Shown one piece after another: positions 1 to 64,000 of a stretch of DNA of 64,000 nt; position 1 is the stretch's first letter, and each line of letters begins with the position of its first letter. The notes beneath the pieces are model-generated. The model had not been told where the DNA came from. It searched no databases and saw only the letters and a list, made by a program, of their open reading frames with translations. Source of the stretch: Nitrospirota bacterium (lineage in GTDB: Bacteria > Nitrospirota > UBA9217); NCBI GenBank assembly GCA_963790205.1, contig CAWBNQ010000010.1, positions 1 through 64,000 of the forward strand. The letters are read 5' to 3'. A program made the translations under genes and the position numbers.

Positions 1-1
1 T

Positions 2-382
2 CTACCCCGCCGCTACGTTCTTCTGTACCAGCGCATCGAGATAATGCAAGAGAGCCTTCTGGTCCCTTTTCGGAAGGCTCTCTATCTTTTTTAACCGCCG
101 CCACAAGGCCGCGTGCTGCGGATCGCGCTGCTGCTTGACGAGCTTCACGCCGAGCAGTTCGTCAGTCGAGACCTTGAGCGCTTTCGCCAGCGGCTCGATC
201 AGGTGCGCCGGGGGATAGCTGGTCTCTCCCTCGTAGTAGGCGATCACCCTGCAGGAGACGTTGACCTTTTCGCCCAGCTCGGTCTGGGTCAGCCCCAGTT
301 CCTTCCGCAAGCTCGCCAGCCTCTTCCCGAAATCCTTCGCAGTGACAGTTGTCCTTTTCATGAACAGCATAATATCACGCAT
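2..382 (-). CDS. XRE-family HTH transcriptional regulator
   Basis: FGKRLASLRKELGLTQTELGEKVNVSCRVIAYYE is a Cro/C1-type HTH; divergent from the primase. Confidence 0.9.
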   Translation of the reverse strand: MRDIMLFMKRTTVTAKDFGKRLASLRKELGLTQTELGEKVNVSCRVIAYYEGETSYPPAHLIEPLAKALKVSTDELLGVKLVKQQRDPQHAALWRRLKKIESLPKRDQKALLHYLDALVQKNVAAG

Positions 383-393
383 TTAAAAACTCC

Positions 394-422
394 TTGACAT
401 GGATATACGAAAACCGTATATT
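394..422 (+). promoter_or_regulatory. Sigma70-like promoter of the primase operon overlapped by a palindromic operator
   Basis: TTGACA (394-399), 17-nt spacer, TATATT (417-422); palindrome ATATACG-N5-CGTATAT at 403-421. Confidence 0.6.
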
Positions 423-482
423 CTTGACACCGCATTATACCATTTAGAATCCGCTTGACAAGTTTTTTCAAAGGGGGCCGAA

Positions 483-3152
483 ATGAGGGTTTCAAAGGAG
501 GAGATCGAGAAGATCAAGCAAACCTATGACCTCCGGGCGGTCATCGAGTCCTACGGCGTCACGCTCAAGAAGAAGGGCAGCAACTACGTCGGCCTCTGTC
601 CCTTCCATAAGGAGAAAGCCCCGTCCTTTACCGTTAACCCCAAGACCAACCTTTACCACTGCTTCGGCTGCGATGCCGGCGGCGACGTGATCGGCTTTGT
701 CAGCAAGAAAGAAGGTATCGGCTTCCGGGAGGCAATCGAGAAGCTCCAGGGCCGGAAGCCAGAGTCCAGGACGCAGAAGCCGGAGAAGAAGGCAAAGGAA
801 AGCCCCGCTCCTGAATCATCCATCAACCGCACCCATCTCCTTAACCGCGTCGTCTCGTTCTACCATAAAACCTTCTGTGAAGATCCTCGCGCGCGTGAGT
901 ACATGCGCTCGCGCGGGATCACTGACAACGCTCTCTTCTCAGACTTCACGATCGGCTACAGCAACGGAACCTTGTTGAACACCATCCCGGACGAAGGCGA
1001 TATCCGCGAGGCCCTCAAGGAGATCGGCATCCTGAACGAGCGCGGCCATGAGATGTTTTACGGCTCTGCGGTCTTCCCGATCTTCGACGAGAATAAAGAC
1101 GCTGTCGGTCTCTACGGCCGCAGGATCACAGACGGAGAAACCGCGCACCTGTACTTACCCGGTCCCCGCCGCGGCGTCTTCAACTTCCCGGCGGCGAAGC
1201 GGTCAAAGTCCATCATCCTCACCGAATCGATCATCGATGCTCTCACCCTCTACAACGCGGGCTTCAAGGACGTGCTCCCATGCTACGGCGTGAACGGCTT
1301 TACTCAAGACATGCTCGATCTTCTTACCCGCAGCCAGGTCAAAGAGGTTTACATCTGCTTCGACCGTGACGATGCCGGGAAGGACGGCGCGGAGAAGATC
1401 GCAGGGCAGTTAAAAGAAAAAGGCATCGCTGCTTATATCGTGCAGCTCCCGGCGATTGAAGCCCAGGACAAGGTAGACATCAACTCTTTTATTCTCTTAA
1501 CCGCTGACGCTTCTACGATCTTCGAGCGACTTCTTAAAGAATCCAATCACCGCGCATCGATCCGCTCCGACAAGATCGTGAAGCACGAACAGAAAGCATA
1601 CGAGAAGACCGACACCGGTCTTGTCGTTCAGTACGGCGACCGGCGCTACGACGTGCGCGGGATCATGCGCGAGGGCGTGAAGCTCAAGGCAACGATCAAG
1701 GCGGTCCGGGGAGAGAAGGCAGCGCAGCGGTTCCACCTGGACACGGTCGATCTTTACTCCAATCGAAGCCGTCTCTTCTTCGCCAAAGCCTGCGCCGTGC
1801 TCTTCTCCGAGAAAGAAGAGATCATCACTGAAGACGTGACCAAGCTCATCGATCTGGCCGAGTCCTGGAAGCCGGAGACGAGCGACGCTTCGACAGTCCA
1901 GAAGATGACCAAGGCCGAGGAAGACGAGGCCCTGGAGTTTCTGAAAGACCCGGAACTCTTCTCCCAAATCCTCGTTGACTTCGAGACCGTGGGGATCACC
2001 GGCGAGGACGCAAACAAGCTCATGGGCTATCTCTCGGCCACCAGCCGCAAGCTCGATGAACCTTTATCCATCCTCGTCCAGTCCCGGAGCGCAGCAGGCA
2101 AGAGCACGCTGCAAGACGCCGTGCTCTCGCTCATCCCGGAAGAAGACTACATCAAATACACCCGCCTCACCGGCCAGGCGTTGTTCTACATGCAGGAAGA
2201 CAGCCTTGTCCACAAGCTCCTTGCCATCGAAGAAGAGCACGGGGCAAGAGACGCGTCGTACTCGATCAGGAACATCCAATCATCAAAGTATCTATCCATC
2301 GCTGCCACGGGCAAGGACCCCGCGACCGGCAAGCTCAGGACAGAAGAGTACAAGGTAAAAGGCCCGGTTGCTCTCATGATCACCACAACCGAGGTAGAGC
2401 TTGATTACGAGACCGCTAATCGTTTCGTTACTCTCACCATCGATGAATCAAAAGAGATGACCGAACGCATCCTCCAGAAGCAGCGCGAGCGGCAAACCCT
2501 GGCCGGTCTCTTGAAGAAGGTCGAGACCGAGCGGATCACGAAGCGTCACCACAACGCGCAGCGCCTTCTTAGGCCCCTTCGCGTGATCAACCCCTATGCC
2601 GAGCTTCTCACCTATCCAGCCGAGACGCTGCGCGCCCGGCGCGATAACATGAAGTACCTGGGCCTTATCCTGGCCATCGCCTTCCTGCACCAGTACCAGC
2701 GCGAGATAAAGACGGTCCAGAACAACGGCGACCTCCTTCAATACATCGAGGTGACGCTAAACGACATCGAGAAGGCGAATACGCTCGCCGCCGAGATCCT
2801 CGGCCGCACCCTTGACGAGCTCGCCCCGCCGTCGCGCCTTCTTCTCAAGATGGTCCGCGAGATGGTCGAGGCCCGCTGCAAAGACAGCGAGCCGAAGAAC
2901 TATCACTTCAACCGCCGCGACATACGCGAGTGGACCCGGTGGAGCGACTCGCAGATCAAGCGCCATATCCAGCAGCTCGAAGACCTCGAATACATCTACT
3001 CCGTCGCCGGGAAGAAGGGTAAAGAGTACGTGTACGAGCTTCTCTATCCAGGAGGCGGCGAAGACGGCAAGCCCTTCCTCATGGGCTTAACCAGCATCGA
3101 GGAGCTAAAGAAGAAGCTCGCCGCGCAGAAGAAAGGAGAACGCAATGGATGA
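483..3152 (+). CDS. DNA primase (CHC2 zinc finger + Toprim) fused to a P-loop ATPase/helicase-like domain
   Basis: CPFH..CFGC zinc finger; ESIIDALT and DRDDAG Toprim motifs; SRSAAGKS Walker A; 889 aa. Confidence 0.9.
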   Translation: MRVSKEEIEKIKQTYDLRAVIESYGVTLKKKGSNYVGLCPFHKEKAPSFTVNPKTNLYHCFGCDAGGDVIGFVSKKEGIGFREAIEKLQGRKPESRTQKPEKKAKESPAPESSINRTHLLNRVVSFYHKTFCEDPRAREYMRSRGITDNALFSDFTIGYSNGTLLNTIPDEGDIREALKEIGILNERGHEMFYGSAVFPIFDENKDAVGLYGRRITDGETAHLYLPGPRRGVFNFPAAKRSKSIILTESIIDALTLYNAGFKDVLPCYGVNGFTQDMLDLLTRSQVKEVYICFDRDDAGKDGAEKIAGQLKEKGIAAYIVQLPAIEAQDKVDINSFILLTADASTIFERLLKESNHRASIRSDKIVKHEQKAYEKTDTGLVVQYGDRRYDVRGIMREGVKLKATIKAVRGEKAAQRFHLDTVDLYSNRSRLFFAKACAVLFSEKEEIITEDVTKLIDLAESWKPETSDASTVQKMTKAEEDEALEFLKDPELFSQILVDFETVGITGEDANKLMGYLSATSRKLDEPLSILVQSRSAAGKSTLQDAVLSLIPEEDYIKYTRLTGQALFYMQEDSLVHKLLAIEEEHGARDASYSIRNIQSSKYLSIAATGKDPATGKLRTEEYKVKGPVALMITTTEVELDYETANRFVTLTIDESKEMTERILQKQRERQTLAGLLKKVETERITKRHHNAQRLLRPLRVINPYAELLTYPAETLRARRDNMKYLGLILAIAFLHQYQREIKTVQNNGDLLQYIEVTLNDIEKANTLAAEILGRTLDELAPPSRLLLKMVREMVEARCKDSEPKNYHFNRRDIREWTRWSDSQIKRHIQQLEDLEYIYSVAGKKGKEYVYELLYPGGGEDGKPFLMGLTSIEELKKKLAAQKKGERNG

Positions 3153-3351
3153 CACGAAAATCGCCATCGTGAAGAACTGGCGGAAGTACCATCTTCCGCA
3201 CGTCATGTGCGGCTTCGTTCTCGAAAGCGACTTCCGCTGCTTCACATCCGCGTCGGTCTGCTTCGGCGACGGCAGCGGGATCGAGGTCCAGGCCGGAGAC
3301 AAGGACGACCTCATTATCACGGATATCCCGTTCAGCGCTGTCGAGGAGTGA
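3145..3351 (+). CDS. Small hypothetical protein overlapping the primase stop
   Basis: AGGAG RBS; 68-aa ORF overlapping the primase 3' end. Confidence 0.5.
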   Translation: MDDTKIAIVKNWRKYHLPHVMCGFVLESDFRCFTSASVCFGDGSGIEVQAGDKDDLIITDIPFSAVEE

Positions 3352-3354
3352 GCA

Positions 3355-3416
3355 ACTTGGACGGCAAAAAAGGCAACTTGGACCCTACTTGGACCCCACT
3401 TGTCCGGTACTAGTCC
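3355..3416. repeat. Phased ACTTGGAC-like direct repeats (11-bp period)
   Basis: acttggac at 3355, 3376 and 3387; acttgtcc at 3398; actagtcc at 3409. Confidence 0.75.
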
Positions 3417-3556
3417 GGTCTGGCCGAAGCTCATAAACTCCTTGATAGGAGCGGAGACAATCCACCTTTTTACTCAACTTGGCCGCTTTTGAGGAAAAGC
3501 ACATATACCGGATGCAGGAAAAGCCCCGATCATAAGAATACATAACGAGGCGAATC

Positions 3557-4552
3557 ATGAGCGCGTTTGACGATCATCTCTCCGGCTTCACCGAACACAT
3601 GAAGGTCAAGAACTACTCTCCCGCGAGCATCGCGGTTTACTCTGAACACCTGCCCGGCCTGTTTGCTCATCTCAAAGAGCAGGGGATAACGGACGTGAAG
3701 CGCGTCAGCCGCGATCATCTCCAAGGCTATCAGCTCTCGATCATGGAGCACATCAGCACCAGAACCAACGACAAGTACTCTGTCGGCACGATCTGTACCA
3801 AGACCCGCGCAATGAAGCGCTTCTTCCAGTACCTCGAAGACAGCGGCGTTATCCTGATCAACCCCGCTGAGCACATCAAAGAGCCGAAGGCAGCAAAGCG
3901 CCTGCCTCGGTCGATCCTGAGTGAAGAAGAGGTCAAGAAGATCCTCGCAGCGCCCAAGCTTACCACGATCAACGGCATCCGTGCCCGCGCCATCCTCGAG
4001 GTCCTGTACTCAACCGGCATCCGTCTCGAAGAGCTGATCAACCTCACCATCTTCGACTGCGATCTCCAGGGCGGCTTGATCCGGGTCAAGGGCAAGTTTA
4101 GCAAGGACCGCGTCGTGCCTCTCGGCAAGCACGCCGTCCGCTTCCTGAAAGAGTACATCACGCAAGTGCGGCCGCAGCAGACCAGGAAGAACAAGGCCGT
4201 CAAGAACCTCTTCGTCAGCCGGTTCAGCGATCCGCTCTCAAAGCAAGTGATCGAGCTGATGGTCCGGGACTACGCCAGAAAAGCCGGGATCAAAAAGAAG
4301 GTGACGCCCCACACCTTCCGGCACACCTTCGCAACGGACCTGATCAGAAACGGAGCCGACATCATCGCGGTCCGGGACATGCTCGGCCACTCTTCCGTAA
4401 GCGCAACAAACATCTACATCCACGTTGCCGGCGTGGACGTAAAGAGAACGCACAGCCAGAGCCATCCGAGAGAGCGGGACAAAGAGACAAGGGAAGAGAT
4501 CATCCCGGATATCCGGTCCTTGAAGGAGCGGCCACATCATGAGCGACTTTAA
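3557..4552 (+). CDS. Tyrosine recombinase, XerC/XerD-like
   Basis: N-terminal SAM-like domain; LYSTGIR, HTFRH and LGH...Y catalytic motifs. Confidence 0.93.
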   Translation: MSAFDDHLSGFTEHMKVKNYSPASIAVYSEHLPGLFAHLKEQGITDVKRVSRDHLQGYQLSIMEHISTRTNDKYSVGTICTKTRAMKRFFQYLEDSGVILINPAEHIKEPKAAKRLPRSILSEEEVKKILAAPKLTTINGIRARAILEVLYSTGIRLEELINLTIFDCDLQGGLIRVKGKFSKDRVVPLGKHAVRFLKEYITQVRPQQTRKNKAVKNLFVSRFSDPLSKQVIELMVRDYARKAGIKKKVTPHTFRHTFATDLIRNGADIIAVRDMLGHSSVSATNIYIHVAGVDVKRTHSQSHPRERDKETREEIIPDIRSLKERPHHERL

Positions 4553-5475
4553 CGCCTTCAAGGAAAAGTACCGCCAGCATCTTACGGTGATCCGCTACGC
4601 TGCCGACACCATCAAGCGCTACATCTACTTCCTTAACCGCTTCTTCGCCTGGCTCGAAGCTCAGAGCGTCACCGAGATCGGCGCAGTCACAAAGGACCAT
4701 GTCCAGGATTACCAGACGCACCTTTACGAGACCGTGAACAGCAGGGGAGAGCCGAACAGCGTCTTCCACCAGAACAACACCTTAAAAGCCATCAAGGGCT
4801 TCTTCCGCTTCCTTGCCGAGCAGAACTACCTTGTCAGCGATCCAGCGAGGGACGTATCCTACGCGCGGACACCGAAGAGACTGCCGCGCTCGATCCTGAC
4901 CGGACCGGAAGCAAAGAAGGTCATCCATGCGCCCAACACCAAGACCGCGACCGGATACCGGGACCGGGCCATCATCGAGGTCTTTTACTCAACCGGGATC
5001 AGAAGAAACGAACTGATCAACCTGCAGCTCTCCGACGTGGACTATCACGAGGGCTTTGTCAGGATCAACAGCGGGAAAGGGGAACAAGGACCGCGTCGTC
5101 CCGATCGGCAAGATCGCCTGCAGGTACATCGAGAACTACGTCAAGGCAGTCCGGCCGATGCTCGTCAAGGACCCGACTAGACAACCATCTCTTCCTCACG
5201 ATCAACGGCAACACGATATCGCGCAGAACCGTGTATGGCAGACTCATCAAGACGCTACAGCAGAAAAGCGAAGATCAAGAAGAACATCACGCCGCACACC
5301 TTCCGGCACACGTGCGCCACGCTCATGCTCAGGAACAAAGCGAACATCAGGCACATCCAGGAGCTGCTCGGCCACTCCTCGCTTGGACTCGACCCAGGTC
5401 TATACATCAGTCACGATCACGGACTTGAAGGAAGTACACAGCAAGTGCCATCCGAGGGAGAAGGATCGTGAGTGA
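4539..5475 (+). pseudogene. Second XerC/XerD-like tyrosine recombinase, frameshifted in this sequence
   Basis: Motifs [28 protein letters not shown] and STQVY are spread over three frames (ORFs 4539-5180, 5056-5475, 5235-5471); may be sequencing error. Confidence 0.8.
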
Positions 5476-5560
5476 CAGCGTGAGGCGTGAGTGATGATAG
5501 AGGCGAGGGACAGTGACAGCGCAGTGACAGTGCAGGGACAAAGGATAGCGGAGGCCTCCG

Positions 5561-6110
5561 GGCTTGCGGGATGGATCGCCCCGCAAACCCTGCGGCATGA
5601 TTTTACCCCCGCCCGCCCCGCGAAACAGGGGCAGAGGCAAGCGCCGCGCCAGCCCTCCCCCCGCCGAGCCCTCCCCCTTTGGAAACCCCCTCCCTGGCAC
5701 CCCCCTCCATCATCGGAACTCCCAAAGGGGGAGGGCTCTCTGCGCACATAGTGTAGCGCCTAGGGGGGAGGATGCTGCGCGGGGCCGACCCTCCCCGCGC
5801 CCTTCGGGTCACGGCGCTTGCAAACCTCTGCCCCTGCTTCGCTCCCGTCTGCCCCCAAGGGGGCGCCCAGGATCGAAAGCCGGGGACAAAGAACGAACCC
5901 TGTGCGGAAGTGTGCTTCACGCCTCCGCTTCGCTCCGGCGTCAAGCCCGCTATCTATGCTCGGTCACGATCCTTGCAAAGAAGCGCAAGGCTCGCGCCCT
6001 CGCACCCGCCCGCCCGCCGCGCGTGAGAGAGCGCCTGCGCTTCGCTCCTGCGCACTCTCCCGCGCTCCCATCCGCCCTGGAAGGGCTCCCCGGAATGCAC
6101 GGCGGTTAAA
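5561..6110. other. GC-rich, highly structured non-coding region
   Basis: Perfect 17-bp inverted repeat 5666-5682/5722-5738, a second stem near 5561-5590, recurrent GCTTCGCTCC; no credible ORF. Confidence 0.55.
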
Positions 6111-6180
6111 AGAAAAGGGGAGAGATGAAGCGAAGAGATGAAGCTTGACTCGAAGGCGGTACGCGATTACAATAGCCCAA

Positions 6181-6318
6181 CTATACTTATGACTTGAAGA
6201 AAAAACGTCGAAAAACGAGCGGAGTCGTAATAGTATGTTGTGCGCGGAAGACCGCATAGATACAGCGTTTTTCTCTTATGAGCCGGGGTCGCCAGGCGCG
6301 TTGATCCACAACGATCAT
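6181..6318 (+). repeat. Leader/junction repeat copy 1 (candidate att site) fused to an Rhs core
   Basis: Shares GTCGAAAAACGAG, AGTATGT, AGACCGCA, GTCGC and GTTGATCCACAACGATCAT with 7497-7633 at matching spacing. Confidence 0.7.
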
Positions 6319-6942
6319 TTAGCCACTCCTCAGAAGATGACAGACGGAACCGGCGCGGTTGTTTGGGCTGCGGACTACAAACCGTTCGGCGAAGTCAACA
6401 TCACCACCAATACCATCACTAACAATCTCCGTTTCCCTGGTCAGTATTACGATGCTGAGTCGGGGCTGAACTACAACTATTATCGTGACTACAACGCTCA
6501 ACTTGATCGCTATAACGAAGCTGATCCGGTGGGGTTGCGGGGTGGCATCAACCTTTATCTTTACGCGGGTGCGAATAGTATACGTTTCACTGATCCACGT
6601 GGATTACTTCTTGGTGGATCCGGTGCAACGATTGGAAATCCACCAGGAACAGCGATTGGCCCTCAACCGCCAGCACCGGGAACCTGTACAAGTGGTTGTC
6701 ACCCTGGGATGCCTTCTCCTAGTCCGATACCACAGTGCAAGAAATGCACACTAAATACCGGTGAATTTAATACTTGTTTGCTAAGAGAATACGCTTTAGC
6801 CCAAGTAGAAGCTGATGCTTGCGCTTTTTTCTGTGCAGCTGCTATTGCTACGCCAAATCCGTATACAATTACGGCTTGCGCCATCTGTGTTGGTACTGCT
6901 GTTGCCCTGACAGTTAAATGTTATAATGAATCATGCCATTAA
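6301..6942 (+). CDS. Orphan RHS repeat-associated core + Cys-rich C-terminal toxin tip 1
   Basis: HNDHLATP, YKPFG, LRFPGQYYDAESGLNYNYYRDY and DPRG motifs; the ORF is open from ATG 6235. Confidence 0.88.
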   Translation: MIHNDHLATPQKMTDGTGAVVWAADYKPFGEVNITTNTITNNLRFPGQYYDAESGLNYNYYRDYNAQLDRYNEADPVGLRGGINLYLYAGANSIRFTDPRGLLLGGSGATIGNPPGTAIGPQPPAPGTCTSGCHPGMPSPSPIPQCKKCTLNTGEFNTCLLREYALAQVEADACAFFCAAAIATPNPYTITACAICVGTAVALTVKCYNESCH

Positions 6943-6956
6943 AATTGGAGAGTAAA

Positions 6957-7376
6957 ATGGGAATTTCTAAAAGAATTTTGGTAACTAAAATATCTGTGCT
7001 GTGTCTCATAGGAATTCTTACCTATAGAGTAATATCTGTGTTTTGGATGTCGGGCCAAAATTTTGCTGCGAATAACATGAGTTCATCTATTGGACTGAAA
7101 TGGCTATTCCTTCCTTTTACTAGTATAATATTTTTTGCGATGCTATGGAATGTACTCAAGCTTGAGTACATATTTTTCGCTTCGGGTCTTGCTTTAATTT
7201 TTGTTGTGTTATACGAATCGTTTTCCCTGCCTGTGCAGGCTCTCAAAGTGCTGCAGACTATTGGGCTAATTTTATATGTAATCGCTGTTGCGCGGATCAG
7301 TGTTTTTTTTATAAGCAAACAATCTAATGAATTTCTTGAAGACTCTATGAAAAAATGGATGGGCAAGAGTAAGTAA
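6957..7376 (+). CDS. Multi-pass membrane protein, putative immunity protein 1
   Basis: Low-GC hydrophobic ORF directly after tip 1; GGAG RBS. Confidence 0.65.
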   Translation: MGISKRILVTKISVLCLIGILTYRVISVFWMSGQNFAANNMSSSIGLKWLFLPFTSIIFFAMLWNVLKLEYIFFASGLALIFVVLYESFSLPVQALKVLQTIGLILYVIAVARISVFFISKQSNEFLEDSMKKWMGKSK

Positions 7377-7405
7377 AGAGTTGGCTTAAATTATCCAAGA
7401 TATTT

Positions 7406-7472
7406 TTACCCCGTCTTCTTCGCCTTCTCACTTCCCAGGAACGGATCGAGGATCTGCACGATCTGCTTACGC
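7406..7472 (-). pseudogene. C-terminal remnant of an XRE-type regulator
   Basis: Encodes RKQIVQILDPFLGSEKAKKTG*, resembling the XRE tail (QKALLHYLDALVQKNVAAG*); same orientation and position after an immunity gene. Confidence 0.5.
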
Positions 7473-7496
7473 TTCGGGGCGGAAGTTAGGAACCAT

Positions 7497-7633
7497 CTAC
7501 ACCTATGATCTTTGAAAAAAGTGTCGAAAAACGAGAGGTGGCACAAGAGTATGTAGCTCTCGTAGACCGCACGGTTTAAGACTATTTTACTTCTTAGTCG
7601 AAGTCGCTTTACGAGTTGATCCACAACGATCAT
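7497..7633 (+). repeat. Leader/junction repeat copy 2
   Basis: Diverged copy of 6181-6318; internal stem ACGAGAG (7531-7537)/CTCTCGT (7557-7563). Confidence 0.7.
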
Positions 7634-8272
7634 CTCGCCACCCCGCAGAAGATGACGGATGCTTCCGGCACGGTTGTATGGGCTGCGGACTACAAACCGT
7701 TTGGAGAGGCGACGATCACCGTCAGCACGATCACGAACAACCTCCGGTTCCCCGGACAGTACTACGATGCAGAGACCGGGCTGCACTACAATTACTTCAG
7801 AGACCATAATCCTATTATCGGGAAATACATAGAACCTGATCGCATCAATTTAACATCTTTACATCTTCCCCTGCCGCTTTTTAAAACAAAGATTAATTAT
7901 GCCGGCAAAAAAGACAAGATTCTGAAAAAAATACTAATCAACTATTCTCTTTATCATCCGCAAACGCAGAATCCGTATCCCTACGTAGAAAACAATCCGG
8001 TTAACCGAACTGATCCGAATGGTGACTATTCTATTGTGGCAGTGGTAGTTGTTGGAGCCGGTATAGCGGCTACTGTATGGTACCAGATTTATAGAGCATC
8101 ACATCCTCCGAATATGCCCAACCCTTCACCACAGGAGCCGGTGATACAGCGACCTCCAGGACAAGAGCCTGCGATATGTCATGTTGTTCATCATCCTAGA
8201 CCGGAAGCCCCAGAATTACCGGACCTCGATGACCCAGAACCAGCTGAAGGGCCAGAACTGCCGATGAGGTAG
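7616..8272 (+). CDS. Orphan RHS core + hydrophobic/Pro-rich tip 2
   Basis: Same core motifs as tip 1; NNPVNRTDPNG cleavage motif followed by a TM-like and Pro-rich tail. Confidence 0.88.
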   Translation: MIHNDHLATPQKMTDASGTVVWAADYKPFGEATITVSTITNNLRFPGQYYDAETGLHYNYFRDHNPIIGKYIEPDRINLTSLHLPLPLFKTKINYAGKKDKILKKILINYSLYHPQTQNPYPYVENNPVNRTDPNGDYSIVAVVVVGAGIAATVWYQIYRASHPPNMPNPSPQEPVIQRPPGQEPAICHVVHHPRPEAPELPDLDDPEPAEGPELPMR

Positions 8273-8297
8273 ATGTAATCAATAGGAGATGAAATAA

Positions 8298-8702
8298 ATG
8301 CTAAAAGAGAAATTAAATATTAATTTTATTGTAGTATGGCTTTACTTGTTGGTTGGAATAGAATCAGCCTTTTCAGGTATCTATTACGACATTCAGTATT
8401 TTTTGCAATCAAGAAATAAATTGTACTTTATAGATTTGTCTATCGACTGTCTTGATGCTATTGGATTGTTTGTAACGCTTGTAATCTCACTAAAGAAAAC
8501 CTCTGAAATGATAAAGATATTGTTATTTCGTATTTTTATAGGGATCGGCTTGACGAGTGTATCAACATTAATGATATTGCGATTCTATTTTTATGTGCCA
8601 ATACCGAGTTTTCCATCGGAGTTAATAATTGCTACTCTACTGATAGACGGCTACATAATTAAAATGATTCTTGATAAAAAAATAGAGCCGTTGCTTACTT
8701 GA
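8298..8702 (+). CDS. Membrane protein, putative immunity protein 2
   Basis: Low GC, about four hydrophobic segments, AGGAG RBS, follows tip 2. Confidence 0.65.
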   Translation: MLKEKLNINFIVVWLYLLVGIESAFSGIYYDIQYFLQSRNKLYFIDLSIDCLDAIGLFVTLVISLKKTSEMIKILLFRIFIGIGLTSVSTLMILRFYFYVPIPSFPSELIIATLLIDGYIIKMILDKKIEPLLT

Positions 8703-8735
8703 GGATAACTTGTTGACATTCTTTGGCGGCAACCC

Positions 8736-9269
8736 TACTATTATCACAACGATCATCTCGGCACTCCCCACAAGATGACGGACTCGACCGGAGCCGTTGT
8801 TTGGTCTGCGTACTACAAACCCTTCGGTGCAGCGACGATCACCGTCAGCACGATCACAAACAATCTCCGGTTCCCGGGGCAGTATTACGATGCAGAAACG
8901 GGGCTACATCAGAACTGGAATCGTGATTACAATTCCTCAAATGGTCGATACCTTGAAGCGGATCCTTTTTTGCTTTCACTTTTTTATCAAGGCAAAATAT
9001 TATTCGTCCCACCATATATCACAAAAAATCCAAGCCTCATACCCGTTTATCTTTATGGGGTAAATAATCCGACGAAATATTTCAATTCAAATGGTTATAA
9101 AGCAGCACAATGTAATCCATGTCCTTATGGAAATCAGCCATGGGTAGCATGCATCTTCTTGTGTGATACAATGTGTAACGTAGCTTTTGATATAGAGGCA
9201 CCTCCCATAACAATCATTTGTATGATCACATGCCATGCAGGTTGCGAGAGTCAAAAGTGCGAGAAATAA
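8736..9269 (+). CDS. Orphan RHS core + Cys-rich tip 3 (first ATG 8775)
   Basis: YYYHNDHLGTP is in frame upstream of the ATG; LRFPGQYYDAETG; degenerate cleavage motif (NNPTKYFNSNG). Confidence 0.85.
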   Translation, partial: YYYHNDHLGTPHKMTDSTGAVVWSAYYKPFGAATITVSTITNNLRFPGQYYDAETGLHQNWNRDYNSSNGRYLEADPFLLSLFYQGKILFVPPYITKNPSLIPVYLYGVNNPTKYFNSNGYKAAQCNPCPYGNQPWVACIFLCDTMCNVAFDIEAPPITIICMITCHAGCESQKCEK

Positions 9270-9364
9270 TAACCAATAGTTGACGGCCTGACTGCACTGC
9301 TTTTTAGCATTACAAGTTTAAATTATTTGAGTCGATTATATTTTATGCTAAATTGGAGGCGGAA

Positions 9365-9817
9365 ATGATATCCGATTACATTGCATACCTAATCCCGCTG
9401 TGGATTATTGCACTCTATATAATTAATGATCAAATCCGAAAAGGATCACTAAAGAAAACACGTGCGCATTATAGTGAAAGATTCTTTACAAATCACCCAC
9501 CTGATATAACTTTTAAAGCAATAATGGCATTCGCAACCCAAAATCGTTTTCGAATAGATGACTTTGACGAAAAACGTCTTGCAGTAATATTGAACGAAAG
9601 AATGACTTGGAATAGCTATGGTTCCCTATACCCAATTTATGTTTTTGAGCAGGCTGGCGGATCCATGGTAGAAGTTGGCATTACAAAGAAGGCAGGGAAA
9701 TTTTCTCTATCCAGTCCATTCGTCCAGAGAGTCTTGACCTTGCGTCTGGAGCGTATGATCAATGCTCTGAAAGGCGCGGTGTTTGCATATGAGGGAACAG
9801 CCGGTAGGTCAGATTAA
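9365..9817 (+). CDS. Membrane-anchored protein, putative immunity protein 3
   Basis: N-terminal TM segment; GGAGG RBS; follows tip 3. Confidence 0.6.
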   Translation: MISDYIAYLIPLWIIALYIINDQIRKGSLKKTRAHYSERFFTNHPPDITFKAIMAFATQNRFRIDDFDEKRLAVILNERMTWNSYGSLYPIYVFEQAGGSMVEVGITKKAGKFSLSSPFVQRVLTLRLERMINALKGAVFAYEGTAGRSD

Positions 9818-9835
9818 GCGAAGCGCAACCCGATA

Positions 9836-10115
9836 TCACCCCGCCGCGTTCTTCTGTACGAGCACATCGAGATAATGCAAGAGAGCCTTCTGGTCCCTTT
9901 TCGGAAGACGCTCTATCTTTTTTAAGCGCCGCCACAAGGCCGCGTGCTGCGGATCGCGCTGCTGCTTCATGGCCTTGATCCCCAGGAGTTCATCCGTCGA
10001 GACCTTGAGCGCCTTTGCCAGCGGCTCGATCAGGTGCGCCGGGGGATATTGCGTCTCTCCCTCGTAGTAGGCGATCACCCGGTACGAAACACCGGCCGCT
10101 TTTCCGCCTAGCTGA
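9836..10115 (-). pseudogene. 5'-truncated paralog of the XRE regulator at 2-382
   Basis: Nearly identical C-terminal 80 aa; homology is lost near 10115, with an in-frame stop further upstream. Confidence 0.85.
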
Positions 10116-10270
10116 CCGGGCGGTTGTCGTGACTTTTGTCAGGATCTTGACATGCAATGATTCAACCGGAATTCGTTAGAGTTTCTACTCATCGAAACTC
10201 GCATGATTGTAGGTGGAGTTGCGATATCTGCCCGTGCTATATAATGCAGATTTACTGGTTGAACTATGTA

Positions 10271-10360
10271 CTGTCCGGAATCTGCAGTCAGTGTCCGAAT
10301 AGACCGGAATTGCTGTCCGAAGCAAATCGGAACGACTGTCCGATCTCATTGGAATACGCA
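10271..10360. mobile_element. Solo IS21-family terminal sequence (remnant)
   Basis: Four TGTCCG repeats at ~20-23 bp spacing ending in GGAATACGCA (TGCGTATTCC on the minus strand); no istAB nearby. Confidence 0.6.
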
Positions 10361-10390
10361 TATCCGCCGCCGCGGGCAACCCTGCCCATT

Positions 10391-10813
10391 CTACTTCTTA
10401 TTATGACGCTCATCCAGGCTGCAGGCGTTCTCGTGCGCTTCGCTTTTCTTCTGCAGCGAATTGAAGATCATGTCCAGGACGTCTCTCTGCCTGCCCTCGT
10501 ATTTATTGAGCACCGCCAGACAGCTCCCCATCGGAAAGCGCTGGTGCAGATACTCGGCGTCGCGGCCGGAAAGAATGACGATCCTGTTTTTGCTCAGCCC
10601 TTTGGAGACGGCGTAGGAGAGGATCTTGGAGCCGTCAATGCCCGGCATCTCCAGGTCGACCAACAAAAGATCGAGGTCGTCCGCGATGGAAACGAGACAT
10701 TTTATCGGATCATTGCAGGTCAGTACGTGGAGGCCGGGATAGCGCTCCTCCACGTACTCTTCGAGCAGCTTCAGAAACGCCGCATCATCATCGATCAGAA
10801 GGATCTTGCCCAT
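10391..10813 (-). CDS. Single-domain response regulator (receiver)
   Basis: KILLIDDD...DLLLVDLEMPGIDG...LSG...K. Confidence 0.88.
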   Translation of the reverse strand: MGKILLIDDDAAFLKLLEEYVEERYPGLHVLTCNDPIKCLVSIADDLDLLLVDLEMPGIDGSKILSYAVSKGLSKNRIVILSGRDAEYLHQRFPMGSCLAVLNKYEGRQRDVLDMIFNSLQKKSEAHENACSLDERHNKK

Positions 10814-10989
10814 CGCCGGCAGTTTAACAGAATTCGCAGGGGGATGTAAACTGATTTTATCGCGTAAGATTATTGGGTCTTCCGGGTTTATTGTGGGTGA
10901 TTTGAACCGGGTTTTAACTCGGTTGATCTTGAGCTCTATGGTTTTCTGCACATCCCCTTCGCGTCCTTAACGAAATTTTGGACCCGTTT

Positions 10990-11335
10990 AAGGCCACGTC
11001 CGCTCGACCGCGCAAACTCGGCCTACGGCCTCAGACATGCGCGTTCGCCCTGCGGGACGCTTCCTTAAGGCCAAGACGGGTGCCCCAAAATTTCGTAGGT
11101 CCGCTCCGGGGACGTGCGGGGTTTGGGGTAAAGATTAGAATCGGAACTTATTGCAGGGTTCCCATGCGAAAATTTAGCCATGCGACCGAGTCCGAGGGTG
11201 AAGCATTTCGGACTGTCTGAGCCCGAAGGGCGAGTTTCCGAAATGTACCGAGGACGACCGAGCATGGCGTTAAGAATTTTCGCCGGGTGCCCTTCTTTCG
11301 GTCACATTTCTTGGGCACGCAAGAAAGGTGACGAA
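10990..11335. repeat. REP/MITE-like palindromic intergenic element
   Basis: AAACTCGGCCTACGGCCTCAGACA (11014-11037) is an inverted counterpart of TGTCTGAGCCCGAAGGGCGAGTTT (11214-11237); nested stems and a terminal hairpin at 11301-11332. Confidence 0.65.
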
Positions 11336-11414
11336 GAAAAACGCTTTTGAAGTAACATAAATCAACACATTCACAGTTTAACGACCCACATAAATGTCAG
11401 AAGACCCTGATTAT

Positions 11415-12056
11415 TTACTCGCCCTGGTTCTCTTCCCTGGCCGTGAGAATGTTCTTGACCCGCTTCAGCCGATAGAAAGACTCACGCTCGCGCTCGCCGA
11501 TGTACTGGGTGATGGTCTTGATCTGGAGCTTCAGGGTGGGGAACACCATCTCTTCAAGCACCTTGATCCTCCGCGTGGTTCGCAATATCTCGTCTCCGAG
11601 CCGCTTGAGCTTGCTTTCGTACTCCGCGAGATGGAGCATGGATTCGAGCAGTTTTTCAAAAAGATTTGCCCCCTCCTCAAGATGCGGCGTTGTCCCATAC
11701 TCGTTGTATCCCCGCTTGTCCGCGTCCCTGACCGGCGCGTCATGAAAAACAATGTCCTTGTACCGGAGCCCCCAGATGCTCTTCTCGATCACCTCGATCT
11801 TGAAATCCCGTTCCGTGGCCGTTGCGATGGACTCTATAGTGTCCTTTCCCTCATGCCCCAGGGACAGGGCAAGCTCGCGGAGCGCCTTGCCGTAGGACTG
11901 CCGGATGTCCTCCCGTGACCGGAGAAAAGGAAGGGTCGCTGCGAGGAACTCCTTGATCAGGGCCTGCTTTCTTGCCTTGAGAATGCCGATGCTGTTCAGC
12001 ACAGAGCGGGCCTTGTCCTTGAGCAGAAGCAGGTTTGTGCGGGTCGGGTGGATCAT
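11415..12056 (-). CDS. atpD: V/A-type ATP synthase subunit D
   Basis: PTRTNLLLLK...ILKARKQAL...TTRRIKVLE...ERERESFYRLK. Confidence 0.92.
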   Translation of the reverse strand: MIHPTRTNLLLLKDKARSVLNSIGILKARKQALIKEFLAATLPFLRSREDIRQSYGKALRELALSLGHEGKDTIESIATATERDFKIEVIEKSIWGLRYKDIVFHDAPVRDADKRGYNEYGTTPHLEEGANLFEKLLESMLHLAEYESKLKRLGDEILRTTRRIKVLEEMVFPTLKLQIKTITQYIGERERESFYRLKRVKNILTAREENQGE

Positions 12057-12077
12057 GGGACCTCGAAGAAGCTTTGT

Positions 12078-12166
12078 CCGCAGATTTCGCAGATGACGCA
12101 GATCAATTCTCACGGAAGCTATGAATTCTTTTAATTTAAAATCTGTGAAATCTGCGTAATCTGTGG
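12078..12166. repeat. Intergenic palindrome built from 9-bp units (CGCAGAT.. / ..ATCTGCG)
   Basis: ccgcagatttcgcagatgacgcagat (12078-12103) is inverted relative to atctgtgaaatctgcgtaatctgtgg (12141-12166). Confidence 0.75.
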
Positions 12167-12180
12167 TTGAAAGTTTTTTA

Positions 12181-13489
12181 TTATTCCGTCGCTATCTCTG
12201 GTTTCAGTTTCTTCATCACAATAATCATGCACCCCGCGACTACGATGACGGCCAGGAGCAGCCCGCCGGTCGCCGCAATGTTGTTCAAAAGACGCGGGAT
12301 TGACAAGCAGGATCAGGCCGAGGAAGAACATCATAAGGCCGGACAGGAGCTTTAACTGCCTGCCCTGCCATTCGGTGAGTTTCCTTGCCCCAAGCGAAAT
12401 GGTGATCACGAGCACGATGACTGCCAGGGGGACGACGTATACGATATTGTAGAACACGAGATACATATAGTATTGAAGCGTCGTGAGCTTGTGGAGCGTG
12501 AGCGCCCGCGTGTACACCATGGGGAACCCGACGGTGCAGAGCAGTTCATAGGCATTCGCGAATACGGCAAGGACCACGGTGCCCCCTATCATCGTTGTGA
12601 GGCTCGACGATTTAAGCAGGTTTCTCATCCGTTCGAAGAGCTTCGGCTTCGCCTTTTCCGGGATCACGAGCGAAATGCCTTTCTTAAAGAAAAAGAAGTC
12701 CTTGATGTTGATCAAAGCCACTGCAAGGGCCACGATGCCCGCCGTCACGGTGATCGCCGTGAGCTGGCCGATGATCAGGAAGATATTGAGCCACGCGGCC
12801 ATGAACAGAAAATAGATGAAAGCCGAGAAGAAGACGAAGATGCCGCCGATAAAGAGCATCTTCTTCCGGGAATGGGCGTGGATCAGCATGCTGAGCAGAA
12901 AGAGCAGGACAAAGAACGCGCAGGGATTGAAGCTGTCCAGCGCGCCGATGACCACCGTAAGGAGAGGGAGCGAGACCTTCTCCGGGTCCAGCTCGCCCAG
13001 GAGGGGGACCTTCACGACCGCATGGCCCTCTTGCGCAGGCTGGGCGGGTGGTCCACTATTGAAGGCGAGGTCATCAACGCATCCCTGCTTCACACACTCC
13101 GCGACCGTCTCCTCGATTGCTTTTGCCGATTGTTCGCTATAACCGATGAACAGTCTCTTGCCGATCACCGTTGTCGGTACGCCGGCATGCTGAACGTGCG
13201 CAGACCGGAGGACCTGCGAAAAGAGAGCCGCGTTCTTCCTGTCGTACCAGACCTCGAACTCCCGGACCGCGAGCGTGGGATATTTTTTCTTGAGTTTTTC
13301 CAGAAAAACTTTTTCCTCGGCGCAGTGCGGGCACCCCCGGCCCTCGAACAGGTAGAGCGTTGCTGTTCCCTGTTTTTCCGAGGGAGCGTTCTGCGCCATT
13401 GCCCCCGGAGCAAGGAAGCGCGTCAACGCGGCAACGGCCAGTGCAATGAACACGATCGAACGATAAGCTTTTTTGGAAAAACATTTCAT
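12181..13489 (-). CDS. Glutaredoxin/thioredoxin-domain membrane protein (CcdA/DsbD-like TM part); frameshift near 12290
   Basis: Signal peptide, CPHC, DSFNPCAF, ELLCT; an alternative frame gives a final TM helix ending at 12181. Confidence 0.8.
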
Positions 13490-13494
13490 CCTTC

Positions 13495-14823
13495 TTATTT
13501 TACCTCCAGGGAAAACTTTTTCATAAGCTCCAGGCCCGTGTCAAGGGTCTCAAAGACCGTGCGCCTGGTCATGCCCTGTCCCACGAATTCCTTCTCAAAG
13601 GCGTCGGCGAAGTCGAGCATCAGGATGTCGGCCTTGGTCATGCCGTCCCTGCCCACGATGGCCTCGAGCCTGCGGAGGTCCCTGCCCTTGGCGTAGTATT
13701 TATAGAGATGGTTCGAGACCATGCGGTGGTCCGCCCGTGTGTGGCCTTCCCCGATGCCCTTCTGCATGAGCCTTGACAGGCTCGGGAGCACGTCCATGGG
13801 CGGAAAGATACCCTTCTGGTGCAGTTCCCGCGAGAGAACGATCTGGCCCTCGGTGATGTAGCCGGTCAGGTCCGGGATGGGGTGCGTAATGTCGTCCTCG
13901 GGCATGGTCACCACGGGAAGCATGGTGACCGACCCCTCGAGCCCGTAGATCCGGCCGGCTCGCTCGTAGAGCGAGGCCAGGTCCGAGTACATGTACCCGG
14001 GATAGCCGCGCCTGCCCGGGAGTTCCTCGCGTGCCGTGGATATCTCGCGAAGCGCGTCGCAGTAGTTCGTCATGTCCGTGATGATCACCAGGATGTCCAT
14101 CCCTTTTTCGAAAGCAAGGTATTCCGCCACGGTCAGGGCGAACCGCGGGGCAAGGAGCCGCTCCATTACCGGTTCGTCGGCCATGTTCACGAAGGCGACG
14201 AAGCCGGTCTTCATCTCTACGAGCACGTTCAGATAGTACGAGTACTCGTGGAAGTTCAAGCCGAGGGCGGCAAAGACCACGACGAACCGCTTCGAGGTGT
14301 CGGCGAGCCGTGAGTTCCTCAGGATCGAGGCGACCACTTCCTTGGAAGGGAGTCCCGCAGCGGAGAAGATCGGGAGCTTCTGCCCCCGAACGAGCGTGTT
14401 CAGGCCGTCGATGGGCGAGAACCCGGTCTCGATGAAGTCCTCGGGCCGCGCTCGCGCCGAAGGGTTGATCGGGGAGCCGGTGATCGGCTTCCACTTCTCC
14501 GGGATGAACATGGGCGCGCCGTCCTTGGGTTCGAAGGAGCCGTTGAAGATCCGGCCCACGATGTCCGCTGACAGCGGGACCTTTTTTATGGCGTCGGTGA
14601 ACGACACGGTCGTTCGTTCGATATCGAGTCCCTGCGTCCCCCCGTACACTTCGACAAGCACCGTGTCCCCGTCTATTTCAAGGACCTCGGCCTCCCTGTT
14701 CCTGCCGTCGGGCGCATGGACCATCACCACTTCCCCGATCCTAGCGCTGAAGACGTTCTTCACGAACAGGAGCGGTCCCGCAACGGTGGATATGGTGCGG
14801 TATATGTGTTCGGAAAGTCTCAT
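13495..14823 (-). CDS. atpB: V/A-type ATP synthase subunit B
   Basis: RGQKLPIFS, DMTNYCDALREIS, PGRRGYPGYMY, DDITHPIPDLTGYITEGQ. Confidence 0.97.
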   Translation of the reverse strand: MRLSEHIYRTISTVAGPLLFVKNVFSARIGEVVMVHAPDGRNREAEVLEIDGDTVLVEVYGGTQGLDIERTTVSFTDAIKKVPLSADIVGRIFNGSFEPKDGAPMFIPEKWKPITGSPINPSARARPEDFIETGFSPIDGLNTLVRGQKLPIFSAAGLPSKEVVASILRNSRLADTSKRFVVVFAALGLNFHEYSYYLNVLVEMKTGFVAFVNMADEPVMERLLAPRFALTVAEYLAFEKGMDILVIITDMTNYCDALREISTAREELPGRRGYPGYMYSDLASLYERAGRIYGLEGSVTMLPVVTMPEDDITHPIPDLTGYITEGQIVLSRELHQKGIFPPMDVLPSLSRLMQKGIGEGHTRADHRMVSNHLYKYYAKGRDLRRLEAIVGRDGMTKADILMLDFADAFEKEFVGQGMTRRTVFETLDTGLELMKKFSLEVK

Positions 14824-14847
14824 GATCACCTCGAAACGATGCACGAT

Positions 14848-14920
14848 GCATGATTCACAGGCAAAAGTTGATAGAAGATTTATCTACCAACAGGAACATC
14901 AAGACGCGATCCTATGGGTT
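14848..14920. repeat. ~74-bp direct repeat, copy 1
   Basis: Matches 18734-18807 with 4 mismatches and 1 gap; contains an internal palindrome. Confidence 0.9.
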
Positions 14921-15469
14921 CTCATAAGAATCTCGTTTCAGACATTTCTCAAAAGCCATTTTAAAATCATCATCAATATTATCTGGAATCTCATCTCGTA
15001 AACTATTATAAAAGAAGAAGTCGAAGTCACCCCCGGGTTGGTCTTCCCATGAGGAAAAAACAATCACAGGCTTGTCAGACACTTTTTTGATTTGAGTTAT
15101 AAGCTGCTGCTCGCTTTTTCCTCCATAACCAATCGCAATAAAGATATCTGCTTCATCCTCGGCGATCTCCAGCAACTCCTCGCCGGAGGAAACCCACTTA
15201 ATCGTTAAATCATATTTATCATTGAGGACATCCGTGACCCAACCAACTAATAAATCCTTCAAATGGTTGTAAATAGTCACTATTACTACCCGAATTTGAC
15301 GCTTTTTTTGCAGGTCTATTGAGTGGCTTTGTTCGGGTCCACTCAGCGGGTGTGCCTTGAGTCGAGCGAGATCATCTAAAGCACGCTTGACGAGCGATGA
15401 CGGTCTGTTAGAGACCAGGTCCCGATGCGCCTTCTCAAGGGAGTCAGATTCTTTTTTATCCTTTGTCAT
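14912..15469 (-). CDS. Pseudo-receiver-like protein, paralog of 17069-17686
   Basis: Near-identical N-terminal ~45 aa; IRVVI...GEELLEIAE..ADIFI receiver-like pattern. Confidence 0.65.
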   Translation of the reverse strand: MTKDKKESDSLEKAHRDLVSNRPSSLVKRALDDLARLKAHPLSGPEQSHSIDLQKKRQIRVVIVTIYNHLKDLLVGWVTDVLNDKYDLTIKWVSSGEELLEIAEDEADIFIAIGYGGKSEQQLITQIKKVSDKPVIVFSSWEDQPGGDFDFFFYNSLRDEIPDNIDDDFKMAFEKCLKRDSYENP

Positions 15470-15533
15470 TGCCGCCTGCTTTTAAGAATGCGAGTCTGTT
15501 CTGTGCCTGTGTGATGCGATCATCGATGTCTCG
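15470..15533 (-). pseudogene. Duplicated 3' end of the J-domain gene
   Basis: Near-identical to 17687-17750. Confidence 0.8.
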
Positions 15534-15605
15534 GATCGACCAATGAAACTATAATTCCAAACGCGGAATTATGCCTCGTCGCAGTTAACCCGGCAAAGAT
15601 GTCAA

Positions 15606-15815
15606 TTAAATCTGCTTGGCTACGACTACTACGACAGTCACTGGAATTGCGATTCCCAAGATAATCATAACAAGACATCCGCCACCGGTGACCATTTTGC
15701 CAATCTTCCTTTGCCGTCCACTCTTTGTCAATGGTATACCAATAAACCGGGATATTTTAGATTTAACAGCGGAGATCCCAACAAATCTTTTCCACGAAAA
15801 TCCACCACGGTTCAT
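15606..15815 (-). CDS. Small basic protein with a C-terminal TM helix
   Basis: GFSWKRFVGIS...GIPLTKSGRQRK then a hydrophobic tail; GGAGGAG RBS. Confidence 0.7.
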   Translation of the reverse strand: MNRGGFSWKRFVGISAVKSKISRFIGIPLTKSGRQRKIGKMVTGGGCLVMIILGIAIPVTVVVVVAKQI

Positions 15816-15982
15816 ATAGTTTTCTCCTCCCTTGTATTCTATACAATGGCGTCGCCTTACGCAGCGATTTTTTTGCTCCACTGAAAGTCTTTGTGTGCCA
15901 AAATCATAACCACAAATGCGAGTAGAGAAAATGTCTTCAAGCTATTGATCCAAGTGCAGCCGATAGTTAAACAACAAGTCAG

Positions 15983-16906
15983 CTAGCGAATACCGTACCA
16001 CGCTGCAATTTGTTCGTTCTCGCGGTCCGTCAATGGCGCGTCAGGCGAAGCACCTCGTCGCCACGACATCACGTCTAGTCGGTAGGAGTCCGATAAGACA
16101 ACACCAGAAAGCGCTGCGAAATCGGGCAGTCGGAAACACTCGACAAGGGCCGCATCTGCCGATTCTCTGCTCGCACCCATGAGCGTGCGAGCGAGGAACA
16201 GTATGGTCGGCTTGCCGTTCGCCTTCGCTAGTTGCCGACCTTCCGCTACTTTCTTGCGAACCTTCTTTACAACTTGGTCGATTTCAACGTCCGGACTGCC
16301 AGAGAACACCCCAGTGAACTCAGGAATCACTCGCTGGATGGTATTCGTGGCTTCCACGAGGATGTCACGCCCATCGATCCGAATAGCACCATCGACTCCT
16401 GTCGCGCTGTCCTCGATGTCAACCAGTACGCCACGCAGGGCTAAGTCGCCGAGCACGTTGAGCTCGAACAGATGATTCTTGAATGAGGGAGCGTGCCGTG
16501 CGGAGCGAAGTTCATTGAGCTTCACCTTGACCTTGTCTGGCTTGAAAGGCAGAGCAACAACAGCGGCCAGCCGTTGTTCGATGACAGGCAGCATTGTTCT
16601 GAGTGGATCGAGCCCTGTGAAAGCAATGGCAAACTGACCTTCTTCGTCTATTTCCTTCAGACGTCCAGACAGAGCTAATTCCTGATCTTGTTCAAACCAA
16701 GCTACCCCGCGAAGCGGATGGCAGAAATCGTACAGAAAGCCTGTAGGGTCTGCCGGACTTGTGTGAGATGGCGACTCGCTCCGAATAGCGGCCTCGACGG
16801 TCTCAAACCAGCTATCGTCGAGAATGGTCTTTAACACTGAGGTGCTTGTCACTGCGACCCAAAGTGCGCCAAGATTGTTTAGAAGCCCGGTTTGAACCAG
16901 AGTCAT
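15983..16906 (-). CDS. Hypothetical protein, possible PD-(D/E)xK nuclease fold
   Basis: FELNVL...GVDGAIRIDG...LVEAT pattern. Confidence 0.55.
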   Translation of the reverse strand: MTLVQTGLLNNLGALWVAVTSTSVLKTILDDSWFETVEAAIRSESPSHTSPADPTGFLYDFCHPLRGVAWFEQDQELALSGRLKEIDEEGQFAIAFTGLDPLRTMLPVIEQRLAAVVALPFKPDKVKVKLNELRSARHAPSFKNHLFELNVLGDLALRGVLVDIEDSATGVDGAIRIDGRDILVEATNTIQRVIPEFTGVFSGSPDVEIDQVVKKVRKKVAEGRQLAKANGKPTILFLARTLMGASRESADAALVECFRLPDFAALSGVVLSDSYRLDVMSWRRGASPDAPLTDRENEQIAAWYGIR

Positions 16907-17068
16907 GACTCACTCCTAATGACGTTCGTCAATTAACCACCACGTAAGCGTTCCAATAATAGGCAGCTTCACGGGAAGATTATGTTGTGCAACTACTTTT
17001 GTTTATCAGGTATTTTCATAATTCACCAATACATGATATAACGGCAAAAAGAACTATCATTATGTATT

Positions 17069-17686
17069 TCAATTCGCCCTCCTAAGAACCTCGTATATGC
17101 ATTTTTCAAATGCCGTCCTGAAATCAGTCGTATCAGCTGAAAATGGAAGGTAGAAGTCGGCCCCAGTTTGCTTGACTCTTTCCTCTGCTATCTCGTACGG
17201 AAACGGGGGCCTCATGAGCTTTGTCTTAATTGGCAAATAAAGGACTATCATAGGCTTGTCAGATCCCTTTTTGATTTGCTTTATAAGCTGCAAGGATTGT
17301 TCTATGCGTTCTTGATTAGAATAGGAGGTACGAAAAAGAATATTGCTTACAATCACAATAAAGATATCAGCTTCAGCATTCTCGGCAATTTCGAGCAACT
17401 CCTCGCCGTAAAATACCGATTTAATCGTTAGAGCATATTTATCTTTGATGATTTCCTTAATCTCTGCTGAAAATAAATCAAATACATTTTTTTCTACATT
17501 ACCTATTACTACTCGAATTTGACGTTTTTTTAGAATATCCATCGTATGTTCGAGTCCACTCGGCGGGTGTGCTTTGAGCCGAGCGAGATCATCTAAAGCG
17601 CGCTTGACGAGCGATGAGGGTCTGTTAGAGACCAGGTCCCGATGCACCTTCTCAAGGGAGTCAGATTCTTTTTTATCCTTTGTCAT
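17069..17686 (-). CDS. Pseudo-receiver-like protein with an N-terminal extension
   Basis: Receiver-like beta/alpha pattern ending GADFYLP; overlaps the J-domain gene stop. Confidence 0.7.
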   Translation of the reverse strand: MTKDKKESDSLEKVHRDLVSNRPSSLVKRALDDLARLKAHPPSGLEHTMDILKKRQIRVVIGNVEKNVFDLFSAEIKEIIKDKYALTIKSVFYGEELLEIAENAEADIFIVIVSNILFRTSYSNQERIEQSLQLIKQIKKGSDKPMIVLYLPIKTKLMRPPFPYEIAEERVKQTGADFYLPFSADTTDFRTAFEKCIYEVLRRAN

Positions 17687-18470
17687 TGCCGCCTGCTTTT
17701 AAGGATGCGAGTCTGTTCTGCGCCTGTGTGATGCGATCATCGATGTCTCGTGCCATCTCGACCAGCATGTCCCTACCTTGGAGATCGGCTTCACGCACGG
17801 CAATCATAAGAGAATACAACTCTGAAGCGAGAATATCGGACAGCTCTTTCGCCACGTCCTTAATTCGTCGCCGGACTCTTGCGATCGCGCGGATAATCCG
17901 CACGAGTTCAACGGCTGGACCAACTCCTGCTACAGCCTCGGGACTCTCGTGCCATTTGGCGAGGACCTTCTTCATTCCATCCATATCTCGTTTGGAATAG
18001 GCATCATTCAATTCTGCCATGAGCCGCGTTCGTATTTCTTTTGTCGCGTCATCAAGCGCTTTGTCGGGGTGAATGAGAGATGCGATTTGTCTATACAGCG
18101 ACTTGCACGCATCTGATGCCGGGGCGGATGCAGCAATCGGAATCTCATTCTGCTGACTACTATCGAACTCGCGTGCCGACTCTTTTGCCTGGCTGCGGGC
18201 CTGTGTCGCTGCGGTTTTTGCATTTTGATCGTATGGTTTCTTAGCAGCGGTAAGCTCAGCAATCTGGGCTAAGAGATCATCGAGAATAACGTATTTGCGA
18301 CCGACAGTATTATAATAGCGCCTTTGGAACTGCCTCAGCGAAAGCCTGGCATCTTCGAGGTCCATTTCCTTCTGTGCGAGCTCTTCAGAAAGCCGGGACA
18401 GCTCCAGTTTTTTCTCCTGAATCTCAATTTCCTCTGGAGTTTCGGGTGTTGTTATGTTGTGATCTACCAT
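17673..18470 (-). CDS. Coiled-coil protein with a J-domain (DnaJ-like)
   Basis: LYRQIASLIHPD...MAELNDAY. Confidence 0.8.
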   Translation of the reverse strand: MVDHNITTPETPEEIEIQEKKLELSRLSEELAQKEMDLEDARLSLRQFQRRYYNTVGRKYVILDDLLAQIAELTAAKKPYDQNAKTAATQARSQAKESAREFDSSQQNEIPIAASAPASDACKSLYRQIASLIHPDKALDDATKEIRTRLMAELNDAYSKRDMDGMKKVLAKWHESPEAVAGVGPAVELVRIIRAIARVRRRIKDVAKELSDILASELYSLMIAVREADLQGRDMLVEMARDIDDRITQAQNRLASLKAGGNDKG

Positions 18471-18519
18471 ATTTTATCGCCGATCATGTGTCGTATGATC
18501 TAACCCGTAGAGATTCCGG

Positions 18520-18708
18520 CTAGCCCTTATTTTTCATGACTTCATTATCTTGACTCGTAAAAGGAAACATTTTTTTACAGTGGGGACAGGTGACGCTGTA
18601 AATCTGCGTGTCTGCTTTGCCTCGTTTAATTTGGAAATCCATTGCTGCCAAAATGACAGAATAATTAACAGGTCTGTCGCAATTTTTACAATTAAACGTT
18701 TTCATCAT
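18520..18708 (-). CDS. Small zinc-ribbon protein
   Basis: CKNC...CPHC in 62 aa. Confidence 0.55.
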   Translation of the reverse strand: MMKTFNCKNCDRPVNYSVILAAMDFQIKRGKADTQIYSVTCPHCKKMFPFTSQDNEVMKNKG

Positions 18709-18733
18709 CTTATCCTTTTAAGAGAAGAAAATA

Positions 18734-18807
18734 GCATGATTCACAGGCAAAGGTTGGTAGAAGATTTATCTACCAACAGCAACATTCAAGACGCGACCCT
18801 ATGGGTT
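18734..18807. repeat. ~74-bp direct repeat, copy 2
   Basis: Contains the palindrome GTTGGTAGA-N7-TCTACCAAC followed by TCAAGACGCGACCC. Confidence 0.9.
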
Positions 18808-18826
18808 TTCTGAACAAGCTGCTTGC

Positions 18827-19699
18827 TTACGCCAATTTTTTCAGTAATTGAACCTCGCGTTCAGAGAGAGCGCAATTAGCATGCAAATTAAGAAACACCT
18901 TAGGGGACTGACGAAAGTGAAAACTGTATTGTACGATGACAGAGGGCGTACCTATATTTGATTCAAAAGCCGCCCTTATACCTTCCTCCATAAAGGCAAA
19001 GCTAGGATCATATCCTGGTACCATGCACAGAATAGACGGCTCATCCGCTGGAGTTATAGCCAGCTGCATGCCGCTACTCACCTTTCCGATGATGGCGCGC
19101 CTAACTCGATCAATGGTACCCTGTGGATCCATTACAAAATTATCAACTTGAGGGCTAACATCATGCGGCGAATATCCAAATAATTTTGCCTCAACATTAC
19201 ACCAACGACTATCAATTTGTATTTTTGCTTCTATATTACTATTGCCGGTGCCGACAGTTGGATAAAGAAGTATTTCGAAGTATTCTGCGGCACACAACAT
19301 GGCAAAGCTGCCAAGAACAATGAATTCAAACACCGCAGCCTCGATCTGGTTTGCCTCTTTACTCTTGAGTTTTGCTTCAGTTTCTCTGAACGGTCGTAAT
19401 TTGTTCTGCTTAGATGCAATCGGCGCTAAGATTGCTATTGACTCATCCAGTCTTTGCAACAGGCCTTCGTCGTGCAATAAACGGAATAATTGGAAGGCGT
19501 TGTCAGTAAATGAATAGTCAGGCGCTATACTGTCAATTACTTCATGAATTCTTTTAACCCAATCGGCATCCATGATCTCTCGAAGGCAGGCACTTTCAGC
19601 CAGCTTCATCTGGAATACCGAAAGATCGCGGTACCTCGCCTTTTTATATTCGCAGAGTTCAGTTCCTGTCATTTGAAAAATCATTTTTAAGTCTTGCAT
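18827..19699 (-). CDS. Hypothetical protein, possible PD-(D/E)xK nuclease fold
   Basis: FEFIVL...NIEAKIQID...NVEAK; similar layout to 15983-16906. Confidence 0.55.
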   Translation of the reverse strand: MQDLKMIFQMTGTELCEYKKARYRDLSVFQMKLAESACLREIMDADWVKRIHEVIDSIAPDYSFTDNAFQLFRLLHDEGLLQRLDESIAILAPIASKQNKLRPFRETEAKLKSKEANQIEAAVFEFIVLGSFAMLCAAEYFEILLYPTVGTGNSNIEAKIQIDSRWCNVEAKLFGYSPHDVSPQVDNFVMDPQGTIDRVRRAIIGKVSSGMQLAITPADEPSILCMVPGYDPSFAFMEEGIRAAFESNIGTPSVIVQYSFHFRQSPKVFLNLHANCALSEREVQLLKKLA

Positions 19700-19820
19700 A
19701 CCCTATACAAGCATTAATAAGTAACATGTAAAAAAGGGGTCAACCAGTGATTACATAAACAGGATTATAGCACTCACGTTGAGCAGCGCGGAATTCGCAA
19801 TTATAATGAGCATAAATGAT

Positions 19821-19940
19821 TTATCCTCTATTAAGATAAGACCAGGCAACAATAATTGCATACACGATCCATAACCAAGGAAAAAATAAGGCAAGCCAAA
19901 TTAGACCAACGATCACAACCAGCAAAGCGATGATCCTCAT
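19821..19940 (-). CDS. 39-aa hydrophobic small protein (not in the ORF track)
   Basis: MRIIALLVVIVGLIWLALFFPWLWIVYAIIVAWSYLNRG*, G-rich RBS-like sequence upstream. Confidence 0.5.
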   Translation of the reverse strand: MRIIALLVVIVGLIWLALFFPWLWIVYAIIVAWSYLNRG

Positions 19941-20278
19941 AAAGCCCCCCTGCCTTGAAATTAGCACAGCACCCTATTCTGAAAACAATTGATTTTTTCT
20001 CTTGGAAGAAGCAAAACGCTTGTGGCGATAATTGTCTTCATATTCCCCTCCCAAAAGGGCGGCTCGGTGATTTCACGGCTTACTTCCAATTATATCGTAC
20101 AATTTGATAGGTAAATTACCGTTATTTTGTGCCAAAGCGGGATCTCCTTCTCTGGTTCCAGAACCGTCTCGATATCCTTTAACCTCTTGATTTCGACCTC
20201 GCTCTGTACTGGCAGTACAGTTCTTCCGGCGAGTCATACGCTCAACACGTTCTGCCGTGCATCCTGCATCATTCGTTT

Positions 20279-21901
20279 TCATTTCACCGCTTCTTCCAGT
20301 CCCATTCCCTGTTTCAGCTTCTCCGCGGCGCGGTCATGGGCGTCGAGGATGCCCTTGATGATCGCTAGCGTTTTGTCCGGCGGTGAAAAGGCGTCGGCGC
20401 TGTAGGCGTTCTGCTGGAGAAAGTCCGTCCGGACCAGCTCGGCCGTGCGCATCAGCAGCCGGTCGGCGTCCTGGAGCCCTTCGGCCCCGACGATCTCCGC
20501 CACTTCCCTGAGCGATTCCTCCTGCTGCAGGACCTGGCGGCAGCGCGCCAGCATGCCTTCCCATTCAACGGACACCTTCTCCCGGTAATGCCCGGACACC
20601 TCTTTGGCATAGAGCGAATAGCTCTGGAACCAGTTGATCGCGGGATAATGCCGCCGGTGCGCGAGCTCGGTATCGAGCATGAGGAAGGCGCCGGTCGTCC
20701 GGAGGCACGCCTGGGTCACGGGCTCGGTAAAGTCCCCGCCCGGCGGCGACACGGAGAGGATCATGCTGAGCGAGCCGATCCTGCCGTTCAGCGTTTCGAC
20801 CACGCCCGCGCGCTCGAGGAACCCCGACAACCGCGAGGCAAGGTACGTGGGGTATCCCTCTTCGCCGGGCATCTCCTCGAGTGACGCCGATATCTCGCGA
20901 AGGGCCTCGGCCCACCGGGAAAGACTGTCGGCCAGGAACAGCACGTGATAGCCCATGTCCCGGTAATACTCCGCCATGGTGACCGCCGTATAGATGGACG
21001 CCTCGCGGGCGGCCACGGGCATGTTCGACGTATTCACGACAAGAACGGTGCGCTCCCTGAGCGGACGTTTGGACCAGGGGTCCTGCAGCTCCCCGAACTC
21101 GGCGATCATGTCCGCCATCTCGTTGCCCCGCTCGCCGCATCCCACGTAGACCACGATGTCCACGTCCGCGAACTTGGCCACCGCCTGTTCCAGGATCGTC
21201 TTTCCCGTGCCGAAGCCGCCGGGAAAGATGGCCGTGCCGCCCCGGGCAAGGGGGAAGAGGAAATCGATGCTCCGCTGGCCGGTGATGAGCGGCCCGGAGG
21301 GCGCGAACTTTCTCCGAAAGGGCCGCGCCATGCGCACCGGCCACTCATGGCAGCCGGGAATGTCCAGCCCTCCTTCATATTCGCCAAGCGGCTCGTTCAG
21401 GCTGATGTCTCCGTCCACGATGTCCGCGATCTTCCCCGCATCATCGCGGCCGCTCATGATGTAATGCTTAAAGGCCCCTTCGTCAACGGTCCCGAGCAGG
21501 GAGCCCTGCGCGGTCACGTCCCCTTTTTTCAGCAGCGGAGTGAACTTCCAGCGCTTCATGTAGTCGAGGGCGTAGATCTCCTTCCCGCCCGTTATAAAAG
21601 GCCCCATGTCCTCCCGCAGCCGTTCGAGCGGACGCTGGAGCCCGTCGAACATGCCCCCGAGAAGCCCCGGCCCCAGGCGCACCGTGAGCGGCATGCCCAC
21701 ACCCTTGACCGGCTCCCCTACGGCAAGGCCCCGCGTGTCTTCATAGACCTGGACCACGGCCTTGTCCCGCTCAAGCCGCACCACCTCGCCGGTGAGCATG
21801 GCATGTCCGATATAGATGCGCTCGTACAGTTTGAGCCCCTTGAGGTCAACGGTGACCGTGGGTCCGGATATGGCCTGAATTTTACCGCTCATGTTCGTCA
21901 T
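20279..21901 (-). CDS. atpA: V/A-type ATP synthase subunit A
   Basis: PGGFGTGKT Walker A, GCGERGNEM, NTSNMPVAAREAS, SPPGGDF; ATGA overlap with subunit F. Confidence 0.97.
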   Translation of the reverse strand: MTNMSGKIQAISGPTVTVDLKGLKLYERIYIGHAMLTGEVVRLERDKAVVQVYEDTRGLAVGEPVKGVGMPLTVRLGPGLLGGMFDGLQRPLERLREDMGPFITGGKEIYALDYMKRWKFTPLLKKGDVTAQGSLLGTVDEGAFKHYIMSGRDDAGKIADIVDGDISLNEPLGEYEGGLDIPGCHEWPVRMARPFRRKFAPSGPLITGQRSIDFLFPLARGGTAIFPGGFGTGKTILEQAVAKFADVDIVVYVGCGERGNEMADMIAEFGELQDPWSKRPLRERTVLVVNTSNMPVAAREASIYTAVTMAEYYRDMGYHVLFLADSLSRWAEALREISASLEEMPGEEGYPTYLASRLSGFLERAGVVETLNGRIGSLSMILSVSPPGGDFTEPVTQACLRTTGAFLMLDTELAHRRHYPAINWFQSYSLYAKEVSGHYREKVSVEWEGMLARCRQVLQQEESLREVAEIVGAEGLQDADRLLMRTAELVRTDFLQQNAYSADAFSPPDKTLAIIKGILDAHDRAAEKLKQGMGLEEAVK

Positions 21902-22236
21902 AACTTCAGCCTCACATGGTACCCGATAGCCCTCCTGATCAGGCGCGCTGCATAGTCCTCTGCTTCCGCGGGGGGTTTCACGGGCGAGGGCAGGACCAGG
22001 AGTATCCCGTGCCACGCCTGTTCCAGCTCGCGCATCCGCTCCTCGGAAACTCCAAAGGCATCGCGCCCGGCTCCCACCAGGCGTTCGTCGATGATCACGA
22101 GTCCGTTGTCCGGCTCGTCCATGGCCTTTTTCAGCGTTCGTTCGAACTCCGGCATTTCCACGGCGTACTGGGGAACACCGGTCAGGCTGAAGCCGTAACC
22201 GGCGTCCGGGGGAGTAATAAAAGCTATTTTCTTCAT
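21898..22236 (-). CDS. atpF: V/A-type ATP synthase subunit F
   Basis: IAFI...GFSLTGV...LIRRAIG; operon position. Confidence 0.85.
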   Translation of the reverse strand: MKKIAFITPPDAGYGFSLTGVPQYAVEMPEFERTLKKAMDEPDNGLVIIDERLVGAGRDAFGVSEERMRELEQAWHGILLVLPSPVKPPAEAEDYAARLIRRAIGYHVRLKL

Positions 22237-22267
22237 TTCAGCCTCAACGGTTCAAAGCAAAGCCCTT

Positions 22268-22372
22268 TCTCGCAAAGACGGAAAGCGCGCAAAAAAAGCT
22301 TGTACGTCTGAATTTAAACAAATAAATCCTTTTGTTCTTGTGGTTCTTTGCGACCTTTGCGCCTTTGCGAGA
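22268..22372. repeat. Intergenic palindrome of CGCAAAG/CTTTGCG units
   Basis: tctcgcaaagacggaaagcgcgcaaa versus tttgcgacctttgcgcctttgcgaga. Confidence 0.75.
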
Positions 22373-22432
22373 GACAGATTTAAGGTTTCGTCTTATTATT
22401 CCGTCCATTTTGCGTAGATTACTTGCTCATCC

Positions 22433-23399
22433 TTACTGCACCAGCTCCGCCATCACGGCCTCCCGTTCAAGATCTTTGCCGTAAAACAGAACGCTCAGGT
22501 TCATAGCCTCGAGGGAGCATTTCCAGAGATAGTCCAGGACCGGTCCGGCTCCGAAGGGCTCCCTCCCCTCCTTCTTCAGAAAACGGGTCATCCCCTTGTA
22601 GAGGGAGGTCTCCACCTTCGTGGGATCGGGCGTTTCTATTTTGATGCCGGAAAACTCGCGGACCAGGGAGTTCACGCCGAACAGGTCCCCTTTCTCCGAT
22701 GATCGCCCTGAGTTTTGCTTCAGGGATCATCCCGCCGGGGATGAACGGGAGAGCTGTGCGCTTTTCCAGCCTCAGACATTTATACGCGCTCATGATGTTG
22801 CGCGAATCGATCAGACGGGCAAAAAACGACTTCATGAGCGGATGAAGCCCCGTATCGATGATAACGGCAAGGTACGTATTCGTCAAGCGCTGCTCGACCC
22901 CTCGCAGGCCCTCGGCTTCCAGAGCATCGGTCAGCCCGCCGAATTGTCCGGACAGCCGCAGAAAGGCCCGTTCGAGGCCCCGCACCGCAAAGGTCAGGTC
23001 CTCGCTCGAGGAAAGAATTTCCGCGATCTCGGCGGAGAGCAGGCTGTCGCCCAGGAGCTCTTCGGCCTTGCCCGATTTTTCATCCTTCAGGTGCCGAAGG
23101 CAGATGAAGACCGTCCTGAGTTCGGTATACAGAAAGAAGGGCTGAAATAGTTCACGGAGCGCGTGGTTCATCTGTGAATAAACCCAACGGTATTCCCTGA
23201 GCAGGCTCCGCCAGACGCCTTCCGGCGACCGGTCCCGAACAAACCCCTGATAGCGGGCCGAGGCAAGATAGTCCATGGGCGCGGCGTCATAGATCAGCGG
23301 CCGCCAGTCATTGATCAGGCGCGACCTTCTGCCCCTGATTCTCGACAGGAGATACTCGACAGGATATCCCCGGTCTTCAAGATGCCGCAGGAATTCCAC
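22433..23399 (-). CDS. atpC: V/A-type ATP synthase subunit C, frameshift near 22690
   Basis: YLLSRIRGRRSRLI N-terminus; C-terminal PFGAGPVLDYLW..EAMNL lies in a second frame. Confidence 0.8.
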
Positions 23400-23964
23400 C
23401 GGAGCCCTCCCCGTAAACGTCCCTGATCAGGAGCGGCAGCATATCGCTCCATGCCCGTTCCAGCCTCTTTTCGAAAGTATTGATGACCCTGATCGAACCG
23501 TCTTTTGTCGAAACATCCATGCCGCCCGTAATATTCCGGTCCGGCACGATCTCCGCGCCGGGGAAAAATTTTTCGGCCAGCGCAACGTCCCCGGGGTTCA
23601 CCCGCACCGTGTGCCAGGCAAGGGTCGGAAGCTCCCGGGCCATCTTCCCGAACGCGGTCTCATAGCCCGCTTTTCGGAGGCAGGGCAGGGATGATGCCGC
23701 AACGGCCTCCAGCCGGGCGGAAAGCTCCTTTTCGGCTGAAAGCATGATTTCCCTCGCCCGGTTGTTCGCTGCGGACAGGGCCTGGGCGTTCGCGTCCCTC
23801 TGCGCGGCCGCCTCTTTCCTCTTGGCTTCGTCGCGCCGCTGCTCCAGCCGGCGCGCGACATCCGCCTTTGCGGCACCGGCCTCCCGCTCCGATTCCTGCC
23901 GCATCAGGAGCACCCTCTCGTCCGCCGCTTTTTTGAGCGAGTCGATCAGCTCTTTGCAGCTCAT
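23377..23964 (-). CDS. atpE: V/A-type ATP synthase subunit E
   Basis: Helical N-terminus, ITGG...INTFEKRL. Confidence 0.85.
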   Translation of the reverse strand: MSCKELIDSLKKAADERVLLMRQESEREAGAAKADVARRLEQRRDEAKRKEAAAQRDANAQALSAANNRAREIMLSAEKELSARLEAVAASSLPCLRKAGYETAFGKMARELPTLAWHTVRVNPGDVALAEKFFPGAEIVPDRNITGGMDVSTKDGSIRVINTFEKRLERAWSDMLPLLIRDVYGEGSGGIPAAS

Positions 23965-23965
23965 C

Positions 23966-24190
23966 TCACTTCACCGTGAAGAGGATCATCGTCGCCACGA
24001 CAAAGCCGAGGATGACCATGGTCTCGGGGATGGCGACAAGGATGACGATCGTGCCGGTCAACTCCGGCTTTTCGGCAAGCGAACCCGCCCCTGCGGCCCC
24101 GATCTTCGACTGCGCCCAGGCAGTGGCAATGGCGGTGAGACCGATTGCCAGTGCCGCGGCAAACGCGATGAGTACTTTTTCCAGGTTCAT
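23966..24190 (-). CDS. atpK: V/A-type ATP synthase subunit K (c-ring proteolipid)
   Basis: Two TM helices, AQSKIGAAG and AIPET. Confidence 0.93.
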   Translation of the reverse strand: MNLEKVLIAFAAALAIGLTAIATAWAQSKIGAAGAGSLAEKPELTGTIVILVAIPETMVILGFVVATMILFTVK

Positions 24191-24316
24191 AGCATCCTCC
24201 TTTTGAATTTTAGCGTAATGTCAAACGTTAACCACAGAGGTCACAGAGAACTTCTTGAATCTCAGGAATAAAACGTTCTTAGAACCGCCTCCCCTTGTAT
24301 ACGGAGATCGAAACTA

Positions 24317-26194
24317 TCATTTCTTCAACGGCTCGAACCTTCTCCCGCCGTGCTCGATGAATTTGCTGAAGAACTCCACGTAATGGAGCCTGAGCGAGTG
24401 TATGGTCGGAGAAAAGACTCCCAGGACGATGTTGAGCAGATGGATAAGCCCCGCCACCGCCACCCCGGTCACGACATCGCCGGTCAACCCGCCGAGATTG
24501 TTCGCCACAAAGGCGAGCAGCACCGAGGTGAGGCCGATGGCCATGATACGGACGTAGGAGATGATGTTGCCGATGCTTTTGAGGAGTTCCAGGGGCGCGA
24601 GCAGCCCCCCGGTGAAGAACAAAAACGGCGTAAGCAGGAGAATAACGATGATGACGGGCCGCTCGAGCACGGTCGGAAAGATCCCGAAGAACGAAGCGAG
24701 AACGGTGATCAGGCACAGGATAATGACGATGCTCAGAAGCTTGTAGACCGCCTCTTTTTTTTCTTTTTTCCTGAAACCCGCGATGGCCCCCAGGATGAGG
24801 CCGAGGAAGATATGGGCCACGCCCACGGCCAGTGCGAAGAAGATCATGGGGACCACGGCTTCGCGCCGCTCGATGCAAAGGGGTTTCAGGTGGAAGAACC
24901 GCTCGGGGAGGTCGCCGAAGAACTCCCCGAAGAGAATGCCGAAGAAGATCGAGTAGAGCGATGCGACCATCAGGATCTTTGCCCCGTTCCGGACAAGGCC
25001 CTGCCCCTTCATTTTTTTAACCAGGACCAAGGACACGGCGGCGAGCAGCAGGCCATACCCCGCGTCGCCCAGGATCATGCCGAAGAAGACGGGGAAAAAA
25101 ATGCCGATGAACGGCGTGGGATCGTAGGAAGTATAGGCCGGAAGCGGAAGAAGGCTGGTAAAAAGCTCGAAGGGCCTGAAGTAGGGAGGGTTCTTCAGGA
25201 TGATCGGGACCCGCTCGAGGTCATGTTCACGCATCTCTTTCTCCACCAGCATGACGTTCGCGCCGAACGATTCGGACACCCTTTTCCGGAGTTTCTCCAC
25301 ATCGCCCGCCGGCATCCATCCGTTGATAAAAAAACACATCCGCGTCTCGAAGGTCGCCGCAGTTGCCGACAGTAAGGACAGCCGGTCATCGATCCATTCC
25401 CTTACGCTTTCGTAGATGGGGACCCAGCGCTGGGCAAACTCGGACAACGCCCCATCGATCCGCGACAGCTCCACGGAGGCCTCGGCGCTCCTCTTTTTTA
25501 CATAAGCGCCCTTTTCGGAAAAACTCAGGGCGTTGAAAGCGGCCGGGAAAACAAGCTCCGGCACGTGTTCGTCGCTCAACGACTTTTTTACTTTTTCCGA
25601 GAGTTCTTTTTCAACGGTGATGAGCCCCACCAGGGTGCCGTCCTCGGCGGTCTCGGTCATGAGCTCGAATTTCCAATCGGTGATGCGTGAAATCGCCTCG
25701 CGCAAGCGTTCGACCATGTCCGGCTCCCGGATCGTAAGGCCGATGAAGTCGAGATCGGGGGTCTCTTTGGTGGTATCGACGAGAGAGGCGAGCGCCCCGA
25801 GAAAAACAGCGTACTGGTCAAGCTCCTTCTTCTCTTTCCGGAGCCCGTCCCGCTTTTCAAAAAGCTCTTTGGCGGCGGCAATATGCCGTTCGATCGTCTT
25901 TGCGATGGTATCGATGATCGATTGCGGTTCGAGATAGCTTGCTCGCACCGGCTTTTTCGGAAGAAAGGAGAACAGCTCGGCAATCTTCTGCCGGAGGTTC
26001 TCGAGGAAAAGCCGTTCAAACATGGCCTTTTCATCGGGCATGAAGGAGCGGATATCTTCTTCCCGACCCTCTTCGATAAAGCCGACGGCGGCGGGCTCGA
26101 TCTGAAATATGCTCATTTCCCTGAGCAGGGCGAGCACGTCCTGAAGCAGGCCTTTGGCCCCCACCATCTCGACTTTTGACATCCTGACTATCAT
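24317..26194 (-). CDS. atpI: V/A-type ATP synthase subunit I
   Basis: DPTP..FFGMILGDAGYG, SYVRIMA, HSLRLHYVEFF. Confidence 0.95.
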   Translation of the reverse strand: MIVRMSKVEMVGAKGLLQDVLALLREMSIFQIEPAAVGFIEEGREEDIRSFMPDEKAMFERLFLENLRQKIAELFSFLPKKPVRASYLEPQSIIDTIAKTIERHIAAAKELFEKRDGLRKEKKELDQYAVFLGALASLVDTTKETPDLDFIGLTIREPDMVERLREAISRITDWKFELMTETAEDGTLVGLITVEKELSEKVKKSLSDEHVPELVFPAAFNALSFSEKGAYVKKRSAEASVELSRIDGALSEFAQRWVPIYESVREWIDDRLSLLSATAATFETRMCFFINGWMPAGDVEKLRKRVSESFGANVMLVEKEMREHDLERVPIILKNPPYFRPFELFTSLLPLPAYTSYDPTPFIGIFFPVFFGMILGDAGYGLLLAAVSLVLVKKMKGQGLVRNGAKILMVASLYSIFFGILFGEFFGDLPERFFHLKPLCIERREAVVPMIFFALAVGVAHIFLGLILGAIAGFRKKEKKEAVYKLLSIVIILCLITVLASFFGIFPTVLERPVIIVILLLTPFLFFTGGLLAPLELLKSIGNIISYVRIMAIGLTSVLLAFVANNLGGLTGDVVTGVAVAGLIHLLNIVLGVFSPTIHSLRLHYVEFFSKFIEHGGRRFEPLKK

Positions 26195-26198
26195 GACT

Positions 26199-26513
26199 TT
26201 ATTCCGGAAGAATGCCGGCAATCTGTTTCGCAACGATCCTCGAGAGGGTCTCCGTCTGCAATCGTCCAAGACGCTCTGCCGCGGCCGTTGCACGGCTCAC
26301 GGTCCCGGCGGCCTTGATCCCCGCTTCTCTGGCCGCCTCAGCCGTCGTTTTTTCCAGGGCCTCCCTGATGTTCTTGTCCTCCCGGGTGAATGCTTCCTCG
26401 CATTCCTTCTTCACGCGTTCGAGCCACTCCCGGGCCTTTATCTTCTCAAGATCAAGGCCCTGCTGGATCTCTTTTTCGGCTTCTATGACCTGGCTCAGGA
26501 TGTCTTTTTCCAT
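26199..26513 (-). CDS. V/A-type ATP synthase subunit H/G (peripheral stalk)
   Basis: Charged helical 104 aa; first gene of the operon. Confidence 0.7.
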   Translation of the reverse strand: MEKDILSQVIEAEKEIQQGLDLEKIKAREWLERVKKECEEAFTREDKNIREALEKTTAEAAREAGIKAAGTVSRATAAAERLGRLQTETLSRIVAKQIAGILPE

Positions 26514-26777
26514 AATTCTATTGTAGCAAAAATAACCGCGCCTAACATAACTTTCAAATTTTTACCTGATCCGGTCACGCCTGATCGAGCGCTGCTCATC
26601 TCCTAAGGAATTTGGGGAGATCGTCAACATCGCGCCTGCAACCCCTCATACTTGCAAATATAATTATCTTTGAACCGAGAATTCCAAAAATCGTAATTTT
26701 AGGGTATATTAAAAGATAGTCCGATAATGAGGAGTGCATGATGACGTTCGACCATAAAATTTTCGGGAGGTTGAAGA

Positions 26778-28019
26778 GTGCGCGACCGGTATGACGTAAT
26801 CGTGGTCGGTGCCGGACCGGCTGGAGCTACGTGCGCACGAATATGCGCCCGTGAAGGGCTCAAAACGCTGCTCCTGGATAAAGACGTCTTTCCGAGGCAA
26901 AAACCCTGCGCCGGCGCGGTATCGGCACAGGCCCTTTCCCTCCTCGACTTTCCGCTTCCCGATGACGTGATCGAAAGGGAGTGTTTCGGGGTTCAGATCC
27001 GGTATCACAACCGTTCGATCGTCGTGCGGAAAAAAGAGCGCATAGCAGTGCTCGTGAGCCGGGACCGTTTCGACCGGTTCCTGGCGGACAAGGCGGTCGA
27101 AAGCGGAGCACGGTTCCTGGCGGGAGAAAAAGCGGTCGATGTCATTGAACCAGGGGACACCGTGACGGTAAGCACGGACAAAGCTCGTTACGAGGCCCGT
27201 TTTATCATCGGGGCGGACGGCATTCACAGCCGCGTCGCACGGTCCGTGCGGCCGCCCTTTCGAAAAGACGAGATGGTGCTTGCTTCGGTATGCAACATCC
27301 TGGCCGAGGACATCGTCATAGACAAGCGCCTGCATGATACCATTGCAATCGATTTCGGACTCGCGCCGCTGGGCTACGGCTGGCTTTTCCCGCACCGCGG
27401 CTACTTCTCGATGGGAATAGCGGGCCTGGCGTCTGAATTTTTCGACCCCAAAAAAACACTGTCGGAGTACGGCCGGTCTTTACATGTTAAACTCGAAGCA
27501 ATTCGCGGGCACTTCATACCGCTCGGCGGGATAAAGCGAAGGGTTGCCGCAAACCGGATATTACTGGCCGGAGACGCGGCGGGGTTTGCCGACCCCTTTC
27601 ACGGAGAAGGGATCGCGCATGCCGTCATTTCAGGAAAACTCGCGGCCGGGGCGGTTATCAACTGTCTCAAGAACGGCCATGAGCCGGCAACAGCCGTATC
27701 ACGGTATACCGGTGAGTGCGAGCAACTGATCAGGAAACAATTGCGCATATCGCTTTACATGGCACGGCTGCTCGACCGGTTTCCAAAGCTTTTTGTCAGG
27801 ATCTTCTTCGATAACCAGGCGGCGCTCGACCAATACCTGGAAATCCCTTCCGGCAGGATGGACTACCGGCGGTTCCTGAGATGGCTTGCGGTCCGTATAC
27901 CTTTTTACCTGGCATCAAGCTTTTACAAGGGCTTCCGCGGGACACGGGCGGGGGATGCGGAAAGGAAATTTCCAAATTCTAAACAACAGGGTCCAAACCG
28001 CTTTGAATCCGGCCTTTGA
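26778..28019 (+). CDS. Geranylgeranyl reductase family FAD oxidoreductase
   Basis: VGAGPAG, FPRQKPCAG, GADG, GYGWLFP, GDAAG..DPFHGEGI. Confidence 0.9.
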   Translation: MRDRYDVIVVGAGPAGATCARICAREGLKTLLLDKDVFPRQKPCAGAVSAQALSLLDFPLPDDVIERECFGVQIRYHNRSIVVRKKERIAVLVSRDRFDRFLADKAVESGARFLAGEKAVDVIEPGDTVTVSTDKARYEARFIIGADGIHSRVARSVRPPFRKDEMVLASVCNILAEDIVIDKRLHDTIAIDFGLAPLGYGWLFPHRGYFSMGIAGLASEFFDPKKTLSEYGRSLHVKLEAIRGHFIPLGGIKRRVAANRILLAGDAAGFADPFHGEGIAHAVISGKLAAGAVINCLKNGHEPATAVSRYTGECEQLIRKQLRISLYMARLLDRFPKLFVRIFFDNQAALDQYLEIPSGRMDYRRFLRWLAVRIPFYLASSFYKGFRGTRAGDAERKFPNSKQQGPNRFESGL

Positions 28020-28065
28020 TGCCTGGAGCATAGGGTGTGAGGATTTGGTGCTTGAGAAGCGGGAC

Positions 28066-28434
28066 TTACGCCCCGCGTTCCAACCTGTCTCCCTGCCGGG
28101 ATTGTCTGTTCTCTTCAATGAAAAATAACGGCACGTGTATCGACTCTCCCTTGCAGACCGGGCACTTTCCCGGCTTTTTCAGCCGTTCCCGTTTCGAGAA
28201 CACGAACCCGCACTTCCTGCATTCCGCGGGCGTGATTGCCAGATGCCGCCCCGTCGCGCTCATCGTCTTTCGGATGTGCTCGAGATGGCTGTAGACCTCT
28301 TTTTCCGATATTCCGACCTCTGAGGACAAATCTCTCGCAGAACGCTCCCCTTGCTCAAGGACCGCGATGATCTCCCGTCGGACCGTATCATGCATTTCCA
28401 CCGGTATCGACGGCTCCCGGGATGTAGGTTTCAT
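28066..28434 (-). CDS. HTH + zinc-ribbon transcriptional regulator
   Basis: wHTH segment, then CRKCGF...CPVCK. Confidence 0.8.
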   Translation of the reverse strand: MKPTSREPSIPVEMHDTVRREIIAVLEQGERSARDLSSEVGISEKEVYSHLEHIRKTMSATGRHLAITPAECRKCGFVFSKRERLKKPGKCPVCKGESIHVPLFFIEENRQSRQGDRLERGA

Positions 28435-28612
28435 GGCATGGACCTCTTTACCGTTCATTATAGCGCAATAGCGCAAAGCAGGACCTGGGAGGGGTGATAT
28501 CGTTTTTTGTGACTTCCAGCGTGTCATCATGTCCTTCTATTCTTTTACGTACTGCCGCGGCATCAGGAAAAATATTTTAAACGCGGCTCTCGGGAGTTCC
28601 TGGCGTTCTACC

Positions 28613-28640
28613 TTGACAGATGTCAATTCTTTGCTACAAT
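28613..28640 (+). promoter_or_regulatory. Sigma70-like promoter with a TTGAC-N4-GTCAA palindrome
   Basis: TTGACA 28613-18, TACAAT 28635-40; palindrome 28613-28626. Confidence 0.55.
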
Positions 28641-28646
28641 CTAATC

Positions 28647-29615
28647 ATGTTACGCGCGCTTCTGGCATTTATAACCGTATACTCCATGCTTTTAACGGCT
28701 GCATATGCCAGGAACGACTGTTATTCCTGCCACGGGCAGAAAGGCATGCGCGGCTACATAGACGTGGCTTCCTATGAACAATCCGTACATGGTCGCATCG
28801 CCTGCACCAAATGCCATCTCGATATCTCGGGCTACCCCCACGGCAAAGTTTTAAAGGTCAACTGCGGCATCTGCCATTTCCTCGGCAGGGAAGGTGCGCC
28901 CAAAGAAGAGGCGCAGCAATATAAACTAAGCGTTCACGGCCGTGCCGCGCTCGCGGGCAATGCAGCGGCCCCGAAGTGCCAGACCTGTCACGGATCGCAC
29001 TATATCTACCCTTCCACCGAGGCCCGCTCAAAGACGAACCGCGAGAATATCCCCGCTCTGTGCTCTTCCTGCCACCCGAAAGAGTTCGAGGCCTACCGCA
29101 TGAGCATCCACGGCAAAGAATTCCTCGAAAAGAAAAACCTGCTCGCCGCCAACTGTTTCGACTGCCATCTGGAGCACCTGACGCCCGACCCGCGCGGTGA
29201 TCAGTTCAAGCTGCTGCTGGTCCGGCAGTGCGGCCTGTGCCATGCAGAAGAGATGAATACCTACCAGAATACCTATCACGGGAGGGTGGTCCGGCTCGGC
29301 TACGCCAATATCGCCAAATGCTCCGATTGCCACGGCGCGCATACCATCCTGCCGCCGTCCGACCCGGACTCGAGACTTTCGCGGGAAAATATCGTCGCCA
29401 CCTGCAGGGCGTGCCACCCGGGGGCCACGGCAGGGTTTACCAAGTTCTATGCCCATGCCGAGGAGGGCAACCGGAAAAAATACCCCGTACTCTATTACAC
29501 CTATATCTTTATGACAGCGCTTTTGATCGGGGTCTTTGCCTTCTTCTTCACCCACACGTTCCTGTGGGCATTCCGCGCATTAAAGGAGCGAATGGAAAAG
29601 AAGGGAGGCAGGTAG
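28647..29615 (+). CDS. Nine-heme cytochrome c with a C-terminal TM helix
   Basis: Signal peptide and 9 CxxCH motifs counted. Confidence 0.93.
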   Translation: MLRALLAFITVYSMLLTAAYARNDCYSCHGQKGMRGYIDVASYEQSVHGRIACTKCHLDISGYPHGKVLKVNCGICHFLGREGAPKEEAQQYKLSVHGRAALAGNAAAPKCQTCHGSHYIYPSTEARSKTNRENIPALCSSCHPKEFEAYRMSIHGKEFLEKKNLLAANCFDCHLEHLTPDPRGDQFKLLLVRQCGLCHAEEMNTYQNTYHGRVVRLGYANIAKCSDCHGAHTILPPSDPDSRLSRENIVATCRACHPGATAGFTKFYAHAEEGNRKKYPVLYYTYIFMTALLIGVFAFFFTHTFLWAFRALKERMEKKGGR

Positions 29616-29616
29616 C

Positions 29617-30432
29617 ATGACGGAGATCAAACGGTTCAATGTCTATCACCGGGTACTGCACGTGGCCATGGCCGTGAGCTTCATCGGGCTCGTTGCCTCG
29701 GGCATGCCGATCAAGTACGCCCAGGCCCCCTGGGCCGTGTGGCTCATGAAATTTCTCGGCGGTTACCAGTCGGCGGCGCTCATCCACCGGATCTGCGCGG
29801 TCATCACCTTCGGGTACTTTGCCGCCCATATCGGGTACGTGGTCTACGACATCGCCGTGACCAGGAAGTTCAGATTTAACCCCTTCGGCCCCGAATCCAT
29901 GGTCCCTTGGATCAAGGACATCGAGGACATGTATAAGAACTTCCAATGGTTTCTCGGCCGGGGTCCGCGGCCGCAACTCGATCATTGGACCTACTGGGAA
30001 AAATTCGATTACTGGGCCGTGTTCTGGGGCGTCGGGATGATCGGCGTCTCGGGCCTGTTCCTCTGGTTCCCGGAGTTCTTCGGAAAGTTCCTGCCGGGCT
30101 GGACCTTTAATATCGCCACGATCATTCACAGCGATGAGGCGCTCCTCGCTGCGGGGTTCATCTTTACGATCCATTATTTCAACACGCACCTGCGGCCGGA
30201 GAAGTTCCCCATGGACCCTGTCATCTTCACCGGCCGGCTCAGCCTGCAGGAGCTGGAACACGAGCGGCCGCTCGAATACCAGCGCCTTGTCGCGGAAAAC
30301 AGGCTCGAACAATATAAGACCGGGCCCCAGCCGCACTGGATCACGGACGCGGGGATCCTCTTTGGTTTTGCCATCGTATTGATCGGCCTCGTGTTACTCA
30401 TTCTCATAGTCTTGGGGCAGTTCTTCTATTGA
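29617..30432 (+). CDS. Membrane cytochrome b (FdnI/CbcL-like)
   Basis: HRVLH, IHRICA, YWEKFDYWAVFWG, IHSDEALLA..F..H. Confidence 0.9.
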   Translation: MTEIKRFNVYHRVLHVAMAVSFIGLVASGMPIKYAQAPWAVWLMKFLGGYQSAALIHRICAVITFGYFAAHIGYVVYDIAVTRKFRFNPFGPESMVPWIKDIEDMYKNFQWFLGRGPRPQLDHWTYWEKFDYWAVFWGVGMIGVSGLFLWFPEFFGKFLPGWTFNIATIIHSDEALLAAGFIFTIHYFNTHLRPEKFPMDPVIFTGRLSLQELEHERPLEYQRLVAENRLEQYKTGPQPHWITDAGILFGFAIVLIGLVLLILIVLGQFFY

Positions 30433-30434
30433 CC

Positions 30435-31151
30435 ATGTCCTTACAATCGAGAGACCTTTTTGTCAGGCAGATTTTCTCCACGGTAGCCCCCTACGTCGAT
30501 TTTCTCAGCAGCGGTTTCAGCCTCGGGTTCGACCACTTCTGGCGCATGAAGGCGGTTTCCCTCTCGGGCATCCGCGAAGGGGAGCAGGTGCTCGACGTAT
30601 GCACCGGCACGGGAGAACTGGCCTTCTTGCTTTCACGCCGGGTAGGCCCCCGGGGCTCGGTCACAGGCGCCGATTTCTGCGAGGAGATGCTCGCCCGGGC
30701 GCGAAAGAAGACCGGCAGGCGTCACCGTAACCTGTCGTACATCATGTCCGATGCGAAGCAACTCCCCTTTCCCGACGATACCTTCGACGCGGTCACGGTC
30801 GCCTTCGGCATGAGGAACATCCCCGATACGCTCCTCGCCCTGCAGGAAATCAAGCGGGTGCTCAAGCCCGGCGGTAAGTTCGTCTGTCTCGAACTGACCC
30901 GGCCCAGCGTCAAGTGGTTCCGGTCACTCTATGAGTGGTACGTGTTCAGGGTCATGCCCTTCATCGGCGAGATCGTCGTCAAAACGGCAGCGCCCTACTT
31001 GTACCTGCCGAGGTCCATCAACGCCTTTTATCCGCCTGACGAGTTCAGGCGGATCATCTCCGAATGCGGGTATTCGCGCGTTACCATCGACTCGCTGACC
31101 ATGGGGATCGCGACGATCTACCGGGCGGTGAAGACGGAAAAAAACCAATAA
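30435..31151 (+). CDS. ubiE: UbiE/MenG-family quinone methyltransferase
   Basis: VLDVCTGTG, LPFPDDTFDAVTVAFGMRN, RVLKPGG, YLYLPRSI. Confidence 0.85.
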   Translation: MSLQSRDLFVRQIFSTVAPYVDFLSSGFSLGFDHFWRMKAVSLSGIREGEQVLDVCTGTGELAFLLSRRVGPRGSVTGADFCEEMLARARKKTGRRHRNLSYIMSDAKQLPFPDDTFDAVTVAFGMRNIPDTLLALQEIKRVLKPGGKFVCLELTRPSVKWFRSLYEWYVFRVMPFIGEIVVKTAAPYLYLPRSINAFYPPDEFRRIISECGYSRVTIDSLTMGIATIYRAVKTEKNQ

Positions 31152-31215
31152 TAGTTATTGTAAAATTTAAATTGCACATTGAAAATTTTCAATTTGCATT
31201 GCCGTCGAGGTCTCT

Positions 31216-31863
31216 ATGGATAAGGTCGGCATCCTGTGCGAAAAAGACAGCGTCATGATGCACGAATTCTCCCGCCTGAGCCTTGACCGTATCAAGGGTC
31301 ACTCCCTGCTCTCCGTCACGGTCTCCCTCTTTTCCTCGTACATGGAAGCGAATGTAAAAAAAGAGGTGGAAAAGGACCGGCTCATCATCGAAGAAGCAGC
31401 TGCTGCCTTCGAGGCGGGGCGGCCCGCCTGCGACCTGGATCTGGAGGATATTTTTGAAAAAACGAAAGAAGTAGACAAGGAGTTTCTGGACAACCTCATG
31501 ATCCCATCGTTCTCCTTCTCGGTCCGTTACAGCGATTTTGCCGACATCCGGTTACAACGGATCTGGCGCATAGCGAGGTCCGTCTATGCCCTCCTGGGAA
31601 AATGGCCGGAAGGAGCGCCGTTCTCCGATGCCGTGAAAAAGGCCTACGCAGGAAAAGCATTTAAAGAGCTCATCGTGGAAATATTGCACCTCTATAACCT
31701 TGAGACCAGGATGCTGGGTGATGCCATACGCTCACCGTTCCATAAGGCGATAAGCTCCACGATCGAGGCCCTCTTTCAGACAATGGAGAAAACGATGGAA
31801 GAGGTGGCAAACGACTACACAAAAAAAATATACGGAGTAACTGCTGAGCAGATCAGTCGCTGA
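31216..31863 (+). CDS. Hypothetical helical protein
   Basis: 215-aa ORF with GAGG RBS in an operon context. Confidence 0.7.
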   Translation: MDKVGILCEKDSVMMHEFSRLSLDRIKGHSLLSVTVSLFSSYMEANVKKEVEKDRLIIEEAAAAFEAGRPACDLDLEDIFEKTKEVDKEFLDNLMIPSFSFSVRYSDFADIRLQRIWRIARSVYALLGKWPEGAPFSDAVKKAYAGKAFKELIVEILHLYNLETRMLGDAIRSPFHKAISSTIEALFQTMEKTMEEVANDYTKKIYGVTAEQISR

Positions 31864-31941
31864 GGGCGGGCGAAGAATGCGCGTTTCGCGATGAAGCGAA
31901 GTGGCTGGTCCGAAAGTCATTATACGGAGACGAAATCGTCT

Positions 31942-33723
31942 ATGCCTAAAACAGACCTGGTCCTCCTCCATCCCCCAAGCGTTTTCAGGTTCCGCGAGCT
32001 GCCCCTCTTCTACGGGCCGGTAAGCGACGTCGTCCCGTCGTCATCCATTTTCGAGATTTATCCCATCGGGTTTCTGACCATATCGGACTACCTCAACCGG
32101 CACGGCCTGTCGGTCAGGATCGTCAACATCGCCTTAAAGATGCTGCGGGACAAGGCCTTCGACCCCGCACGGTTCCTTGCCCGGCTCACCCCGCCGGCCG
32201 CCTTCGGCATCGATCTCCACTGGCTCCCGCATGCGGACGGCAGCCTGAGCCTGGCGGAACTCGTCAAGAAGCTTCACCCGGACGTTCCCGTCATCCTCGG
32301 CGGCTTGAGCGCGACCTATTTTCAGGAAGAGCTCATGCGTGATTATCCCTTCGTCGATTTCATCGTCTGCGGCGAATCCACGGAAGAGCCTTTGCGCGGA
32401 CTGATGGAGGCCATAAAGAAGGGTGGCGGGTATGAGTCGGTGCCGAACCTGGTATGGCGGGACAAGAACGGGCGGGTAACGGTGAACGAGCGCTCGTTCA
32501 TGCCCGATGACCTCGATTACATAGACTTCAATTACCCCCATTTGCTGAAAATGGCGGTCAAATACCTTGACCCCTCCGGCTACATTCCCTTCAAGTACTG
32601 GCCCAGCTACCCCGTCACCGCGGTCTTCTCGGTGCGTGGCTGCAACCACAATTGCGGCACCTGCGGGGGATCCCTCTCTGCGTTCAAACGGGTCTGCAAG
32701 AGGCAGCGTCCCTGCTTCCGGTCTCCGGAACTCGTGGCCGACGATATTCGCCGGATCGCCGAGCTGACCGGCGCGCCCGTTATCGTTCTCGGGGACCTGC
32801 TCCAGGCCGGAAGGGAGTACGGCGAACGGTTTTTGTCCGCCATGAAAAGAAACTGCATCAGGAACGAGGTCTGCATAGAATTCTTCAGCCCGCCTCCCGC
32901 GGATTTTCTCGAAAAGGTGGCCGACTCCCTGGCGACCTTCAATATCGAGATCTCTCCCGAATCGCACGACATCAATGTCAGGAAGACCTTCGGGAAAAGC
33001 TATGACAATACGGCGCTGGAAGGCATGATCGAAACGCTCATCAGCGTGGGCTGCAAACGGGTCGACCTGTTCTTTATGGTGGGCCTCCCGAAGCAGACGT
33101 ACGCGTCGGTCATGGACACGGTCAAGTACTGCGGCGAGCTCATGGAACGGTACGGCGGCAACGGAACGCCGGGCAGGATCCTGCCGCTGATCGCGCCCCT
33201 CGCGCCGTTCATCGACCCCGGCAGCGCGATATTCGAAGATCCGGAGAAGTACGGATACCGGTTCTTCTACCGGACCCTCAAGGAGCACCGGCGGGCCATG
33301 CTCATGCCGAGCTGGAAATTCGCGCTGAACTACGAGACGAAGTGGATGAGCCGGGACGAGATCGTGCGGGCCACGTACGACGGCGCGCTCAACCTTCTTG
33401 ACCTCAAGGAGCGCTACGGGGTGATCGGAGCGAAAAAAGCGGAAAGGATACGGGACCATCTCACCCGCGCGATCGCGCTGAGCCGGAAGATCACCGATCC
33501 CCTGAACGTGGACAACGCCCTGCGTGAGGAGATCATGAACCTCAATACGCTCGACCTGGTCTGCGACAAGCACGAGCTCGACTGGCCCATTAAAGGATGG
33601 AAATTGAAGGTGCCGAACATATTGCGACTGATTTTCAAACCAACGGAACAGCGGCCCCGCCACATCTCTATTAAAGACCCTGGTAATAAACCACACGGGA
33701 AATCAGCAGTCACGACTCGGTGA
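31942..33723 (+). CDS. B12-binding radical SAM protein (TIGR04190-like)
   Basis: LLHPPS..YPIGF, GIDLHWLPH, RGCNHNCGTC (CxxxCxxC). Confidence 0.88.
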   Translation: MPKTDLVLLHPPSVFRFRELPLFYGPVSDVVPSSSIFEIYPIGFLTISDYLNRHGLSVRIVNIALKMLRDKAFDPARFLARLTPPAAFGIDLHWLPHADGSLSLAELVKKLHPDVPVILGGLSATYFQEELMRDYPFVDFIVCGESTEEPLRGLMEAIKKGGGYESVPNLVWRDKNGRVTVNERSFMPDDLDYIDFNYPHLLKMAVKYLDPSGYIPFKYWPSYPVTAVFSVRGCNHNCGTCGGSLSAFKRVCKRQRPCFRSPELVADDIRRIAELTGAPVIVLGDLLQAGREYGERFLSAMKRNCIRNEVCIEFFSPPPADFLEKVADSLATFNIEISPESHDINVRKTFGKSYDNTALEGMIETLISVGCKRVDLFFMVGLPKQTYASVMDTVKYCGELMERYGGNGTPGRILPLIAPLAPFIDPGSAIFEDPEKYGYRFFYRTLKEHRRAMLMPSWKFALNYETKWMSRDEIVRATYDGALNLLDLKERYGVIGAKKAERIRDHLTRAIALSRKITDPLNVDNALREEIMNLNTLDLVCDKHELDWPIKGWKLKVPNILRLIFKPTEQRPRHISIKDPGNKPHGKSAVTTR

Positions 33724-33771
33724 CCGTAGGATGAAAGCAGGCATAGAAACAACGAAGTTTTTTGTACAGCG

Positions 33772-34341
33772 TCATCTGGCAGGCATGAACAACAGGAACA
33801 AATCTGCGACACCCATAACGATAGCTGCGAAGCCTGCCAGTACGTTTACCACTGACACTATCCAACCAAGATACTGAAACCAGAGCCCTGCGATGATCCC
33901 CAGCATATATCCGGCACAAAGTCCCGCGACTGAGGTAGAGGCCCCAAGCCATGCAGAGTGGCTGTCAAGGCCGGCTAATACGCCGGAAGAGAACCCGAGA
34001 GAAACGATAAAGGCGAATATCCCGAACTGGAAGTTTCTGTAGGAAGGGGAAATACCCCGCTGGGAGTATATGCTGAAGCCGATAAGGGCTGCCATCCCGC
34101 CGACGCCCAGGATGCTCAGTATCCAGCCGAGGATCGATCCCAGCTTTATGACCATGGGGATGCCGATGGCAGCGAGAATCAGACAGATAGCAAGGCCTAT
34201 CGCGCCTTCCATGAAGCTGTGGGAAACAAAGGTGGTGCCTTCACTTTTTTCCGGCTGGAAGCGTGATCTGATCAATTGAGGGAAAAAAGTCATGTGAAAT
34301 TCCATGGAGAGGATCTTCGGGTGGACAATATCATCGGTCAT
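33772..34341 (-). CDS. Multi-pass membrane protein
   Basis: About five Gly-rich hydrophobic segments. Confidence 0.7.
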   Translation of the reverse strand: MTDDIVHPKILSMEFHMTFFPQLIRSRFQPEKSEGTTFVSHSFMEGAIGLAICLILAAIGIPMVIKLGSILGWILSILGVGGMAALIGFSIYSQRGISPSYRNFQFGIFAFIVSLGFSSGVLAGLDSHSAWLGASTSVAGLCAGYMLGIIAGLWFQYLGWIVSVVNVLAGFAAIVMGVADLFLLFMPAR

Positions 34342-34731
34342 TTCAAAACCTCCATTAGGGCTGTGTGTCAGCGCCTCATGAGACGCCCATATCAGAAAAA
34401 CAAAATAGTACGTTTATTCCGAGACCATAGGCTCCTAATTAAAATATAGAAATAAAACTTTTACGAGAAATGCTTTATTAAAAGCAGCGGTCCTTAATAT
34501 TGCAATTATGGAGCAGGGCGGAAATTATTCTGTTATGATGGGCATCCGCAGGATGCAGTTTACCCGGCGCATGAGACTGTGTAGCAATAATGGTCTTCAT
34601 TTAGCATTTGCCGTTATCATCAGTTTCGCACTAATACAAACGCAGAATAAATTGATACAGTGAGGCAGCTTAACGCATTGATTATATGGGGCTACTATTT
34701 CGACTTTGCCACAATTCTTAGTGCGTTTGTA

Positions 34732-35568
34732 TTAGATCAGGTTGAAAGCGCGCAACTCCTTCTCGTTCAGTAGGCGTTGACCTACGTAGATAAAATCGAA
34801 GTGAAAGCTCCATTCGCCCATAATGATGAGGCGCCAGCGCGACTGCCATTTCTGGCAGACGATCCATTCGCCGAGATCCCCCTCACCACAGTAGCTGATG
34901 TATGCAAAGTCCCCGGATACAGCGGATGTTTTCCTGGACGATGGCTCGGAAAGCAGAAGGTCCAGGGGTGACGTCTCGGGCGGTGGGTGAGGGTCAAAAG
35001 TGGTAACGACCTGTGCGAGTGGCAAAATCTCGAGCACATGGACTTTGAGCCATGCAAAATCTTTTGCTGCTGAGAAAACGTCTAACAACTTAACCCGTAC
35101 GAAGGATGAAGGAGGAATTTCGTCTGGAGCATCATCCCAGCCGTTCAGTGCCGAGGAGGGAGGTTGGAACAGAATCCAGGGTCTAAAATTGCGATCCGAC
35201 GACAGGAATGGCTGTTGGACCCTAATGAAATATGTATCATTCAAAATTGGGGTGACGCTAGGCCAGAGGAGTTTGTCTGTAGAAGCGGGAGCAAATTCAG
35301 ACCACGTAACATTGTCATATGCCCAAAGGGAAGCCCAGGTCGGCAAGACTGGCAGAGCGCCCAGTTTGAGGAGTTCCGTGTCACAAGCTTTACAACGCGA
35401 TGAAAGGATTGGAATGATGATATAACTCCCTTTTTGGATTTCTACGACTTTGCTCAACGGCAAAATTCTAAAGCAACGGAAGCGACTATTTCCACGGCGA
35501 TTTAAGCAGCCCTCCAAGCCTTTCTCGACATACTCTCCTAATGACACGCTGAAAAGATTTCTCTCCAA
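34732..35568 (-). CDS. Hypothetical protein (start uncertain)
   Basis: Long ORF only; the N-terminal part looks non-coding. Confidence 0.45.
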   Translation of the reverse strand: MERNLFSVSLGEYVEKGLEGCLNRRGNSRFRCFRILPLSKVVEIQKGSYIIIPILSSRCKACDTELLKLGALPVLPTWASLWAYDNVTWSEFAPASTDKLLWPSVTPILNDTYFIRVQQPFLSSDRNFRPWILFQPPSSALNGWDDAPDEIPPSSFVRVKLLDVFSAAKDFAWLKVHVLEILPLAQVVTTFDPHPPPETSPLDLLLSEPSSRKTSAVSGDFAYISYCGEGDLGEWIVCQKWQSRWRLIIMGEWSFHFDFIYVGQRLLNEKELRAFNLI

Positions 35569-35886
35569 AGAGTATTATTCGCTCAAACTCATCGCGCGAG
35601 AAGGTCCGCTCGTTATGGAAGTTTTGCTTTCTGCTCTGGCATGGGCAGTCGCTGCCAGGAATCGGGTCCAACTTGTTCGGGAGCACTCATTCATTTTTCT
35701 CACTTTTTCTCTAATACGATCTCAAAAGAGTATTCAGCCTACAACCTGCAATTCTTTATCATCCCTAGCAACGCTTTTGAGTTCTGGCATTCGTAAGTTG
35801 ATATAATTTCGTTTCTATAGCTTATATATCCTTTCGACCCGCTGCACTTCAATCTTGCCTTTGCCGGAGGAAGATGCTGTCGCCTT

Positions 35887-36453
35887 CTACACGTTATCAG
35901 ACGCCCATACCTCAAATCCGGTCTTCGTGTCCTGGACTACGGTTCCCTTCGAGGCGCCGAGGAGTTTGGCCGCGATCCAAAGATCGCCGACTGCGCCGAT
36001 CGTGTTGATGGTGAAACAAAAGTTGGAAAAGAGTTTGAGCAAGTCCCGTGCATACAGAAGTCCGAATACGAGATCCAGAACGATTAGTGGAGCCAGGGCC
36101 ACGAGGATGAAATGATTGCGTGGGATCTTGCTCGTAAAAGTGATGTAAACAAGAGGAGGTTTGAACCCGAATACAGGGTCATGTCCGAAGAGGGCGGCGA
36201 CCGCACCGTGAATACCCTCATGCAGGCTGACGACAATGACTATCGCGGCGAGAAGCCAACCGACGAGAGAAAGTCTCAAGGTGAAATCCATATGCAAAAA
36301 GGAGTTCACTATGCCGGCGAGAATTCCCATGACAATGCATAATCCGTAAACGGCTTTTCGCGGTAGAGTAAATTCGCTGACCTTTTTCAATTTATGCATC
36401 CGCCTCATCACTTTGCCGAAGATAAATTGCCATTCGGTCTGAACCACGATCAT
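35887..36453 (-). CDS. DUF3267-like membrane zinc metalloprotease
   Basis: LHEGIH (HExxH), LAP, N..GAVGD. Confidence 0.8.
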   Translation of the reverse strand: MIVVQTEWQFIFGKVMRRMHKLKKVSEFTLPRKAVYGLCIVMGILAGIVNSFLHMDFTLRLSLVGWLLAAIVIVVSLHEGIHGAVAALFGHDPVFGFKPPLVYITFTSKIPRNHFILVALAPLIVLDLVFGLLYARDLLKLFSNFCFTINTIGAVGDLWIAAKLLGASKGTVVQDTKTGFEVWASDNV

Positions 36454-36925
36454 CTGTTATTGACAATGGCTTGCTTATTTCAATAGAAATACGGCTTCAT
36501 GATAATGTTTTAAGAGATCTGTCAATCTATGCAACAATTATGAATTATTCAAAACAACGTTTGAAACAACGCTGTTCTCTGTAACTCCATCAAAACATCT
36601 AACATGTAATTTCTCGCACTACTCCTCGCTCTTTTTCAACGTCGACTGTATTATCCTGCCGCCTTCCGATATGAATCCCAGGTCCGCCTCTGCGCCGGTT
36701 ACGAGCGAGGGAATCTGCTTCTCTACGTTGAAACTTTGCCACATCTCTTTTTCCGTGCCTGCATTCCGCTGCCGGGCGACCTGAACATTCGCTTGCAGTA
36801 CACCGGTTTGTTTCTGGCTCTCTACTACTCTGAGTTGCACCGGAGAGTCGATGAACTGCACGAAGGTACCGCCTACAGAGTTGTTTGTACCATCATAAAT
36901 TATGTGAGCCTCATGATGTCCCCCT

Positions 36926-37050
36926 TGATAATATCGGGCTGCGGTCCCAGTTCATCGCCAAGGACTTCAAAGAGTACATTCGCGTGTCTGATATGATGCC
37001 TGTATGGACGTCGTCCTATGATCCCAGTCAAAGGGCAAACGGTAGAAAAC
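36926..37050 (+). pseudogene. Degenerate IS3-family transposase (integrase core) fragment
   Basis: DN..SQFIAKDFKEYIR...TSSYDP..NG resembles the SDNGxQF...PQSNG region of IS3 OrfB. Confidence 0.6.
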
Positions 37051-38352
37051 GGCTCTCCCGGGTTTAGCATGGATACATGTCTAGCCCGCCGCAGTGAAAG
37101 TAAATTGCTGTCTTGAAGTGTTCCTTGTTCCGAAATCCGTAGGCCATCTTTTTGATTGTCTGTATCTTGCTGTTGAGCCCTTCGCTGACCGCATTCGTTA
37201 TGCGGTGCTGAAGATAAGTCAGAACGTTAGCAATATGTCTTTTGATCGTTCCTGCTGCGTCAATGATTGGCTTCAGCCTGCTGTGTGTTGCCCAGAAATA
37301 CCACCGCTTCCAGAATTTCCTCGCTGACTCGGCATAGTTGTAATGCCACAACTTCCGAAACGTCTCCTTGATGGCCCACGCGCGTCCTACCTTCAACTCA
37401 AGCTTTTGTAATGCGGCAAATTCCCTGCGGCGTTTCTCCGGAACGTTCTCCTTGCTGTACGGCCACAAGTACTTACTCCCCTTGAGCGTTTCGTCACCTT
37501 CTTTCATCCGCTGCCGATGTTCCTGCTTTCGTACCGTGTCTACCGCTTTCCCGAGGTAGCCCATAATGTGGAACCGGTCGAAAACGATCTTGCTCTCGGC
37601 ACCAGGCACATGGGCACGCGTCGCCTCAAGGTAGGGCTCCCACATGTCCATTGCAACCGCCTCGAGGCCTTCTAATTGCTCCGGCGTCAGACTCTTGTAA
37701 TAGCTCTCCAGACTGCTCTGTTTGCGGTCATCCTCAATGTGCTCTACCGTGCCTCCGTCTATATCGCTTACCAGCGTCAGGTATGTATGACCCTTGGCAA
37801 TGGCTTTCTCATCGACGCCGATCCGGGGAACGACGCGGTCTTGTTTCCGAAGCTTTCCGCGCTCTACGGCGCGTTCCATGAGGTTCCATGCTTCGTCCCA
37901 GCTTATCCGCAAGATCTTCGTGGCCCCGGTTATATCGCACTCCCGAAGAACATCTATGGCCAACCGCTCAAATAAAACCGTGAATCGTGACTTCGGTTCC
38001 GCCCAAGGGACCCGAACCTGCAAAATCCCATGCTCTGCACACGTTATGCGGGGAATACGCGCATGCAAGTACGTCTTGAACTGGCAACTGTCAAGGTGAC
38101 GCCATAACCGCTCTTCGGCATGATCATAGACCGTCGACTCCTTCGAGCATTCCGGACAAGACCATACTGCGTCCTTCTCATGTTCCACCCATACATCTAC
38201 CCGCTGCTGCTTTACATCCAGTTCAACTTGACTGACACTCCAGGGTGACTTCAATCCCAGCAATTGCTGATAAAGTCCGGTATCCTGCATGATCGCCTCC
38301 TCAGGCGACCATCCTATCACATATTTCTACCCACGGGAAAGCCGGAAGAATC
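37051..38352 (-). mobile_element. ISL3-family insertion sequence, copy 1 (1302 bp)
   Basis: Imperfect terminal IRs GGCTCTCCCGGGTTT / GATTCTTCCGGCTTT; near-identical to copy 2. Confidence 0.95.
37064..38290 (-). CDS. ISL3-family transposase
   Basis: CPEC zinc finger, IGVDE, AMDMW, FDRFH, EGLNSKIQ..K..AYGFRN. Confidence 0.95.
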   Translation of the reverse strand: MQDTGLYQQLLGLKSPWSVSQVELDVKQQRVDVWVEHEKDAVWSCPECSKESTVYDHAEERLWRHLDSCQFKTYLHARIPRITCAEHGILQVRVPWAEPKSRFTVLFERLAIDVLRECDITGATKILRISWDEAWNLMERAVERGKLRKQDRVVPRIGVDEKAIAKGHTYLTLVSDIDGGTVEHIEDDRKQSSLESYYKSLTPEQLEGLEAVAMDMWEPYLEATRAHVPGAESKIVFDRFHIMGYLGKAVDTVRKQEHRQRMKEGDETLKGSKYLWPYSKENVPEKRRREFAALQKLELKVGRAWAIKETFRKLWHYNYAESARKFWKRWYFWATHSRLKPIIDAAGTIKRHIANVLTYLQHRITNAVSEGLNSKIQTIKKMAYGFRNKEHFKTAIYFHCGGLDMYPC

Positions 38353-38362
38353 AAAAAAACAA

Positions 38363-38848
38363 TCATCTATGGATGGCTCGGCCGACGACTTCAGCAAAAG
38401 CAGCAACTCCAATTCCACCCGCAAGTGCAGCGTATCCACTGACAAAAGACAAACAAAGGGCCGTAGTCAGTCCCAGCACGGCTGCCGTTCCTTCAGGCGA
38501 GTTAACTCCACCATTGCCAACGCCGCTACCAGGACAGGGGCCACAACCACCTCCGCAACTGCCCTGACACACATCATCCTTCTGCCACCCGGCTGCCGTC
38601 TGATGCAACAGTCCGCTGCTTCCGGCCTCTGCAGCAATAAGGGTTTTCATTTCAACGTTATTCAATGGTTGTATGGCTGAAGGAAGCACCTCACCAGCTT
38701 TTTGGTTCAGTAGTTCCCTGCTCCCGGAGCCCGCATTTAGTTTTGCGATTTCATCCGCTCCATTTGACGCAAAGGCATTTGCCACAAAGCCTTGCAGTAC
38801 AATGCCGATAACCATGATGCAGGTAAGCGCACATTTCATAATTTTCAT
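38363..38848 (-). CDS. Secreted precursor-like protein with a Cys/Gly-rich segment and hydrophobic C-terminus
   Basis: Signal peptide ending AFA; CQGSCGGGCGPC; Ala/Gly hydrophobic tail. Confidence 0.7.
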   Translation of the reverse strand: MKIMKCALTCIMVIGIVLQGFVANAFASNGADEIAKLNAGSGSRELLNQKAGEVLPSAIQPLNNVEMKTLIAAEAGSSGLLHQTAAGWQKDDVCQGSCGGGCGPCPGSGVGNGGVNSPEGTAAVLGLTTALCLSFVSGYAALAGGIGVAAFAEVVGRAIHR

Positions 38849-38873
38849 ATCACTGCCTCCTTGTTTATTTGAT

Positions 38874-39608
38874 TTAATTTTCTAATATCTGCTTGACTGT
38901 TACAGGCTTATCCTTATCCACTTTCTTTTGCATAGTTGCCGGAATTGCAAGAAGCGTAAACCGGTTAGCCAGCACCCAGCTTCTTTTGAAGTTCTCGAGC
39001 GGCACGGCAAGCTGGCCTCGGGCTGGGTCTAACAGAGCCACCAGATTGCGTTCAGGATCATATCCTGTAAGGAGCACATAGTGGTCGCTTTTGCCGTCCG
39101 CCGTTCCCAGCATGATTATCAGCGGTCTGTGGCTGTCCAAATGTCGGTATATGCCGGTCGTTTCGCGGTCAATTGTTCCCGGAAATACCGCAACGAAATA
39201 GCCGGCTTCTTCTAAGACAGCTTTAAGCACAGCGCCGCTGATACCTCGACTTTTTGCGGCTTCATCGGACAGGCTCTGCCGCTCAGCGTCATTCAGTGGC
39301 ACGCTGTAGTAGCGGGTAAGCATCTCAACGGCAGCAAAACCGCACAGATTGGGAGTCTTCTGCGATTCAAACGGCAAGTCAAGCATTACCGCCTTGTCGG
39401 AAAACAGGTGAATGTCTTGTGAGGGCTTTGCTTGGACAAGGACTTGATTGAGCGTTGAACAAGCGGAGAATAGGAGAGCGCAAGTTATCGCCAAAAACAA
39501 AAAAGTAGACTGAGAAATCAGTCTGCTTTTTCTGGAAATAATTGAAAGGATATTTACAGCGATAAAAAATGAACGACGGAAGAAAAGAAAAAGCCTGAAT
39601 TGCCCCAC
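38874..39608 (-). CDS. C39-family cysteine peptidase, probable lipoprotein
   Basis: FSAC lipobox; Q..NLCG.AA; HYVLLTGYD; DPA. Confidence 0.82.
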   Translation of the reverse strand: MGQFRLFLFFRRSFFIAVNILSIISRKSRLISQSTFLFLAITCALLFSACSTLNQVLVQAKPSQDIHLFSDKAVMLDLPFESQKTPNLCGFAAVEMLTRYYSVPLNDAERQSLSDEAAKSRGISGAVLKAVLEEAGYFVAVFPGTIDRETTGIYRHLDSHRPLIIMLGTADGKSDHYVLLTGYDPERNLVALLDPARGQLAVPLENFKRSWVLANRFTLLAIPATMQKKVDKDKPVTVKQILEN

Positions 39609-39969
39609 GTCATCTATCTCCTAATTTTACTTACGGGGTTACTACATGCCTCAGGTGACCATAGCCTTTGCTAGTACCTGAATTCATGTTCGCCATTCAC
39701 ACTGTTTAAATCGTACGGGAAAATATATGTGGTGAGTATTTCCGTGGATGCATGCGCTTCGCGTACTATACGCGAGTGCAACTTTTTGTCAAGACCTTTA
39801 AACGGGAGACTCGCACCAGCTTGGGAATGTGTTATCGTGAGTTTTAGTCGTAACAGGTAACTCATTACTCAGAGAGCAATTCCACTTACAATTTGGATGA
39901 ATAATATAATTGGTTGAGAATCCCGAAATATGCTTATCCGGTTAACACAGCTAACGGATAATTGTCGCT

Positions 39970-40311
39970 TTATTTTGATGCTGTGGCTCGACCACCTAGA
40001 AATCCAAGTACGCCTGTTACGGTACTTGTAATTATCGGATACCCAATATCTGAACGGCCAGACTTTATCAGAACGTAACCGGATATGCCACCGATAACTG
40101 AAAGAAAAACAACTATGCCGTAAATGATTAATGTTATGATGAATCTATATTGCATGTCTTTTAGCCTTATTTTTTCATTACTTCCTACGTTTGTTTTATT
40201 CATTTCAATTTGTGTATTAGATACTGTATTAATTATTTCTTTTGCGGCTTCCATAATTGGCTCCAAATTAAACTTCGATTCATCTTTCGGAATCAGTTGT
40301 TTGTTTTCCAT
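39970..40311 (-). CDS. Low-GC two-TM membrane protein
   Basis: 113-aa ORF with two C-terminal hydrophobic helices. Confidence 0.6.
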   Translation of the reverse strand: MENKQLIPKDESKFNLEPIMEAAKEIINTVSNTQIEMNKTNVGSNEKIRLKDMQYRFIITLIIYGIVVFLSVIGGISGYVLIKSGRSDIGYPIITSTVTGVLGFLGGRATASK

Positions 40312-40423
40312 AACTCACCCCTTTGTCGAGATGGGGCGAGTATATCACTAATCGCTTTTCTGGTCACTCAAAAAAGGCTAGGCTGTATTAACCGGATAAG
40401 CATATCCCGAAAAGACCGCTCCC

Positions 40424-40720
40424 CTACTTGATCAAAAGCTTAAAGAACCTGTTCATGATGACTCCGGCGACCGCGCCGAGCATGGCGCCGAACGCGGCGA
40501 GAAAACCCATGACAAGCACGAGAACAAGCGTAACTGCGAACCAGTTCTGACCGCAGGCGGGCCCGAACATCCTGGTAACGTCCTTTGTTGCTGCGTCGCG
40601 CCACGTGCCCTGGAACGTGTCGGAAAAGAACATATCCAGGGACAGGGCCGTGCCGAGGGTTATGAGCGCCCCTGTTGCCGCGCCGATGATGATTGCTTTC
40701 TTAAGTCCCTTGTCGCTCAT
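40424..40720 (-). CDS. Small membrane protein
   Basis: Two TM helices, GAGG RBS. Confidence 0.7.
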   Translation of the reverse strand: MSDKGLKKAIIIGAATGALITLGTALSLDMFFSDTFQGTWRDAATKDVTRMFGPACGQNWFAVTLVLVLVMGFLAAFGAMLGAVAGVIMNRFFKLLIK

Positions 40721-40812
40721 GAACGCCTCGAGAATAGTAAACAGTAAACGGCATACGAAACCGCATCCTGCCCTCCCTGTTTACCGCATACCGTCTACTT
40801 TAAAACTACCGT

Positions 40813-41466
40813 CTACTTCAAAATCTCGCCAGTCTTCCGCGACCACAGGAGCAGGTCCAGGTGGTCCATGTCGATGCCGAGCTCCCTGGCGAACTGCTCA
40901 AGCCTCTTTTCTATTTCAAGATACCCCGCCTGCGTGGAGGGCCGCATTCGTTTGTTGATCACGCCCATCTCGCGAAGGCTGTTCAGGATATGCTTGTCCA
41001 GAATGGCATAGCCGGGGAACCCTATGTTCCGGAGAAAGTGGCTCGATTCTTTGTAGCCCAGCCCTTTCACGGACTTGTTCTTCGCGAAAAAATCCCGGCG
41101 CGCATCCCGGCAGTCGAAGGATTCCAGGAGCCGGCGGAGCTTCATATCGCAGGCGTCCTCGAGATATTCCCTGGTCCGGACGATGTACGACGGCCGGATG
41201 CGCCAGAAGCGCACGCGGTGCGCCCGGGCGCGTTGTTGAAGCTCCGCCTCGGTCCCGGAATGGAGAATGTCCCTGAGCGCCTCGACGGTACGCATGCCCA
41301 TTTTTGCGCTGCTGCCCGCGGTCAGGATACAGTAACACAGCTCTTCAAAGATCGCCCGGTCGCCCTTTTCATAGACCGCCTTGAACTCCGACAGGCGTTG
41401 TATGATCGCCGGCTTCTTTTTGCGGTAATCTTTCCTGAGCTCACCGATGAATTCTTTTCCAGGCAC
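40813..41466 (-). CDS. ogg: N-glycosylase/DNA lyase (8-oxoguanine glycosylase, archaeal/Thermotoga type)
   Basis: FEELCYCILTA, KGLGYKESSHFLRNIG..AILDKHI, DLLLW..TG..LK. Confidence 0.9.
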   Translation of the reverse strand: MPGKEFIGELRKDYRKKKPAIIQRLSEFKAVYEKGDRAIFEELCYCILTAGSSAKMGMRTVEALRDILHSGTEAELQQRARAHRVRFWRIRPSYIVRTREYLEDACDMKLRRLLESFDCRDARRDFFAKNKSVKGLGYKESSHFLRNIGFPGYAILDKHILNSLREMGVINKRMRPSTQAGYLEIEKRLEQFARELGIDMDHLDLLLWSRKTGEILK

Positions 41467-41813
41467 TGTAGCCGCCCTTCAGGTTGTAAAGATTTTTATA
41501 GCCCATGCCCATCAGGCGCTTGATGGCCCAGATGCTCTGGTTGCCGCTCCGGCAATAGACCACGAGGTCTTTGTCCTTTTTGAGCTTTTTGACTTTCTCG
41601 CCGACGTCCGCAAGCGGCACATGGACCGCGCCCGGGATGTGCCCCTGCTCGTATTCCTTGCCGGGGCGGACGTCAAGAAGCATCATTCCCTTCTTCTGGT
41701 CAAGCTCTTTCGGCGTGATCTGCTTGATCCCCAGCCGGCCGAGGAACTCCGAGCAGCTTGATGATAAGGTAGAGCGCAATGATACTGATAAGAATGGTTG
41801 ATGCCGTATCCAA
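41441..41813 (-). CDS. Rhodanese-like protein with an N-terminal TM helix; apparent frameshift near 41745
   Basis: LLDVR..EY..GHIPGA, VYCRSG, LKGG..AW; the TM N-terminus (TTG DTASTILISIIALYLII) is in another frame. Confidence 0.82.
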
Positions 41814-41857
41814 AATAGAACCCTCCCTATTATAATTTCCGAATTCCGCATTTGTTT

Positions 41858-44026
41858 TTACCCCTGCCTCACCGGCAATTCAATAAGAAACCGGGCACCC
41901 TTCGGCGCATTTTGCTCCACGCGGATGACTCCGCTGTGGTCCTTGATGATCCGAAGCACGATAGCGAGTCCCAGTCCGCTCTTTTTTTTCTTCCGGGAAA
42001 AATCGGGCTGAAACAGGCGCGGGAGGTCCTCTGCCGCTATCCCCGGCCCTTCATCGGCGACCTCTATCTGCGCCATGCCGCCCGGGGTCATCCGCGCCGC
42101 CACCCGGATCCTGCCCTTGCCGCCCATGGCCTCGACGGCATTCTCGAAGAGATTGATGAAGACCCGCTTCATCTGCTCATGGTCGAGGACCACGTCGGGC
42201 ATGCCGGACGCAATCTCCTTCACCACGGAGATGTCCTTGTGCGCTCCGGCGTACAGGTTGATCACGCTCTCGATCACCGGCGCCAGCTGCTGCGGGACCG
42301 GGTTGGAACCGGGCATGCGCGCGAAATCCGCGAATTCGTCGACGAGCTTTCGCAGGCCGTCCGCCTCCTCCACGATCGTCCTGCTGCATTCGTCGAAAAC
42401 GGCTTCAAAATCGGGCGCCCCTTCCGCGTGCTTTTTGCGCAGCCGCTCCGCGGAAAGCTTGATCGGCGTGAGGGGGTTTTTGAATTCGTGGGCGATCCTC
42501 CGCGCCACGTCCTGCCAGGTCTCGGCCTTCTTGGCCCGGATCAGCTCGGTCAGATCATCAAAGGTCACCACCGAGCCGATGGCCGTCCCGCTGCCGTCCC
42601 TGAGCGCGGAGACGCGCATCCGGAGCGTCAGGACCCTGCCGCGCACGTTGAGCGCCACTTCCTCCTCGGCCCGGCCGTGCCCTTCCTCAAGCCTTCGGAA
42701 CAAATCACGGATCGGTCCGAGCTCGATGAACCCGAAGGCCTCATCGTACCGCTTATTGAGCACATCGCCTTCGTTCACCGCGAGGATTTCCGACGCCGCC
42801 CGGTTGATGGTCGTGATCTTGCCGGAGCGGTCCATGGACACCACGCCGGTGTCGACGTTGGAGAGGATCGTCTGCTTGTAGGAGACCTCCTGTTCGAGCT
42901 GCTCCCGGGAATGCTTGAGGTCGCGCGTCATTTTGTTGAACGAATCGATGAGCACGCCGACCTCGTCCCCGGTCTTTTCATCGATGTGATAATCGAACCT
43001 GCCCGCGGCAACGGCCGCCGTTCCCTCGGCCAGCTTGCGGATCGGCACGGTGATGCCCGCCGCCACGCGAAGCGCCACCCAGATCGCCGCCAGGAGGAGC
43101 GCGAGGGTGACCGTCAGGAACGCCAAGCCGGTAGGACAGCTTGATCGGCTCATCGCCCCTGAGCGATGACCGGTACTGGGCATATCCCGTGCGGATCTCG
43201 TTGACTTTCGCCGAGAGGCTTTGGGGGACGTAATAGCTCACGGCAACGGCGGCAATGACCTCTTTGTCCTCAAGCGATGCATAGACCGGGACCACGGTCC
43301 TCACGATCTCGCCTTTTTTCCCGAGGTCCAGGACCATGACCGCCTCCTCGGCCGCAAAGGCCCTGGCCGCGAGCTCGGATGACGTGGCGACAAAGGTCCT
43401 GGCCGGGAACTTTCCGGTAACAACGGTGATCGTCCGTTCACGGGGCGCGACAAAAAGCTCTATTGAACCGAGCCCGTACTCGGCCGCCTTTTTTGCGAGG
43501 TAATCTTTGAGCACCGGGTTCTCAAAACGGGAAAGAAGACGCTCCTCGGTCAGTCTGCCGGCTGATCTGCCGGCTGAAGTCAAAGGCCTGTTCGTGCAGC
43601 CGGTCGTAATAGGCCTGTGTTACGGCTGACCGAGTCCTGGAGCGAGTTCTCTATCTTGAGGCTGAAGAGCCGGTCCATGCTCCTGGTGAACATGCCGGTG
43701 CCGATCACGAAAAGCAGTATGGGAGGAATAAACGAGAAGCTGACGAAGGCAGCCACCAGCTTGGTCCTGAACTTCGCCCCGAGCACGCCGTGCTTGCGCT
43801 CGATCGACAGCTTCCACAGGCTCCGCGCCATCATGAAGATGACCGCGGCGAGGAGCAGGAAGTTCGCGTTGATCAGGATGATGATGAGGATGTTGTCCGA
43901 AAGCGGGCCTTCAAACCCCCGGTACTTGATCTGAAGGACCACGGCGAGCGCCGTCAGGACCATGACCCCGAGGAGGTACAGCACGCCCCGCAGTCCCGAT
44001 TGTCCGTCTTTCCTGTCGGTCATCAT
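41858..44026 (-). CDS. ntrY: NtrY-like HAMP/PAS sensor histidine kinase, two apparent frameshifts
   Basis: GAKFRTKLV, HAMP, PAS, WQDVARRIAHEFKNPLTPI, N/G boxes; spread over ORFs 43580-44026, 42978-43583 and 41858-43183. Confidence 0.82.
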
Positions 44027-44329
44027 GGTAAGGGCAGAATACCAAAAACACCCGTCAAAAGCAAGGTTTGCTTTCGTTTAATTCTCTTGACAAACAAGAG
44101 CTTTCTCGGCTATCTTTAGGTACACGAACCGCCGCATCACCCTTCACGAACAAGAGCGTGGCAGCGCAAATCAGAAGGAACACTGCGCCGCCCGGCTGCT
44201 GCGGAAGAATGGCAAACCGTGAACGTCATCGTCAGCCGGCCGAAATTCGCGCCCGAGCCAATGACTGGAGAGCGCAGGATCAAGCATTAACCGGCTGTAC
44301 AAGTCCATACAGAGAGTCAGGAGGCAGGA

Positions 44330-45604
44330 ATGACCACCAGGTCGCTAACCCTCGTCCAGGCAGTATTCATAGCCCTTCTCATTTCACTCGTACCCCCCGC
44401 AGCATGGTCCCAGCAGCAAGAACAGCCCGGTATGCCGCCGCAGGAGACAACCGCCGGAGAACCGTCTCAGGAGACGCCGGCCGGGACAGCTCCGGAGCAG
44501 CACCAGGGCGCTGCGATCATTCCCGGACAGGGGAACAACGCTCCCGAAAAGGCCGGGGCCACGCCGCAGCAAGCACCGCCAAAAAAAGAAGGCGGAAGCT
44601 ACACGATCAAGCAGGGTGACACGCTCTGGGACATTTCAAATGCTTTTTTGAAGGACCCGTTCCTGTGGCCCTTCATCTGGAAGGCCAACCAGTATATAAC
44701 CAACCCGGACCTTATCTATCCCGGCAACAAGCTTGCAATTCCGAGCCTCGCGCCGATCGAGCGGGCCTTGCAAACGCCGGCCGTGCCGCAAGAACAACTC
44801 GCCGAAAAGCAGACGACAACAGCGGAGGCGCCTCCTGTTAAACCAAAGGAAGAGAAGCAGGCGGCGGTGAGCAAGCTCATCGTGCCGGAGGAAGCCCCCG
44901 TCCCCATCGTGGACAAGTATTCAATGCTGAGCGCCGGCTTCGTAAACTCGGAAGAAAGCAAGGATGTTATCGTGGGATCGCAGGAAGGCAAGACTATTTT
45001 CGGCTATGACGACATCGTGTACGTCACCATCCACTCGAAAGACGCCTCCATCGGGGACAAGTTCATTATCTACACGAGGCTCAAAAAAGTGAAACATCCC
45101 GTCACGGGGAAGTATTACGGCAGGCTCATTAAAGTCCTCGGTGTTCTCCAGCTTACGGAAAAGGGGGCGCCGGGCACGTATGCCGCGCGGGTTACGCTCT
45201 CCTTCGATACCATTGAAAAAGGCAACCTGCTGACACCCTACCAGGAGCCGACCCTCATCTTCAAAACAGCCCAGGAGAAGCCGAAAGATATTAACGGTTA
45301 TATCCTCGAGGTGAGGGACGGCCGCACTATCAATGCACAGGCAGACATCGTGTATCTGGACAAGGGAAGCACGGACGGGGTCGATCCCGGCGACCGGTTC
45401 ACCATCTATGCCAGACCGCAAAAAAAGATATACCCGAAAGAAGTGATCGGAGAAGCGCAGGTCTTTCTGGTCAAGGAGCACACGGCGACCGCTCTCGTGA
45501 CCAAAAGCGCCAATATCATAGTCAGAGGGGACGAGGTGGAATACAAGAAGCAGCCCGCGTCCGGCGATTCTTCTCCTCCGGAAGAGTCCGTGAAAAACCC
45601 GTAG
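44330..45604 (+). CDS. Exported LysM peptidoglycan-binding protein
   Basis: Signal peptide; YTIKQGDTLWDIS...W.AN..ITNPDLIYPG. Confidence 0.9.
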   Translation: MTTRSLTLVQAVFIALLISLVPPAAWSQQQEQPGMPPQETTAGEPSQETPAGTAPEQHQGAAIIPGQGNNAPEKAGATPQQAPPKKEGGSYTIKQGDTLWDISNAFLKDPFLWPFIWKANQYITNPDLIYPGNKLAIPSLAPIERALQTPAVPQEQLAEKQTTTAEAPPVKPKEEKQAAVSKLIVPEEAPVPIVDKYSMLSAGFVNSEESKDVIVGSQEGKTIFGYDDIVYVTIHSKDASIGDKFIIYTRLKKVKHPVTGKYYGRLIKVLGVLQLTEKGAPGTYAARVTLSFDTIEKGNLLTPYQEPTLIFKTAQEKPKDINGYILEVRDGRTINAQADIVYLDKGSTDGVDPGDRFTIYARPQKKIYPKEVIGEAQVFLVKEHTATALVTKSANIIVRGDEVEYKKQPASGDSSPPEESVKNP

Positions 45605-45638
45605 TACCAAAACCAGCGGGGATAAAAATACAGAGCAG

Positions 45639-45678
45639 AACAAAAGGCAGCGGCCATTACAGGCCGCTGCCTTTTGTT
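45639..45678. terminator. Bidirectional intrinsic terminator
   Basis: AACAAAAGGCAGCGGCC-N6-GGCCGCTGCCTTTTGTT between convergent genes. Confidence 0.85.
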
Positions 45679-45705
45679 GTAGTACGTGAAAAATAAGAAC
45701 TGGCC

Positions 45706-46242
45706 TTACTTCATAAAGAGAAAGAACCCGTTAAAGAAGTACACCAGACCGAAGCACCCTGCCGCCATACCGAGAAACCAGAAAAGCCTTCTCTTCATCA
45801 AAGCCGCAATGGACGAAAGCAGGATGGCGATCTGGAGGAACATGGCCGCCAGGCCGAAGGCGCCGGAATGTTTCTGCGCATCGTCGCGCGTGGCTTCAAG
45901 GGCCTCGGCCTTTTTCTTGATCTCTTCCTTTTCCTTGTCGTATTTCTCGATCTTTTCCCTGTAGGCCGCGATCTTTTTCTCATACTCCGCGGTCACCGCG
46001 CGGGACGCGCCCTTCGCGGCCTTGAGGTCCATCTCGAACTTCTCCTTCTGAAGATCGTAGACGTATCCCTTGATGCTCTTGGCCTGGTAATAGGACCAAT
46101 TGTCGGAAGCCTGCGCCTGGGACATGATCGCCCGCGAACCGAACCCGCCGCCCTTGAGCGTCGAAAGCGTTGCGCATACCGCGAAGATCACCGTGGTGAG
46201 CGCGAGATAATTAAGCCATGGTTCCTTTTTTTCGTCCGCCAT
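45706..46242 (-). CDS. DUF4337-like membrane protein
   Basis: ASDNWSYYQAKSIK, LQIAILLSSIA. Confidence 0.82.
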   Translation of the reverse strand: MADEKKEPWLNYLALTTVIFAVCATLSTLKGGGFGSRAIMSQAQASDNWSYYQAKSIKGYVYDLQKEKFEMDLKAAKGASRAVTAEYEKKIAAYREKIEKYDKEKEEIKKKAEALEATRDDAQKHSGAFGLAAMFLQIAILLSSIAALMKRRLFWFLGMAAGCFGLVYFFNGFFLFMK

Positions 46243-46399
46243 GAAAACCCTCCTGAAGTATGATTTTCCGAGGGCACATACTACCCAAAACCGCGCTCTG
46301 AGTCAAGAGCTTCGTGGGCCGCGCTGCGTTGAAATAAACGGGAAGAAATGATACTATTTTACTAACAAGCTGCCGAAAATTGTTTTTGACTTCTTTGCC

Positions 46400-46545
46400 G
46401 TCATTCCTGCGCACGCGGGAATCCAGGGTTCAATATATATAATAGTGCGTCCAATGGTTCTTTAATTAAGCTGTCACCCTGAACGAAGTGAAGGGTCTTG
46501 CAGCGATCGGGAAACACGAGATTCTTCGCTGTGCTCAGAATGACC
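46400..46545. repeat. REP-like palindromes
   Basis: GTCATTCCTGCGCACGCGGGAATCC and GTCACCCTGAACGAAGTGAAGGGTCT...AGATTCTTCGCTGTGCTCAGAATGAC. Confidence 0.65.
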
Positions 46546-46600
46546 ACTAAAGGGCTTTATGATGCGGCTACACTAGAGTACACTCACAACAGGAGGTATC

Positions 46601-47713
46601 ATGATCATCGGCGTGCCGAAAGAAATAAAGACGGAGGAGTTTCGCGTGGGCATGACCCCCGTGGGCGCGCGCGAACTGGGGTTTGGCGGTCACACGGTCC
46701 TGGTGGAAAAAGCAGCCGGAGAAGGGAGCGGCTTTTCCGATGACGAGTACCAAAAGGCCGGCGCAGAGACAACGACCCGGGAAATCGTCTTTGATCGCGC
46801 CGAGCTTATCGTCAAGGTTAAGGAGCCTGTTCCCCGGGAATATCCCCTGCTGCGTGAGGGTGTCGCCCTTTTCACCTACCTCCACCTCGCTCCGAACCCC
46901 GGCCTCACGAAACAGCTGCTCCGGAAAAAGATAACAGGCCTCGCCTACGAGACCCTGGTGCGGGATGGCAAACTCCCCCTCCTTGCTCCCATGAGCGAGA
47001 TCGCGGGCAGGATGGCGCCTCTCATGGCCGCGTTCTACCTCCAGAAGTTCAAGGGCGGCTCGGGCGTGCTGCCGACCGGCGTCTCGGGCGTACGGCCGGG
47101 AAAGATCGTGGTCCTGGGCGCCGGGGTCGTGGGGACCAACGCCGCCCGCGTGGGGGTGGGGCTCGGCATGGAGACCGTGGTGATCAACAAGGATACCGTA
47201 GGGCTCCAGCGGATCGACGAGCTGTTCAAGGGCCGCGTCAGGACGCTTCCCATGACCGCCCACGCCCTGGAAGAGGAGATCAAATTCGCCGATATCGTGA
47301 TCGGCGCGGTTCTGGTGCCCGGCGGGAGGACGCCTGTTTTGATAACAAGAGCGATGCTCGGGACCATGAAGAAGGGCTCGGTGATCGTGGACGTTGCCGT
47401 GGACCAGGGCGGGTGCGTCGAGACGACCAGGCCGACCACCCATGACGACCCCGTGTTCGTGGTGGACGGCATCGTGCACTACTGCGTGGCCAACATGCCC
47501 GGCGCGTATCCGAGGACGTCAACGATAGCGCTCACGAACGCGACCCTTCCCTATGTCAAGACCATCGCTGAAGAGGGAATTACAAAGGCCGTGCAGGAAG
47601 ACCCCGTCATCAAAAGCGCGCTGAACACGTATCAGGGCAAGATTGTAAACAAGGCCCTGGCTCAGTCGCTGGGGTTTGCGACGATTAAAACTAAGCAGTT
47701 TAAAATGAAATGA
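46601..47713 (+). CDS. ald: Alanine dehydrogenase
   Basis: [53 protein letters not shown]. Confidence 0.96.
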
Positions 47714-47951
47714 TGAGTACACCTACAAGTTGTTAAAACAGCTAACAACAAATTCTGCGGATTTCCAGTTGTACTTTGCAAAATATTCGAATCGGGAATG
47801 GTATTCGAAACGTGATGAAACTGCGTACCTTAAATAATTTACATGGTGACCTAACTTTGGAGTGTCACCCTATTTCCTCAAATCATTGTTATCATAAACT
47901 GGTCGCTAGGACACTGATAATTTTACCCACTCGATAGGGAGATGACCTATT

Positions 47952-48791
47952 TTAGAAGTTGATTCCTAGGCCGAGTCTGATACCGTAAATGTCCGTTGTG
48001 CTTTTCGGCTCGAAGGCGGTGCCCACAGGCACCCCGCCTTGCGTAAGTACTATTGTGCCGGAAGCCCCGATATTCCATCTCTGGTAGTAGGGCGTACCGA
48101 AAACAAACATATTCATGTTTTCGTCCCTGTACACATTATAATTTATCGGGAACTCGGCGCGAAAGCCGAGGCGGGATTTGATATTGAAGGTGGCGTTGTC
48201 CACCTGCCCGGCAATATTGGTTGTCATTTCGGATTGGAACGGAAAGACCACGGCAGCATCAAAGCCAAGAAGCCACTCGTAATAGCGGTAAGCAAGGTTA
48301 GTTCCCACTGCAACATACCACCAACTGTAGTCTTCCCGGTAATCAGGAAGATTGTTCTCCCCTCTCTTCCAGTCCCGGTACCCGAGTCCGGCATACGGGG
48401 ACAATGTTGCAGTACCGAAATTCAGAGCTTTATACCCGAAGTTTGTCTCAAACTGGGAAAATTCTTCCCTCGTTTTCATCGAGAGAGGGGTCCCGTTTTG
48501 GAGCGCACCGGCATAATTGGCGGAATTCGACATCGTGTAATCGATTATTATGCGCGTGAATGCATCATCGCTGTCATCCCTCAATTCAAGGAATCCGCCG
48601 TTTAACCAGCCCGTGTCCTTATCGATGACGCTACTATTGACGCATTCCTTGTATGATAATGAGCTGCCATCATAGCCAAAAGATAGCGTTGTTCCTGTTT
48701 GGCCGGCTCCCATGACGGGCTCCTCCGCGGCAGATGAAATGCCGCTGTACATCAGACATAATGCTATTGCTAATATGATCTTGATTTTCAT
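47952..48791 (-). CDS. Outer-membrane beta-barrel protein
   Basis: Signal peptide, aromatic amphipathic strands, C-terminal GINF. Confidence 0.8.
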   Translation of the reverse strand: MKIKIILAIALCLMYSGISSAAEEPVMGAGQTGTTLSFGYDGSSLSYKECVNSSVIDKDTGWLNGGFLELRDDSDDAFTRIIIDYTMSNSANYAGALQNGTPLSMKTREEFSQFETNFGYKALNFGTATLSPYAGLGYRDWKRGENNLPDYREDYSWWYVAVGTNLAYRYYEWLLGFDAAVVFPFQSEMTTNIAGQVDNATFNIKSRLGFRAEFPINYNVYRDENMNMFVFGTPYYQRWNIGASGTIVLTQGGVPVGTAFEPKSTTDIYGIRLGLGINF

Positions 48792-49672
48792 CTTTGTTAT
48801 TCTCTCTCAGATTATCGAATTACTCGTACTCTGCAATTTCCACAAGTTGAAACTACTACGATTTGCTGGAAGGAACGTTGACTAAAAATTTCAAACGGAA
48901 TTATTCATTTTCTTGGCAATTCTGGCCTGCGAACTGCACATAATGGCTGTGCTGTTCTCCCGTTGCGCGAAAATTTCGCGGTAACTATCTATTGTTTTAT
49001 ATACCCATATGAGACTGTCCTGATTTCAGCTACCCTACCGTTTTTCAGAACAACGATACGAGTAAACTGGTCTGGCCCAAGATTATACGTCCACTCTTCC
49101 ACAGTGATATAAACCTTTTGCTTTGTATCATAGTATATTTCCGGAAGAAATAAACATTGCATATTTCAAATTCAATTTTGTACTTCTGATTAATCCTGGC
49201 CCATATTAGGATCACCAACATACTGTGTAATTGCAATTGGTTGAAACAATCAACAGATACTGAATGAAACATGAAACTGCTAAGGCTGTTATTCTGCGTA
49301 AATATTTTACTCGCGGGCGATGATACTTTTCAGAGTTTTTCGACTTTGTAAATCGATGACTTCAGAGGGAATGACAGAAAGATCACCACATGATCTTTCG
49401 CTACCTCCATCGCATCAATACGTACTCGTATTCTTCGACAATCTCCCTCAAAAAACTCAGCTCCCCGCTAGCGCAAAAAAAACTCGGCAACGGTAGGGCT
49501 GTGGAGTACGTACGGCTTGATGAGAGACTATTCGTTTCTAGCTTTTTTCTCGTGAAGGCCTTTTAATGGGCGACCTCGCATGATCCCGTCCTACGGGGCT
49601 CCGGTAGTGAATGGCTGCGAGACAAGATGGGAAACATTGGAATAGCTCCCCTCGAAAACCCTTAAATTGTTA

Positions 49673-50974
49673 GGCTCTCCCGGGTTTAGCATGGATACAT
49701 GTCTAGCCCGCCGCAGTGAAAGTAAATTGCTGTCTTGAAGTGTTCCTTGTTCCGAAATCCGTAGGCCATCTTTTTGATTGTCTGTATCTTGCTGTTGAGC
49801 CCTTCGCTGACCGCATTCGTTATGCGGTGCTGAAGATAAGTCAGAACGTTAGCAATATGTCTTTTGATCGTTCCTGCTGCGTCAATGATTGGCTTCAACC
49901 TGCTGTGTGTTGCCCAGAAATACCACCGCTTCCAGAATTTCCTCGCTGACTCGGCATAGTTGTAATGCCACAACTTCCGAAACGTCTCCTTGATGGCCCA
50001 CGCGCGTCCTACCTTCAACTCAAGCTTTTGTAATGCGGCAAATTCCCTGCGGCGTTTCTCCGGAACGTTCTCCTTGCTGTACAGCCACAAGTACTTACTC
50101 CCCTTGAGCGTTTCGTCACCTTCTTTCATCCGCTGCCGATGTTCCTGCTTTCGTACCGTGTCTACCGCTTTCCCGAGGTAGCCCATAATGTGGAACCGGT
50201 CGAAAACGATCTTGCTCTCGGCACCAGGCACATGGGCACGCGTCGCCTCAAGGTAGGGCTCCCACATGTCCATTGCAACCGCCTCGAGGCCTTCTAATTG
50301 CTCCGGCGTCAGACTCTTGTAATAGCTCTCCAGACTGCTCTGTTTGCGGTCATCCTCGATGTGCTCTACCGTGCCTCCGTCTATATCGCTTACCAGCGTC
50401 AGGTATGTATGACCCTTGGCAATGGCTTTCTCATCGACGCCGATCCGGGGAACGACGCGGTCTTGTTTCCGAAGCTTTCCGCGCTCTACGGCGCGTTCCA
50501 TGAGGTTCCATGCTTCGTCCCAGCTTATCCGCAAGATCTTCGTGGCCCCGGTTATATCGCACTCCCGAAGAACATCTATGGCCAACCGCTCAAATAAAAC
50601 CGTGAATCGTGACTTCGGTTCCGCCCAAGGGACCCGAACCTGCAAAATCCCATGCTCTGCACACGTTATGCGGGGAATACGCGCATGCAAGTACGTCTTG
50701 AACTGGCAACTGTCAAGGTGACGCCATAACCGCTCTTCGGCATGATCATAGACCGTCGACTCCTTCGAGCATTCCGGACAAGACCATACTGCGTCCTTCT
50801 CATGTTCCACCCATACATCTACCCGCTGCTGCTTTACATCCAGTTCAACTTGACTGACACTCCAGGGTGACTTCAATCCCAGCAATTGCTGATAAAGTCC
50901 GGTATCCTGCATGATCGCCTCCTCAGGCGACCATCCTATCACATATTTCTACCCACGGGAAAGCCGGAAGAATC
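49673..50974 (-). mobile_element. ISL3-family insertion sequence, copy 2, with 8-bp TSD AATTGTTA
   Basis: AATTGTTA at 49665-49672 and 50975-50982; same IRs as copy 1. Confidence 0.97.
49686..50912 (-). CDS. ISL3-family transposase
   Basis: As copy 1, with one amino-acid difference seen (YLWLY vs YLWPY). Confidence 0.95.
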   Translation of the reverse strand: MQDTGLYQQLLGLKSPWSVSQVELDVKQQRVDVWVEHEKDAVWSCPECSKESTVYDHAEERLWRHLDSCQFKTYLHARIPRITCAEHGILQVRVPWAEPKSRFTVLFERLAIDVLRECDITGATKILRISWDEAWNLMERAVERGKLRKQDRVVPRIGVDEKAIAKGHTYLTLVSDIDGGTVEHIEDDRKQSSLESYYKSLTPEQLEGLEAVAMDMWEPYLEATRAHVPGAESKIVFDRFHIMGYLGKAVDTVRKQEHRQRMKEGDETLKGSKYLWLYSKENVPEKRRREFAALQKLELKVGRAWAIKETFRKLWHYNYAESARKFWKRWYFWATHSRLKPIIDAAGTIKRHIANVLTYLQHRITNAVSEGLNSKIQTIKKMAYGFRNKEHFKTAIYFHCGGLDMYPC

Positions 50975-50999
50975 AATTGTTAATCTGAGCGAAGCATCG

Positions 51000-51773
51000 C
51001 TAATATTTAATAATAAAATTCACCCCCAAGCTCTGCGGCTCTGTTGTATGGCCTGTGCGAGGAGTGCCATTTGTACCATCAGTAATGGGTGCTGTCACTG
51101 TAAGCGTACTTTCACCCTTAAGTGCAAGGCCATAATAGGCATATGATCCTGAAGAATCGTGAACTACGTTGGTATTATTTGTAAGGTTGTGATAATGTCC
51201 TTGAAATTGGTCTTGATTGTATGCGCCAAGCATGCCGCTATAGAAGTTCCCCGATGCATCTTGCCCTGCCGCTCTATTTGTCGTTCCCGCGCCTTTTGGG
51301 AAAATACCTCGGAAATCGGGAAGGTTAAAAGTAGTAGAACCGTCCCCCGCGCCGTAGGTCGTGCCGATGACGGTGAACAAATTCGCGTAGGTCGTTCTCG
51401 ACACCGCCGCTCCGTCACACAGGAGCCAGCCGGCCGGCGCCGCTTGACCGCCGAACATGGAAATAACCCCCGAAAGCGAGGGAAAGGCTGTGGCCGCGCC
51501 TGTTTGCACGGAACCGTCGGGGAACATGATTCCGCCCGTGGTTGATTGAATGACGCCGTTCACGGTAAGTGGCTGACTTGGCGATGATGTTCCGATGCCG
51601 ACATTGCCATCCACGATCATGCTTCCGTTGATCTCCGCCTTGCCTGCCGGTGTGGACGTGCCAACCCCGAGATTGCCGTTCACGATGAGGTCGCCGTTTG
51701 CCGCATAAAGAATTTCTGCAAAAATTAATATTCCTGCCAATGCTGCAGTTCCCATCAACAGTCTGATTTTCAT
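51000..51773 (-). CDS. Exported protein with a phage tail-collar domain
   Basis: Signal peptide; GNVGIGT..P repeats; PAGWLLCDG..VSR..Y..LF..IG..YG..GDGSTTFNLPD; ends FIIKY. Confidence 0.85.
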   Translation of the reverse strand: MKIRLLMGTAALAGILIFAEILYAANGDLIVNGNLGVGTSTPAGKAEINGSMIVDGNVGIGTSSPSQPLTVNGVIQSTTGGIMFPDGSVQTGAATAFPSLSGVISMFGGQAAPAGWLLCDGAAVSRTTYANLFTVIGTTYGAGDGSTTFNLPDFRGIFPKGAGTTNRAAGQDASGNFYSGMLGAYNQDQFQGHYHNLTNNTNVVHDSSGSYAYYGLALKGESTLTVTAPITDGTNGTPRTGHTTEPQSLGVNFIIKY

Positions 51774-51929
51774 TGTCTCCTCCTCAAATTGTGAATTTTT
51801 CAGCGGCATGTTGCGCTGCACTTATTTTCCATAAATATATTTAATGCCAATCGCGATCAGAGAGTGAGGCTTTTCTCTTGACAACGAGCTTTAAAATGGA
51901 TGCCCCCTGGACCTTCAGGGTCTCATTTT

Positions 51930-52415
51930 TCAGGGCTGACCCTTTACGGTCCCTGGCAACTCAATAAGCCGGCATTTTTGCAAAATTTCCAACGCCGCGT
52001 CTCTTGGAACTGAAGTAATGAAATAAACAGGGGTCCCGTAGGTTACAAATAGTCCCGGGCTAGTACTCACAAAACCAGCCCAATAACGAATATAGTATGT
52101 TCTGTCTCCCTGCAAATTAAACGTGTTTTCAACGTACAATTTGGAATTCCGGGAAACTGCAAAATTGTAAGTTCCAGGATCAAGAATCAACAAATGATAT
52201 CCTTTGTTCTGTAGCGGTAAAGCATTCCCTCCATTTATTCTTAAATCTAAGGTCCATACGCTACCAGTGCTACTATTTCGAAAAAAATAAACCACCGCTT
52301 TTCCCTTATGCTCCTCCAACGGAACTTCATGAAACAAGGAACCGGTCGCGACAGAACAACCAATAATACTATTTGCAAAAAAAACAACTATTAATAAAAT
52401 ATGGTTCATCTTCAT
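51930..52415 (-). CDS. DUF2846-like lipoprotein (immunity position after the Rhs tip)
   Basis: IIGC lipobox; KAVVYFFR...LDPGTY...TYYIR. Confidence 0.75.
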   Translation of the reverse strand: MKMNHILLIVVFFANSIIGCSVATGSLFHEVPLEEHKGKAVVYFFRNSSTGSVWTLDLRINGGNALPLQNKGYHLLILDPGTYNFAVSRNSKLYVENTFNLQGDRTYYIRYWAGFVSTSPGLFVTYGTPVYFITSVPRDAALEILQKCRLIELPGTVKGQP

Positions 52416-52421
52416 TTTTCG

Positions 52422-55400
52422 TTAATCTCCCATTTCATTAACGGTCAATGAATTGACCACGGGTAATGTTTCATTTTTTGAATTAGAATAAGTTAAATTC
52501 GAGTTCGCCTGCCCGCCAGTTGCATTTTGGGTTTTCTTAATTGGCGAACTTGTTAAACCACTTAGCAAACCACTTCCGACTGACCAGAGCAAGCGCCATT
52601 CGTTGGGGTTAATCGATGAAGGCCCTGGAAAAAATATATTCCAAAGTTCCTTGCCATATGGTGCAACATATGGTTCAGCATATCCCACACTGCCGCCAAA
52701 AATGGCGCTATATAAGCCGCTTGAGAGCATTGTATCAACATTTCCATTCCCGCCCGCATAGCCAGTAGCAACCCCGGATCCGAAACCTCTGATCGCGCCT
52801 TCAGCTATATTTGCTACGTCCGATCCTTCACCTATGGCGCCGTAAGCCTCTCCACCTAAATAGCCGGTCACACCACCTACGACACCTCCGACAACCACGC
52901 CATGAAGGAAATTCCCCCCAGATCGATAAGCGCTAATGCCCCCGGCTATTTCTCCAGCTAATGCACTTACGTACGCGCTTTCTACCGCATCCGCCGCCAC
53001 ACCGCCTGCCACCCCTCCGCACCCATCACAGTACCACGTTGCCACAGCAGTACCAATAATAATTTCATCTCCAAGAATATAGCTCCCAGTCTTGGACTTC
53101 GTCAACTCATATGAACCATATATTGGCTCCACACCCTGAATCAATAATTCCCCGACCCAGGTTGAAAACAGGTTTGAAAAGAAATCTCCCCAGTGCATAT
53201 GCCCTGTGGGGTCGGTGTAAATCATCGGGTTATTGAGCACGTAACTGTACCTGTTGAGCGATTGCGGATTCGACGGGTCATTCACAAGTGAATCCGCGCT
53301 GATGAACCTGCCGAGCGCCGGGTTATAGAATCTTGCATTGTAGTTATACAGCCCGGTCTCCGCGTCAAACTCCTGCGCCGTGTACTTATGGTTTACGGGA
53401 ATACCCCCCGCGTCAAAGTACGTTGCTCCAAACGGCAGGTAGTGCACCTGGTCCACTGAGTTGTCCGGATACCCGGATACGAGGAGCTCGAAGTTTTGGA
53501 TGGTTAGCGAGCCCGCGTTGTCGCTCACCATGCCCACAAGCTCCGACCTTCCAGCTTGGCTCGTATAGGTGCAGTCGTAACCGCCGCTGAGCGTTACGGA
53601 GACGCCGTTGCTCAAATTGAGGTTTTCGATGAAGTTCCCGGCCATGGTCTGGATAACGTCGCCGTCCGACGCAGCGTCATAGGCCGCCTGGATCGTGGAG
53701 AAATACTGCGGCGTGGCCCCGGCGATTCGGACAGGCTGGTTGGAACATTGACCGTCCTGAACCGCCCCGACCTGACTGACGTCCTGGGTGCTTCCGAGAT
53801 GGTCGTCGTGATAGTATAAAACAGCGGTGCCGGTCTTCATGGCCACCCGCGTGTCTCCGGCAAAAATGTACTTGGTGCAGTTCTCCGCCATGCACTCGTA
53901 GAACTTTCCAAAGTAGATGTCGTCGCCAAGAGATGTGGTCTTCTTGACCCGCGTGTCCGCCCCGTCGTACACGAAGCTTGTGGTCGCGCTGTTTACGGTC
54001 ACGGACTGGGGCATGTTGTCGTAATCGTAGGAGATTGTCCTAATCCCATCCGAGATCATGTTGCCGTTTGCATCATAGGTATAGGCCCCTCCGTCCGAGG
54101 TGGATTTTACGGCATGGGGCTTTGGGCCGGTGTAGTCGTACGTTACACCCTCTTTCATCGTAATATTGCCTGCAGGAGAATAGTTATACCAGAGAGCGCC
54201 GTAGCTCTGGCTCTGCGCTTCCTGGATGCGGTTGTGCTCGTCATACCAGAACGACTGGGTATTCGCGCCGTTAACGTTGTCCACGATGTCTCTGATGCTT
54301 CCGCCGGGATTATAGTCATACGCGAGACTCATGATGGTCTGGTTCGCGTTTCCCGTGACGATTGATTGGAGGCGTTTGTTCGTGGAGTAATACTGGTAAG
54401 CGGTAGTGACGCCGTTGCCGTAGGTGATGGTCCCCGGCTGGCCGACGGCATTATAGTTATCATAGATCGCGTATGGCGAGCCCGCAGAGTTAATGGCTGC
54501 AGCAAGAGCGCCGGCATTATAAGCATAGCTCACCGTTTCGGTATCGGGATACGTAAGACTTGCGATTCTTCCAAGAGCATCGTATGACATCTTAAAATCG
54601 TATCTTGTCGAGCCTATGATTTTCGACGTTCCGGTCGACCTTCCGAGCTGGTCATAGTAATAGTTAGTCGTTCCCGATGCGTCGGACATTGTCGACAACC
54701 TGCCTATGGGATACGTGGGCATGGTGGAATCAGGCGCAACGTCGTACGTATAGACCACGTCGCTGCCCGTGGGATAATGTTTTCTGACAGGCCTGTTCAG
54801 CGGGTCGTAGTTGAATGTTATGGTCTGGACTTTGGCGTCCGTCTGGGAGACAAGGTTGCCGTTGGCGTCGTAGAAATACGTCCAGTCGTTTCCGTTGGGA
54901 CCGCTCATGTCTGGATCGTGCATGAAGACTTTGCGGCCGAGGTGGTCGTAGCGCATCTCGGCCTGGTTGCCTTCCGCATCCGTCACGAAGCGCAGGCTTC
55001 CGAGCACGTCGTACTGATATGTGGTCGTTGCGTAGGAAGTAAGGGCATCGGTCGTGCAGGAGGAAAACGGCCCGGTATATTCTTCGACCTTGACGAGTTT
55101 GCCCTGCTCGTTTTTCGTTATGCGCTTGCGGTGCTGATCAGGATCGATGGACACTGTAACACCGTTGTAGTAGCATATGCTTGCGCTGCTGCCGTCAGGC
55201 GCGGTCATAGTCATCGCACGGCCCATCGCATCATACGTATAGCTAACCCATTGCGAAGTTTCTACCCCGTCAAAATAGGGCAGTGAAGTCTGAGACACCG
55301 TGCCGGTCGAATTATATTTCGTTTGGAATGCTATTATGTTCCCGTCCGGGCCGGCGCTTTTTTCTGCAATGGTCCTGCCGAGCCCGTCGAAATAGGACCA

Positions 55401-58400
55401 CGTCGAAAGTCCGGCGGCGTTCGTGGTTTGGACGTTTTGCGATCCGACAGCGCCAATGATGTTGTACCCCCAGGTCGTCGAGGTGCCATCAGGCAGGATC
55501 ACTTTAGTCTTTCTGCCGAGGGCATCATATTGCATAGTCGTGGTTGCGTAGTTGGAGTCTGTAGAACTTTTCACCTGACCATAAAGACCGGTATCTGTCT
55601 GGACGCCATCCACACCGTAATACGACGTCTTTTCCTGCTGACCGAGCGGGTTTGTTACAACCAGGGGGAACGTGAATGATCCGTCATAGGTTATTATCGA
55701 TGGCGAATTCCCATTGGAGTCTCTCATACAGCTGACGTTTCCGTAGCCGTAGGGATCATACGCCATCCGAACATCGGGGTCGTGTGTTCCGTCCAGCCAG
55801 CGGACGATACGGGTGAGATTGCCTGGTGCAGGGACTTGATTCGAGGAGGCGGTATTACAGTCCGTTGTTCCGTCATAGTAGTACGTCGTTGTTGATGCTT
55901 TTTTTTGTTGGATCAAGGTTTGCAGTGTCGACCCCGGGGTAAGTCCCTTGATAGATCGTTTCACTTGCAGGCTTGTTCAAAATCCAGGCAGTGTTATTGA
56001 GAGCGTAACTTGTGACGATTGTCAAGTCGTCCGTCGGGTCGGCCAGATCGCCGTACCGGTCTTCGCGGAGATCATTGCCGTTGGTATTGTCATAGGTATA
56101 GACAGTCTGTATGTGCTGGGCAGAAGGGTTGCCCGCGCATGCGCCGGAGATTTTACCGTCGCAATTATAGATGTCCACCTGAAGAGGCGGATTGAAGTAA
56201 GGGGCGTAACCATCCGCATCAGCGGCATATGCAGTCGTCGTTTCCGTATATATTGCACTGCTCTGCGCGTCCGAAACTCGCGTGCGATAGGGGTTGCCCT
56301 TCATGTAGCCGATACTTCCCGAGGGGTCATTTGAATCAACCGCGATATCGTTGCCCTGGTGGAACCAAGTTTCCGATACTTCCTGCTCTCCATTCGGTCC
56401 GGCCTGCCCGGTGACCTTGACGTAGTTGAATCCTCTGAAATCGCGTTCGCCCGTGTGGTAATATCCGCCGGAATAGGTATAGGCTGTACTGGAAATCACG
56501 CCATTTCCATCATCAGAGGTCACGGAACTAACTGTTTGAACGGGAAACGGCAATTGAGTATTTTGGTACTGAGTGGAGGAACTGTATGCAATTGTTTTGG
56601 AGCCTCCGATTCCATTTTGAATGGACGTCAAAAGATCGGGAAGACCGCTCCCATCAACTATTGCCGTGTTCCACGTGCCGGAACTGGCCGCGGTCTCGCA
56701 CCAGAAATCCGTCTTGCTGTCGCCGTTCAGGTCGCCCATGAAGCAGTGGTCACTCACTGGCGATCCTGTTATTGGACCGCTCCATTGCGAGGTAGTCCAG
56801 TCGCTGCCGGTTGAAAATGCAACGTTCCACAGACCGGAACTGGCCGCGGTCTCACACCAGAAATCCGTCTTACCGTCGCCGTTGAGATCACTCATAATAC
56901 ACAGGTTGGATACCGGAAGTCCGGTCGAGGGGCCGCTCCATTGATTGGTCGCCCAGCTGCTGCCGGTTGAAAATGCAACGTTCCAGAGACCGGAACTGGC
57001 CGCGGTCTCGCACCAAAAATCTGTTTTCCCGTCTCCATTGATATCGCCGGTAAAGCACGACTTGCCAACCGGTGATCCCACCTGCGGGCCACTCCACTGC
57101 GAGGTAGTCCAGGCATAGCCGATTGACAACGCCACGTTCCACAGGCCGGAACTGGCCGCGGTCTCGCACCATAAATCCGTCTTGCCGTCACCGTTCAGGT
57201 CGCCGGTAAAGCACAGGTTGCTCACCGGCCATCCCGCCTTCGGGCCGCTCCACTGAGACATCCCCCAGCCGCTACCGTTTAAAACTGCAACCATCCACAG
57301 ACCGGAACTGGCCGCGGTCTCGCACCAGAAATCCGCCTTCCCGTCACCGTTCAGGTCGCCTATGAAGCATTGGTTACTCACTGGCGATCCCGTTATTGGA
57401 CCCCACCATTGCGAGGTAGCCCAGCCGCTGCCGGTTGAAAATGCAACGTTCCAGAGACCGGAACTGGCCGCGGTCTCGCACCAGAAATCCGTCTTGCCGT
57501 CGCCATCAAGGTCGCCGGTAAAACACAGGTCGCTCACCGGCGAAGCTACTTTCGGACCGTTCCACTGTTCGGTCGTCCAAGTGCTGCCCGCTGACAGCGC
57601 CACGTTCCACAGACCGGAACTTGACGCGGTCTCGCACCAGAAATCCATATTGCCATCACCGTTGAGGTCGCCGGTGAAGCAAAGGTTGTATACGGGAAAG
57701 CCCGCTTTCAAGCCTGTATTTTGTTGGTTCGACCAGCTATCTGCCCCCATCTGCGTGCCGAAGGTAATTGCTGGAAGAGCGCTGCCGCCTGGTATTAATC
57801 CGCTTGACGGATCAACCGCTGCATCCGATCCAAACTGCTGCACACTGGAGAGCACACTGCGTCCGGTGCTCGAACTGTATGGCAGATAATTGAGCTGGTA
57901 TGCCCTCACTCGGCTGCCATTAGCAAATACATCAATCGCCTTGAGCCGGTAGGCTGTTGTGACTTTAAAATTGATCGTGTACATGTCAGGGGCATCAGTC
58001 CGGCTCTCGCGGTAAAATTTTACATAATTCGTTGTTCCAGCCCCATTCAGATTGCCCGTGTAATCAATTTGGTCAAGATATATCTCTCCCTGGTCCTTGA
58101 AATAAGAGAGGGTCATATAATTACCGTTCGCATCTACGACCTGGTTTAGACACCACTTGAAGATTTGCGTACCCGAGGGATCGTCCTGCCGAGAGGCTGC
58201 AGTCTGTCCGTAGAAATAGCTCACTCCCGACTTATCCGTAATTTGCCAATAGATTTTACCATCTGTGGCCGTGAGTTTTTGTATTCTGTCGAATTTTCCT
58301 TCTATTTGTGCATGATAGAGTCCGCTTGCGTCGGCTATGAGCTCTATAGCCGATCCGGCTTTGCGAAGAATGTATTGGCTTGCAGCGTTGTCGTTATAAT

Positions 58401-58782
58401 TGACGCCGAATCTCGCGCCCCGCTCTATAGCACCCACTTCCAAATCCCAGCCTACTCCCACCCAACCATTGCCATTACTACTGTTGTAGCTAAGCGCAAG
58501 GCTCGGTTCCATGCCATGCCGTCCGCTTGGAACTTCAATAGGAATTCCGTAGATCATAGTGCCGGTAAACAGACCAGGCGTCACTGCGCCAATAGGTGTA
58601 ACAGAGCCGCCTCCTGCGGTAAAACCTCCGACATTTCCATCGCTCCCGCTGCCTCCGGAGGGGGGTATGAGGACTCCAGCAGCAACGTTGCTGGTGATTG
58701 CGTGGCAATTCATAGCGGTGAAGTGGATAATAAAAACACTAAGAGCGAAAATCAAGATGATTTTTTTCTTCGCCTTGGCCAT
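52422..58782 (-). CDS. SpvB/TcdB-like + FG-GAP + YD/RHS repeat protein with a variable C-terminus; frameshift near 55900
   Basis: Signal peptide; IEVPSGR..P.L.L.Y.S..GNG..G.GW; ERDFRGF; YD repeats; ARFYNP..GRFIS.D; NNP..YTDPTG. Confidence 0.88.
56670..57700 (-). repeat. Seven tandem 156-bp (52-aa) FG-GAP/VCBS repeats
   Basis: CFxGDLNGDGKTDFWCETAASSGLWNVA x7; the nucleotide motif recurs every 156 bp. Confidence 0.92.
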
Positions 58783-58919
58783 GATACTCTCCTCCTCATG
58801 CAAAGTTATTCGGTTTTAAAGCTTGAGTTAAATACCGTGCTCGCTATGACGACCTACGGGGTATCCTTTTCCCGCATGAGAACCGACGGGATCACGAGAT
58901 AACAAAGATAAGTATTTTA

Positions 58920-59501
58920 TTATCCTTGGCCTCCTGGAGGTTTGTTGGGTGGCCTCATCCCCCCCGGGGTCATACCAGGCTGACCGGACTTGGGGGTACA
59001 TACAAACTGCCACTCGCTGTACTTGGTCTTTCCTTCAAAATCCTTGTCCTGATCAGGAAAGTTGGCCTGCTTAAGCGGCTTTTTATCGCTCGGACTGTAT
59101 ACGCCGTTGATGCGGTTCGTCAGGGGATCGCGAATTTCCGAGAAATCCTTTCCGGTGATCGGGTCATTGTACTTTTGGCGAAGGTGGCGTTTCATCGCGC
59201 CGGTCCTTTTGTCCTGGACCAGGTCGTCGATGCTTTGGGGGTATTCCGTCCGCCCGGGTATGGCCTTCACGTATCGCTCGATGGCAGATCGGTACTGGTC
59301 GCCGCGAAAAAGGAGTTCTTGTTCCTTTTCGCGGAGCGAGATATTCGACCAATACTTGCCCGCGGCGCCAAGTGATATCCCGATGATGACGATCGCGACA
59401 AGAAGAGCGAGGTAAGCGAAACCTCGATCATTCACATGACGATTGGCCGCTATTTGACTTTTGATTTTTGATAAAAACATGTCACTGTACTTTTGAAGCA
59501 A
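58920..59501 (-). CDS. Type II secretion pseudopilin-like protein (start uncertain)
   Basis: RGFAYLALLVAIVII prepilin-like N-terminus; REKEQELLFRG.Q..AI, RHLR..Y.DP.TG. Confidence 0.82.
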   Translation of the reverse strand: MLQKYSDMFLSKIKSQIAANRHVNDRGFAYLALLVAIVIIGISLGAAGKYWSNISLREKEQELLFRGDQYRSAIERYVKAIPGRTEYPQSIDDLVQDKRTGAMKRHLRQKYNDPITGKDFSEIRDPLTNRINGVYSPSDKKPLKQANFPDQDKDFEGKTKYSEWQFVCTPKSGQPGMTPGGMRPPNKPPGGQG

Positions 59502-60411
59502 CCTGCGCTTTTTTTCGCATTTGCCTCAACGGTAACAATTTAAAACCAAAACGTCAATCGGGGAAACCCTGATATTTAGCTTCGAAAAACCTGAGAACAC
59601 TTTGTTGCAGAAATCCATGGCCCGCCCCGCGTGCCGGGCGGCAAGTTGGTAGCTGATGGCAGCCGCAGCGATGCTGTTGGTCTCGGGTGTTTCGGCGATC
59701 TATTTCAGAAATCGGTGAAGGGCCAGCCTTATTCGTCATCCCCGAAAGGGACAGACTGGAAGCGCGAGACGAAAATCATTGACTATTCGATTGAAGAATA
59801 CGACATGAAGTGTACAAGTTCGGCAAGATGCAACTGTCGCGGAGTACAGGAAGACAATGTCATTAAGAACTTCTACAGAAAATAATTACTCTTCGATGTC
59901 GTCCTGGTCCTCGAAGGCACCTACTATCATGCAGTGGCGAGCGCGGATGGGGCACCATTGCTCACGCAGTTCTGCGCTCGCAACCAAGATAGGCCAGCCA
60001 TGAGGTGATTCCAGCCGAAATAGTCTTTACCATATCGTCTGGTACCCGCAAGCGTGACGTACTCAGCCAGCTGGTGTCGCGGCGCTTAGTTTACGGGTTC
60101 TTTAGGAATCTCAAATAGAAGGCTGCAAACACCAAGACAATACCGATGTTCACTATCAGCCGTTCCCATAATCGATTCTTAAAGAACAGTAAATCTACAC
60201 TAACGACAACTGCTATCATCACCAGAATGTAAAGCACGACAGACATGTTTCTTGTCATTTCAATCACCAGTTCAAATATATCAACAGCCGCTTACCCATG
60301 GAGTTGCAGGATTTGCCTCAACATCCTCTTGCGGCTGTTCCTGTTCTCGACAGCCAAAAGACTCACCAGGAAGACATGCGGAGCATAAAATGTTGGATTT
60401 CAAGCGTATCC

Positions 60412-61059
60412 TCAATCGTCTGGCCCTCGGTGGGCCGTGGCGTCTTCATCGACCCAGTTCTCCTCGGTGTAGGACATACCTTTGCGCCCCGGAACTTTCC
60501 GGGCGGGTCCGGGCTGGTAAAAGGGGCAGCTTTTCGGGCCGTAACAGAAGGTTTCGAACCGGTACTGCTTCTTTGACGGATTCCACTGATCGATGCTCAT
60601 ATCCACTGGCATACGGCAGCCCCAGATGCAGGTCGTGCATTTGGCGTCGAAGGTCCTCGTGTCCAGGCGACGGTGTCCGCGGCTGCGATAGGTTTCCAGG
60701 TCAGGAGGCGCGCTTAGAAACGGAGGCCCGACAGGACCATCACCCTCGGCAGCCTTGACGAGCTTAATTCCGCTCGTCTTGTAGAAATCCGCTGTTTCTT
60801 TCCGTGGATCATCGACTCGGACTGATTGCCCCTCTAATTCCATGCCGGTTTGAAACCGATGCTTCTCATGCGCACCTTCACCGACCGCGATCAAAAATTC
60901 GCCGGTTTGCTCTCCACAAGTCCCGTCGATGCGAAGCACATACCCGAGGTAACTGTGACTGCGTTGATCGAAGGACCTCATAAGCCGGATGCGAGGTTGA
61001 ACAGCCACGACACGGCCCGACCACGATATTTTCTCCGCGCTTGCCATTGCGCCGATCAT
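60412..61059 (-). CDS. Conserved-looking hypothetical protein with a Cys-rich C-terminus
   Basis: CTTCIWGC...FCYGPKSC. Confidence 0.7.
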   Translation of the reverse strand: MIGAMASAEKISWSGRVVAVQPRIRLMRSFDQRSHSYLGYVLRIDGTCGEQTGEFLIAVGEGAHEKHRFQTGMELEGQSVRVDDPRKETADFYKTSGIKLVKAAEGDGPVGPPFLSAPPDLETYRSRGHRRLDTRTFDAKCTTCIWGCRMPVDMSIDQWNPSKKQYRFETFCYGPKSCPFYQPGPARKVPGRKGMSYTEENWVDEDATAHRGPDD

Positions 61060-61075
61060 CAGCCTCTATCAATTG

Positions 61076-61110
61076 AGTCAAGACCGCCGGCTACGCCGGT
61101 GGTCTTGACT
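61076..61110. repeat. 15-bp hairpin (REP-like)
   Basis: AGTCAAGACCGCCGG-CTACG-CCGGTGGTCTTGACT. Confidence 0.7.
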
Positions 61111-61293
61111 GAAATGTTTAATCGGAAGTCTACACTACTTTCTGAAGTTCACACTCATCGGACTCTCAGTTCATTGTAGGTTTCATTCGAAAAGATGGAA
61201 TGGTGGCCACGACCTGATATTATTTCATGAAATTCTAAAATTCTCCGGAAAAAAGAAGGCGGGATTTCTCCCGCCTCCAGCTCTTCTCCGACA

Positions 61294-63711
61294 TTACTTA
61301 ACCTGCACCCAGTCGATCCAGACCTGGCCTTTGTTCCCGTGGGGATATCCGGGGCCTCCTGAAACGTTGAGCGCGCCGGTGTTCGACGTGCCTCCCGTCT
61401 CGCTCATGATGTCGATGGTGTATCCGTTGCCGCCGCTGCCGGTTGATCCGGCCCCGCCCGCGCAGGCGATGCTTCCGGTGTTCGTCACCTTGCCGCCGGC
61501 ATAGATCTGGACGGAGTCGCCACCGCCGCCAATGACTCCGCTACCACCCGAGGCATCTATGGGTCCGGAGTTGGTGATGTTCAGGCCTGATAGGATTCTG
61601 ATGCTATCGCCATTTGCACCGTCTCCGCCGCCGGTTGAGCTGCCCCCCCGCGCAATAAGAGAGCCGGTGTTGCTCACACCGTCATGGCCACTGATATATA
61701 TTCCTCCCGCAATGCCGCCGTCTCCGCTGCCGCCGGTGCCGCCTGACGTATCAAGCTTGCCGGTGTTGGTTATTGTCGATACACCGCCGGGGCCAAAATA
61801 AGCGTTAGTCCCTGTTTGCATACTGATACTGTCATAGTGGAATCCACCTCCGCCCGTACCGCCTGTAACATTCGAGTTTCCCCCCCTGGCCGTTATGTTT
61901 ATTTGATTGATGATGGGCCCCGGCGGCATTGGCGTACTGCCGTTACCGGGATAATCGTTGTAGGTAATGACCTTCATGCTCAAATATCCGTCACCTGTTG
62001 GCACACCACCGCCTATGTCGCCAAAGCCGCCCGAGAGGTTTGCGGATGCGTATCCAAGGAACTGGATGCCGGTATTGGATGCTTCGGCTCCGGATTTGGC
62101 CTGGTAGACGTACAATTTCCCCCCGCGTCCTCCTGTGCCGGTCTGGCTCGCTCCGCCGTTTAGGTACATATTGCCGGAGACCTGAATCGGCCTGACAGGC
62201 GTTGGCGAGCTGCCAGACCCGGCAGCATAGTCATAGGGAACGTAGTTTTGAAGGGTCAGTGTTCCGGCGATCCCGCCGTTATTAGCCCCCATTGAGTCGC
62301 CGCCATTAATGGAAATCTTGCCGCTCGTCCTGATGGCGCCGGAGGCGTACAGGGAAATATTCCACCCATTGCCTCCTGAGCCGCTGTTCGTGGCACTGCC
62401 TGCGTCAGCCGTGATGCTCCCCGAGTTCACGACGTCGCCTGAATACCCCGATTTCCCGGCATAGAGAAGGAACGTTCCGCCATCGCCGCCTCCCGTGGTA
62501 CCGTTCCCGCCTATCTGAGAAAGGGCCGCGGAATTATAGACGCTGCCGTAAAAGGACATGACCTGGAAAACCCCGACAAACCCGGATCCGCCGTTTCCGT
62601 TCTTACCTGTGCCCCCGTTTGCCGTGATGGGGCCTGTGTTGAACAGATCCGAATTGGCGATAATGGAGACTTCTGCGGGCTGACCGCCGGTTGCGCCGGT
62701 TCCGCCGTTCGAGATGAGTTTACCCGTGTTGATGATAACGCCGCCGAGGCCATAAGGTATGGGCCCGGTGCCTTGATCCGCGAGTATCTGGAGGTAAATA
62801 CCGGAGCCCGAGCTCACACCCGCGCTGCCGCCGTCAGCAGTGGAGTCGAAGCTGTTGCCCCCCGAATTGTCGATCGTGCCCTGGTTGATGAAGTAATTGC
62901 CGGCTGAGAGACTGATGTATCCGCCGTCGCCGCCCCGCTGGCCCGCAGATGCGCCGTTCAGCCCTTTGGTGATGATCGACCCGGTCGAGCGGACGAAGAT
63001 CTGCGTATTCGATGACAGGTTGAGGGCGCCCATGTCGCGGTCCGTGGAGGGTCCGAAATGGCGGGTGTCCGTGGAGCCGGAGGTCAAGAGGTCTTCTGTC
63101 TTGATCGTTCCCGCAATGTCCACATCATTTTGGAAATAAAGACAGGCCTCGTCCATACTCCCGTTGCTGTTCGTATCGTTATTAAGGCCAAGCGTGACCG
63201 TAACGCCCGCGTTCACCTTGAGGCCCGTGACATATGCTGCGGGGGGCGCAAAACCCGGCACCGGCACCGTCCCCGTGCCGGTGCTTATAAGTACACTACA
63301 GTCGCTGTCGCCCTGGATGAGATAGAGCGCGCCGCTCGCCAAGGTCTGCGAAGCGCCGCTGATTAATGCGGGGACGGTGGTATCAGCGGTTATGATCTCC
63401 CCGGCCGTACCGAGATCAGTCGGAGGGTTGTAGTTTGGTACGGTGAAGGTTGTCGAGGCGGCTCCGGCCTTCATGATCTTGACGCCTTGCTGCTGATACG
63501 TCTCCATGTACCAGTAGCCGCCATTCCCTCCTGTGCCGCCTGATCCGCCGACAGCGTTTATGGTCCACGATCCCGGAGAGCCGGTTTGCTCGGCCGTTGT
63601 TCCGCTCTCAAGGGGGGGAGTGCTGCTGTTACCACCGTTACCGCCGCTGCATGCTGTCAGCAGACCCGCTGACAGCAAAACAATTCCCCATAACCTGGTC
63701 AGCTTCTTCAT
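61294..63711 (-). CDS. Glycine-rich surface lipoprotein
   Basis: LTAC lipobox; repeated N.G.I.A.GG....GG.GG motifs. Confidence 0.85.
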   Translation of the reverse strand: MKKLTRLWGIVLLSAGLLTACSGGNGGNSSTPPLESGTTAEQTGSPGSWTINAVGGSGGTGGNGGYWYMETYQQQGVKIMKAGAASTTFTVPNYNPPTDLGTAGEIITADTTVPALISGASQTLASGALYLIQGDSDCSVLISTGTGTVPVPGFAPPAAYVTGLKVNAGVTVTLGLNNDTNSNGSMDEACLYFQNDVDIAGTIKTEDLLTSGSTDTRHFGPSTDRDMGALNLSSNTQIFVRSTGSIITKGLNGASAGQRGGDGGYISLSAGNYFINQGTIDNSGGNSFDSTADGGSAGVSSGSGIYLQILADQGTGPIPYGLGGVIINTGKLISNGGTGATGGQPAEVSIIANSDLFNTGPITANGGTGKNGNGGSGFVGVFQVMSFYGSVYNSAALSQIGGNGTTGGGDGGTFLLYAGKSGYSGDVVNSGSITADAGSATNSGSGGNGWNISLYASGAIRTSGKISINGGDSMGANNGGIAGTLTLQNYVPYDYAAGSGSSPTPVRPIQVSGNMYLNGGASQTGTGGRGGKLYVYQAKSGAEASNTGIQFLGYASANLSGGFGDIGGGVPTGDGYLSMKVITYNDYPGNGSTPMPPGPIINQINITARGGNSNVTGGTGGGGFHYDSISMQTGTNAYFGPGGVSTITNTGKLDTSGGTGGSGDGGIAGGIYISGHDGVSNTGSLIARGGSSTGGGDGANGDSIRILSGLNITNSGPIDASGGSGVIGGGGDSVQIYAGGKVTNTGSIACAGGAGSTGSGGNGYTIDIMSETGGTSNTGALNVSGGPGYPHGNKGQVWIDWVQVK

Positions 63712-63864
63712 ACGTCGTTTCCTCCTTTCAACAAAAAAAGTCGTGAAAAAAGCCTTTGTTCCCGTACGGCTGCGAAGACGCAATTCGTCATCGCACATAT
63801 TTTGGCATTATTGATTTGAATTAATTGATTAAATAGAAAAGCTGATCGTACCTGGATTTTCACT

Positions 63865-63942
63865 TCTCGGGTAGCTCGGCTATCTTAATAGTAAGACCCG
63901 CAGCTTTCCGTCGCCGTCTTACGACGGCTTTGGTTAAAAGTA
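63865..63942 (-). ncRNA. GEMM-I cyclic dinucleotide riboswitch (A20 variant, c-AMP-GMP type predicted)
   Basis: Minus strand reads ACCAAAGCCGTC-GTAA-GACGGC-GACGGAAAGCTGCGGGTCTT-ACTATT-AAGATAGCCGAGCTACC, matching the GEMM-I layout. Confidence 0.85.
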
Positions 63943-64000
63943 TAGCAAAGATTAATTGAACATTCCAACCTGAAAAGTATAATGCTGTTGGCAGTTTGTC

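Follow-up and report, generated by a model that had tools for sequence, protein, structure and literature searches.

A putative replicating integrative element that probably displaces Rhs toxin tips by site-specific recombination within rhs

Introduction

How bacteria gain a new toxin tip while the old tips are kept, in Rhs as well as in CdiA, has been an open question since 2009, the default answer being homologous recombination. In the account of C-terminal displacement given by Jackson et al. 2009 (PMC2935791), a circle with a core and a tip enters by a single crossover and the old tip is moved downstream. The locus considered here lies at the start of the window, the stretch of 64,000 nucleotides from a Nitrospirota genome. 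The original prediction on this locus held that a circular element integrates inside rhs, bringing a new tip in and moving the old tip out, and the comparisons below support that model at the level of sequence. The probability that a replicating integrative element displaces toxin tips by site-specific recombination in rhs is put at roughly 80%.

Results

Layout of the locus and its replication genes

The locus holds an XRE repressor, a fusion of DnaG primase and MCM-like helicase, two tyrosine recombinases and Rhs core-tip-immunity cassettes. Open reading frames and Pfam and NCBIfam profile checks located every part that had been predicted; the layout stood as described, except that a 68-codon ORF between the primase and the first recombinase gene had been left out. 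Upstream of the cassettes the features are as follows.

2..382, minus strand: XRE (HTH_3) repressor gene by Pfam, RstR-like but under the family cut-off
394..461, both strands: divergent sigma-70-like promoters, 11/12 matches on each strand
483..3152, plus strand: Zn-ribbon/Toprim DnaG primase, MCM-like AAA+ helicase and C-terminal winged helix, from profiles (including PF27228) and predicted fold
3145..3351, plus strand: 68-codon ORF
3557..4552, plus strand: intact gene of tyrosine recombinase A, with its catalytic motifs
4539..5475, plus strand: tyrosine recombinase B, 3' half frameshifted in this assembly
5476..6140: structured, GC-rich spacer; its conserved hairpin has arms at 5666-5682 and at 5722-5738

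The XRE product scored 71.7 bits against NCBIfam NF041951 (cut-off 80), and a 7-bp inverted repeat read from the sequence at 403-421, between the divergent promoters, is likely the XRE operator. For the C-terminal half of the primase a predicted model with pLDDT 84 matched MCM chains at E about 1e-11; the fold search thus gave a helicase, which searching the PDB with the sequence of this part did not. The full-length fold prediction (pLDDT 48) was set aside. The product of the 68-codon ORF is without a family match and is present in some close relatives only. The GC-rich spacer folds better than 20/20 shuffles (z -5.2), and its hairpin motif was found at 16 places; at 14 of these the stem measures 9-17 bp and the loop 37-39 nt. 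The spacer is a candidate replication origin.

The two recombinase genes are adjacent and overlapping, with products of 309-331 aa. Both genes were present as predicted, the second however with extra bases relative to its relatives near 5076, 5179, 5222, 5241 and 5252, a pattern that fits assembly error or real decay equally. Two recombinases occur in 60/70 loci, one in 8 and none in 2. Recombinase A missed the NCBIfam equivalog cut-offs for chromosomal XerC and XerD (251/335 and 263/330), as did the intact recombinase B of a relative, L067 (252/335 and 264/330). The best model, PRK01287, was likewise under its cut-off, and the IntI-family model TIGR02249 gave 126 and 137 bits, far under the cut-off of 265.

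Rhs cassettes, leaders and remnants

The three Rhs cores all begin at H-N-D-H codons (6307, 7622 and 8745) and all score above cut-off for TIGR03696. The cassette region is composed of the following features.

6145..6173, plus strand: promoter-like site directed toward the cassettes, from a promoter scan
6178..6306, plus strand: leader 1, about 130 bp, motif repeats at 6178, 6224 (inverted) and 6273
6302..6317: att-like core 1, TGATC, the 6-bp spacer CACAAC (6307-6312) and GATCA
6307..6942, plus strand: orphan Rhs core 1 with Cys-rich tip 1, the tip without a family match
6933..7376, plus strand: putative immunity gene 1, from its position, four hydrophobic segments and GC of 0.40
7406..7490, minus strand: 3' end left over from an XRE gene of a different subtype, by sequence comparison
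7493..7632, plus strand: leader 2 and att-like core 2 (7617-7632, spacer 7622-7627)
7622..8272, plus strand: orphan Rhs core 2 with Pro-rich tip 2, by profile matches
8298..8702, plus strand: putative immunity gene 2, three hydrophobic segments
8736..9269, plus strand: orphan Rhs core 3 with Cys-rich tip 3, no leader, DPxG motif degenerate
9353..9817, plus strand: putative immunity gene 3, downstream of tip 3
9836..10105, minus strand: XRE remnant without the initial 36 codons, sharing 88% identity with the XRE of the element

Leader length is nearly constant at about 130 bp, and a TTGAC hexamer lies 159-171 bp ahead of the spacer in 10/14 junctions of the window's class. Leader 1, with its repeats, is likely an accessory binding arm. 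To the left of its spacer the third core retains three Tyr codons of the native gene. Tips and downstream genes are low in GC and gave no match in Pfam, NCBIfam or PHROG; the small genes behind the tips are likely immunity genes, and the third candidate has two paralogs of about 80% identity on another contig of the genome, C1. The first of the two predicted XRE remnants was present at 7406-7490, but its subtype differs from that of the element's own XRE; the same type also precedes three orphans in G034. A second site-specific reaction joining XRE to leader was ruled out, as the deletion ends vary.

The junction is an att-like site at a fixed codon

The orphan cores begin at fixed codons within an att-like site, which is ordered as a mirror arm derived from the element, a 6-bp spacer that makes up two rhs codons, and an arm derived from rhs. 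In the 4.3-Mb genome the site pattern of the window occurs twice, both times in the window, and the reversed control not at all, so the pattern is not due to chance. An unsupervised scan for the best repeat near the HMM start was weak (33/88 at 7/9 for a spacer of 6, with other even spacers similar) and was superseded by a test on a fixed axis. Across this axis complementarity is at chance level in positions 1-3 (0.27, 0.38 and 0.12) and 0.52-0.90 in positions 4-11. Pairing in at least 5/8 arm positions was seen in 53/60 raw junction rows versus 0/125 native sites, the native left arm not being a mirror of the right arm. The curated distinct junctions reach this level in 48/48 cases, with a mean of 6.4 that drops to 1.1-2.3 when the axis is slid. 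Every left arm matches best with the site class to which it belongs.

The 6-bp spacing recurs in the four classes that were quantified and in several more. In the NNP class, where the cores comprise 14 codons only, both arms are conserved and 21 kinds of spacer occur among 24; eight orphans in one locus (L059) have one common junction. In the MH/AR clade the junction is fixed with no obvious mirror. When upstream gene and orphan were compared in 19 pairs, identity in the spacer (0.89) was not above that of the next 30 bp (0.86), and some spacers differ (3/6, 4/6 and 1/6). A divergence step at the spacer was seen in the NNP class only, in 7 non-independent pairs, and was absent from the HN/DH and PG/QY classes. 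In several loci 26-30 of the 30 bases to the right of the junction are identical, an agreement that could have arisen by homologous recombination as well.

A single universal HNDH junction was ruled out: the fixed HNDH codon of the original prediction is used at all three window cores but is one of at least 10 sites across the family. Junctions varying among homologues, which had been named as evidence against integration, are thus found family-wide, whereas the position is constant within recombinase clades, and this constancy strengthens the integration model. The target site differs between clades and tracks the recombinase tree, that of B best; the labels of 10 site classes change 9 times on the B tree, which is the minimum, 10 times on the A tree and 11 times on the primase tree. 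Between the window and the copy on contig C2 the primase is 92% shared and the recombinases 64-66%, with different sites indicated. Recombinase B would set the specificity for the rhs arm.

Relatives and genomic context

The window begins at the first base of its contig, C10, so any rhs ahead of this copy is out of sight, and no contig end among the genome's contigs overlaps the start of C10. An rhs gene that begins at the right end of C2 is predicted to lead into the window and to carry the HN/DH site. Both sister loci in the genome hold a full-length rhs, a small gene and XRE, and an Rhs core lies upstream in 47/52 related loci with enough flank (5/52 without), in line with the upstream rhs that had been expected. 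An Rhs core or match follows recombinase B in 51/62 loci, with no downstream match in 11/62. As the loci are related, these counts overstate independence. Relatives were found in cdiA loci too, and cassette arrays of leader, core, tip and immunity gene with one junction in L059, G034 and L085. Judged from sequence, a mobile element directly behind Rhs toxin genes is widespread. No relative was present among 236 pattern matches in IMG/VR, and the phage collection held no full-length relative, 15 phage records matching the primase domain only.

Crossover and unit forms

The rhs genes on contigs C2 and C14 are 96.3% identical before the predicted site of the C2 element and 72.6% after it; the change point lies at nt 2192-2210, the predicted spacer at 2188-2193. 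The strongest evidence for crossover came from a single-recombinase relative, not from the two-recombinase element: E. coli A34 carries the empty allele of D6, in which an insert of 16,712 bp is bounded by a 15-bp direct repeat. The cores are 70% identical, and the apparent crossover is confined to the 15 bp. Two distinct rhs genes carry one identical 8,344-bp unit, in each from the first base of the spacer on. Whole units also occur in tandem, and circular-type forms without an rhs body were found in L006, L132 and L151, the last an 11,289-bp circular record; such records may be collapsed tandem arrays. Among sequencing runs the best contained 0.14 of the sequence words, with no RNA run listed; the contigs compared were relatives and had no usable circle joint.

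Discussion

Proposed mechanism and alternatives

The integration model is supported by the att-like junction, the co-variation of site and recombinase, the chimeric C2/C14 breakpoint, the E. coli empty/filled pair and the circular-type and tandem forms. The element likely excises and replicates as a circle, for which replication would start from the hairpin spacer, and its own recombinases, A and B as putative catalysts, likely insert the circle at the fixed two-codon site. Insertion would join the rhs gene in frame to the tip of the element and leave the old tip displaced behind the element's leader, from whose promoter the displaced immunity genes could be expressed. Where the machinery is deleted, leader-bearing orphans might be reused as cassettes. 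Homologous recombination probably acts as well.

A rather unlikely alternative is a small replicon that uses the Rhs core as a homology arm, integrates by RecA and inherits its junction, with the recombinases only resolving multimers at the palindromic site. This would agree with the published view of homologous exchange and with the circle model of Jackson 2009, a 6-bp spacer with inverted arms also suits a dimer-resolution site, and identity right of the junction is high in several loci, with 29 identical bp in L021. Against it, NNP-class cores comprise just 14 codons, in E. coli the crossover maps to a 15-bp stretch between cores that are only 70% identical, the C2/C14 change point falls at the predicted site, and the spacers of related leaders vary as much as the cores. 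In a further alternative the mirror arms are scars left by single foldback or template-switch captures, and the module is a passenger that builds up in toxin loci and does not direct the exchange of tips. Mobile DNA is drawn to toxin loci, the deletions between XRE remnant and leader have variable ends and 5/52 loci are without an upstream core, but a spacing repeated from class to class, a non-coding arm that co-varies with both the rhs arm and the recombinase clade, and the one junction common to the eight L059 orphans make such scars very improbable. Scarcely credible as the whole account is an integron-like platform, in which resident recombinases shuffle leader-bearing cassettes, with the primase-helicase serving to resolve intermediates and the complete unit seldom moving. 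The one-junction cassette arrays and the promoter ahead of the leader speak for it; against it stand the tandem whole units, the circular-type records, the identical copies in two rhs genes and the integron-integrase scores. Cassette shuffling of this kind may be a secondary mode of the element.

Tip exchange becomes directly testable, since its site is defined, there are candidate enzymes and a circular carrier, and E. coli offers a natural pair of empty and filled alleles. If true, the integration model would explain how bacteria exchange Rhs toxin tips, and would add a bacterial DnaG-MCM replicon and a tyrosine recombinase family that apparently retargets to new coding motifs and tolerates varied spacers. 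We lean, with clearly less assurance than for the model itself, towards a whole superfamily of integrative elements that replicate themselves and have specialised in providing polymorphic toxins with new tips. Its recombinase modules would each read a conserved rhs or cdiA coding motif as attachment site, evolve a matching mirror arm and swap between primase backbones to retarget; where present, from Nitrospirota and Desulfobacterota to E. coli, the elements and not RecA would be the main source of orphan tip/immunity arrays.

Comparison with known systems

The displacement outcome is the same as for the circle described by Jackson et al. 2009 (PMC2935791), from which the present element differs in its clade-fixed att-like junction and in a circle that would carry recombinases and a primase-helicase. 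Kawano et al. 2007 (PMC1891008) described a DnaG primase with MCM-like helicase and a Cro/cI HTH gene beside RHS/haemagglutinin genes, given in their text on this neighbourhood as context of SymE without a recombinase, site or mechanism. Their Prim-Hel/cHTH/SymE neighbourhood is the layout of the single-recombinase relatives, whereas in the window there are two recombinases and SymE is absent. Recombinase genes beside Rhs/CDI orphan arrays and polyimmunity loci have been noted and a contribution suggested (PMC5727410, PMC4927057, PMC3482391), but the passages concerned define no element, site or crossover. The gene neighbourhoods are already in print. In a literature search of main texts no account of site, element or mechanism was found; Martinkus et al. 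2026 (Curr Biol 36:176) may go further.

Phage-inducible chromosomal islands (PICI) carry an integrase, a divergent repressor, a primase-helicase and an origin, and excise, replicate and integrate. The element shares the integrase, divergent repressor and primase-helicase module of such satellites and likely the origin, but its target lies within toxin coding sequence, the product is altered and the recombinases are two. Of the suggestion that it is a satellite, the lack of visible packaging and transfer genes was borne out, with no other support; family profile searches detected no genes for packaging or for helper exploitation or interference. In integrons a new cassette goes in at the front and displaces older ones, and the promoter adjoins the site. 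Front entry and displacement of older cassettes would likewise be features here, with a promoter beside the site, whereas the recombinases fail the IntI cut-off, the machinery would travel with the cassette and an in-frame fusion would result (compare PMC5361080). Tn554-type pairs, RIT trios and BIM likewise have neighbouring tyrosine recombinase genes that overlap and encode the catalytic motifs; the element has neither a third recombinase nor the N-terminal extension of >400 aa described for one recombinase of the Tn554 family (Van Houdt et al. 2012, PMC3414803), and differs also by its primase-helicase and by its target, rhs. The core site, in which two arms flank a 6-bp spacer, is of the type of the XerC/XerD site dif, with arm sequences that are the element's own. 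IMEX have no recombinase of their own and use host XerCD for integration at chromosomal dif, unlike the element with its own recombinases and sites inside rhs. The Rhs-associated core, variable tip and small downstream gene of Rhs polymorphic toxin cassettes are all present.

Genes of the element and distribution of its relatives

Contig C10, one of 14 in a genome of 4.34 Mb, begins with the window, so that readable sequence starts at base 1. The layout read originally from the sequence alone was borne out as follows.

2-382, minus strand: XRE gene
DnaG-type primase, 889 aa
ORF of 68 aa, listed between primase and recombinases
3557-4552: tyrosine recombinase A
4539-5475: tyrosine recombinase B
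GC-rich spacer, then three units of Rhs core, tip and small gene; two XRE remnants

A family search placed PF27228 in the C-terminal half of the primase, and in a fold search the predicted model of this half (pLDDT 84) matched MCM helicases (best E 1.9e-11). Of 56 A and 58 B sequences, at least 51 and 53, respectively, carry the catalytic motifs. The 3′ half of the window's recombinase B carries extra single bases absent from relatives, for which an assembly error is plausible since the sister loci of the same genome carry frameshifts as well. Capsid and conjugation genes were absent from the element, in line with the first reading of the sequence. The hairpin in the spacer is kept across several phyla, with differing outer stems, and is a putative replication origin.

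The primase family is large, with 5,150 of 8,000 scored candidates belonging to it, and a match was found in 4 of 64 genomes of the class; no relative loci were found in IMG/VR. The close relatives with names are Nitrospirota MAGs, and the host is probably one as well. Compared were 61 loci from genomes and the best 80 of 139 from metagenomes, duplicates and kin included, so that the counts are not independent. Upstream of the primase, 52 loci extend for 2.5 kb or more (another 51 were too short), and 47 of them have an Rhs core within 6 kb: 24 in long genes, 17 in orphans (core and tip without rhs body) and 6 at a contig edge. Downstream of recombinase B an Rhs core or match was present in 51 of 62 loci with enough sequence (31 too short); inspection of the 11 misses gave a core in two, tip-like ORFs in two and a contig edge in one. 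Among 70 loci, 60 encode two recombinases, 8 a single one and 2 none.

Some relatives had other neighbours. In L054 (7770-9056) and L055 (7624-8949) the recombinases are followed by an unclassified ORF not recognised as Rhs; its start is similar in the two loci, and it is possibly another target gene. Single-recombinase relatives in Enterobacter, Paraburkholderia and E. coli (L154, L155, L158) lie 3′ of cdiA-type genes; in L155 two orphans begin at one common codon and a clear mirror arm is absent. A relative on a Leptospira plasmid (L156) follows an M23-annotated gene of 2,076 aa, which suggests a further target class.

The junction site

Orphan cores of the window's clade are preceded by a leader some 130 bp long and start at one common codon, with the sequence TGATC, CACAAC (His-Asn), GATCA. 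Of the two arms, the right one is part of the rhs coding region, and the left one, non-coding and derived from the element, mirrors it. Inverted arms around a 6-bp overlap are the standard core site of tyrosine recombinases. The same design was found at other codons in other clades (PG|QY, IS|EDP, xx|NNP; by inspection also DD|KG, DT|NNN, DD|LY, YP|NG, DA|NG and LP|FG), so that the predicted fixed HNDH codon holds for the window's clade and not across the family. In the MH|AR clade the junction is likewise fixed, with no obvious mirror.

For positions 1, 2 and 3, complementarity about the axis was 0.27, 0.38 and 0.12 in 60 junction rows, and for positions 4-11 it ranged from 0.52 to 0.90. Sites were recognised by their right-hand rhs motif and divided by whether the left residues looked native; on this basis at least 5 of 8 arm matches occurred in 53 of 60 junction rows versus 0 of 125 native sites, where the left arm does not mirror the right. 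After removal of 7 rows that were native rhs by protein context, addition of 3 missed by the pattern and merging of identical ones, all 48 curated junctions reached at least 5 of 8 (mean 6.4; slid axis 1.1-2.3), and the left arm fitted its own class best in each case. Loci L011, L092 and L093 carry nearly the same leader at two rhs motifs, EDP and NNP, whose right arms are similar; retargeting may have been caught here in progress.

An empty and a filled site in E. coli

Single-recombinase relatives occurred in 37 plasmid records and, by DNA match, in 60 of 5,426 E. coli genomes. In E. coli genome D6 a full rhs gene is followed by two elements with an orphan after each, and three orphans begin at one common codon, each with a mirror arm. 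D6's last tip was nearly whole in 50 genomes. Among the four compared, three had the D6 layout and the fourth, A34, carried this tip on the rhs gene itself without an element. Identity between A34 and D6 is 99.6% before the site and 99.87% downstream of the last junction, and the D6 insert of 16,712 bp is flanked by a 15-bp direct repeat. The cores in this comparison are 70% identical over 90 nt; RecA-dependent exchange normally needs more than 15 bp.

Position of the crossover

The window element has two sister loci in its genome. On contig C2 an rhs gene (1,328 aa) is followed by a small gene and the whole module; on C14 a frameshifted rhs is followed by a small gene, XRE and insertion sequences. 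Contig C6 (47829-52363) holds a second orphan array, without recombinases and interrupted by insertion sequences, whose leader is joined to rhs at another site, about aa 729. The C2 leader resembles this one, and a chimeric point was therefore predicted there in the C2 rhs. Identity between the C2 and C14 rhs genes was 96.3% before the predicted site and 72.6% after it, with a fitted change point at nt 2207 (range 2192-2210); the spacer, the 6 bp between the arms, is nt 2188-2193.

Two Desulfospira records share an identical unit of 8,344 bp, which lies in two rhs genes and starts at the first spacer base; the genes are 69-84% identical across the 360 bp to its left; 29 bp of shared core also leave room here for short-homology exchange. 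In seven NNP-class pairs with related leaders, mismatch was 0.02 in each of the two arms, 0.10 in the leader, 0.36 in the spacer and 0.35 in the core. The spacer thus looks host-derived in this class, its mismatch being close to that of the core with both arms at 0.02; the same comparison did not discriminate in the other two classes. Homologous exchange probably contributes too, and a strict match of the spacer may not be required: in 19 pairs of upstream gene and orphan, the spacers are about as identical (0.89) as the next 30 bp (0.86), some pairs differ in the spacer, and to the right of the junction many show almost no differences.

Circular-type forms and the proposed displacement

The 9.1-kb contig L006 wraps within the primase gene and has a single junction without an rhs body, a terminal repeat of 1,780 bp is present in L132, and L018 and L046 contain identical tandem units beginning at the junction. 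A Lonsdalea populi sequence of 11,289 bp, deposited as a circular plasmid, comprises a single-recombinase module and two tip cassettes with the E. coli-type site. Each of these records could be a collapsed tandem array.

That a circle integrates into rhs and displaces the old tip, as originally predicted, is supported and extended by the fixed mirror-arm junctions, the A34/D6 pair and the circular-type records, and we consider recombinase-directed tip displacement probable (about 0.8). The products are visible in sequence, and from them we infer every enzyme step. Relief of the repressor would permit excision between the rhs site and the one that follows the leader, and the resulting circle of core, tip, immunity gene and machinery would be amplified by the primase-helicase. 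On integration at a native site the rhs body would gain the new tip in frame, and its former core, tip and immunity gene would come to lie downstream of the leader with its promoter. The window's array would result from several such rounds and from imprecise deletions of the machinery. Leader-bearing orphans may stay usable as cassettes; locus L059 has eight with one common junction.

On trees the junction class changed 9 times for recombinase B (the minimum for 10 classes), 10 for A and 11 for the primase, versus 18-20 in shuffles, counts which alone do not prove co-evolution because kin share labels. More telling is the identity contrast: the window and the C2 copy share 92% in the primase and 64-66% in the recombinases, and L085, a locus with the window's site, shares 84% and 87-91%. 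The recombinase pair and leader behave as an exchangeable module.

Relation to known systems

In the available sections of Jackson 2009 (PMC2935791) homologous recombination via a circle is proposed and an integrase is stated as not known with Rhs; those of Hagan 2023 (PMC10539506) and Poole 2011 (PMC3150448) retain recombination between conserved sequences. Kirchberger 2017 (PMC5361080) draws an integron parallel and reports no evidence for an integrase. Excerpts of PMC5727410, Ruhe 2016 (PMC4927057) and Zhang 2012 (PMC3482391) report recombinases adjoining orphan arrays without a mechanism, and section 13 of Kawano 2007 (PMC1891008) a primase-helicase gene adjoining RHS and haemagglutinin genes. 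The passages from PMC13183296, PMC13366799, PMC4758244 and PMC2530875 gave nothing further. A 2026 preprint points to Martinkus et al. [quoted passage not shown] No account of the site or element was found in the main texts of the open-access literature, and it is rather unlikely that the mechanism is already in print.

At least one defining feature tested for each of integrons, RIT elements, Tn554, IMEX, chromosomal XerCD and packaged satellites was absent from the element; its displacement would work integron-like and its replication like that of an integrative satellite. What appears new is its function; its parts are all known, as are some of the gene neighbourhoods.

Other toxin loci in the genome

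The full-length C2 rhs (7589-11575) starts with a signal-peptide-like segment, as read from the sequence, which suggests export without a type VI system. At its right end (228000-236501), C2 carries a large gene of secreted type and three small Cys-rich genes in tandem, and it breaks off in the first codons of a third rhs, which is a candidate for the window's missing upstream gene. A further Rhs/YD-repeat system with an FG-GAP-like repeat gene, split into two ORFs, lies at 52422-58803 of the window (minus strand) with no adjoining element. Window positions 10109-10215 (107 bp) are 99% identical to contig C11 131675-131781, 3′ of another rhs-like gene. Copies of a multicopy insertion sequence, also present at a contig end, occupy 37051-37650 and 49673-50942 of the window.

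Follow-up and report, generated by a model that had tools for sequence, protein, structure and literature searches.

The window, the stretch of 64,000 nucleotides analysed here, is the start of contig C10 in an assembly of a Nitrospirota bacterium (GCA_963790205.1). Its features follow one another in the order helix-turn-helix (HTH) gene, CHC2-Toprim primase, two tyrosine recombinases, GC-rich palindromic block, promoter-like site and cassettes, the latter consisting of two leader-tip-immunity units, a third tip-immunity pair and a remnant of the HTH gene (Table 1).

Table 1. Features of the element and of the cassettes behind it (window positions)
Feature	Position	Strand	Basis or remark
XRE-family HTH repressor, left part of element	2..382	-	Pfam HTH_3/31
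CHC2 zinc finger-Toprim primase	483..3152	+	Pfam Zn_ribbon_DnaG, DNAG_N, Toprim
Tyrosine recombinase A, intact	3557..4552	+	Phage_integrase + SAM; R-K-H-R-H-Y complete
Tyrosine recombinase B, split across three frames	4539..5475	+	three-frame translation
GC-rich, palindrome-rich non-coding block, ending in a motif common to relatives	5560..6090	.	88% copy on C2
Sigma-70-like promoter directly before leader 1, directed into tip 1 and immunity gene 1	6145..6173	+	10/12 consensus match
Leader 1, inferred element end (P arm)	6177..6306	+	YxYD-codon-like motif 6182-6193, inverted copy 6224-6235
Core site 1: left arm 6296-6306, spacer 6307-6312, right arm 6313-6323	6296..6323	.	7/11 complementary
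Displaced Rhs core + tip 1	6307..6942	+	Pfam RHS, TIGR03696
Putative immunity gene 1, hydrophobic	6957..7376	+	ORF; role inferred from position
3′ remnant of HTH gene, cut just before leader 2	7406..7485	-	near-identical to G218 HTH-matching sequence
Leader 2, without promoter	7493..7621	+	
Core site 2: left arm 7611-7621, spacer 7622-7627, right arm 7628-7638	7611..7638	.	9/11 complementary
Displaced Rhs core + tip 2	7622..8272	+	Pfam RHS, TIGR03696
Putative immunity gene 2	8298..8702	+	ORF
Cassette 3 join, leaderless, native-type (YYY|H), overlapping a promoter-like site	8713..8744	+	3/11 complementary
Displaced Rhs core + tip 3	8745..9269	+	Pfam RHS, TIGR03696
Putative immunity gene 3	9353..9817	+	ORF
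Truncated second copy of element HTH, after immunity gene 3	9836..10105	-	88-90% identical to positions 4-249

The best NCBIfam match of the HTH protein was the RstR family, below the cut-off, and intact copies of its gene stand after an rhs tip and immunity gene on contigs C2 and C14 and in relatives. The C-terminal region of the primase contains a Walker-A-like motif (GKST in translation), and a PDB sequence search with its C-terminal half found no solved relative (nothing below E 0.028). Recombinase A was matched best by PRK01287, again below the cut-off, and orthologues of recombinase B are intact on contig C2 and in genome G218, where both recombinases of the pair are whole (L025 10141-12055). 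Immunity genes 1, 2 and 3 had no family match in NCBIfam and PHROGs searches, nor did genes 2 and 3 in Pfam. The palindromic block, in which no Rfam family reached its gathering score, ends in a motif that was also found before the leader at L001, L002, L006-L009 and L028, and we infer that the block is a replication origin. Diverged copies of it occur away from rhs (G000:C5:4791-5790 and C14:355640-358840), near a RadC-like ORF and mobile-looking genes, which suggests a common origin-type module. Type II toxin-antitoxin pairs often lie between recombinase and leader, replacing the block or beside it (for example L025 9480-10100, L006 15330-15800 and L158 10204-10793). As for the promoter, the scan returned 10 sites against 7.2 expected, so that the match taken alone is weak support.

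On contig C2 the intact order can be followed through full-length rhs, immunity gene, HTH, primase, two recombinases and palindromic block to a leader cut at the contig end. Short HTH 3′ remnants precede leader 2 and several leaders in G218, G095 and G005, so that such cassettes look like elements whose middle has been lost, and the remnant before leader 2 marks a deleted element body. Contig C2 (G000:C2:1-11600, L013) breaks off within a leader's left arm, and C10 starts at the HTH end; both element copies may therefore form one tandem array with the intervening rhs fragment unassembled. Each copy has one frameshifted recombinase, in complementary fashion (B in the window, 4539-5475; A on C2, 2445-3444), and since other genes of the assembly also look frameshifted, these may be indel errors rather than real decay.

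Several further observations were made along the locus. An inverted repeat joins the HTH 3′ end (window 78-100) with the region before the leader promoter (6100-6122), and in G095, where HTH and promoter are fused, the joint falls on a shared GCTTGAC that is probably a hotspot for deletion. Within the usual DPxG...NP cleavage region of tips 2 and 3 lie long insertions (window 7850-8010 and 8960-9070), and similar inserts are present in tips of G218 and L001. Further along the window (14848-17750) lie two diverged copies of an ORF of 185-205 aa, with the N-terminus in common and a spacing of about 2.2 kb; this pair and a 52-nt repeat (18734-18785) stand downstream of ATPase-like genes.

The original prediction held that the two diverged leaders join their Rhs cores at an identical nucleotide and represent candidate att sites. 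All the motifs on which it drew are in place: a 13-mer at 6207 and 7523, AGTATGT at 6232 and 7548, AGACCGCA at 6249 and 7564 and GTCGC at 6288 and 7603, followed by a 19-mer at 6300 and 7615, which is 93 and 92 nt past the 13-mer. The join is indeed fixed, but it does not fall at 6300 and 7615 as proposed; the true boundary is 6306|6307 and 7621|7622, GTTGATC belonging to the leader. Comparison with the intact rhs genes on C2, on C14 and in G218 shows that this boundary directly follows the final Tyr codon of YYY|HND. Cassette 3 lacks a leader and keeps YYY|HNDH, as had been described, with about 20 nt of native-like sequence upstream. The palindrome earlier seen at the junction (GTTG-ATCCA-CAAC) exists but is not conserved, since four G218 copies read CACACA there; the conserved palindrome is shifted relative to it and reads TGATC-n6-GATCA.

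Without core sequence the two leaders are identical at 87 of 130 positions, and their local alignment score is 45, whereas 2000 shuffles averaged 14.8 and never exceeded 24. Leaders are conserved in other genomes as well, and 45 were examined. That they might be decayed rhs coding sequence was not borne out: the best DNA scores against two intact rhs genes were 22-29, with a shuffled mean of about 19.5, conservation is not lower at third codon positions (0.74) than at the other two (0.64 and 0.68), an in-frame stop interrupts 15 of 32 leaders, and the leaders gave no coding signal. The TTG in frame at the junction, which was said to possibly allow expression of displaced tips, is real, and 25 of 32 leaders have an in-frame ATG, TTG or CTG two codons ahead of the junction; as a tip start, however, it is largely a by-product of the arm sequence. 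A known non-coding RNA family was rejected, the leaders having no Rfam match and two sub-threshold miRNA hits only. Leader folding was not better than that of shuffles (z from +0.7 to -2.3; below -2 in 1 of 8 RNA folds and 0 of 8 DNA folds). When 13 leaders were given to RNAalifold, no consensus structure was predicted other than the junction stem, in which 4 of 5 pairs are compensatory, and no conserved single-strand fold was found beyond this stem.

Other leader features keep a set distance from the junction. A TAY-NNN-TAY-G (YxYD-like) motif, which resembles the target's native left arm, starts 123-125 nt before the junction in 22 of the 45 leaders, which belong to distant types; in the close family there is also a partial copy in inverted orientation, about 83 nt from the junction. 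This fixed distance suggests sites for accessory proteins. A guide-like match of the 5′ motif to the target was also considered and set aside, being true in some lineages only. Further upstream, 154-171 nt from the junction, 15 of 45 leaders have a TTGAC hexamer.

The breakpoint carries what is expected of an att core, namely inverted arms round a spacer of 6-8 bp. One arm consists of the final 11 bases of the leader and the other of rhs bases +7 to +17, the 6-bp spacer between them begins right after the Tyr/Phe codon position, and native rhs has the right arm only, the left arm being contributed by the leader. In other words, the leader end is the reverse complement of rhs from +7, which reads TGATC-n6-GATCA in the window, ACCTTT-n6-AAAGGT on contig C6 and GGATTGTT-n6-AATAATCC at L002 and L028. 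The C6 leader is a third type in the same genome, where it joins rhs at YKY|DDKG (G000:C6:51659-51841, L016 9660-9845) and adjoins an rhs interrupted by an insertion sequence.

By translation, 24 leader junctions were located at 11 rhs sites: YYY|H, YKY|DDKG, YEY|TPKG, |DTNN, NLRF|PGQ, |ISEDP, GRY|ITADP, |C/AxNNP, |DANGN, |DIFNR and YGY|DDL. Every one of these sites starts at the position where a Tyr or Phe codon would be completed, as judged for four types from native sequence of the same locus or genome and for the rest from the family motif. The breakpoint is thus fixed within a lineage, as predicted, but is not universal. At L009 the D codon of YGY|DDL is the exact starting point of a tandem duplication with 100% identity. 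Over the 11 types and 24 junctions a mean of 6.6 of 9 pairs form at a spacer of 6, against 1.6-3.3 at the other spacers from 0 to 12, and native or leaderless joins (eight cases outside the 11-type average) form 1-4 of 9. The true pairing of left and right arms ranks first of 39,916,800 permutations of the 11 types (72.4 vs a mean of 39.8), which is to be read as a rank and not as a probability because the site types are related. Counted from the axis, positions 4 to about 14-16 pair well, positions 2-3 pair no more than by chance, and position 1 has a value of 0.69; all arms approach a loose consensus near ACCGGAT(C/T)ATT.

A sequence-only leader model, arms included, was used to find further leaders. 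It yielded 21 that reach the end, in 7 genomes, with a mean of 7.4 of 11 pairs vs a background of 2.8; 20 of the 21 are of the window's site type and the arms were part of the model, which makes this set only partly independent. Among them one new site, ISKDP, has a matching new arm (9/11). Five displaced fragments, including cassette 3, have neither leader nor core. Metagenomic leaders came from L047, L048, L052, L087, L093, L106 and L110, with L064 being a leaderless join; by tblastn, 17 of 120 metagenome pattern hits were accompanied by element or Rhs genes and 103 were not.

A candidate cognate enzyme lies nearby in recombinase A with its R-K-H-R-H-Y residues, and the element recombinases branch apart from the two host Xer-like proteins in a tree (support 91/92). 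Over the primase segment the C2 element is 95% identical to the window, and over the recombinase segments 58-79%; its leader is of a different type, near-identical to that of L047, from which its target site was deduced, its own junction lying off the contig. The G218 element, which uses the window's site, is 82% identical in the primase and 75-89% in the recombinases, and G218 and L110, both at that site, have recombinase segments 75-90% identical to those of the window. Across these three comparisons, recombinases and leader appear to travel with the target site rather than with the primase. Searches with the element queries detected neither primase nor recombinase A in G005, G042, G087 and G095, which contain 11 of the 21 further leaders, in arrays.

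Matches to the primase came from 7 of the 401 genomes sampled in the phylum, from 12 GTDB loci (Nitrospirota, Syntrophaceae, Syntrophorhabdus, FCPU426 or unclassified bacteria) and from 37 plasmid records, and viral contigs gave no primase relative. Most of the 12 plasmid regions opened contain single-recombinase versions within Rhs or haemagglutinin/CdiA arrays. One such element has close relatives in 56 of 5426 complete E. coli genomes, at a median of 4 places each, and stands in tandem at a vgrG-rhs locus in the two genomes opened. Commensal E. coli strains with tandem elements include those of records CP051765 and CP051727. An automated junction scan of 9 plasmid loci, Janthinobacterium and Ralstonia included, gave a clear core only in Enterobacter. 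There, three post-recombinase junctions and one more at CdiA VENN score 8-9 of 11, against 2 of 11 for full-length cdiA and 3-5 of 11 for three other cassettes; VE makes up the spacer and NN opens the right arm. In single-recombinase elements the VENN codons thus lie in a core of this kind at L158 11104-11131 and L161 15591-15618. Manual follow-up added Salmonella junctions with 8 and 6 of 11 pairs (vs 2 and 3) and an Aureispira junction with a 7-bp spacer (9/11). At DPIG, seven junctions of E. coli, Shigella and Lonsdalea score 5-8 of 11 vs 1 of 11 at four native sites, in a register fitted by eye on two of the seven and with a spacer that differs from the native one. Junctions of the Paraburkholderia (two), Pseudomonas, Leptospira and Caballeronia elements were at background, with no clear core.

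The gene set of the element recurs in tandem units and in small records of distant relatives that are listed as circular. NZ_CP055112.1 (L154) and NZ_CP072857.1 (L155), of 8.8 and 11.3 kb and deposited as circular plasmids, contain only element genes and Rhs tips; they may be excised circles or collapsed tandem repeats. Four sequencing runs from relatives had no informative joint, and shares were at most 0.12 in twenty runs.

Judging from these alignments, the leaders are probably the attP/attR ends of an integrative element that inserts at a fixed rhs codon and replaces the toxin tip. The predicted att sites thus gain support from a core of tyrosine-recombinase layout and from a left arm that co-varies with the target, although the core is another palindrome than the one first pointed out. 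The element likely comprises an Rhs core-tip fragment and an immunity gene together with the HTH gene, the primase, the pair of tyrosine recombinases and a probable origin. At the 6-bp spacer, a circle bearing leader|core-tip would recombine with the native rhs site; the full-length rhs would gain the incoming tip, and behind it would stand the element body and then leader|old tip with its immunity gene, the last two being read from the promoter before the leader. Repeated integration would build the array, and later deletion of element bodies between HTH and leader would leave leader-tip-immunity cassettes such as cassette 2. Primase and palindromic block would replicate the circle. The remaining 115 bp of the leader, in which two inverted YxYD-like motifs flank A-tracts at a fixed distance, would provide accessory sites, possibly for the second recombinase. 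This model does not account for the leaderless joins (cassette 3 and four others), for the joint retargeting of arm and recombinase or for leaders that persist in genomes where our queries found no element enzymes.

It is conceivable, though unlikely, that the site is real but rarely used, serving the first capture of an rhs fragment or dimer resolution, and that routine exchange proceeds by RecA between shared cores with the breakpoints inherited. Some junction types do leave more than 1 kb of shared core, arrays persist in genomes in which element enzymes were not found, and some joins are leaderless; moreover, the portions available of two papers report homologous exchange between main and orphan rhs in Salmonella (PMC3967940) and propose it generally (PMC2935791). 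The cores in this genome are, however, 72-81% identical with longest exact runs of 11-26 nt, which makes routine exchange by RecA less likely. VENN junctions have about 12-15 nt in common with the full-length gene, which is too short for RecA. In addition, the arm-target co-variation and the fixed 125-nt geometry are kept in diverged copies, suggesting continued use of the site.

We regard as very improbable a substrate of folded single-stranded DNA or leader RNA (integron-, CTX- or guide-like), in which the hairpin and the YxYD-like motifs would pair with the target. In favour of it, there is a promoter at the start of the leader, the YxYD-like motif is the same as the codons upstream in the target itself on C6 (YKYD) and at L047 (YEY), the primase could expose single strands, and the HTH is RstR-like; nevertheless, the folding results given above yield nothing besides the junction stem, motif and target do not match at L001, L011 and L093, and the 6-nt loop suits a duplex spacer. 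We give least credence to the leader being an expression module only, with promoter, 5′ UTR and start codon keeping displaced tips and immunity genes expressed. Such a role would agree with the conserved promoter, the frequent in-frame start codons and the smaller number of leaders with stops in the in-frame reading (15/32 vs 21/32 and 30/32). It would leave unexplained the arm-target co-variation, the 6-bp spacer and the fixed length; furthermore, leader 2 and many others lack the promoter yet keep the rest, the start codon follows from the mirroring of GATCA, and there is no codon-position signal.

A broader proposal can also be made, to which we give slightly less than an even chance. Widespread and undescribed self-replicating 'toxin-tip exchange' elements may dock at conserved codons of polymorphic toxins (Rhs YD repeats, DPxG and CdiA VENN) by means of their own tyrosine recombinases, and may retarget by co-evolution of end and recombinase. 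Were this true, the VENN and YD/DPxG motifs would have a second function as att sites, and the arrays of orphan toxins would record past integrations of such elements.

The source of new C-terminal toxins in Rhs/CDI genes, and of the circles proposed in 2009, is a long-standing question. Its default answer is homologous recombination, and no dedicated enzyme is known in the literature examined. Tip exchange is treated as homologous or unspecified recombination in the consulted parts of PMC2935791, PMC3150448, PMC3967940, PMC3482391, PMC8138268, PMC12247911, PMC11278526, PMC10210955, PMC7764402 and bioRxiv 2025.05.08.652813 and 2026.09.08.750204. PMC3482391 reports XerC/D genes adjoining polyimmunity loci and PMC12247911 describes rAID; the element and its core are not described in the parts of either paper that were examined. 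Our literature search found no description of the element, most subscription papers being outside its scope and a mention in the gene-neighbourhood supplement of PMC3482391 being possible. The present finding supplies candidate enzymes, a 28-bp core and a 125-bp accessory arm, with which the question of tip exchange becomes assayable with two plasmids. A recombinase family that has been naturally retargeted to at least 12 coding sequences, with the matched ends on record, is also a resource for studies of specificity.

Displacement of Rhs C-termini via episomal circles has been put forward by Jackson et al. 2009 (PMC2935791) and Koskiniemi et al. 2014 (PMC3967940). As in the systems of these papers, so far as the sections seen describe them, strings of core fragment, tip and immunity gene stand behind an intact rhs, old tips are displaced and a circular intermediate is proposed; unlike there, the tips are found together with recombinases, a primase and an att-like core. 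For orphan cdiA-CT/cdiI modules, which are demarcated at VENN, Poole et al. 2011 (PMC3150448) suggested that recombination takes place at the sequence encoding VENN. They resemble the cassettes in starting at a fixed short coding motif; in the parts consulted that paper names no recombinase or att core, whereas in related elements here VE is the spacer and NN the start of the right arm.

With integrons, and with the Bacteroidales rAID as portrayed in the available part of PMC12247911, the locus shares a tyrosine recombinase beside a cassette array, conserved intergenic motifs and an upstream promoter. It differs from both in that the cassettes keep toxin tips, fuse in frame to the host gene and appear to arrive as whole primase elements. 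An integron was rejected on the score of the IntI-type integrase model TIGR02249 (125.9 bits vs a cut-off of 265) and for want of an attC-like long single-strand hairpin. rAID, an immunity array without toxins and with one recombinase, was likewise rejected, each cassette here keeping an Rhs core and tip. Nor does the locus fit an RIT element with three adjacent recombinases, as there are two here and one in Proteobacteria, or a phage satellite of the PICI/P4 kind, eight PHROGs queries giving only repressor, primase and integrase and no packaging or capsid-redirecting genes. Host XerC/XerD acting at dif was excluded by equivalog scores (263 vs 329.6 and 251 vs 335 bits) and by the separate tree branches.

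The CTX phage is an element that exploits Xer. Like XerC/D-dif and this phage, the locus combines an 11-6-11 core (dif layout as given in the consulted part of PMC10210955), two related recombinases and an RstR-like repressor; unlike them, it has its own recombinases, apart from two host Xer-like proteins, and targets toxin genes instead of dif.

Lambda-type attP/attB systems, and phage 21 and e14 in icd, are cases in which tyrosine-integrase elements insert in a gene and supply a replacement 3′ end. They have in common with the present locus a complex element-side site, a simple target site, a core with a 6-bp spacer and a restored reading frame. They differ from it in three respects: here the 3′ end that is supplied encodes a different toxin domain, integration is aimed at a codon motif of a repeat protein that varies by lineage, and the recombinases are Xer-like (SAM and catalytic domain, Pfam), with two of them in one clade. 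By analogy with these systems, the element appears to work like a tyrosine-integrase element that replaces a gene end.
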